Shown: in pieces, positions 1-37,549 of the stretch
Position numbering within the stretch: position 1 is the first letter of the stretch
How the letters are laid out: every line of letters begins with the position of its first letter
Source of the DNA: Bacteroidales bacterium
GTDB taxonomy: Bacteria; Bacteroidota; Bacteroidia; Bacteroidales; JAIORY01
Assembly (NCBI GenBank): GCA_021107915.1
Contig: JAIORY010000231.1
Span: forward strand, 1-37,549
Reading direction: 5' to 3'
Length of the DNA: 37,549 bases
Translations under genes and position numbers: made by a program
The notes under the pieces: generated by a model
Told to the model about the DNA's origin: nothing
Database searches by the model: none
What the model saw: only the letters and a program-made list of their open reading frames with translations

Positions 1-22
1 TTCACTTTAAGTACTTTATTTA

Positions 23-1609
23 TTACCTCTTCTCATATTTATGAGAAATATCTTCAGCAGTTTTATCAAGAATTTTTATAACCTCATCAGTTAATTTTCC
101 TTCTTTAAGAGTGTTAAGAACCTCTTTGTTGTGAATTTCAAGAAAATGAAGATATTCTTCTTCAAAATCAATAATACTTTTAATAGGAACTTTTCTTAAT
201 AATCCTTTAGCTCCGCAATAAATAATTGCGATTTGTTTTTCAACGGGCATTGGAGAATATTGAGCTTGCTTAAGAATCTCAACATTTCTTCTTCCTTTTT
301 CAAGTACTGCTTTTGTAGCCGGATCGAGGTCAGAACCGAATTTTGAAAAAGCTTCGAGTTCGCGGAACTGTGCCTGATCGAGTTTAAGTGTACCGGCAAT
401 TTTTTTCATTGCTTTAATTTGCGCATTACCACCAACTCTCGAAACAGAAATCCCAACATTAATAGCCGGACGAATACCTGCATTAAATAAATTTGATTCG
501 AGGAATATTTGACCATCAGTAATTGAAATCACATTAGTTGGAATATATGCAGAAACATCACCTGCCTGGGTTTCGATAATTGGGAGTGCGGTTAATGAAC
601 CTCCACCTTTTACCATCGGTTTGATAGAATCAGGCAAATCATTCATTTTTTCAGCAATCTCATTTGAGTTAATGACTTTTGAGGCTCTTTCGAGTAATCT
701 CGAGTGAAGATAAAAAACATCTCCGGGATAAGCTTCCCGTCCCGGAGGTCTTCTAAGCAATAATGAAACTTCGCGATAAGCAACAGCTTGTTTCGACAAG
801 TCATCATAAATAACTAATGCGGGACGTCCTGTATCTCTGAAAAACTCTCCAATGGCAGTACCTGCAAAGGGAGCATAAAATTGCATAGCTGCCGGATCGG
901 ATGCAGTTGCAGTAACAATAATGGTATAAGGTAAAGCTCCATTATCTTCAAGGGATTTTACAATGTTGGCAACAGAAGAACCCTTTTGTCCGATTGCAAC
1001 ATAAATACAGTAAACAGGTTCACCTTTATCGTAAAACTCTTTTTGGTTAATGATAGTATCAATGGCAATTGCTGTTTTTCCGGTTTGCCGGTCACCAATA
1101 ATTAACTCTCTCTGTCCACGTCCTACAGGTATCATCGAGTCAATAGGTTTAATACCGGTTTGAAGAGGTTCGCTAACAGGTTGACGGAAAATAACACCCG
1201 GGGCTTTTCTTTCGAGTGGCATTTCATAAGTTTCTCCTTTTATCTCACCTTTACCATCAATAGGTTCTCCGAGAGTGTTGATAACTCTACCTAACATGCC
1301 TTCTCCAACATTTAGCGAGGATATTTTTCCGGTACGTTTTACTATATCACCTTCGCTAATATTTCGGCTTTCGCCAAGAAGCACAATACCAACATTATCT
1401 TCTTCAAGGTTAAGGACAATTCCTTTTAAGTTTCCTTTTTCGAATTCAACCAGTTCGCCTGATTCAGCATTGTTTAATCCGTAAACACGGGCAATACCGT
1501 CACCTATTTCAAGTACAGTACCTACTTCTTCGAGTTGGACTTCGTCTTTGAATCCAGCTAATTGTTGACGTAAAATTGCGGATACTTCAGAGGGTTTTAT
1601 TTCTGCCAT
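23..1609 (-). CDS. atpA: F-type ATP synthase subunit alpha
   Basis: GDRQTGKT P-loop; [23 protein letters not shown]; [15 protein letters not shown]; operon position. Confidence 0.99.
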
Positions 1610-1629
1610 CTTTATAAATATTTAAATTT

Positions 1630-2187
1630 TTAAAATCCTTTTTCGTACAAATTAATATTAAACTCTTTTTTTAGGTCCTCAATCTGTTTTAAAATACTGG
1701 CATCATATTTATTATCGCCAAAATCTAAAACAAAACCACCGAGAAGTTCTTCTTTAATTTCTTCTATTAGTTCAATCTCTCCTCCTGTTTGCTTTTTCAT
1801 TAAGTCAAGAATTTTGTTTTTGATGTCATCATCAATTTTTACAACAGTTTTAAGATATGTAGTTATAATATTTTTATATTTTTTATATAAATTAATAAAC
1901 TCTTTGGCGATAGATTCTAAATAAGCTTCCCTTCTTTTATTAGTTATTATTAGTAAAAAATGAAGTGATATCTTTTGCAAATGCTTTTCGAAAAGAGCAT
2001 TAATAATAGCTATTTTCTTTTTTGAATTAATGATAGGACTTTGCAGAAGAAGCCTGAAATCTTTATTTTCTTTACAAACAGAGATTACAAGCTCCATATC
2101 TTTTGTTGTTTGATCAAGCATTTTTATATCAATAGCCATATCAAACAAAGCTTTTGCGTAACGTTTTGATATCCGTGTTTGTCTCAT
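1630..2187 (-). CDS. atpH: F-type ATP synthase subunit delta
   Basis: RYAKALF N-terminus, LLGGF..YDASI C-terminus, between atpF and atpA. Confidence 0.97.
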   Translation of the reverse strand: MRQTRISKRYAKALFDMAIDIKMLDQTTKDMELVISVCKENKDFRLLLQSPIINSKKKIAIINALFEKHLQKISLHFLLIITNKRREAYLESIAKEFINLYKKYKNIITTYLKTVVKIDDDIKNKILDLMKKQTGGEIELIEEIKEELLGGFVLDFGDNKYDASILKQIEDLKKEFNINLYEKGF

Positions 2188-2192
2188 TATAT

Positions 2193-2687
2193 CTAATTAA
2201 AATTAATATCCTTAATGAGGTCATTAACAAATTCTTTTTGTTTATTATCGTCGGATAGTTCTTTTTTCAGAATTTTTTCAGCGATTTCAATTGATAATGA
2301 AGCGAGTTGATTTTTCAGATTAGTTGTTGCAGCCATCTTTTCGTTTTCGATTCTTTCTTTTGCACTTTCAACTATTCTGTCAGCTTCTTCATTAGCTTTT
2401 ATTTTAGCTTCCTTAATTATCGAATCTTTTACTTTTCTACCGGCACGCAAAATTGCATCCCTTTCTTCTTTAGCCTCTTTAAGTAATTGTTCGTTACTGA
2501 ATTTTAATTCTTTCATTTCTTCTTTTGCGTTGTTAGCTGCATTCAGAGCTTTATCAATAGAAGTTTCTCTTTCGTGCAATGCTTTCATTATAGGTTTCCA
2601 TGCGAATTTTGAGAGTACCCATAATACAATAGCAAAGGATAATGTCATCCAAATAATTAAACCTATGCCGGGTTGTACTAATTCCAT
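2193..2687 (-). CDS. atpF: F-type ATP synthase subunit b
   Basis: N-terminal TM helix, KFAWKPI..L.ERE motif, charged coiled coil. Confidence 0.97.
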   Translation of the reverse strand: MELVQPGIGLIIWMTLSFAIVLWVLSKFAWKPIMKALHERETSIDKALNAANNAKEEMKELKFSNEQLLKEAKEERDAILRAGRKVKDSIIKEAKIKANEEADRIVESAKERIENEKMAATTNLKNQLASLSIEIAEKILKKELSDDNKQKEFVNDLIKDINFN

Positions 2688-2739
2688 TTGTTTATATTTT
2701 AATTTTGTTTAAAATAAAAAATAGTCCTTTATAACTAAT

Positions 2740-2906
2740 TAGTGCCTATAGTTTGGAGTGCCTAAAATGCCTAAAGTTGTTGTTTATTATGAATTGATGT
2801 AAAAATGACAAATGTTTCATATACAACAATAAAAATAAAATCATTTTTTATAAACTTTAGGCACTCTTTCCCGAAAGCTTTCGGGATTAGTTCACTTTAA
2901 GTACTT
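2740..2906. repeat. Intergenic repeat element with TGCCTAAAGT-like inverted arms, an 18-bp palindrome (2869-2886) and the TTAGTTCACTTTAAGTACT motif
   Basis: gagtgcctaaaatgcctaaagtt vs aactttaggcactc; tcccgaaagctttcggga; motif recurs at 1-17, 3954-3972, 10555-10573. Confidence 0.65.
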
Positions 2907-2967
2907 AAAAATTCACTTTATATCTCAACCAACCGTTAAGATGCAAAGGAAAATTACTCACGTTTGT

Positions 2968-3246
<279 letters not shown>

Positions 3247-3270
3247 TTAATTAATTGTTTAATTTTAAAT

Positions 3271-3383
3271 ATGTCTGTCCATAAAGTCAATCATATTGAT
3301 AAAATTTTAGATTTATGATTTTAAATTTTAAATCTGAATTCTAAAATCTTAAATTGTTAGAGCGTGATTTTATAGACCGGCAC
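3271..3383. mobile_element. 113-bp MITE-like element with imperfect terminal inverted repeats and 5-bp TAAAT flanking duplication
   Basis: Ends atgtctgtccataaagtca / tgattttatagaccggcac (14/19 complementary); TAAAT at 3266-3270 and 3384-3388; inverted partial copy at 13372-13452. Confidence 0.7.
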
Positions 3384-3410
3384 TAAATAGTGTTGTTTCA
3401 CTTTATATAC

Positions 3411-3923
<513 letters not shown>

Positions 3924-4097
3924 TTATTTATAACTTTTCAGTACCTAAAATAATTAGTTAACTTTAAGTACTCTTATATAACTAAACAGGTTATTTCTTT
4001 CTGAATTTTAAATTCATCATTTTAAATTTTAAATTTCTTTCAACAATGCAAAATGTAGAATTTTAAATGCAAAATGTAAATCATTCTATTTACTCTT

Positions 4098-5888
4098 TTA
4101 TCCCGAAAAGGGTTTATATTCTTTTCCTCCACCTGTAAACCCGGCATTTTTATAAAACTCAACAAATGTGAGTCGCATAGGATGAACAAACGATCCGAGT
4201 GATGATATTAATATATTTAAACCATGTCCGAGTATAAGAAATATTACAAAAAACACAGGTCCTAATATCGGTGATGAACCAAGTATTTGCATTGCAATAT
4301 TATTTATTACTAACCCTAAAATACCACTTGACAAACCTAATGCAAATAAACGGATATATGATAACAGGTCGCCGAATATTCCGGTTACCGTTGAGTAAAT
4401 ATCCCAAACCCCTTTTCCTATACGAGCAGGAATACTGATTTCGACATCGCTAAAAAATATAATTAAAAATCCGCCAAGCGAAAGAATTGTATATAAAATA
4501 ATATTGTTTGCGGCTATATATTCTAACTTTGTTAAAGCTGCATAAATTCCACCGCCTATTAAAATAATGAGCCATCCAAAAGTTGCAAGTGAGTGCATGA
4601 ACCCATATTGTTTTATCTGATTTGCTGCTTTTATAAACATCCCGAAAATAATTTGTAATGCACCAAGTGCTAATGCCAGATTAAACATGTTGTCGGGATT
4701 AAGAAACAAGTCTTTGTAATTTGCAAATAATTTGGTATTTTCGTCTATTAAATCTATGCCAAATAATGTTCCAGAAATAATCCCAAATATAATGGTTGCT
4801 AAACCAAGAAATTGTACTAAAGACAATATTGGTTTAATTTCCTTTTTTGCCTTTAATTTATAAATACCTGCTCCAATCACAAACAATAATCCATATCCGG
4901 CATCGCCAAGACAAAAACCGAAAAACATCATAAAAAATGGGGCAAAGAACACAGTTAGATCAAGTTCGGAATAAGCCGGTAAAGAAAACAATTTTCCGAT
5001 AGGCTCGAACAATTTACTAAATCTGTTGTTTTGTAACAAAACAGGAACTTTATCCTTTTTTGTGGCTTTATCAATTATGTGCAAAATGTTGCTTTTATCC
5101 AAAAAATCATCAATTTGTTTTTTCTTTGTTTTCGGAACCCAGCCTTCAAGTATTTTCATTTTTTCATCTGCTTCAACGGCAGTATTTAAAATAACTTTCT
5201 CAAATTCCAAATTTGTTGCTATTGCTTCTCGTTCCTGTATAAGCAATGGAATTGATGTTTCGGAGTAATTGTCAAAATCATTGTTTATCAGCGTAATTTT
5301 TTCTTCTATTTCTTTTATATGTTTTTCTATTTCAGAAAGGGAGCTTTCGGGTTGTTTAATTTCTTCGGCATCAATATTTAGTTTTTCATCGCCTTGTTGA
5401 ATAATAATAAAATAGATATGGTTTCCGCTTTCAGTAATTATTTCTGCATTGTATTCAGAAAGAAGTTTGGTGTTAAATTTCTTTTTAGAAGCGAGAAAAA
5501 ACTTCAGGTAAAAATTTTCATCTTTTAGCTTGTTAATAATTTCAGCAGAAAAATCACCCCAGGGTTTTATTTTTATAAGTTCTTTATGGGTAGTAGCAAG
5601 TTCTTGATGCAATGTATCTAATTCCTTTTGCTTTTGTATTATTTCTTCAATAATTTTCAATCCATCTAAATCAGGGCAGTTATCAGTTTTCTCCGTTTCG
5701 CGTTTTTCGAGGGACTTAATTATTTTATCAATGCGATTTACTAATTGATATTTTTCCTTGATATCATCACTGATTTCAGTTTCTTTTTCAATTACATGAA
5801 GCACACCAAGCTCTTGCAGATTTTTCAGAAAATCACCATATTCCTTATGATAAACAAGGAAAGAATATTTTTGCATCGGTATTATCAT
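4098..5888 (-). CDS. ntpI: V/A-type ATPase subunit I
   Basis: EGWVP, FFGFCLGDAGYG, SYIRLFAL (essential Arg), HPMRLTFVEF. Confidence 0.97.
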   Translation of the reverse strand: MIIPMQKYSFLVYHKEYGDFLKNLQELGVLHVIEKETEISDDIKEKYQLVNRIDKIIKSLEKRETEKTDNCPDLDGLKIIEEIIQKQKELDTLHQELATTHKELIKIKPWGDFSAEIINKLKDENFYLKFFLASKKKFNTKLLSEYNAEIITESGNHIYFIIIQQGDEKLNIDAEEIKQPESSLSEIEKHIKEIEEKITLINNDFDNYSETSIPLLIQEREAIATNLEFEKVILNTAVEADEKMKILEGWVPKTKKKQIDDFLDKSNILHIIDKATKKDKVPVLLQNNRFSKLFEPIGKLFSLPAYSELDLTVFFAPFFMMFFGFCLGDAGYGLLFVIGAGIYKLKAKKEIKPILSLVQFLGLATIIFGIISGTLFGIDLIDENTKLFANYKDLFLNPDNMFNLALALGALQIIFGMFIKAANQIKQYGFMHSLATFGWLIILIGGGIYAALTKLEYIAANNIILYTILSLGGFLIIFFSDVEISIPARIGKGVWDIYSTVTGIFGDLLSYIRLFALGLSSGILGLVINNIAMQILGSSPILGPVFFVIFLILGHGLNILISSLGSFVHPMRLTFVEFYKNAGFTGGGKEYKPFSG

Positions 5889-6490
5889 TTGTTTGCCTCC
5901 ATTTGTCGTTGCTGACGATCTTTAACAATTTTCTGTGACGATTTTGACAGGTTTTCTTCATCTTCCAAAAAACGTTTAATTTTTCTTATTGCATCTTCGT
6001 AGCCGGGAATTTGAACTTTTTCATACAAATTTACTTTTTGTGTCGTTTTTCTTCGTGCATGATTGAGCAATTCCATTTTTCTGTTAAAAAACTCTCTTTC
6101 TATTACAACCTCTGCTAACTCTTTTACAATTGAAATTCCTTCAGGAAACCATTTCGGGTTATCGAACAAACTGAAATCCTCAGTCTGAAGAAGTACTTCT
6201 TCTAAAACGGGTGTTTTTACCCCTGCAATTTTCTTTGTTGTTGTTTTTACATCATCAATTGTAATAAGGTTTGTATTAAATTCATTCCAAATACCCGGTG
6301 TTAAAGTATATGCTTGTATTTTTTGAGATAATTTTTTATCTAATTCTTTTACCTTGGTCTTTGCTTTTTTCACCTCCATACGTAATGCTGTTTCCTTATT
6401 TTTAATCACAGGAAGTGCATTCAACCTCATTTTTAATTGTTTATTAAGGCTTTGTAATGCTGTTTTATTATATTGAAATTTAATTGCCAT
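5885..6490 (-). CDS. ntpD: V/A-type ATPase subunit D
   Basis: RKTTQKVNLYEKVQIP motif; ATG start at 6490 (MAIKFQYNK); 4-bp overlap with subunit I. Confidence 0.96.
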   Translation of the reverse strand: MAIKFQYNKTALQSLNKQLKMRLNALPVIKNKETALRMEVKKAKTKVKELDKKLSQKIQAYTLTPGIWNEFNTNLITIDDVKTTTKKIAGVKTPVLEEVLLQTEDFSLFDNPKWFPEGISIVKELAEVVIEREFFNRKMELLNHARRKTTQKVNLYEKVQIPGYEDAIRKIKRFLEDEENLSKSSQKIVKDRQQRQMEANK

Positions 6491-6494
6491 TTTA

Positions 6495-6756
6495 GACACT
6501 AATTACACTAATTTACACTAAATCCTTTGACACGAATTGCACGAATTTACACTAATGTTTTATTTTATTTACTGACACTAATTTCACTAATTTACACTAA
6601 ATCTACTGACACGAATTGCACGAATTTACACTAATGTTTTATTTTATTTACTGACACTAATTTCACTAATTTACACTAAATATTTTGCAATATATTTCTT
6701 TTTAAAATTCTATTCGTGTTAATTCGTGCAATTCGTGTCAAAGTACAATTTGTGTC
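6495..6756. repeat. 79-bp tandem duplication (about 2.4 copies) of 9-10-nt CAC(T/G)AATT units with an inverted arm
   Basis: Units start at 6495, 6574, 6653; 6525-6556 matches the reverse complement of 6712-6743 at 30/32. Confidence 0.9.
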
Positions 6757-7131
6757 TTATAACACAACTCTTTTATAATTTAAACTATCTTCTCCAAAAT
6801 TAACCAGTAATCCCAACTTTAGTTTTGAAGCAGCCATATAGTTCAATGTTTGTTTTATATGGCTGTTTGTTAAAGATTCAATTGCTTTTACTTCCAATAT
6901 TATTTTATCATAAACCACAAAATCAGCATTATAACGATGTGGCAAAATCACATCCTTATATTCAATTTTATATTTTTGTTCTCTTGAATAAGGAATCTTT
7001 TCTTTTTGAAACTCATACTCCAGCGCATCTTTATAGATCACCTCATTATGTCCCTTACCTAAAATACTATGAACTTCCATACATATACCTATAATTTTAT
7101 ACGATTCATCTTTATAAATTAACTTATTCAT
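6757..7131 (-). CDS. GxxExxY family protein (PD-(D/E)XK nuclease-like)
   Basis: GHNEVIY = GxxExxY; ADFVV..ILEVKA; QTLNY; GLLVNFG; ATG at 7131. Confidence 0.93.
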   Translation of the reverse strand: MNKLIYKDESYKIIGICMEVHSILGKGHNEVIYKDALEYEFQKEKIPYSREQKYKIEYKDVILPHRYNADFVVYDKIILEVKAIESLTNSHIKQTLNYMAASKLKLGLLVNFGEDSLNYKRVVL

Positions 7132-7148
7132 ATTCACCAACTTTATAG

Positions 7149-7224
7149 GACACTAATTTCACTAATTTTTTATAACATAATTTTTCCCAAAATCTAATTC
7201 GTGTTAATTTGTGAAATTTGTGTC
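7149..7224. repeat. Inverted 9-nt periodic arms of the same family, overlapping the subunit B stop
   Basis: gacactaatttcactaatt ... aattcgtgttaatttgtgaaatttgtgtc. Confidence 0.85.
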
Positions 7225-8543
7225 TTGTTTTTTCCGTATTTTTCAACAAGCTCAGATTTTATGCCAATTTCGGCAACTGAAAAATAGTTATTTAATAATT
7301 CCCAAGCTGTGTTGAGCATTGCATCAATTTCAATATTAATATCAATAGCAAGCAGCTTTTCCGAATATTCTTTTGCAAATTTCATGGTTCTTTCATCGTA
7401 ATCAGTCAGGTCGAAACCATTTTCCAATTTTGTTTTTGCATTTGCAGCATCAGCATAAAGCCGGATTGCAGCATTCATAACCTGCGGATGATCTTCTCGT
7501 GTTTTTTTACCGATAACAAGTTGTTTTAATCGCGACAAGCTACGGAAGGGGTCAATAATTACTTTTCCGATATCCGTATCTCTACGCACAAATAATTGTC
7601 CTTCGGTAATATAACCCGTATTGTCGGGAATTGCATGTGTAATATCACCGCCTGATAATGTTGTAACGGCAATAATTGTTATTGATCCCCCACTTGGGAA
7701 TTGTACTGCTTTTTCGTAAAGCCTTGCCAAATCGCTGTAAAGCGAACCGGGCATACTGTCTTTCGAAGGAATTTGGTCCATCCGGTTAGAAACAATACTT
7801 AAAGCATCAGCGTAAAGTGTCATATCTGTTAAAAGAACCAGAACATTTTGGTTTTTTTCTGAGGCAAAATATTCTGCGGCAGATAAAGCCATATCCGGGA
7901 CAAGAAGCCGCTCAACAGGCGGGTCTTCGGTTGTATTTACAAAACTAATAATACGGTCAAGTGCTCCGGCATTTTCAAATATATTTTTAAAGAATAAATA
8001 ATCATCGTTTGTAAGTCCCATTCCGCCAAGGATAATTTTATCGGCTTTTGCACGCAAGGCAACCATTGCCATAACCTGATTATACGGCTGGTCGGGATCG
8101 GCAAAGAAAGGGATTTTTTGTCCTGTAACAAGTGTATTGTTCAGGTCGATTCCTGCTATGCCTGTGGCAATAAGTTCGGAAGGCTGTTTTCTTCTTACCG
8201 GATTTACCGATGGTCCTCCAATTTCTACTGCATTACCATCAACTTCTGGTCCTCCGTCAATAGGTTGTCCATAAGCATTAAAGAATCTTCCGCTCAATTC
8301 ATCACTTACCGATAATTTAGGTGCATGACCCAGAAATACTACTTCTGCATTTGTCGGAATACCTTCTGTTCCTGAAAATATTTGCAGGGTTACCAAGTCT
8401 CCCTGTATTTTAACTACCTGTGCCAGCCTGCCATTTACAGTTGCCATTTCTTCATAACCTACTCCATCGGCATGTAACGAGCATGTTGCTTTTGTAATAT
8501 GATCTACTTTAGTGTGTATTTTTTGAAAAGCTGTTGTTTCCAT
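7194..8543 (-). CDS. ntpB: V/A-type ATPase subunit B
   Basis: MPGSLYSDLA.LYEKA; THAIPDNTGYITEGQ; SLSRL. Confidence 0.98.
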   Translation of the reverse strand: METTAFQKIHTKVDHITKATCSLHADGVGYEEMATVNGRLAQVVKIQGDLVTLQIFSGTEGIPTNAEVVFLGHAPKLSVSDELSGRFFNAYGQPIDGGPEVDGNAVEIGGPSVNPVRRKQPSELIATGIAGIDLNNTLVTGQKIPFFADPDQPYNQVMAMVALRAKADKIILGGMGLTNDDYLFFKNIFENAGALDRIISFVNTTEDPPVERLLVPDMALSAAEYFASEKNQNVLVLLTDMTLYADALSIVSNRMDQIPSKDSMPGSLYSDLARLYEKAVQFPSGGSITIIAVTTLSGGDITHAIPDNTGYITEGQLFVRRDTDIGKVIIDPFRSLSRLKQLVIGKKTREDHPQVMNAAIRLYADAANAKTKLENGFDLTDYDERTMKFAKEYSEKLLAIDINIEIDAMLNTAWELLNNYFSVAEIGIKSELVEKYGKNKTQISQINTN

Positions 8544-8549
8544 TTTTTA

Positions 8550-8609
8550 ATTTATGATTTACGATTTACGATTTATGATTTACGATTTTCAAATAGTCAA
8601 TTGTCAATC
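8550..8609. repeat. Heptamer tandem repeat (ATTTAYG x5) with short counter-arm
   Basis: atttatg atttacg atttacg atttatg atttacg, then tcaaatagtcaattgtcaat. Confidence 0.8.
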
Positions 8610-10367
8610 ATCAATCATAACTCTTTCATTAATAATTTCCTGTAATTCTTTCTCAAATTTATTGAATTTCTCCGACTCAAATTCAGAATAATTCATTTGT
8701 TTGAAAACATTTATCATTCTTTTAAAATATGGATTTACTTCCTCGAATGTTTCAAATTTTAAATTTGCTTTATAAACATCAAGCACTTTATTCATCATGT
8801 ATTGTTGTCGCTTGATAGATGTTGAAGCATCAATTTTGTCAAAAGCATCTTGTTGAAGAATAACAAAATCAATAACCTCTGATTTCCAAAATATCTGATG
8901 ATAATCAATTGGCACTCCATCATCACCCAATATATTTATCTGCTCATAAGCTTCATGTCCTCTGATAAGGATATTTTTTGCCAGCATTATATTATCAATC
9001 CAATCGGGTGAAATATTTTCTTTGATAAATTCTTGAAATTCGGGATATTCAATATATTTCGAATAACTGTCAACCGCATCAATAGCAGGGTATCTTTTGC
9101 TGTCGGCACGATCCTGCGAAAGAGCGTAAAAACATCGTGCTGCCTTTTTCGTTGATTCAGATACAGGTTCTTTAAGGTTACCTCCTGCCGGCGAAACAGT
9201 TCCTATAAATGTTACGGCACCGGTCTTTCCATTATTAAGATAAACGAAGCCTGCACGAGCATAGAAATTTGAAATAATTGCCGGCAAGTCCATCGGGAAA
9301 GCGTCAGGTCCCGGCAGTTCTTCCATTCTGTTCGACATTTCGCGAAGTGCCTGCGCCCAGCGTGATGTTGAATCGGCAAGTAATAAAACTTTTAAGCCCA
9401 TTGAACGATAATACTCGGCAAGTGTCATTGCTGTATAAACAGATGCTTCACGAGCTGCAACAGGCATATTTGAAGTATTGGCTATGATTGTTGTTCTTTC
9501 CATCAATTTTCGTCCGGTTCTCGGGTCATCAATTTCTGGAAATTCTGCAAATATCTCTACTACCTCGTTGGCACGTTCTCCACAGGCTGCAACAATAATC
9601 ATATCGGCATCGGCTTGTTTCGAAAGTGCATGTTGCAATACGGTTTTTCCTGTTCCGAATGGTCCCGGAATAAAACCTGTTCCTCCTTCTACAATGGGGT
9701 TCAGGCTGTCAATTACCCTGATACCTGTTTCCATGAGGACAAATGGGCGCGGTTTTTCTTTGTATGCTTTTATTGGAATTTTTACGGGCCATTTTTGAAC
9801 CATGCTGACTGGAATTTCATTATTATCTGAATCAATTAAAACAGCAATGGTATCGTTAATTTTATATTCGCCCTGTTCGGTAATGCTCTTTATTGTGAAA
9901 GTTCCTTCAAATTTAAAAGGTACCATAATTTTATGAGGTATCCAGTTTTCTTCGACTTCGCCAAGCCATGAACCCGGAACAACAATATCACCTTTTTTTG
10001 CGATAGGTTTAAATTCCCAAAGTTTATCGTCTTCCAAAGCAGGTGTGTAATCACCTTTTTTCAGGAAAATGCCTTCCATTTTATTTAGATCGTGTTGCAG
10101 TCCGTCAAAATTTTTCGACAAGATACCCGGGCCAAGTGTTGCTTCCAGCATGTGACCGGTAAATTCAACTTCTGTTCCCGGTTTCAAACCCCTTGTGCTT
10201 TCAAATACCTGGACATAAGCATTTTTTCCGCCAATTCTAATAACCTCCGCCATTAGTTTTACATCACTCATTTTGATATAACAAATCTCGTTTTGAGAAA
10301 CCGGTCCGTCAACCTCAACAATTACGAGGTTTGCTATAATACCTGCAACTTTACCTTTTGTACTCAT
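8604..10367 (-). CDS. ntpA: V/A-type ATPase catalytic subunit A
   Basis: GPFGTGKT P-loop; CGERANE; ANTSNMPVAAREAS; DSTSRWAQALRE. Confidence 0.98.
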   Translation of the reverse strand: MSTKGKVAGIIANLVIVEVDGPVSQNEICYIKMSDVKLMAEVIRIGGKNAYVQVFESTRGLKPGTEVEFTGHMLEATLGPGILSKNFDGLQHDLNKMEGIFLKKGDYTPALEDDKLWEFKPIAKKGDIVVPGSWLGEVEENWIPHKIMVPFKFEGTFTIKSITEQGEYKINDTIAVLIDSDNNEIPVSMVQKWPVKIPIKAYKEKPRPFVLMETGIRVIDSLNPIVEGGTGFIPGPFGTGKTVLQHALSKQADADMIIVAACGERANEVVEIFAEFPEIDDPRTGRKLMERTTIIANTSNMPVAAREASVYTAMTLAEYYRSMGLKVLLLADSTSRWAQALREMSNRMEELPGPDAFPMDLPAIISNFYARAGFVYLNNGKTGAVTFIGTVSPAGGNLKEPVSESTKKAARCFYALSQDRADSKRYPAIDAVDSYSKYIEYPEFQEFIKENISPDWIDNIMLAKNILIRGHEAYEQINILGDDGVPIDYHQIFWKSEVIDFVILQQDAFDKIDASTSIKRQQYMMNKVLDVYKANLKFETFEEVNPYFKRMINVFKQMNYSEFESEKFNKFEKELQEIINERVMIDD

Positions 10368-10386
10368 ATATTTTTAATTTATTTTA

Positions 10387-10527
10387 GACACTAATTTTCA
10401 CTAAAAAGACTGACACTAATTTCACTAATTTTCACTAATTAATTTTATTATTACAATTCATTTTCAAACTTTTATTCGTGTTAATTCGTGCAATTTGTGT
10501 CTAAATTTAATTTGTGCAATTCGTGTC
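10387..10527. repeat. Gene-less copy of the 9-nt periodic inverted-arm element
   Basis: gacactaatttcactaatt... and attcgtgttaattcgtgcaatttgtgtc, nearly identical to the GxxExxY flanks. Confidence 0.85.
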
Positions 10528-10571
10528 TTTTTATAAGTTTACAATATGGATTAATTAGTTCACTTTAAGTG

Positions 10572-11444
10572 CTAATTAATTCTAATGTTTGTTTTTACGC
10601 TAAATTCCTCAGGAAATTTATAACTCATTTTTATATCATTTATCAATCTGTTAAAAAGTGCTTTCCCTGTTTCGTTATCAAGTTTTATCCAGCGTTCAAC
10701 TATATTTAATTTAATTACAAAGCTTAATATTTTTTCAATAGTAAAATAATTGAAGAACGTATGCTCGTCAAGGAATTGCCATTTTATATTGTCAAGAGCT
10801 TTTTCTTTTTCTGATATATCCATTTCGGATTCTGCGATCTGCAATATTTTTTCAATGTATGGAACTTCGTCTGCAAGTAAATCCGCTTTAGGACTACTCT
10901 TGATTAGAATTTCATACACTTCGTTTTTATCCTTAACGGGAATAAGTTGTTTTTCAATATCATAACCATATTTATGGCAATTTACAGCAGTTAAAATATT
11001 TTTTATATCCCTGTCGAACTTGAACCATTGCTCTAAAAAATCATTTTTCACTTGCAATGCGTACTCATAATATAAACTTTGCAATTCGTTTTCGCTACTC
11101 AAATTTGAATTTCCGGAAGCTTCAGTTTTAATATTGAAGATAAGTTGTTTCATATAATCAACAATATTTGTGGGTTCCTTAATTTGTTCCTCCAAATATT
11201 CTTCTGTATAATTCCCAAGAGTAATAAATTGGTTTTCTTGTTTTAAAAGCAGATTCAACAAATTATTATTATCATAATTCAGATAAAGTAATTCAGCCAA
11301 TTTATAATCAGATGAATGCAGTTGTTCCGCAAGTTCATTTTTAAACTCATGACTTGTTTCCCCGGGTTTGTTTCCGTCAATTATTATATCGGGAAGTCCT
11401 GCAACTAAACAGTAATAATTTCTTTTTAACATTGTTAAATCCAT
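10572..11444 (-). CDS. DUF2764 family protein (putative V-ATPase subunit C equivalent)
   Basis: NYYCLVAGLPD N-terminus, ERW..LD.E.G C-terminus, position between E and A; alternative start 11432. Confidence 0.85.
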   Translation of the reverse strand: MDLTMLKRNYYCLVAGLPDIIIDGNKPGETSHEFKNELAEQLHSSDYKLAELLYLNYDNNNLLNLLLKQENQFITLGNYTEEYLEEQIKEPTNIVDYMKQLIFNIKTEASGNSNLSSENELQSLYYEYALQVKNDFLEQWFKFDRDIKNILTAVNCHKYGYDIEKQLIPVKDKNEVYEILIKSSPKADLLADEVPYIEKILQIAESEMDISEKEKALDNIKWQFLDEHTFFNYFTIEKILSFVIKLNIVERWIKLDNETGKALFNRLINDIKMSYKFPEEFSVKTNIRIN

Positions 11445-11498
11445 AGATTATTTTGATAAAAAAATCAGCTATTCTACTACTTCTTAACAATTTTGCAA

Positions 11499-11516
11499 CC
11501 CCGATAGCTATCGGGG
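11499..11516. repeat. 18-bp perfect palindrome (REP-like)
   Basis: ccccgatagctatcgggg, related to tcccgaaagctttcggga at 2869-2886. Confidence 0.75.
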
Positions 11517-11618
11517 AAAGCTGTTTATACATACGCACAAACTCTTATGAGTTTGGAAGTAGTAATGCGGTACAAAACAAAACTATAAATTTTGCAATTT
11601 TGTTCCGTACAAGTATCA

Positions 11619-12230
11619 TTAATCAAAAATCATTTTTTTTGTTTTGTCTTTGAGATAATTTATAAAATAATTTTCAAAATCTTTATCAGTAAAACTTATA
11701 TAATAACTACCGTCTTTTGGTCCGATTTTAAAACCGCTTTTAATATTTGGTTCAAAGTTAATTTCAAGACCTGAATCCAAGAGTTCTTTTGCCTTATTAT
11801 TGAAAAAATCTGTAAGTTCTTTTTCTTCTTTTTGCGGAAGCAGCAAGCTGATATTAAATTCTTCCGGTTTTTGCGGGTTCCAGTTTTTAATAATTGTAAG
11901 GATAATATTTTTTACAAATCCCTCGTCTTTGAATGCATCCTTTACGGGAACTTCGACTTGTGCGGTTGTAATAAGTCCGGTAATTTGTTGTTTTAAGTTA
12001 CTGATAAATTGCCGGGCAGCCAAGCGTATTTCCGAATCTGCATTTTTTTTAAGCTCATCTGCTTGTTTTTGTGCTTGTTCAGCAATTTCTTTTTCTTTGT
12101 TTTTTGATGCATTAATAATATTATCAGCTTCTTTTTTTGCATTTGCAATAATCAGTTCGGCTTCCTTTTTTGCTTTTTCAACTCCTTCGTTGTATATTTT
12201 TTCTGTTAGTTCAAGAATTTTTTTTGTCAT
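11619..12230 (-). CDS. ntpE: V/A-type ATPase subunit E
   Basis: LTEKIYNEGVEKA N-terminus, A/K/E-rich coiled coil, GFKIGPKDGSYYISFT; first gene of the V cluster. Confidence 0.88.
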   Translation of the reverse strand: MTKKILELTEKIYNEGVEKAKKEAELIIANAKKEADNIINASKNKEKEIAEQAQKQADELKKNADSEIRLAARQFISNLKQQITGLITTAQVEVPVKDAFKDEGFVKNIILTIIKNWNPQKPEEFNISLLLPQKEEKELTDFFNNKAKELLDSGLEINFEPNIKSGFKIGPKDGSYYISFTDKDFENYFINYLKDKTKKMIFD

Positions 12231-12258
12231 GATAATTTCCTTTTTTAAAAAACGCTTG

Positions 12259-12266
12259 CAAAATTA
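12259..12266 (-). promoter_or_regulatory. Bacteroidetes -7 promoter motif upstream of the V-type cluster
   Basis: TAATTTTG (TAnnTTTG) on the minus strand, about 30 nt upstream of the start. Confidence 0.5.
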
Positions 12267-12315
12267 GTAAGTTTTTGCATTGTTTCTTTTATAATTGTTT
12301 CTTTTTTTTGATTTG

Positions 12316-13365
12316 TTAACCAACATTTATTACAGCCCAAACAATGTAAGCAACATAAAGCAGTATTAGAAACGCACCCATTTTTTTGCCTACAACCCAT
12401 TTGTTAATAATAAATAACCCAAACAAAACTGCCACGGAAGCCAAAAGAAACTGTACTGACATATTTAAATCATCAATATGCAGGCTGATATTCCCTCCGG
12501 TAATTAATATAATTAATAAAAAGGGCAACCCAAGTCCTATTAAAATATCAAATATATTCGATCCTATTACATTGCTGATAGCCATGCCGCCACGTCCTTG
12601 CTTAGAAACTACTACTGAAGAAATAAAATCAGGCACAGAAGTGCCGACTGCCAATACTGTAACTGCAATAACAGCCTCGGAAATATTTAAAATATGAGCT
12701 ATGCCTATAGCACTTTCTACAAGAACCCAACTTAATGCAGCTATAATTAAAATCGAAATAAAAAAGATAGCATAATATTTTTCAGGCTTTGGAAAAATTT
12801 TATCTAAAACAAAGTCGAACGGAGAAGTAATTTTTTTGACGAATTCCGATTTATCAATATTTTTTTTGACTTCTTGTTTTTCTTCATTCGGATCAACATA
12901 ATTGAACATTCTTCGCCAAAACACAACAACAATAATATATATAAGGTAAATACCAATAAATAACGCTGCATCTGTCCATTCTACTTTACCGTCTTTAAAT
13001 AAAAATATTAATAATAATATTGCAATTGCGTAAAAAACAAGGTCGCGGATAACTGCCTGCCAGGCAATCAGAGCTTTTCTTACAACTGCTATTGCACCTG
13101 TAATTGCCAAAATATTGAATAATGCTGAACCAACAATGTTGCCTATTCCAATAGCTTCATGGTTTCCTGGGCGCAAGACTGCAAAAAGGGCAATAAATAA
13201 TTCAGGTGCGCTGGAGCCAGCTGCCATTAAAGTTGCCCCAGCTGCATCAGATGACATTTTTAGTTTCGCTGCAATTTTATCCAGCGAGTCCACAAAATAT
13301 CTTTCAATAACTTTTGCTAAAAGATAAAACGACAGAAGCAAAACAATGATCAACAATATAAGCAT
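12316..13365 (-). CDS. Calcium/sodium antiporter (CaCA, YrbG-like)
   Basis: Alpha repeats GATLMAAGSSAPE and LAVGTSVPD; GNIVGS / NVIGSN; about 10 TM helices. Confidence 0.93.
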   Translation of the reverse strand: MLILLIIVLLLSFYLLAKVIERYFVDSLDKIAAKLKMSSDAAGATLMAAGSSAPELFIALFAVLRPGNHEAIGIGNIVGSALFNILAITGAIAVVRKALIAWQAVIRDLVFYAIAILLLIFLFKDGKVEWTDAALFIGIYLIYIIVVVFWRRMFNYVDPNEEKQEVKKNIDKSEFVKKITSPFDFVLDKIFPKPEKYYAIFFISILIIAALSWVLVESAIGIAHILNISEAVIAVTVLAVGTSVPDFISSVVVSKQGRGGMAISNVIGSNIFDILIGLGLPFLLIILITGGNISLHIDDLNMSVQFLLASVAVLFGLFIINKWVVGKKMGAFLILLYVAYIVWAVINVG

Positions 13366-13371
13366 AATTAT

Positions 13372-13452
13372 AATTTAAGATTTAAGAATTCAGATTTAAA
13401 ATTTAAAATCATAAATCTAAAATTTTAACTTTCAGACTTTATAGACCGACTC
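13372..13452. mobile_element. Partial inverted copy of the 3271-3383 MITE-like element
   Basis: 13372-13426 is the reverse complement of 3301-3355 (54/55); end gactttatagaccgactc matches the TIR. Confidence 0.75.
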
Positions 13453-13455
13453 TAA

Positions 13456-14601
13456 TCAATGATGTTCTTCTGTTGCCATTCCGATATAAAGTGCTGATAA
13501 TAATGTAAAAACATAAGCCTGAATAAGAGCAACAAGCAATTCGAGAAAACCCATGAAAATAGCAAAAGCCACAGATAATACCGAAACACCATATCCTAAT
13601 ACCGGATTTATATTTCCGAAAATAAAAATCAGGCTAATAAAACCCAAAACAATTATATGTCCGGCTGTAATATTAGCAAAAAGTCGCACCATTAATACAA
13701 AAGGTTTTGTAACTAATCCCATAATTTCAACGATAGGCATTAATGGAATAGGGATTTTTAACCACCATGGAACCCCCGGAGTATTAACAATATGTTTCCA
13801 GTAATTTCTGTTTCCGCTAACTGCTGTAATAATAAAAGTAAAAACAGCTAAAACCCCCGTTACGGCTATATTACCTGTAATATTTGCTCCTCCGGGAAAA
13901 AATGGAACTAATCCAAGTAAGTTATTTAGAAAGATGAAAAAAAACAGGGTGAGTAAATACGGCATAAATTTTTCGTATTTTTTTTCACCGATTGCCGGTT
14001 TTACAACATCATCCCTGATAAAAAGAATTATTGGTTCAAGTAATGATTGCAGTCCTTTTGGTGCTTTACCTTTTCTTTTGGTATATGTTCGGGCAATCGA
14101 AATAAACATCCAGCAAATGAGTACCATGCTGATTAATATCGCAAAAACATTTTTAGTGATTGATAGATCCAAAGGCAGGTTAGGATCAATAACTCCGGCT
14201 TCGTCAATACGAACAATTTTACCTTTATATTCTCCATCAGACATTAATTTGTATCCTTTGTATGAATCGTGTCCGTGATGAAATTTACTTGACCAAAAAG
14301 TTACTATCGTTCCATTATCAATTAAAATAATAGGTAAAGGTATTGAAACATGAGTATGTCCATAAGTTAAAATATGCCATTCATGCGAATCAACTATGTG
14401 ACTAATGATTTCTTTCCCAGCTTTAAATTCTGATTTTTCTACTTCTTCTTCCCAGCTTTCAGCATGTTCTTTGTTTTCGTTTACCGGAGAATTATTTGTA
14501 TGTTGTGCATTGATAAATTGGATCTGAAAAACACACAAAAGAAAAGCTAAAAATAAAATCCTGAAAACATTTATTTTATTATGTTTGATCGTACTTTTCA
14601 T
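13456..14601 (-). CDS. atpB: F-type ATP synthase subunit a
   Basis: RLFANITAGH essential Arg; LELLVALIQAYVFTLL; long Bacteroidetes-type N-terminus. Confidence 0.97.
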   Translation of the reverse strand: MKSTIKHNKINVFRILFLAFLLCVFQIQFINAQHTNNSPVNENKEHAESWEEEVEKSEFKAGKEIISHIVDSHEWHILTYGHTHVSIPLPIILIDNGTIVTFWSSKFHHGHDSYKGYKLMSDGEYKGKIVRIDEAGVIDPNLPLDLSITKNVFAILISMVLICWMFISIARTYTKRKGKAPKGLQSLLEPIILFIRDDVVKPAIGEKKYEKFMPYLLTLFFFIFLNNLLGLVPFFPGGANITGNIAVTGVLAVFTFIITAVSGNRNYWKHIVNTPGVPWWLKIPIPLMPIVEIMGLVTKPFVLMVRLFANITAGHIIVLGFISLIFIFGNINPVLGYGVSVLSVAFAIFMGFLELLVALIQAYVFTLLSALYIGMATEEHH

Positions 14602-14801
14602 TTACTTTAGAATATAATTTTTCAAAATGCAATTTTACAAAAAATTAATGAAATCAATTTCTTAATTCTGAAAAAATCAAAAAAAGAAATTGCAATTGAC
14701 AAAAAAAAATCTTATTTTCACAAAAAATATGTAACAACACTATTTTGACCAGCGTAAAACTATTTAATATCATAATTTTCAAAAAAGAAAGGGAGCATTT
14801 T

Positions 14802-15311
14802 ATGAAAAAATTTATTTTATTATTATTTACAGTATTCTTTATCGGACTTACCGGATGTAATGAGTGTGAAAAAAAAGAACCTGCAATTAATCTTGAAGAG
14901 GAAAAACTCCAAATTGAAAATATTCTCGATCAGTATGTTATTGCCAATGAAAATAAGGATTTAAGTATTATTGAAAAAATATGGGCAAATGAAGATGATA
15001 TTGTTTTAATTGGAACCGATAGCGATGAAAAGTTAATAGGTTGGAAGCAAATTAAAAATGCAATCCAGCATCAGTTCAAATCATTTGAAGATGTTTATAT
15101 TTCGGTTTCCGAGCAAATGATATTTGTAAATGAGACAGGAAATACAGCATGGTTTTCCGAAATACTCAGTTATAATTTTATTTATAATGGAGAGGCTATG
15201 AGTTTTGAAGGAATAAGATTTACCGGAGTTCTTGAAAAATCTACTGATTGGGAAATTGTTCAGGGACATTTATCAATTCCTGCAGAAGTTGATATTGAAA
15301 CTAATAAATAA
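14802..15311 (+). CDS. NTF2/SnoaL-like lipoprotein
   Basis: Signal peptide with LTGC lipobox; GTD..E...GW, TAWFS, RFTGVLEK..W.IVQGHLS pattern. Confidence 0.78.
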   Translation: MKKFILLLFTVFFIGLTGCNECEKKEPAINLEEEKLQIENILDQYVIANENKDLSIIEKIWANEDDIVLIGTDSDEKLIGWKQIKNAIQHQFKSFEDVYISVSEQMIFVNETGNTAWFSEILSYNFIYNGEAMSFEGIRFTGVLEKSTDWEIVQGHLSIPAEVDIETNK

Positions 15312-15347
15312 ATAAACAACCAAATTATTAACCAAAACCAAATTATC

Positions 15348-15378
15348 AGACCGGACGATTTTTTCGTTCGGTCTTTTT
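15348..15378 (+). terminator. Intrinsic terminator
   Basis: agaccggacga/tcgttcggtct stem followed by a T run, just after the stop at 15311. Confidence 0.7.
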
Positions 15379-15463
15379 AATGATCAAATGTTATTATTCA
15401 ATTTTGTTGGAGGATTTTTCTATAAAAAAATTAAAACTTAAATTTGCAAAAAAAATTAAAAAA

Positions 15464-16297
15464 ATGAAAGCAATATTTTATTTTATTATAGCAATTCTCG
15501 TATTAGTTTCATGTTCGTCGGGTGAAGATAAAAAAGAAAAATCGGGCAAGGAAATGATTTTAAATAAACAAATATCTCCTGAATCGAAATCAGTTAATAA
15601 TCAAGAGAAAACAATTGTGCCGGATTCCATTTCCGGATTCCAAAAAGAAGATTCTTTAGTAAAAAAAGAGCCACAAACCTCTGAACCAAAACTTACGTCA
15701 AGTAATAAAATGAAGATGATACCTACTAAGGAAAGATTAAATACTGATAAACTTGTCATGAAATATATCAGAAAAGGATTGTTTTATTACCAAAATAAGA
15801 ATTTTGAACAGGGTATTGAAGAATTTGAAATGGTTATAAAATTAAAACCCGGTGATGCAAAGGCATTTTATCATATAGGTATGGGAAAATATAGACTAAA
15901 CGATTATTATGGTGCTTTGGAAGCTTTTTCTGCATCTTCAGGCTTAAATCCTCAGGACACAGTTTCATTGATATATGCGGGTCTTTCGAAGTTTTATCTT
16001 GAAGATTATTATGGAGCAATCAGATATTATGATAAAGCAATTGATCAAAACCCGGATTATGAATATGCATATTTTAATCGTGGGATTGCTAATGGGAAAG
16101 TTGAAAATTATGAAAGAGCAATTACTGATTTTAACAGAGCAATAGAATTGAAATCGAATTATTTTGAAGCGTATAATAATCGCGGAAATGCATATTATTA
16201 TTTAAAGCAAAAAGAACATGCCTGTGCCGACTGGGAAAAAGCAAAAGAATTAGGTGCTAAGGGTATTGATGAAATTTTAGAAAAACTTTGTAAATAA
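15464..16297 (+). CDS. Tetratricopeptide-repeat lipoprotein
   Basis: LVSC lipobox; repeated AY.NRG...A..D...AI.L units; ACADWEKA.ELG end. Confidence 0.85.
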   Translation: MKAIFYFIIAILVLVSCSSGEDKKEKSGKEMILNKQISPESKSVNNQEKTIVPDSISGFQKEDSLVKKEPQTSEPKLTSSNKMKMIPTKERLNTDKLVMKYIRKGLFYYQNKNFEQGIEEFEMVIKLKPGDAKAFYHIGMGKYRLNDYYGALEAFSASSGLNPQDTVSLIYAGLSKFYLEDYYGAIRYYDKAIDQNPDYEYAYFNRGIANGKVENYERAITDFNRAIELKSNYFEAYNNRGNAYYYLKQKEHACADWEKAKELGAKGIDEILEKLCK

Positions 16298-16333
16298 ATT
16301 ACAAAGTTTATCGAAAAACCTTAATATACTTGT

Positions 16334-16660
16334 TTAAGACAAAGTCCCTGAAATTGTAGCTAAAGCATAATCGCCTGATTTTGATGTCTCATTAATAATT
16401 TCCCCGTCGTAGAAAACAGAAAGTTCTATAATAGCATTTCTGTTATTGGCCTGAGCAGAGGCATAATAATAATCGCCGGGTTTTCCAACAAATGACTTTG
16501 TCCACCCGTTTTTTACTTCCGGTTTTTGGATTGTTTGTTTTTTAAAATCCTTAAATGTGATGTTGTAGCTATTAGCAGTTCCACCTAATACATATTTGAC
16601 AGTTCCAGGAAGATCCTTTTTCTTAAAAATTGAAGCGAGAAAACTAAATATATTTGCCAT
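16334..16660 (-). CDS. Hypothetical protein (beta-rich, MmpS-like pattern)
   Basis: 108-aa ORF; VKY..G....NIT, W..SF, SAQ, DG pattern; fold is inferred. Confidence 0.6.
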   Translation of the reverse strand: MANIFSFLASIFKKKDLPGTVKYVLGGTANSYNITFKDFKKQTIQKPEVKNGWTKSFVGKPGDYYYASAQANNRNAIIELSVFYDGEIINETSKSGDYALATISGTLS

Positions 16661-16932
16661 AATAATTTTTTTTCAAATATAAATAATTAATAATTAAAAA
16701 GCAAATAATCAGTATAAAAATAATAATGAAAATATAGGAAAGAATGAAAATAAGGGGAATAATAGAAATATGGAAAAAGAATGGAAATATATAAAACTTA
16801 TACCTTTATACCCCTATTTCCCTATAACTACAGGGTGTCCGTCCAAACGAATTCCTTTCAGTCATATGAATACCATTTTAAAAATTTATTGAGGTTTTTG
16901 ATCTATTAGAAAATTATATTTTTTTTATAAAT

Positions 16933-17169
16933 TTACTCTGCTAAAACAAGAACTTTATTATTTAATACTTCAACTACACCTCCACTGACTTCAAAGAATT
17001 GTGTTTTTTTATTTTTGTCAGAAACTTTTATTTTGCCTTTTTTCAAAACTGAGATCAAGGGAGCGTGATTATTCAAAATTTCAAAAAGCCCGTCAACTCC
17101 GGGTAATTGAACTAAATTTACCTCTCCTTCAAAAATTGTTTTGTCCGGTGTAATAATTTCGATTCGCAT
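16933..17169 (-). CDS. atpC: F-type ATP synthase subunit epsilon (short form)
   Basis: EIITPD, LPG..G.FEILNNHAPLIS, SGGVVEV; follows atpD. Confidence 0.97.
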   Translation of the reverse strand: MRIEIITPDKTIFEGEVNLVQLPGVDGLFEILNNHAPLISVLKKGKIKVSDKNKKTQFFEVSGGVVEVLNNKVLVLAE

Positions 17170-17219
17170 TTTTATAAAAAAATTAGGTTTTGTGTGAAAT
17201 ATAGTGGGTAATCAAATTT

Positions 17220-17281
17220 GCCACAGATTCACAGATTATAAAATTAATTTTTTTGTAATTAATAATCTGTGAATCTGTGGC
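17220..17281. repeat. 20-bp perfect inverted repeat with 9-nt internal period
   Basis: gccacagattcacagattat (17220-17239) / ataatctgtgaatctgtggc (17262-17281). Confidence 0.9.
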
Positions 17282-17316
17282 TTTTTATTTTTTTCCCACA
17301 TCAAATCAAAAATAAT

Positions 17317-18885
<1,569 letters not shown>

Positions 18886-18982
18886 TTAAAATTTAAAATT
18901 TATAGAATTATTTGCGAAGTGTAGCTCTTTCTTGCGAAGCAGGAGAAATGTCTGAAAGGCAGAGGAGTAAATGAATAATCCT

Positions 18983-19579
18983 TTATTTTTTAAAAAAACT
19001 TCTTTGAAAAAAGATCAAAATAAAAACGCCGATAGTGATTGCAGAATCTGCAATATTAAAAACAGGGCGGAAGAAAATAAATCTTTCGGAACCCCAGAAC
19101 GGAAGCCAGTCAGGGAATGTTCCTTTTAATACAGGGAAATAGAACATATCAACAACTCTTCCGTGAAGAAAAGTTCCGTACCCTCCATCTTCGGGTATAA
19201 ATGATGCTACCTGATGGAAATTACTTTCGCTGAATAATAATCCGTAAAAAGCACTATCAATAATATTTCCCAAAGCTCCTGCAAAAATCAGGGATAGACT
19301 GATGATAAGCCCTGTACTATGCTTTTTCTGAGAAATTTTATAAATATAAATCCCGATTGCAATTACGGCGAGTATCCTGAAAATACTTAGAAAAAGTTTA
19401 CCGAATTCTCCGGCAAACTGAAACCCAAATGCCATTCCGTAATTTTCGGTGAAATGCAGAATAAACCAATCACCCATAACATGAGTTTCCTGTCCAAGAA
19501 ACATAGTAGTTTTTATCCAAAACTTTAATGTCTGGTCGAGGATTAAAACCAGAAGTATTATAATGGCAGATTTCTTCAA
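18983..19579 (-). CDS. lspA: Lipoprotein signal peptidase
   Basis: NYGMAFG, GALGNIID, VVDM, FNIAD catalytic motifs. Confidence 0.96.
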   Translation of the reverse strand: MKKSAIIILLVLILDQTLKFWIKTTMFLGQETHVMGDWFILHFTENYGMAFGFQFAGEFGKLFLSIFRILAVIAIGIYIYKISQKKHSTGLIISLSLIFAGALGNIIDSAFYGLLFSESNFHQVASFIPEDGGYGTFLHGRVVDMFYFPVLKGTFPDWLPFWGSERFIFFRPVFNIADSAITIGVFILIFFQRSFFKK

Positions 19580-19613
19580 AATTTATTACGATAAAAATTA
19601 ATGAAAAACGAAA

Positions 19614-20012
19614 TTAATCGTATTGTTTGTTTTTTGCAGCAATGCTCAAAGTAGCATGAGGTACACTTCTTAATCTTTCTTTTGAAATAAGATTTCCGGT
19701 AGCTCTGCAAACTCCATACGAACCGTTTTCGATTCTAATAAGAGCATTTTCGAGGTTTGTAATAAATTTTTGCTGACGGGCAGCTAATTTACTGTTTTCC
19801 TCTTTCGAGAGAACCTGATATCCTTCTTCCAAAACTTTAAAAGTTGGAGAGGTGTCATTGGTTCCATGCTCATTATTGTTGGTATAAGCATCTGTTAACA
19901 TTTTAAGATCGCGGCGTGCTTTTTCAAGTTTATTCAGGATGAGATCCTTAAATTCCTGTAACTCTTCAATAGAGTATTTTGTTTTTTTTATTCCCGTTTT
20001 AGTGTCTTTCAT
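19614..20012 (-). CDS. dksA: DksA/TraR family regulator
   Basis: ALIRIENGSYGVC..TG..I..ERL..VPHATL; between ileS and lspA. Confidence 0.88.
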   Translation of the reverse strand: MKDTKTGIKKTKYSIEELQEFKDLILNKLEKARRDLKMLTDAYTNNNEHGTNDTSPTFKVLEEGYQVLSKEENSKLAARQQKFITNLENALIRIENGSYGVCRATGNLISKERLRSVPHATLSIAAKNKQYD

Positions 20013-20052
20013 AACTCATTCTTTTAGTAAGAAACGAAATATTTGAGTAATA

Positions 20053-23000
20053 TTATTTATCTGTTTTATTAATATTTATTGTTATTTGAATATCACTATT
20101 CAATTCTATTTTTACAGCTTCGTTAGTTTTTATTTTGTCAAGAAACTCTAAATTATCCGTTAAAGTTTCCGAACAAATGTAAGAAATATTATTGTTAATT
20201 GCATCAAAAACAGAATTATTTTTTTCTATCTGTAAAGCAATCTTATCCGTAACTTCAAAACCTTTGTCTTTTCTCAGATTTTGAATCCGGTTTACTATCT
20301 CTCTTGCAATTCCTTCTTCTTCAAGTTCCTTTGTAATTGTGATATCAAGAGCAACTGTCAGATTATCCAAATTGGTAACAACCCAACCCGGAATGTCTTC
20401 GGTCATAATCTCAACATCATCAATCGTTATTTCTATTTTTTCGTTTTCGAGAGATAACTCATATTTATTGTTTGTTTCGATTAAGCTGATATCTTCCTGA
20501 TTAAATGTGTTGATTGCCTGAGAAATTTGTTTCATCAGCTTGCCGTATTTCGGACCTAATGTTTTAAAATTCGGCTTGATCTTTTTAACTAATATTCCTG
20601 ATGCATCAGAAATATATTCAATTTCTTTTACGTTGACTTCCGACAAAATAAGATTTTCGACTGCCTGTACTTGTTTTTTGAAATTCTCGTCAAGAACAGG
20701 AATCATAATTTTATTAAGCGGTTGACGAACTCTGTTTTTTGTTTTCTTCCGTAAAGATAAAACCATTGAAGAAATTTTTTGCGAAAGCTGCATTCTTTCC
20801 TCCAAGTCTTTATCTATTTGCTTATAAAAGGCTTTTGGGAAATCCGTAAGATGAATAGATTTCACATTATGTTTTTTTGTTACTTTGTTGAGATCAATAA
20901 ATAAATTATCAGTAAAAAAAGGTGCAATAGGTGAAGATAATTGTGCAATTACTTCAAGACATTTATAAAGTGTTTGGTATGCAGATATTTTATCATCAGA
21001 ATAATCGCCTTTCCAAAACCTTCTTCGTGATAAACGAACATACCAGTTACTTAAATAGCTGTCAACAAAATTCTGAATAGCTCTACCTGCTTTTGAAGGT
21101 TCATAATCATCGTAATAATCATCAACATTTTTGACGAGAGTATTTAGTTCTGATAAAATCCAGCGATCAAGCTCCGGTCGTTTTTCAAACGGAATATCAT
21201 CTTCCGAGTAATCGAAACCGTCGATATTGGCATAAAGAGTAAAAAATGCGTAAATATTATAAAGTGTTCCGAAAAACTTCCTTTGAACCTCACCGATTCC
21301 GGCAGGATCAAATTTTAGATTATCCCATGGTTGTGCGTTTGTCATCATGTACCACCTGAGAGCATCCGGCCCGTATTGATTGATAATCTTAAACGGATCG
21401 GCAGCATTGCCAAGGCGTTTCGACATTTTGTTTCCATCTTTGTCGAGAACCAAACCGTTAGAAACGCATGTTTTGTACGATACCGAGTCGAAAAGCATAA
21501 CAGCAATTGCGTGCATTGTAAAAAACCATCCTCTTGTTTGATCAACACCCTCGGCGATAAGATCGGCAGGGAAATTATTTTCAAACTCTTTTTTATTTTC
21601 AAAAGGATAGTGCATTTGTGCATAAGGCATTGCTCCCGAATCAAACCAAACATCAATAAGATCCAGTTCGCGGAACATTTTTTCCCCTGAAGGAGAAACA
21701 AGAATTATCTCGTCGATGTACGGACGATGAAGGTCAAAAGTCTCATAATTTTCTTTTGAGTTATTTCCCGGAACAAAATTTTCGAGAGGATTTGTTTTCA
21801 TAAATCCTTTTTCAACAGACTTTTCGATTTCTTTTTTCAGGTCAGTAACCGAACCGAGACAAATTTGTTCTTTACGATTTTTGGTAAGCCAAATTGGAAG
21901 ACCAACACCCCAAAAACGTGATCTTGATAAATTCCAGTCAACAAGATTTTCTAACCAATTTCCAAAACGACCGATACCGGTTGAGGTTGGTTTCCAGTTG
22001 ATTGTTTTGTTCAATTCAATCATCCTGTCTTTAAAAGCGATAGTTTTTATAAACCACGAATCCAGAGGATAATAAAGAATTGGTTTATCGGTACGCCAGC
22101 AATGCGGATATGAGTGAATATATTTTTCGGTTTTAAAAGCTTTATTTTCTTGTTTTAATTTTACGATTATGTCGATATCCAGAGTTTCTTTTTTCTTGGG
22201 ATCATTATTTGGGTCGAATTCATTTTTTACATATCTGCCTGCAAATTCACCCATTTCTTCGGTGCATTTTCCTTGTTTGTTTACAAGAGTCAACGAACCA
22301 ATTCCGTTTTGTTTTGCCACTCTCTGGTCGTCGGCACCAAAACTTGGAGCAAGATGAACAATTCCTGTACCTTCCTCGGTTGTAACAAAATCGCCAATCA
22401 AAACTTTAAAAGCATCACCATCTTTGGGTTGTGCATAAGGTAATAATTGCTCGTAACGGATTCCTTCCAAATCTTTTCCAACGTACTCTCCGGCAACTTC
22501 AAAAGGAATATTTTTTTGTCCTGCTTCAAAGTCATCCATTTTCAATTCAGCATTTTTTTCAGGAAAATATTTTCCGAGAAGTTCTTTGCCAAGAATTACT
22601 GAAATTGGTTTTGAAGTATATGGATTAAATGTTTTTACTTTTATGTAATTGATTTTTTTACCAACACCCAAAGCTGTGTTCGAAGCAAGAGTCCATGGAG
22701 TTGTTGTCCATGCGAGAAAGCTTACATTTTCATTATCATCATCAAATAAAAAATCAGATTTTTCATTTTTAACAACTTTGAATTGAGCTACAAGTGTGCT
22801 GTCTTTTACATCGCGATAGCAACCCGGAAGATTAAGCTCGTGAGAACTTAATCCTGTTCCTGCGGCAGGCGAATATGGCTGAATTGTGTGACCTTTGTAA
22901 AGCAAACCTTTATCGTTAAGTTTGTTTAAAAGATACCAAACAGATTCAATATATTTATTATCGAAAGTGATATAAGGATTATCGAGATCGACCCAGTAAC

Positions 23001-23421
23001 CCATATTTTTGGTAAGATCATCCCATTTATCCTTATATTTCATTACCTCTTTGCGGCAAGCTTTGTTATAATCTTCAACCGAAATATTTTTTCCAATATC
23101 TTCTTTGGTGATACCGAGAGTTTTTTCAGTTGCGATTTCAATTGGCAAACCGTGAGTATCCCAGCCGGCTTTACGTTTTACCTGAAATCCTTTCAGGGTT
23201 TTATATCTGCAAAATAAATCTTTTATTGTTCGGGAAATCACATGGTGAATGCCGGGCAAACCGTTTGCTGACGGAGGACCTTCATAAAAAACATAAGACT
23301 TATGACCTTCGCGAATAGCCATACTTTTTTCAAATATTTTATGATCTTCCCAATATTTTTCAATATCTTCTCCTATCCCTGCTAAGTTTAGCTTTTTGTA
23401 TTCCCGGTATTTTGCTTTCAT
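20053..23421 (-). CDS. ileS: Isoleucyl-tRNA synthetase (type 2)
   Basis: EGPPSANG.PGIHH, GWDTHGLP, WTTTPWTL, DQTRGWF, KMSKR. Confidence 0.99.
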   Translation of the reverse strand: MKAKYREYKKLNLAGIGEDIEKYWEDHKIFEKSMAIREGHKSYVFYEGPPSANGLPGIHHVISRTIKDLFCRYKTLKGFQVKRKAGWDTHGLPIEIATEKTLGITKEDIGKNISVEDYNKACRKEVMKYKDKWDDLTKNMGYWVDLDNPYITFDNKYIESVWYLLNKLNDKGLLYKGHTIQPYSPAAGTGLSSHELNLPGCYRDVKDSTLVAQFKVVKNEKSDFLFDDDNENVSFLAWTTTPWTLASNTALGVGKKINYIKVKTFNPYTSKPISVILGKELLGKYFPEKNAELKMDDFEAGQKNIPFEVAGEYVGKDLEGIRYEQLLPYAQPKDGDAFKVLIGDFVTTEEGTGIVHLAPSFGADDQRVAKQNGIGSLTLVNKQGKCTEEMGEFAGRYVKNEFDPNNDPKKKETLDIDIIVKLKQENKAFKTEKYIHSYPHCWRTDKPILYYPLDSWFIKTIAFKDRMIELNKTINWKPTSTGIGRFGNWLENLVDWNLSRSRFWGVGLPIWLTKNRKEQICLGSVTDLKKEIEKSVEKGFMKTNPLENFVPGNNSKENYETFDLHRPYIDEIILVSPSGEKMFRELDLIDVWFDSGAMPYAQMHYPFENKKEFENNFPADLIAEGVDQTRGWFFTMHAIAVMLFDSVSYKTCVSNGLVLDKDGNKMSKRLGNAADPFKIINQYGPDALRWYMMTNAQPWDNLKFDPAGIGEVQRKFFGTLYNIYAFFTLYANIDGFDYSEDDIPFEKRPELDRWILSELNTLVKNVDDYYDDYEPSKAGRAIQNFVDSYLSNWYVRLSRRRFWKGDYSDDKISAYQTLYKCLEVIAQLSSPIAPFFTDNLFIDLNKVTKKHNVKSIHLTDFPKAFYKQIDKDLEERMQLSQKISSMVLSLRKKTKNRVRQPLNKIMIPVLDENFKKQVQAVENLILSEVNVKEIEYISDASGILVKKIKPNFKTLGPKYGKLMKQISQAINTFNQEDISLIETNNKYELSLENEKIEITIDDVEIMTEDIPGWVVTNLDNLTVALDITITKELEEEGIAREIVNRIQNLRKDKGFEVTDKIALQIEKNNSVFDAINNNISYICSETLTDNLEFLDKIKTNEAVKIELNSDIQITININKTDK

Positions 23422-23452
23422 TAAATATGTTATGTATTTTAAAAATTGGGTG

Positions 23453-23460
23453 CAAAAGTA
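23453..23460 (-). promoter_or_regulatory. Bacteroidetes -7 promoter motif for ileS
   Basis: TACTTTTG on the minus strand, about 32 nt upstream of the start. Confidence 0.5.
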
Positions 23461-23582
23461 ATAAAAAATTGATGAAATGCCTGCTTGATTGGGAATTATG
23501 ATAAATTTTATTATTTTTGAAGAAAAAATAGATGAAATTCTTATGCTAAGTATTCAAGACAAAAGAGAATGAATATAAAAAG

Positions 23583-23650
23583 AAATTTGAAATTTGAAAT
23601 TTGGAAAAACTCATTTTGATAACCCAATTTCCAATTTCTAATTTCCAATC
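23583..23650. repeat. Heptamer periodic inverted arms
   Basis: gaaattt x3 ... ccaattt/ctaattt x3. Confidence 0.7.
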
Positions 23651-23696
23651 ACAGGTTTATCAAATAGTTTTTAAATAATTGAAAAAAGAAAAACAG

Positions 23697-23879
23697 ATGA
23701 AAAAGGAAATTCAAGGAAACGCTCCTGCTGGAGCAGTTTATGGTTTAGGCTTTATCGGAGCAGCAATTTTTTTTATTTCTCACGCATGCACTTTTTGGAT
23801 GGGTGTGATTGGATTTTTAAAAGCAATTGTCTGGCCGGCTTTTCTTATCTATGAGGCTTTTAAACATTTGGGGGCGTAA
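23697..23879 (+). CDS. Small two-TM hypothetical membrane protein
   Basis: VYGLGFIGAAIFF...GFLKAIVWPAFL; ATG at 23697. Confidence 0.7.
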   Translation: MKKEIQGNAPAGAVYGLGFIGAAIFFISHACTFWMGVIGFLKAIVWPAFLIYEAFKHLGA

Positions 23880-23900
23880 GAAAAAAAATATTTTGTGAAG

Positions 23901-24077
23901 TTGACACAAATTACACGAATTATCACTAATTTATTTTCGTAAAAAATTATTGTACAACCTTAAATCCGCAAATAAAATAAATAAATAGCCGCGAATGCGC
24001 GAATAATAAAATATAACTTATTTTACTTAACCCAAATTAGTGAAGTAAAATTCGCTTAAATTTGCGATATTAGCGGC
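23901..24077. repeat. Degenerate 9-nt periodic repeat arms
   Basis: ttgacacaaattacacgaattatcactaatt; ccgcgaatgcgcgaat ... attcgcttaaatttgcgatattagcgg. Confidence 0.6.
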
Positions 24078-24130
24078 TAATAAAAAAACACTTGCACTAA
24101 ATTTTGTATTATTGGTAAACTAAGAAAAAT

Positions 24131-24843
24131 ATGGCTCAAAAGAAAGATATACCTGCCGAAGGTTTTTCGCAAATATTGCTTTACACCACACCCAATGGAA
24201 ATGTTAAAGTTGAAATATATTTGAAAAACGAAACGGTTTGGCTTACGCAACAAAAAATTGCCGATTTGTTTGGGGTTGACAGAAGTGTGGCGACCAAACA
24301 TTTAAAGAACATTTATGATGATAGTGAGCTTAGCAAAAAGTCAACATGTGCAATTTTTGCACAAGTTCAATTAGAGGGTATTCGGGAAGTTAAAAGGAAT
24401 ATAGAATTCTACAATTTAGATGCAATAATTTCTGTTGGTTACCGTGTAAACAGTCGGCAAGCTACACACTTTAGAATCTGGGCTACCGAAAGGCTGAAAG
24501 AATATATCATCAAAGGTTTTACCATGGATGATGAGCGGTTGAAAAACCCAAACAATATTTTTGGTAAAGATTATTTTGAAGAACAGCTTGCCCGAATACG
24601 CGATATACGCAGCAGCGAAAGGCGATTTTATCAGAAAATTACAGATATATACTCACAGTGTAGTGTCGACTACGATATAAACGACCAGATTACCAAAGAC
24701 TTTTTTGCTACGGTTCAAAACAAATTGCATTGGCAATTACCGGACAAACAGCAGCAGAAATAGAACTTGAAAAATACCGTATTATCCAAGACCGTATATT
24801 AGAATCGGATTTTGATAAAGAGATAAAAAAACTGCAAGGATGA
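24131..24843 (+). pseudogene. RhuM-family protein, frameshifted and internally deleted
   Basis: WLTQ..IA.LF, YNLDAIISVGYRVNS, RIRDIRSSERRFYQK; 1-nt loss at KLHW|AITGQTAAEI, which then runs directly into the C-terminal EKYRIIQDR..ESDFD. Confidence 0.85.
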
Positions 24844-24917
24844 AATAGGAGTACAATCTTGCCGGCGAGCAGTAAATAATAATAGATAAACCAATAATCA
24901 TTCAAATAGATTACATT

Positions 24918-25435
24918 ATGAATAATGCTAAACTAAAAATATTTCAAGAACAAAGTGTAAGAACACACTGGGACGATAAACAAGAAAAATGGTTTTTTTC
25001 TATTGTTGATGTTATTGGAATTTTAACCGGACAAATTAACCATCAAGGAGCAAGAAACTATTGGAAAGTATTAAAAAAGAGACTTTTGAAAGAAGGAAAT
25101 GAAACGGTTACAAATTGTAACCGTTTGAAAATGCTTGCAGCTGATGGCAAAATGCGAATGACTGATGTAGCAGATACAGAGCAGTTGTTACGGCTAATTC
25201 AATCTGTTCCATCGCCCAAAGCAGAGCCTTTTAAAAGATGGTTGGCAAAGCCTCAACAACAGAAATTGCCCGAAATAAAAATGCTCAGGGGTTTTTCGAA
25301 AACAAAAATGCTGCAAAACAAGGTGGAAGCGTAGCAGGCAAAGCAAGAAAAGACCTTGAGAAACGCAGCGGTAAAAAAGTAATCAGTAAACAAAATTATC
25401 ATCAGTTGGGCGAAGGTAACTATAAAGAAGAATAA
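24918..25435 (+). pseudogene. Bro-N domain protein, internally deleted with frameshift
   Basis: WFFSIVDV, YWKVLK.RL, QSVPSPKAEPFK.WLAK joined out of frame to ASTTEIA...AGKARKDLE C-terminus. Confidence 0.82.
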
Positions 25436-25502
25436 GCTATATTTGTTTTTTTTTGATATTTAACCATAAAATTTAAATTAACTTTGTAAATTAGCCAACT
25501 CA

Positions 25503-25648
25503 ATGTTGGAAATCAAAAACATATACAAATCATTTGGAGAACAAAAAGTTCTTCAGGGTTTAAATATGTCTATTGAGAAGGAAAAACTAATGCAATTTAT
25601 GTTGAGCGTGCAAAAGAAGTATTGAAATTTTATAAACCTGATAAATGA
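25503..25648 (+). pseudogene. Remnant of an ABC ATP-binding gene
   Basis: MLEIKNIYKSFGEQKVLQGLNMSIEK breaks off before Walker A; TAACTTTG promoter motif upstream. Confidence 0.65.
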
Positions 25649-25939
25649 TTTTGATATTGGAGAAATAAAAATAATGTAGTTCATACAACAATGTTAGTGT
25701 TCATTTTGTTCGAGAAAAGAAGCGCAGGTTTAACACATTTGGGGTTTACCGAAATACGCAAAACACGCAAAAAACCAAAAGGGATACCTTTTGCTGGCAC
25801 ACTAAAAATAAAATGCAAAGACTTGAAAACAAAAAAACATTACAAACGAATTATAAAAGCAAATAAATAAAGAAATGGTAGAGATATTTATTTTTAAATT
25901 AAAAATGACTTACTTTGCAAGTAATTAAGAAATTTATGT

Positions 25940-27361
25940 ATGGAAACAAAAATTAAAACAATAAAAAAGGCAACAATATACTTTAACTATTCATTCATGC
26001 CTAGCTCTAATGACTTCACGTTAAAAGATGATGACATTGAAAAGCTTTACAAAGCATTAGAAAATGAAGATAAACTAAAGGATAGAATTAATGACAAATA
26101 TAATTTTGGCAAACCAAAGGAGAGAATAGGCATATCTTCTTTTAATTCATTGGAGCACAAAAATATTGGTTACCTTCAATTACCGGAAATGTTAGTTAAA
26201 ATTGATTCAATTAATTTAACAATTGAACCATTGTTTCGTTTTTTTCCTAATGGAAGTACCTTGACATTCAAAGTTGAAACCCAGGATAGTGAAATTGATC
26301 AATATATAATCCATAAGGTATTACATATGGTAAGCCAGGAAAGAAACGAAAAAGCAGATGTTACTTTTGTTTTTTCCAAAGAGATAGATAAAGCAAGCAA
26401 ACATTTTTACAAAGACTTTTTTAATATTGATACTAAAGAAGAAGAAAAGGAAATAGTAGTCTATCACAAAGAGAAAGAATTAGATATTAATTATACTCCG
26501 GAAATAAAATTATCACATGACTTCTTTACTGAAGAAAACCAAAATATCACCCTATTTCAATTGTTCAAAGGACTTGTAGAAAAATATATTCTAGTGGCAA
26601 GTAAAGAAGAGAAACTAAATGAAAAAGAGAAAAAGGATAAAAAAGATGTATTATTCAAATTGAAATGCAAGGAATACCTTAATACTAATGAGGAGGAGCC
26701 AAGAACTCCATGGGTAATTACTGTTTTAGATGTAGATGATGAATTAAATGAAATCCTTTGTTCCGGGGGTTCTAATAACGAGAGAACTAATGCCATATTA
26801 GAAAAGTCAAAGCTGATAGCTCCAATTCTATATCGTTCAGTTTCGGGTTCAGACTTTGAGCTAGAGCCATCCTATCCTTTTTTACCTAAAAGATTAAATT
26901 TCTTCAATCTTAATCTGGATTCAAGGCTTTATGTCGACATCTCAAGAAGATCAATTCTTTGTATAAAAACCAATGAACAAAAATATCCTGCGTATTATTT
27001 TATCCCGGTATTGTTAGATATTTCTGAAATGACATTCTCAAGATGGCAATCCCTATTAATTATTAATAAAATTATTGATGAGGCATTAAAAAATTTTACT
27101 GAAAAATCGCTTTCTGCTGGAGATCGTGTTAAAAAAATCATGAATCTTTTAAATAAATTTTCAGCATGTATTGAGGATACTTCAAACTATTTTATTGGTG
27201 GAGATGCTCTTCGAGAAATACATGATAAACTTATAGATAACTTTAAAGTGAATGACTTAATGAATATTACTTTAAGAAAAATAGATATGCTTGAAAGAAC
27301 CTATAAATATCAACTTGAACAAGCCTGGACTGAGCCTTATAAAGTAAGAAATAATGAGTGA
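25940..27361 (+). CDS. Hypothetical protein, first gene of the TIR operon
   Basis: 473-aa ORF; 8-bp overlap with the TIR gene; no recognised motif. Confidence 0.75.
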   Translation: METKIKTIKKATIYFNYSFMPSSNDFTLKDDDIEKLYKALENEDKLKDRINDKYNFGKPKERIGISSFNSLEHKNIGYLQLPEMLVKIDSINLTIEPLFRFFPNGSTLTFKVETQDSEIDQYIIHKVLHMVSQERNEKADVTFVFSKEIDKASKHFYKDFFNIDTKEEEKEIVVYHKEKELDINYTPEIKLSHDFFTEENQNITLFQLFKGLVEKYILVASKEEKLNEKEKKDKKDVLFKLKCKEYLNTNEEEPRTPWVITVLDVDDELNEILCSGGSNNERTNAILEKSKLIAPILYRSVSGSDFELEPSYPFLPKRLNFFNLNLDSRLYVDISRRSILCIKTNEQKYPAYYFIPVLLDISEMTFSRWQSLLIINKIIDEALKNFTEKSLSAGDRVKKIMNLLNKFSACIEDTSNYFIGGDALREIHDKLIDNFKVNDLMNITLRKIDMLERTYKYQLEQAWTEPYKVRNNE

Positions 27362-28883
27362 TAGGAAACATTATAGTGAAGAAAGTGATAGGCTGACGAA
27401 AGTATTAGATTCCCGAGCTAGAAAAATTAGAAGATCAGAAAGTTTAATAGTTCTAAGTGAAGAATTTCCTGAGACTAAAAATATTATAGAAAAGATTCTC
27501 GAATACTATTTCTTTGAGTCTAATATGTTTGAAGAATTAGCGACTTCCATTACTTATCTCAAATTAAATAATGAAATCGATAGCCAAAAATTTAAATTTT
27601 GGATACACATAATTGATATTGCAGATGAAATTAGTTGGGAAACAAAACAATCATTTGGTGAATTAATTTATAAGACTTTTGATATAGGAGAAGAGTTTTT
27701 TAATAGACTTAATCGAAATCTTGTCGAAATAGAAAAGGCTCATAATAAGTTTTTTGAAAATATCAAAAAGAACAAGCAGTTATTACCGAAGGATACTAAA
27801 ACATTATTAGATAAATTTCTTGTTAAAAATAACATTTTGGACAATAATGTGAAAGTTGAAAGTGAATCAGTAAAAAATGATAGCATTGAATTGGAAACAA
27901 AAATCAACAATTCGAATAAAAATGTAAATGAAAAAGGCCCTATAAAAGCTTTTATCAGCTATGCCCATGAAGACGAAGATTTTAGAATAAATCTTAGAAA
28001 ACATTTAAAGAGTCTTGAACGCAGAAATCTGATCGAAGTATGGGATGATCGTGAAATTGTTGCTTCAGATGAGTGGAGAGAGGAAATTAAAAAAGCTTTA
28101 AGAAATTGCCAACTTGCTTTGTTATTGATTAGTATTGATTTCATCAATTCCGATTTCATCAATGATCAAGAATTAAATGAATTTTTAAGAAAACGAAAAG
28201 ATGAGGGACTAAAGATTGTTCCGATTATTATTCGTGAGTGTGATTGGAAGGAGGAGATATTTGCTAACCTTCAAGCTACTCCAAAAGACGGAGAATCAAT
28301 TAGTTCATATCAGAATAGAGATTTAGCATGGGTAGAAGTTGTGAATGAAATAAAGAGGGTACTTAAAAATATTTCAGAAACCACATCATCGATTGAAAAT
28401 ACATTAAATGATTCATTTAGTAAAACTAATATAGAGCATAATAAAAGTGTAATTCCTATGGAAACAGAAAAAGCACATACGAAAGCAAATTTGCAGGCAA
28501 TTGAAGTTAGATTATTAGCATCTTTCAATACGATAAAAGTTTTAGATGCAAAATTTAGAAGAAAAGAAATAACACCTGAATTCTATTTTGATAAAAGAAA
28601 AGCATATGTTGAAGATAACTTTTCTGATTTCAATGAAATTATAAAAATATTGAAAGAAACAGGAGCTTCAGATTTTGCAGATGTTTTTGAGAGAACTATT
28701 AATTTAGATACAACTAATAAAGAACAAGAAGTTGCTATAAAGGAGGAATTAATACTTGAAACAGAAAAGGCTGAGGACAAAGGATGGATAAAAAACTTAA
28801 AAGAAAAAGTGAGTCAACATAAAGGTGATATAATTGATGTTGCAATAAAAACAGCTATTGCAATTGGAACAGCATTGCTATAA
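27354..28883 (+). CDS. Multi-domain TIR protein
   Basis: AFISYAHED, VWDD.EI...EW..EI, LIS.DFINSDFI...EL (catalytic Glu position), VPIIIR.CDW. Confidence 0.9.
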   Translation: MSDRKHYSEESDRLTKVLDSRARKIRRSESLIVLSEEFPETKNIIEKILEYYFFESNMFEELATSITYLKLNNEIDSQKFKFWIHIIDIADEISWETKQSFGELIYKTFDIGEEFFNRLNRNLVEIEKAHNKFFENIKKNKQLLPKDTKTLLDKFLVKNNILDNNVKVESESVKNDSIELETKINNSNKNVNEKGPIKAFISYAHEDEDFRINLRKHLKSLERRNLIEVWDDREIVASDEWREEIKKALRNCQLALLLISIDFINSDFINDQELNEFLRKRKDEGLKIVPIIIRECDWKEEIFANLQATPKDGESISSYQNRDLAWVEVVNEIKRVLKNISETTSSIENTLNDSFSKTNIEHNKSVIPMETEKAHTKANLQAIEVRLLASFNTIKVLDAKFRRKEITPEFYFDKRKAYVEDNFSDFNEIIKILKETGASDFADVFERTINLDTTNKEQEVAIKEELILETEKAEDKGWIKNLKEKVSQHKGDIIDVAIKTAIAIGTALL

Positions 28884-28902
28884 ACATTTAAAAATATTTA
28901 TC

Positions 28903-29901
28903 ATGAAAACAAGATTATTAATTTTCGCTATCATACCAGTTCTCTTTGTATTAATTGGTTGTAATAGCAACAAAACGAAAAATACGGAAAAAGAAATTCA
29001 GGTTACTTGGGGTGGTCCTAAAAACATTTCAATGTTACCAATTATAGCAGAAAAAAAGGGATTTTTTAAAGAGGAAGGCTTGAACATTGAAACTAAGTAT
29101 TTACAAACCGGCAAAATTGCAATGGATGCACTTTTAAGTAAAGACCTTGATTTTGCGGTAATGGTAGAAACAAATGTTGCCTTTATAGAATACCAGAAAG
29201 GAGCAGATATAGAAGTTATTTGTTCTATTGAGGAAAAATATGATGATGCTATTGTTGCAAGGAAAGATAAAGGCATTAATGAACCTAAAGACTTGGAAGG
29301 TAAAACCGTTGGGATTTTAATCGGGACAACATCTCATGTTTTTGCTGATAGATTTGTAAATTATTACAATCTTGATGCAAGTAAAATCAACTTTATAAAC
29401 TTAGCTCCTCCAGCCATCCAGGCGGGATTATTAACAGGGCAAATAGATGCAGGAAGTGTTTGGCAACCATTCAGGTATAATGTTGAAAAACAACTTGGTG
29501 AAGATGTTATTCAATTCAATGCTAAGGATATTTACAAGGCGTATGGGATAATATCCATCAGGAATCAATTTGGGGAAGAACATCCTGAAACTGTTAAAAA
29601 ATTCCTGGCAGCCTTAATCAAAGCTGAAAACTATGTAAAAACCAATCAAGCTAAATCAATCAAAATTCTAGCGAAAGAATTAGCTATGCAGGAAGAAGTA
29701 TTAAGCGCAATTTGGAGTGAATACATATTGAATGTTAAGCTAGATGCGGAATTATTGACATTAATTAAAGAAGAGGGCGAGTGGATCCATAGCAGCCAAA
29801 AAGGTTTTGAAAATAAACAAGTTCCTTCATACGAAAATGTGCTGAATCCAACTTTTCTTTCAGAACTTAAAAAAGAGAACGCAGAGGAACTCTCAAAATA
29901 A
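28903..29901 (+). CDS. ABC substrate-binding lipoprotein (SsuA/TauA/NMT1-THI5 class)
   Basis: LIGC lipobox; IAEKKGFFKEEGL, DLEGKTVG...GTTS, G.IDA..VWQP. Confidence 0.9.
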   Translation: MKTRLLIFAIIPVLFVLIGCNSNKTKNTEKEIQVTWGGPKNISMLPIIAEKKGFFKEEGLNIETKYLQTGKIAMDALLSKDLDFAVMVETNVAFIEYQKGADIEVICSIEEKYDDAIVARKDKGINEPKDLEGKTVGILIGTTSHVFADRFVNYYNLDASKINFINLAPPAIQAGLLTGQIDAGSVWQPFRYNVEKQLGEDVIQFNAKDIYKAYGIISIRNQFGEEHPETVKKFLAALIKAENYVKTNQAKSIKILAKELAMQEEVLSAIWSEYILNVKLDAELLTLIKEEGEWIHSSQKGFENKQVPSYENVLNPTFLSELKKENAEELSK

Positions 29902-29913
29902 TTATCAATTTGA

Positions 29914-30660
29914 ATGAAGAAACTCCTTTTTGTAATAGGGCCAATTGCATTATTAATTCTTTGGTGGATATTAACGAAGTTTGGATTCGCCAATTCTTTT
30001 TTACTTCCGTCACCTGAAGATACTTTTTCAAGATTATTTGGATTATTTTCGTCAGGAGAGGTGTTTAATGATATAAGGTTAACTTTTTATCGGTGGTCAA
30101 TTGGATATCTTTTAGGCTGTGTTGTTGGCATTCCTTTAGGTATTTTAATGGGTTATTCTGAAAAAGTATATAAAAGTTGTGAATTTCTGATTGAATTTTT
30201 CAGGTCCCTACCTGTTACAGCCATGTTCCCTCTATTTTTACTAATGTTTGGAATTGGAGACAGCTCAAAAATTGCCATGACTTTTACAGCAACAGTCTTT
30301 ATTATAATAATAAATAGTGCTTATGGAGTAACACAAACAAAAAAGTCTCGAATTAAAGCTGCCAAAACATTCGGAGCTACAAATTTTCAGATTTTCACTA
30401 ATGTTGTGTTTTATGAATCCCTGCCTCATACCTTGATTGGAATGAGAACAACACTAAGCCTTTCATTGATTGTTGTAATTGTAAGCGAAATGTTTATTGG
30501 TACACAGTTTGGACTTGGGCAACGAATTTATGATGCCTACACCAGAAATTCTGTTGATGAGCTTTATGCTGTGATAGTATTATTGGGAATAATCGGCTAT
30601 TTTTCGAATAAGTTATTTATGTACATGGAAACTAAAATTGCATTTTGGACAGGAAAGTAG
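29914..30660 (+). CDS. ABC permease (SsuC/TauC class)
   Basis: LLPSP, GIPLGILMG, PLFLLMFGIG, AAKTFGA EAA-like loop, six TM. Confidence 0.93.
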   Translation: MKKLLFVIGPIALLILWWILTKFGFANSFLLPSPEDTFSRLFGLFSSGEVFNDIRLTFYRWSIGYLLGCVVGIPLGILMGYSEKVYKSCEFLIEFFRSLPVTAMFPLFLLMFGIGDSSKIAMTFTATVFIIIINSAYGVTQTKKSRIKAAKTFGATNFQIFTNVVFYESLPHTLIGMRTTLSLSLIVVIVSEMFIGTQFGLGQRIYDAYTRNSVDELYAVIVLLGIIGYFSNKLFMYMETKIAFWTGK

Positions 30661-31415
30661 TACATATAAAAGTAGATAAAATATCAAAATCATTTAAAAA
30701 TGATGAAGGTAGAATAGAAGTGCTTAAACATGTAAGCCTGGAAATTTATAAGGGTGAATTTTTAACATTCTTTGGTCCGAATGGCTGTGGAAAGTCGACA
30801 TTAGTAAACATTCTTGCAGGAATTGAAGAGGCTGGAGATGGAGAAATAACCTTTCCGGAAACCAACGGGAAACCGAAAATTGGGTTTGTCTTTCAAAACT
30901 ACCGGGATAGTTTAATGCCCTGGCTAAATGTTGAAAAAAATATCTGTTTCCCATTAAAATTAAAGGGAATAACTAAGAGTGAGCAAAAGGAAAGGTTGAA
31001 AACATTAATATCAGAATTTGAAATTAATATTGACCTGAAATCTAAGGTTTATAATTTATCAGGAGGTCAGGCTCAAATGGTTTCAATCTTACGCGGCTTA
31101 ATTGTTAATCCTGAAATATTGATCATGGATGAACCTTTTTCTGCTCTTGACTATCAGACAAATTTAATGTTGTATGAAGAATTATTAAAAATTTGGAGAA
31201 AGCTTAAGATTACAGTCATTTTAATTTCTCATGAAATTGACGAAGCTATATATCTCGGTGACAGAGTTGCTTTTTTAAGTAAAAAACCCGCTTCAATATT
31301 TAAAGTTTTGAATTCTGATTTACCAAGACCAAGGAAATTGGAAGATATGGGATCGCAAGAGTTTGCTGAATTAAAGAAAAAAGCATTAGAAATATTCAGA
31401 AATACAGCGACGTAA
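30645..31415 (+). CDS. ABC ATP-binding protein (SsuB/TauB class)
   Basis: GPNGCGKST, LSGGQ, MDEPFSALD, SHEIDEAIYLGDRV, LPRPR. Confidence 0.95.
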   Translation: MDRKVVHIKVDKISKSFKNDEGRIEVLKHVSLEIYKGEFLTFFGPNGCGKSTLVNILAGIEEAGDGEITFPETNGKPKIGFVFQNYRDSLMPWLNVEKNICFPLKLKGITKSEQKERLKTLISEFEINIDLKSKVYNLSGGQAQMVSILRGLIVNPEILIMDEPFSALDYQTNLMLYEELLKIWRKLKITVILISHEIDEAIYLGDRVAFLSKKPASIFKVLNSDLPRPRKLEDMGSQEFAELKKKALEIFRNTAT

Positions 31416-31424
31416 TTAAATTTA

Positions 31425-32318
31425 TTATTTAGTTAGATTGGTGTATGAAACAATTTCCATTATAAGATTATTAATCCAATCAACACAATTGTCATTATCT
31501 TTTGATGGTATATAGTTAGCAATGCTAATTCCTGCAATTTCAAAATCTTCTAATAACTGGAGAGTGATATCTGATATCTCTTGTTTTAACAATCCATTAG
31601 AATGTGGAGCATAAACCGGAGGATCTTCCGAAGAGTCAATAACATCCAAATCATAGTGAATGAAAATTGATTTTATCCTATTTTGAATTAACTTTTTTGA
31701 TAATTCAGAAATCTTCTGATCTACATTTTCCTTTAAATTATCACCAGAGTATAATATTATCTTTTGTTTGTCTATAAGTTTTTTCTCTCCTTCATCAAGG
31801 TTTCGCTGCCCTAACATTATAACATTGGATGGTTTAATAAATTCCCTCATTTTATTCAATTCCAGAATTTCCGGGTGACCAAATCCAAGTATATGGGCTA
31901 ATCCCATTCCGTAAAAACAACCACTTGGACTGGTTTCAGGTGTATTAATATCAGCATGAGTATCAAACCAAATTATTCCAACATCATGATTATTAGCTAA
32001 TACGCCATATACAGTACCAATTGTTGATGAATCATCGCCCATTAACACCAATGGAATATTACCAGATTTTACTGTAGTTTGTACTTCTTCCTGTATTACT
32101 CTATTTAATTGTAATATCTCAGGTAAATTCTTAGAATTTGCATATTCACCCTGTGAATGCTCTGGTTTTGGTACTGGTATTTCTATTCTAATAACATTAT
32201 TACTAATACCTTCACCCACCTTTTTTAGTACCGATGATAAAACAACCGGTCCTTTTTCCATTCCACAATTAATATCGGGAGCACCGAGACTGCTTGAAAC
32301 TTCAATTATTTGAAACAT
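31425..32318 (-). CDS. Arginase/ureohydrolase family protein with atypical active site
   Basis: GMEKGP, WFDTHADINTPETSPSG, HYDLDVID; GDDS instead of GDHS. Confidence 0.87.
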   Translation of the reverse strand: MFQIIEVSSSLGAPDINCGMEKGPVVLSSVLKKVGEGISNNVIRIEIPVPKPEHSQGEYANSKNLPEILQLNRVIQEEVQTTVKSGNIPLVLMGDDSSTIGTVYGVLANNHDVGIIWFDTHADINTPETSPSGCFYGMGLAHILGFGHPEILELNKMREFIKPSNVIMLGQRNLDEGEKKLIDKQKIILYSGDNLKENVDQKISELSKKLIQNRIKSIFIHYDLDVIDSSEDPPVYAPHSNGLLKQEISDITLQLLEDFEIAGISIANYIPSKDNDNCVDWINNLIMEIVSYTNLTK

Positions 32319-32321
32319 ATC

Positions 32322-33446
32322 TTAATGAGGTTTATAAATTGGTTCTCTTTTTGGTAGTTCTTTTATTCTCTCTACTGACAAAACAATTTCGCCAACAGTT
32401 CTTTTAAATATTGGAGTAGAAAATATCCAATTCTCAATATTTATTAATTTATCAACATCCCATCCTCGCTCTGATACCTTTTGTAAAAATACTCTTTTGT
32501 AAGCTTGAAAAATCGTACTATTGTTTAAATAAAACTGAACGGCTTCTTCTTTCGTATCAACTATATGCACAAATGGCAAACTACTTTTAACAACTTCTAC
32601 ATAAGACTGAAGACAAAATCTTTTTAAAAAATCATCGTCCGGTTTTTCTGGTATTCCAACAACTTTAAATGTATCAAAGTCGCATAAAAATAAATCCAGA
32701 TTGCCTTGTTCATCAATATTAATAACATCATTACCAATATTACTGTTAAGCAATCCCCTGAAACCTCCATTAAAATTCATATTTACTAATAGCAAAGCTT
32801 TAGTATAGGTATAAAATGAATTATTAATTCCTGTTAAATTCACTTCCCTTCCCAAGCCATGTCTTAAATCGAATAAATCCGATTTTACCTTTAAATTTAG
32901 CAGACTATCTATTGTTTGATTTTCATATTCAAATCTTGATTCAATTCTTGTTTCTGATACTGTTTTTTCAACAATGCAATATCCTTCTCCAATCGGAAAT
33001 ACAGCAACAGGAATGAGATTAGTTTGTAAATTGTACTTCTTGAAAAAACCATAACCCAGTATTTCTCTAATTACCTGATCTATGGTAAGAATACCATATG
33101 GTATCGTAGTTACTTTAACATTCTCCTCACCAAAAAACATACTCTCGCTTGGGAATTTTCTTTTTTCATGATATGGATTACACCCTTTTAATTTTAGCAT
33201 TTTATCAGATATAAAAGCTGATCTTTCGCCATGTCTATAAGCATATTGAACACCCTTTTCCGACTTTAACCACTTGGCTCTTGATAAAGGAACCTTAAAA
33301 TCATCAATCGAATTTTTGTATAGTTTGTTATCTGAAAGAATTTTTATTTCCCGATTTGATAATTGAACATTATTAATATGCTTACTAACAAAATCGGTAA
33401 TTGAATAAATATTACTTTCAAACTCATATAGCTTTATCTTTTCCAT
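32322..33446 (-). CDS. Hypothetical protein with SelO/YdiU-like atypical kinase-fold motifs
   Basis: G.RSA...KLKG, G......IRE, N...GN...DFD order parallels SelO GRA..LKG/RE/NTDN/DYG; tightly coupled in operon. Confidence 0.6.
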   Translation of the reverse strand: MEKIKLYEFESNIYSITDFVSKHINNVQLSNREIKILSDNKLYKNSIDDFKVPLSRAKWLKSEKGVQYAYRHGERSAFISDKMLKLKGCNPYHEKRKFPSESMFFGEENVKVTTIPYGILTIDQVIREILGYGFFKKYNLQTNLIPVAVFPIGEGYCIVEKTVSETRIESRFEYENQTIDSLLNLKVKSDLFDLRHGLGREVNLTGINNSFYTYTKALLLVNMNFNGGFRGLLNSNIGNDVINIDEQGNLDLFLCDFDTFKVVGIPEKPDDDFLKRFCLQSYVEVVKSSLPFVHIVDTKEEAVQFYLNNSTIFQAYKRVFLQKVSERGWDVDKLINIENWIFSTPIFKRTVGEIVLSVERIKELPKREPIYKPH

Positions 33447-33448
33447 AT

Positions 33449-35263
33449 CTATCGCAGGTGTTCAGAAACTGTCTGAAAACTTAAATTCATTCTGGATAAA
33501 AGTTCCAGGTCATGCTCGTTTTTTCTGGCAATCAAATAATTATTCATGACCAAAAAGTCAATTTTTCCTTTGCCAGATGAAAGGAAATTTTCAAGTGCAT
33601 GTTGTGGACTGTGAACAATAGGTTGTCTGATATTAAAAGATGTATTTACTAATATTGGAATTTTGGTTAATTTATGAAACTCTTTAATGAGATTATAAAA
33701 TGGTTTGTTCGAATCTTCTGAAACGACCTGCACTCTACCAGTATTATCATAATGCGTTACTGCCGGGATTTCCCCAATCTTTTCCGGTTTTATTTTATAA
33801 GAAAAAAGCATCCATTTATCAGATTCGGCACCACCTTTAGGTCTGATAAACCAATTATCCACCTCACTTTCCAAAACAGAAGGAGCTAATGGTCTAAACC
33901 ATTTACGTCCTTTAATATCCTGGCTTAATCTCTTTAATATATCACTTCGTCTGGGATCAGATAGAATACTTCTATTACCTAAAGCTCTTGGGCCAAATTC
34001 CATTCTACCCTGATACCAGGCTATTATTGCTCCTTTTGTTAACAGATCAGCGGTTATTGTGTCAATGTTTTCAATCTGAATAAACTGTATTTCATCACAA
34101 TTTGCCAGATACTCACTAATTTGATTATTATCAAATTGCGAACCCAGATATGGTGTAAATAGTTGATGATTAGTATTGCCAACAATATGTTTATCTACAT
34201 AAAGAGCAGCTCCTAATGCAGTTCCCATATCATTAGCTGCTGGTTGAATAAAAATATTTTTAAACTTACTATTTTCGAGAATGTATGTATTGGTAGTACA
34301 ATTAAGAGTAACTCCTCCCGCCATACATAAATTATCTGATCCAGTTAAATCGTGTAGCTTATTTGCCCAAATCAATACTATTTCGTTTGTTAATTTTTGC
34401 ATTGCTGCGGCAAAATCCATGTGATCCTGAGAAAACTCTTCATTTTCTTTTCTTGCTTTAAACCCAAATAATTTTTCATATTCTTCATGTGTTTCATATC
34501 TGAATTGAAATATCTCATCATTAATTTGGAAGTCACCTTCATTGTTGTAGTAAACAAATGACCGAAATTCTTTATAATAATTATCTGGATTTCCATAAGA
34601 TGCAAGAGCCATTAACTTTCCAGCTCCATATTCGCCCATTCCATTTATCAGTGCACTAAGAAATCTAGATGCTTTAGTCCATAGAAAACCAAGCGAATTG
34701 GGATAACCACCTTTTTCTTCAAATATTTGTAATAACCCCTTCCCTCCTTTTGCAAACATTCTGCTATAGTATTCTCCAATTCCATCAATGGTTAAAACAG
34801 CAGAATCCTCAAATGGTGAAACAAAATATGCACTTGCAGCATGACAAACATGATGAGGTATCCAATGCCATTTATTTCTTAAATCAACTCCATATTTACT
34901 TTCTAATATTTCTGGTATTGAGTTAACTAATTTATAATATTTGCTTTCTCCGGAAAGGCTCCCCCAATCTCCTTCAATAACATTACCATTTTGATCAATG
35001 TTTCTGATAAGTCTTTGAATAGGATCAAATGAAAATCCAATGTGATTAATTTCTTTAAAAGTAATATTAGCAAACTTCAAACATTCATTAATTGCTAGAA
35101 ATGGTAATTGATGTGGATTGGTAATTAAAGCTGATTTTCCATGCCTAACCCTGTTTAGTCTTTCTTCTTCAATTGCAAATAATACTTCACCATTTTTTAA
35201 TAAACAGGCTGCCGGTTCATGATAAACAGAATTAATTCCTAATATAAAAGTATCTTTACTCAT
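33449..35263 (-). CDS. O-carbamoyltransferase (CmcH/NodU/TobZ family)
   Basis: EEERLNR, HHVCHAAS, DGIGE, GKLMALA, AGGVTLNC, EFGPRALGNRS, NTSFN. Confidence 0.96.
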   Translation of the reverse strand: MSKDTFILGINSVYHEPAACLLKNGEVLFAIEEERLNRVRHGKSALITNPHQLPFLAINECLKFANITFKEINHIGFSFDPIQRLIRNIDQNGNVIEGDWGSLSGESKYYKLVNSIPEILESKYGVDLRNKWHWIPHHVCHAASAYFVSPFEDSAVLTIDGIGEYYSRMFAKGGKGLLQIFEEKGGYPNSLGFLWTKASRFLSALINGMGEYGAGKLMALASYGNPDNYYKEFRSFVYYNNEGDFQINDEIFQFRYETHEEYEKLFGFKARKENEEFSQDHMDFAAAMQKLTNEIVLIWANKLHDLTGSDNLCMAGGVTLNCTTNTYILENSKFKNIFIQPAANDMGTALGAALYVDKHIVGNTNHQLFTPYLGSQFDNNQISEYLANCDEIQFIQIENIDTITADLLTKGAIIAWYQGRMEFGPRALGNRSILSDPRRSDILKRLSQDIKGRKWFRPLAPSVLESEVDNWFIRPKGGAESDKWMLFSYKIKPEKIGEIPAVTHYDNTGRVQVVSEDSNKPFYNLIKEFHKLTKIPILVNTSFNIRQPIVHSPQHALENFLSSGKGKIDFLVMNNYLIARKNEHDLELLSRMNLSFQTVSEHLR

Positions 35264-35304
35264 TCAATTATTAAGTTAAAACATTAAAATTAAAAATTAG
35301 GAGA

Positions 35305-35312
35305 CAAAAATA
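35305..35312 (-). promoter_or_regulatory. Bacteroidetes -7 promoter motif for the carbamoyltransferase operon
   Basis: TATTTTTG on the minus strand, about 42 nt upstream of the start. Confidence 0.4.
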
Positions 35313-35422
35313 ATAAAGTAATGTAGAATTATACTACATTTTTGAAATTAATTGAGCTATACTCACACAGCTAACCACCTTTCTAATCCCCCAAAAACCA
35401 AACCCCAACAAAGTTTTTTCCA

Positions 35423-35608
35423 TCAAATCATCTTCCCAATCCTCGAATTTACCAGTATTCCGCTTAAAATTCCAATAGAGGTTTCGTATCCGAAGACTTT
35501 TAGTTTTTCGGAAATCTTTGTTTTTCTTTTGCACCGAGGTTTGATTTGATAATTTTCGTAGCATAGTTATTTATACATAAAGAATTATTGTAAATTTGTA
35601 GTATAAAA
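35423..35608. repeat. Repeat copy A: decayed 3' end of the 37167-end gene plus promoter
   Basis: Colinear with 36123-36308 (700-nt offset); first 128 nt match 37167-37298; TAAATTTG at 35591-35598. Confidence 0.92.
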
Positions 35609-35618
35609 AGTTATCATT

Positions 35619-35939
35619 ATGAAACATTTAGAAATAAAACAAAACGAACAAAATTATCCTGATTTATTTGAAAAAGACAATACCGAGCCTTTTTTAGTTG
35701 AAAATAGCAAAGGCAATCATTTTTTAGTTTTACCATTGCAACAAATGAATTGGCAGGAAATATTTTTTCAGTTATATCAATTACCTTCAAATTTGTTTTT
35801 ACATAAAAAAGAAGTGAAAACAAATTATGATAATATTGAGAATTTATGTGGTTCTATGGAAGGGTTGTTATCATCAAGTAATAGTTTTGCGCAAAACAAA
35901 CAAAATGAAATTGATTTGGAAAATAAAAAGTGGAAGTAA
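35619..35939 (+). CDS. Putative antitoxin
   Basis: 106 aa; TAATG coupling to a PIN remnant; LCG..SS..F...K..E..LE tail. Confidence 0.6.
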   Translation: MKHLEIKQNEQNYPDLFEKDNTEPFLVENSKGNHFLVLPLQQMNWQEIFFQLYQLPSNLFLHKKEVKTNYDNIENLCGSMEGLLSSSNSFAQNKQNEIDLENKKWK

Positions 35940-36004
35940 TGAAAACATATATTCTTGATGCTGTTGAAAAAAACTCAAAACTTAAATTTTATTGGTTGCG
36001 ATGA
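35939..36004 (+). pseudogene. PIN/VapC toxin remnant (N- and C-termini fused)
   Basis: MKTYILDA|VEKNSKLKFYWLR*: PIN first strand (ILD) joined to a PIN-like C-terminus. Confidence 0.65.
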
Positions 36005-36122
36005 AACCATTGCTTTAAAAGAAACAAAAAATTGATACTGATTATGAAGTTCAGTTTTTTTATTGTTGGCAACCATTTTTTAGAAATACAGAGTAAAAGA
36101 AAAAGATAGGAAAACTTATCTT

Positions 36123-36308
36123 TCAAATCATCTTCCCAATCCTCGAATTACCCAGTATCCCGCTTAAAATTCCAATAGAAGTTTCGTATCAAAAGACTTT
36201 TAATTTTTCGGCAATCTTTGTTTTTCTTTTGCGCCGAGGCTTGATTTGATAATTTTCGTAGCATAATTTTTAATACGTAAATAATTATTGTAAATTTGTA
36301 GTATAAAA
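36123..36308. repeat. Repeat copy B
   Basis: See copy A; TAAATTTG at 36291-36298. Confidence 0.92.
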
Positions 36309-36316
36309 TAGAAATA

Positions 36317-36640
36317 GTGAAAACAAATATTAAAATTCTAAAAAAACTAAAGAAATCTCTTATTAACAAGTTTGGAGAAAACATAAAAGAAGTGATTTTA
36401 TTTGGTTCCCATGTAACAGGCAAGGCTCACGAAAATTCCGATTATGATGTATTGGTTATATTAAACAATGATTATAACTGGAAATATAAGAGAGAAATCT
36501 TACACGTTTGTTATGATATTGAATTAGAACACGATATTTTTATTGATATTAAAATTATTTCTATTAATGAGTTAAATCATTCTATTAAAGGGCAGCATCC
36601 TTTATACGAAGAAGCTTTAAATAAAGGAATACTAATATGA
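36317..36640 (+). CDS. Minimal nucleotidyltransferase (MNT) antitoxin
   Basis: ILFGS...G.....SDYDVLVI motif; 107 aa; GTG start. Confidence 0.9.
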   Translation: MKTNIKILKKLKKSLINKFGENIKEVILFGSHVTGKAHENSDYDVLVILNNDYNWKYKREILHVCYDIELEHDIFIDIKIISINELNHSIKGQHPLYEEALNKGILI

Positions 36641-36833
36641 CATTAAATGATGAGAACAGGCAAAGTTTGATAAAAAATATAATCAGATTTTGAGAGATGC
36701 TTTTACTGTCCGTTCAGAGGCAGATTATGGAGAATTTGTTGAATTTACTGAAGATCAAGTACTCGAAATGTTTGAAGAAATGAAAGACTTTATAAATGTT
36801 GTTAAGCCATTAATACTATCCAAAGAATATTAA
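36637..36833 (+). pseudogene. HEPN domain remnant, internally deleted
   Basis: ATGA overlap with MNT; MTLNDENRQSLIK joined out of frame to DKKY..IL.DAF..R..ADY..F..FT......MFEEMK.FI. Confidence 0.8.
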
Positions 36834-36963
36834 TATTAATTTTCGGTTATACCGATACGGAATAGAATTGTAAATTTTTATAAAGTTTATCCTTACGGCA
36901 TAACTACTTCTAATAGAATACATGAAGTTTTCGGGATAATGTTTTTAATAGGAATCAGGATTT

Positions 36964-36989
36964 TAAACCTATCGAATTCGATAGGTTTA
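36964..36989. repeat. 26-bp perfect palindrome
   Basis: taaacctatcgaattcgataggttta. Confidence 0.85.
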
Positions 36990-37042
36990 GAAATAAAGTC
37001 GGGAGTAATTATTTTGTATTATCTAATGATTTATGGAAAAAA

Positions 37043-37130
37043 TTTATCATCGAATTGAACGAATTATACGAATTTTCAATTCGTTCAATTAGTGTAATTC
37101 GATGACAAAAATTATAATTTGATGACAAAA
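37043..37130. repeat. 9-10-nt periodic inverted-arm element
   Basis: tcatcgaattgaacgaattatacgaatt / aattcgttcaattagtgtaattcgatga. Confidence 0.7.
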
Positions 37131-37166
37131 CAAGGATATTTGTCATACACCCAATCTGCCTGTTTT

Positions 37167-37547
37167 TCAAATCATCTTCGCAATCCTCGAATTTCCCAAT
37201 ATTCCGCTTAAAATTCCAATAGAAGTTTCGTATCCGAAGACTTTTAGTTTTTCGGCGATTTTGGTTTGTTTTTCTTTGGAGCTTAGGCTTGATTTGATGA
37301 TTTTTTTAAGTTCTTTATATTGAGAGCCTTTTAGTTCGTCTTGTAATATTTCGTTAATGATGTTGATGATTTCTATTGAACTTGCATCATCTGTTTTTCC
37401 CGGAATACCGAAAATTTCAATTTCTGCTATTGCTGCTTCGAGAATTTCGCGGGCAAGTTTTTTTGAGGCGTCAATAATGGAGGATGAGCCTGATGTATCT
37501 CGTAATGACCAACTGCTATAATCAGATTCAATTTTTTCGATCTGAAT
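37167..37547 (-). CDS. 3' part of an unidentified gene running off the window
   Basis: Open 127-codon frame IQIEKIESD...KLKVFGYETSIGILSGILGNSRIAKMI*; not in the ORF track because no start is in the window. Confidence 0.75.
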   Translation of the reverse strand: MQIEKIESDYSSWSLRDTSGSSSIIDASKKLAREILEAAIAEIEIFGIPGKTDDASSIEIINIINEILQDELKGSQYKELKKIIKSSLSSKEKQTKIAEKLKVFGYETSIGILSGILGNSRIAKMI

Positions 37548-37549
37548 TA

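Follow-up and report, generated by a model that had tools for sequence, protein, structure and literature searches.

Several described systems share parts with the locus analysed here. In Thoeris, the TIR protein ThsB is encoded next to a ThsA effector with SIR2/SLOG or Macro/TM domains; CBASS and other systems with swappable effectors contain a cyclase, a nucleotide sensor or another signal-making enzyme; NitT/TauT importers such as SsuABC, TauABC and ThiXYZ consist of a binding protein, a permease and an ATPase; and O-carbamoyltransferases of the GdmN, NovN and TobZ kind, which make products rather than degrade them, belong to large biosynthetic clusters. We know of no defence system that contains a binding-protein-dependent importer, and neither such a system nor a cassette like the one described below was found in the literature searched (mostly titles and abstract openings). 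A passage of PMC7159879 lists PNPase-superfamily domains in conflict systems, and the term "ABC transporter" occurs 0 times in the paper.

In this study, we analysed a 37,549-nt contig of a Bacteroidales bacterium (JAIORY010000231.1, the window), in which a ThsB-like TIR domain, an ABC importer and a carbamoyltransferase are encoded side by side, and compared it with other loci, giving seven independent loci in total (the window, L005, L006, L007, L009, which is identical to L008, L015 and L016). Judged by gene content, the conserved core of these loci is five genes: those for two proteins that we call A and B, a lipoprotein binding protein of the NMT1/SsuA type, a permease and an ATPase. The loci span at least three phyla, with metagenome-assembled genomes (MAGs) of Prolixibacteraceae, Nitrospirae and Cloacimonadales among them, and the cassette is sporadic, occurring in three of 401 genomes of the window's phylum.

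Gene layout and the strain-variable island

Eight intact open reading frames form two convergent strings, five on the plus strand and three on the minus strand (Table 1), whose facing stop codons are separated by 9 nt (31415 and 31425). These coordinates and spacings agree with the initial annotation, which had described two tight operons meeting tail to tail. On the plus strand the A and B genes overlap by 8 nt, the binding-protein and permease genes are 12 nt apart and the permease and ATPase genes overlap by 16 nt; the internal gaps of the minus-strand string are 3 and 2 nt. The gap between B and the binding-protein gene is 19 nt if the latter starts at ATG 28903, whereas an alternative TTG start (open reading frame 28858-29901, plus strand) would give a 26-nt overlap with B; a lipoprotein-type signal ending in LIGC follows the ATG. 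Consensus scans found no excess of promoters (47 sites versus 55.7 in shuffles) or terminators (4 versus 4.4), so that co-transcription is suggested by the spacing and the conserved gene order only. A contig from another study, 89% identical, covers the convergent junction from 30582 to 31689.

Table 1. Positions of the genes, remnants and repeats in the window.
Feature	Position	Strand	Basis or remark
Strain-variable island, 13.2 kb, containing all eight genes	23940..37162	.	Same-genus genome comparison
Truncated RhuM piece	24131-24763	+	Island's left end
Bro-N piece, 138 aa	24918-25334	+	Island's left end
Protein A, 473 aa, undescribed family	25940..27361	+	Constant partner of the importer
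Protein B, 509 aa	27354..28883	+	N-terminal helical domain, TIR insert, C-terminal domain
Lipoprotein substrate-binding protein, NMT1/SsuA class	28903..29901	+	NMT1 3.9e-29
ABC importer permease	29914..30660	+	BPD_transp_1 9.8e-19
ABC importer ATPase	30645..31415	+	ABC_tran 6.5e-29
Arginase-family metallohydrolase	31425..32318	-	Arginase 1e-31
374-aa protein, predicted protein-kinase-like fold, undescribed family	32322..33446	-	AF2 model, VIA-align
TobZ/GdmN/NovN-type carbamoyltransferase	33449..35263	-	Carbam_trans_N 4.4e-52, Carbam_trans_C 3.5e-60
193-nt direct repeat, copy 1	35416..35608	+	Repeat comparison
193-nt direct repeat, copy 2	36116-36308		91%
193-nt direct repeat, copy 3	37160-37352		65%, begins at island's right edge

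The island that holds the eight genes is absent from two genomes of the same genus. In one of them (G002, contig C151) the IleRS flank, which reaches to window position 23940, lies 87 nt from the flank starting at 37163, and in the other (G001) only the two island flanks match. In run X5, which belongs to another study, one contig fuses 23940 directly to 37163 and omits 13222 nt; the shorter arm of this joint has 52 letters. A backward joint in the same run, from 37073 to 23974 (shorter arm 34 letters), could represent an excised circle and was not counted because it falls within repeats. The 193-nt repeat has no copy between the two operons; its copies suggest that a single site received insertions more than once. 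The initial annotation had placed the operons in a neighbourhood of decayed genes; this is borne out by the Bro-N piece and the RhuM piece (210 aa, spanning only profile positions 1-130 of 252), while the decayed TA that it also named is plausible, a 107-aa NTP_transf_2 gene being followed only by a 47-aa open reading frame. The island may be a mobile carrier of the importer-centred cassette and its optional cargo enzymes.

The importer and its two companion proteins

The importer is of the NitT/TauT type: a single operon encodes an NMT1/SsuA-class binding protein, whose signal peptide carries a Cys lipobox, together with the BPD_transp_1 permease and the ABC ATPase. Scores for more specific models were all below their NCBIfam cut-offs: SsuA_fam (140.8 bits, cut-off 163.5), TauA (76.2, cut-off 304.25), SaoX (53.9, cut-off 300), SaoP (161.9, cut-off 295) and SaoA (221.1, cut-off 360). 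The Sao transporter names originate in a selenoprotein preprint. No binding protein more than 28% identical was found among the 401 genomes of the window's phylum, and hence this sample holds no close paralogue that lacks A.

Protein A, a constant partner that the initial annotation passed over, adjoins an NMT1-type ABC importer at all seven loci, and at each of them the gene after A begins within 16 nt of its stop codon or overlaps it. Protein A matched no family in Pfam, NCBIfam or PADLOC, its relatives comprise 207 cluster representatives at E<=1e-3 in a profile search of 1.84 billion entries, and 69 of the 71 members scanned lack a Pfam family. Structural searches were of little help in placing it: the AF2 model (8-row alignment) is poor, with a pLDDT of 57, Foldseek returned nothing at E<=1e-3, and the best VIA-align match has a Z of 5.7, with weak START/Bet v1-like and CorA/MRS2-like matches at a Z of about 4. 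Profile searches of the PDB found nothing, and in the ESM Atlas A falls among unnamed clusters, the nearest named one being CorA at 0.87, under the lead threshold.

Protein B has an N-terminal helical domain (about residues 1-190), a ThsB-like TIR domain (residues 200-344, nt 27951-28385) and a C-terminal domain that ends in a hydrophobic tail. The TIR assignment is made by TIR_2 (2.4e-15, residues 200-307, 57.5 bits against a cut-off of 28) and by the PADLOC ThsB1|ThsB model (1.4e-36), and Glu273, within a QEL motif, is at what we take to be the catalytic position of other TIR domains. On either side of it are sequences with TIR-independent relatives: residues 7-174 are 31% identical to B1 of L006 (2e-16) and residues 331-509 share 71% identity with B of L005, which lacks a TIR domain. 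On these alignments the TIR domain has been inserted into B. The non-TIR parts, which matched no PADLOC model, thus have relatives beside the same kind of importer elsewhere, and the view that the TIR gene belongs with the transporter is upheld. The TIR domain itself, which the initial annotation took as the defining part, occurs at the B position of the window only, and a search of 5.8 billion proteins found no further TIR-B fusion. At L015 the B position matches the PADLOC models "Effector, PN-superfamily" (1.1e-7) and PDC-M60C (8.1e-10), although this CBASS-like PN match spans only about 60 residues and Pfam PNP_UDP_1 scores 20.4 bits, under its cut-off of 25.1; at L006, L007 and L016 it is occupied by small proteins with predicted membrane segments. 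From these comparisons B is a modular, fast-evolving protein, and what stands at its position varies by locus: a TIR domain, a domain resembling PN nucleosidases, a small membrane protein or no recognisable module.

The window and its closest relative, L005, provide a measure of relative rates. Their importers are 83% (binding protein), 89% (permease) and 85% (ATPase) identical, in comparison to 57% for A, 71% for the C-terminus of B and no detectable similarity for the N-terminus of B. By this pairwise measure the importer has changed far more slowly than A and B.

An optional trio of enzymes

The carbamoyltransferase, the 374-aa protein and a hydrolase are encoded at two of the seven loci, the window and L006, and are absent from the other five. 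In the Nitrospirae MAG that carries L006, the trio is directly upstream of the cassette and co-directional with it, in the order carbamoyltransferase (48% identity), 374-aa protein (36%), hydrolase, A, B and importer, with gaps of 8-51 nt; an amidohydrolase (Amidohydro_3) there takes the place of the arginase-family enzyme. This single string provides the second instance of the two operons together for which the initial annotation had called. It had also presented the trio as a fixed part of the unit, a view that does not hold, since L005, despite its 83% identical binding protein, has a near-identical importer without the enzymes, and a search of the whole L005 genome with this query returned no copy of the 374-aa protein. 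On synteny, the trio is a real yet optional partner of the cassette. More generally, the enzymes attached to the cassette act on small molecules, and their set changes between loci.

Both domains of the carbamoyltransferase, Kae1-like at the N-terminus and YrdC-like at the C-terminus, score well above their cut-offs (Carbam_trans_N 178.1 bits, Carbam_trans_C 202.9 bits). Its solved relatives are GdmN (1.9e-78), NovN (9.4e-73) and TobZ (3.4e-55), whereas the NodU equivalog reaches 146.9 bits against a cut-off of 1000. It contains an HxxxH motif, presumably metal-binding. The hydrolase belongs to the ureohydrolase superfamily (PF00491, 110.9 bits against a cut-off of 22), and its score with the rocF model (140.7 bits) is under the cut-off of 227.6. 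Aligned to 1cev it retains the DxHxD and DxD metal motifs, but GGDHS is replaced by MGDDS (His to Asp) and SGNIHGM by SGCFYGM (Asn and His to Cys and Tyr). The altered residues are those of the arginine site, which is accordingly not preserved; the enzyme is probably not an L-arginase.

The 374-aa protein matched no family in Pfam (kinases included), NCBIfam or PADLOC. Among its 56 homologues are DPANN and CPR records. Its AF2 model has a pLDDT of 91.9, and the closest VIA-align matches are SbnC (Z 12.4, 258 residues aligned, rmsd 3.8), WaaP (11.5), AcsD (11.2), Bud32 (10.5) and Rio1 (10.1), with MTR kinase and SelO likewise within a Z of 10-12.4. The model supports a predicted protein-kinase-like fold, in keeping with the initial description of this protein as kinase-like. 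Conservation within the family is complete or almost complete at K87, E128 and D256-F257-D258; only a weak hhalign alignment (probability 1.3%) suggests Asn236 in place of the HxD-loop Asp. A KEOPS-like pairing with the Kae1-like domain of the carbamoyltransferase is retained only as a lead: VIA-align did not single out Bud32 among the kinase-fold matches, and a complex prediction for the two gave a score of 0.00, which weighs neither way.

Possible functions and comparison with known systems

The defence or signalling role and the carbamoylated product that were initially proposed are unsupported by the present analysis. Our preferred reading, which we hold tentatively, is that the cassette is an uptake-coupled effector module serving conflict or signal response rather than plain nutrition. 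The lipoprotein would capture an extracellular compound, small and polar, which the importer would carry inward; the trio could alter it by ATP-dependent activation or phosphorylation, O-carbamoylation via carbamoyl-AMP and hydrolysis; and A and B would make an effector, which B tethers to the membrane, respond to the state of the transporter or of the cargo. In the window's lineage that effector would be the ThsB-like TIR domain, acting through NAD+ cleavage or an NAD-derived signal. This reading is favoured by the constancy of A beside the importer and the tight spacing of the gene after A at all seven loci, by the lack of a close A-less paralogue in 401 genomes, by the effector-like variety at the B position, by the faster divergence of A and B than of the importer, and by the linkage of the trio at L006 and in the contig across the convergent junction. 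The settings are also mobile or defence-like at the window, with its RhuM and Bro remnants, and at L015, which is flanked by a type III restriction enzyme (2e-299) and a serine recombinase. However, L005, L007, L009 and L016 lie mostly among housekeeping genes, only two of seven B-position proteins have an enzyme domain (one of them the short PN match), A and the non-TIR parts of B lack PADLOC matches, and the structure model of A is poor. In addition, no relative of A was found in phage, plasmid or viral collections and none of the 374-aa family in viral contigs. Cleavage of N-glycosidic bonds is common to TIR and PN domains, which would be equally suited to metabolism. A bolder version, rather unlikely in our estimation, is that of a new class of conflict systems in which the importer is the sensor: A would report uptake of a specific outside molecule to a membrane-tethered, swappable B, and the attached enzymes would convert or neutralise that molecule. 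Its ligand might be a danger signal, a kin signal or a competitor's product, and B would act here as a TIR NADase and at other loci as a PN nucleosidase or a small membrane protein, details that we regard as just as doubtful.

The same N-glycosidase chemistry would fit a purely metabolic operon for uptake and processing of an N-riboside, sulfonate, pyrimidine or guanidino cargo, with TIR or PN acting on the cargo, neighbouring enzymes salvaging or degrading it, and A and B as accessory or regulatory proteins of the transporter; we consider this somewhat unlikely. The importer has a canonical make-up, including a lipoprotein binding protein. Among solved chains the nearest to the latter is the taurine-binding TauA (6.3e-15), and the nearest relatives have taurine, sulfonates, nitrate or a thiamine pyrimidine as ligands. 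Binding proteins are only 23-49% identical between loci with different enzyme sets; and the arginase-family and Amidohydro_3 hydrolases resemble alternative catabolic steps, to which the housekeeping flanks of four loci may be added. Yet carbamoyltransferases of this kind build, the enzymes attached at other loci include tailoring enzymes (B12-radical SAM enzymes and methyltransferases), L005 keeps its importer without the trio, A and B outpace the importer, and the cassette is sporadic and in the window lies within a variable island. That the trio builds a secreted molecule, metallophore- or opine-like, which the importer recovers as such or in loaded form, would suit the natural-product relatives of the carbamoyltransferase, the adjacency of trio and importer in two phyla and the presence of the NIS siderophore synthetases SbnC and AcsD, with the longest aligned stretches, among the top matches of the 374-aa protein. 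We find it improbable: neither the window nor L006 has an exporter or further biosynthetic genes, kinases and Bud32/RIO are within about 2 Z units of the top so that a ligase is not singled out, the L005 importer again does without the trio, and NMT1-type binding proteins are not known as usual siderophore receptors. Chance juxtaposition of three independent units, with A and B as a two-gene TIR defence pair next to an ordinary importer and to an enzyme operon unrelated to them, is most improbable and largely refuted by the synteny of the seven loci, by the TIR-less B homologues in the same position and by the contiguous, co-directional trio of L006, even though the island is a patchwork of repeats and gene remnants and the two operons converge and are not co-transcribed with each other. 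Scarcely credible is a variant of Thoeris with B in the role of ThsB and A as a new ThsA-like effector sensing a TIR-made signal; the ThsB match and the overlap of the A and B genes invite it, but A is kept beside TIR-less B proteins at six of seven loci, it has no SIR2, SLOG or Macro match in Pfam, NCBIfam or PADLOC, and the genome's only SIR2_2 gene is on a different contig (C170).

What makes the cassette of interest is that A (about 200 clusters) and B, neither with a Pfam or PADLOC model, consistently accompany a single branch of ABC importers across distantly related bacteria, and that B carries domains otherwise known from abortive-infection immunity (TIR, PN nucleosidase). If uptake is coupled to effectors, immune-type effectors would be tied to transporter-based sensing of an outside small molecule, a link for which no example was found in print in the literature searched; if the role is metabolic, TIR domains would serve as ordinary N-glycosidases in nutrient processing. 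Either outcome can be tested with the five-gene cassette.

The cassette is not Thoeris. It resembles that system in the TIR part of B, with its ThsB match and Glu273, but has no adjacent ThsA effector, and its TIR is an insert in a larger protein with TIR-less relatives and with A and an ABC importer as constant partners. To SsuABC, TauABC and ThiXYZ it is alike in the three importer parts, their domains and the lipoprotein binding protein; it differs from SsuABC, TauABC and Sao in that every equivalog score is below its cut-off, and from the first three in the constant companions A and B, which they lack. The carbamoyltransferase shares both Pfam domains, strong matches to solved relatives and the HxxxH motif with TobZ, GdmN and NovN, whereas it is part of a three-gene set rather than a large biosynthetic cluster. 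The likeness to PstSCAB-PhoU and other "trigger transporters" is one of working only, in that an extra cytoplasmic or membrane-associated protein could report the state of the transporter, although in the cassette a TIR, PN or membrane module, and not a kinase, would provide the output. CBASS differs in its cyclase, nucleotide sensor or other signal-making enzyme, in place of which the cassette has an importer; what it and other swappable-effector systems share with the cassette is that TIR, PN nucleosidase and membrane modules alternate at a single position.

A conserved cassette with a modular B position

All eight open reading frames of the block were confirmed at the positions claimed for them in the initial annotation. 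Five form a plus-strand string encoding A (473 aa), B (509 aa), an NMT1/SsuA-class binding protein, a BPD_transp_1 permease and an ABC ATPase, and three form a minus-strand string encoding an arginase-family protein, a 374-aa protein and a two-domain carbamoyltransferase. Within the strings, genes overlap or are separated by gaps of at most 19 nt, and 9 nt lie between the convergent stop codons. Neither A nor the 374-aa protein had a family match, and residues 200–344 of B are a TIR domain. Translated from its most likely start codon (listed in the table), the binding protein begins with a lipoprotein signal that includes a Cys lipobox, making this a true importer whose receptor faces outward. 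The block is flanked by truncated RhuM and Bro-N pieces and by one NTP_transf_2 gene standing alone. Just upstream of A lies a possible gene remnant, a 40-aa ORF that by eye resembles the N-terminal end of an ABC ATPase.

A word-indexed search found seven relatives of A. With a profile run against 1.84 billion representatives, 207 clusters were recovered at E ≤ 1e-3, of which 58 reached E ≤ 1e-30; 69 of the 71 A members scanned had no Pfam family. The window was compared with every A-bearing locus that was fetchable (n = 7 including the window): three from species genomes (30 pattern matches, 3 of them confirmed), one from metagenomes that was found twice as identical DNA (499 pattern matches, 2 of them confirmed), and two from 401 genomes of the window's phylum (a match in 3 of 401, counting the window's own genome). 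In all seven, A adjoins importer genes for a binding protein of the NMT1 type, a permease and an ATPase, which were called by Pfam at L005, L006, L007 and L009 and by BLAST to the window proteins at L015 and L016. In six loci A is followed by B and the binding protein, with the permease and ATPase last (either way round). These comparisons firmly support A, B and the importer as a conserved cassette. Compared with their L005 counterparts, the window's importer proteins are 83–89% identical, A is 57% identical and the C-terminus of B 71%, and no similarity was detectable between the N-termini of B. Binding proteins in the 401 genomes of the phylum did not exceed 28% identity to that of the window, indicating that a close copy of the importer lacking A is absent from this sample. 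At L015, in a genome of the same class, the importer genes lie ahead of A and B. That cassette has a type III restriction enzyme (PADLOC, 2e-299) on one side and a large serine recombinase on the other, and a 325-aa protein without a family match separates the restriction enzyme from the binding protein.

Residues 331–509 of B align with the C-terminus of the 410-aa B-position protein of L005, which has no Pfam domain, and residues 7–174 share 31% identity (2e-16) with the 201-aa B-position protein of L006; a small HMM of this N-terminal domain also matched the B-position protein of L009 (1.3e-4, against a tiny database). When whole B was searched against 5.8 billion proteins, the matches were the L005 protein and 17 proteins that matched the TIR part alone, with no second TIR-B fusion. 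A contig of 95% identity, obtained in another study (record 17), covers the TIR part. Other loci differ at this position. L015 has a 489-aa protein whose final ~60 residues match the PADLOC model "Effector, PN-superfamily" (1.1e-7; PDC-M60C, 8.1e-10), Pfam PNP_UDP_1 falling below cut-off (20.4 versus 25.1 bits); L006, L007 and L016 have a soluble protein and, after it, a small one for which a hydropathy scan predicted membrane segments; and L005 and L009 have nothing recognisable. Judged by these alignments, the TIR domain is with good confidence a lineage-specific insert in a modular B. Elsewhere in the window's genome, two further TIR_2 matches and a SIR2_2 gene were located, none close to the window TIR gene. 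The small membrane protein P0013 of L006 carries YGKN where its first hydrophobic segment ends, which we take to resemble the YGMN of CorA. The motif is not kept in P0015, and CorA-like hints for A are weak (Atlas 0.87, VIA Z ~4), so that a CorA likeness of P0013 and A is a lead at most.

Enzyme partners of the cassette

Co-occurrence of the two operons elsewhere had been proposed initially as the test of their linkage, and it was found at L006, a Nitrospirae MAG contig on which trio-type genes and the cassette form one co-directional string with gaps of 8–51 nt. This string comprises, in order, a carbamoyltransferase truncated where the contig stops (48% identity over 299 residues), a 374-aa-protein homologue (36%), an Amidohydro_3 hydrolase that replaces the arginase-family gene, A, two B genes and the importer. 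The trio is absent at the five other loci (L005, L007, L009, L015 and L016), and the window query for the 374-aa protein gave no match anywhere in the genomes holding L005 and L007, whose completeness is unstated. Neighbouring enzymes differ among these five: a PLP enzyme and an O-methyltransferase at L015, a small methyltransferase at L016 and none at L005. At L007 and L009, which are distant loci, a B12-binding radical SAM enzyme directly follows the importer ATPase (53% identical to each other), which gives the cassette a second recurrent enzyme partner. On these gene neighbourhoods we take the trio to be a real but optional partner, and the comparison argues firmly that enzyme sets beside the cassette are gained and lost from locus to locus.

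The carbamoyltransferase has an HxxxH motif, and its nearest relatives are GdmN, NovN and TobZ, which are natural-product O-carbamoyltransferases. The nearest relative of the arginase-family protein is Bacillus caldovelox arginase (1.2e-39), with a score below the RocF cut-off; when the two are aligned, Asp replaces the His of GGDHS and SGCFYGM stands in place of SGNIHGM, whereas the DxHxD and DxD motifs are retained. Given the usual roles of these residues, the protein is probably a metallohydrolase that acts on a compound other than L-arginine. The confident model of the 374-aa protein (pLDDT 91.9) has a protein-kinase-like fold, for which VIA-align gave SbnC (Z 12.4, 258 aligned, rmsd 3.8), WaaP (11.5), AcsD (11.2), MTR kinase and SelO (both 10.6), Bud32 (10.5) and Rio1 (10.1), with weak agreement from Foldseek. 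The fold, together with the Lys, Glu and DFD motif conserved in the family, suggests an ATP-using enzyme, whether a kinase, an adenylating ligase or another; a weak profile alignment places Asn at the usual catalytic Asp. Among the 56 homologues detected are DPANN archaeal and CPR bacterial records.

The island and its edges

The eight-gene block is located within a strain-variable island. In one same-genus genome, G002, the IleRS flank (to window position 23940) and the sequence from 37163 are 87 nt apart, and a contig of an unrelated cold-seep study joins the two positions directly, which gives an island size of 13.2 kb; a second same-genus genome, G001, matched the island flanks only. A 193-nt direct repeat, whose third copy begins at the right edge, suggests repeated insertions at a single site; no copy lies between the two operons, and base composition was not unusual. 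Both operons are present on contigs from two other studies (89–95% identical), one of which runs across the convergent junction, but these represent the same island lineage and are therefore not independent evidence for linkage of the operons.

At the left edge, a dispersed repeat of ~140 nt looks like a MITE-type element, with at least 11 more copies (84–93% identical) on other contigs of the genome (C4, C6, C36, C39, C85, C88, C91, C109, C175, C181 and C336). The duplicate of the IleRS stretch, which stops ~470 nt short of this edge, may be assembly redundancy or a population variant branching near the island. One contig from X5, a sequencing run of another study, contains a joint with 34 letters on its shorter side that could stem from excision of the island as a circle or from an artefact of repeats.

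Positions of features in the window and in the compared sequences
Feature	Sequence	Positions	Detail
IleRS stretch	window	19600-23470	100% identical to C14 1-3871, same assembly
~140-nt repeat	window	23957-24095
40-aa ORF	window	25503-25625
Binding protein, most likely ATG	window	28903
193-nt direct repeat	window	35416, 36116, 37160	start of each copy
Joint in X5 contig	window	37073 to 23974
P0013	L006	5579-6136
B12-binding radical SAM enzyme	L007	15285-16727
B12-binding radical SAM enzyme	L009	14838-16454
Restriction-recombinase setting	L015	16500-19139, 5709-7310
TIR_2 match	C1	3868-4227
TIR_2 match	C102	125-788
SIR2_2 gene	C170	2315-2698

Possible functions and comparison with known systems

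We tentatively favor the cassette as an uptake-coupled effector module. TIR domains, PN nucleosidases and small membrane proteins alternate among abortive-infection effectors, and this reading draws on the same alternation at the B position, on A and B evolving faster than the importer, on the sporadic occurrence of the cassette, and on the clearly mobile or defence-like settings of two of its seven copies. Counting against it are the housekeeping flanks at four loci, the shortness of the PN match at L015, and the lack of any PADLOC match for A and for B outside its TIR domain. A further point against it is that TIR and PN domains are both N-glycosidases, so that a metabolic module acting on an imported riboside would fit as well, a reading we consider somewhat unlikely. 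Ranked below these two readings, a make-and-retrieve system appears improbable, and chance juxtaposition of the genes more improbable still.

An A-B-importer cassette was not met in the literature covered, which consisted of listings, the openings of abstracts and one passage. A variant of Thoeris, also ranked below the effector and metabolic readings, is highly improbable: B shares the ThsB-type TIR domain of that system, but its ThsA partner was sought and not found, and identity with Thoeris was rejected on this basis. Although it meets no substrate-specific model, the window importer falls by its domain content in the class of NitT/TauT importers.
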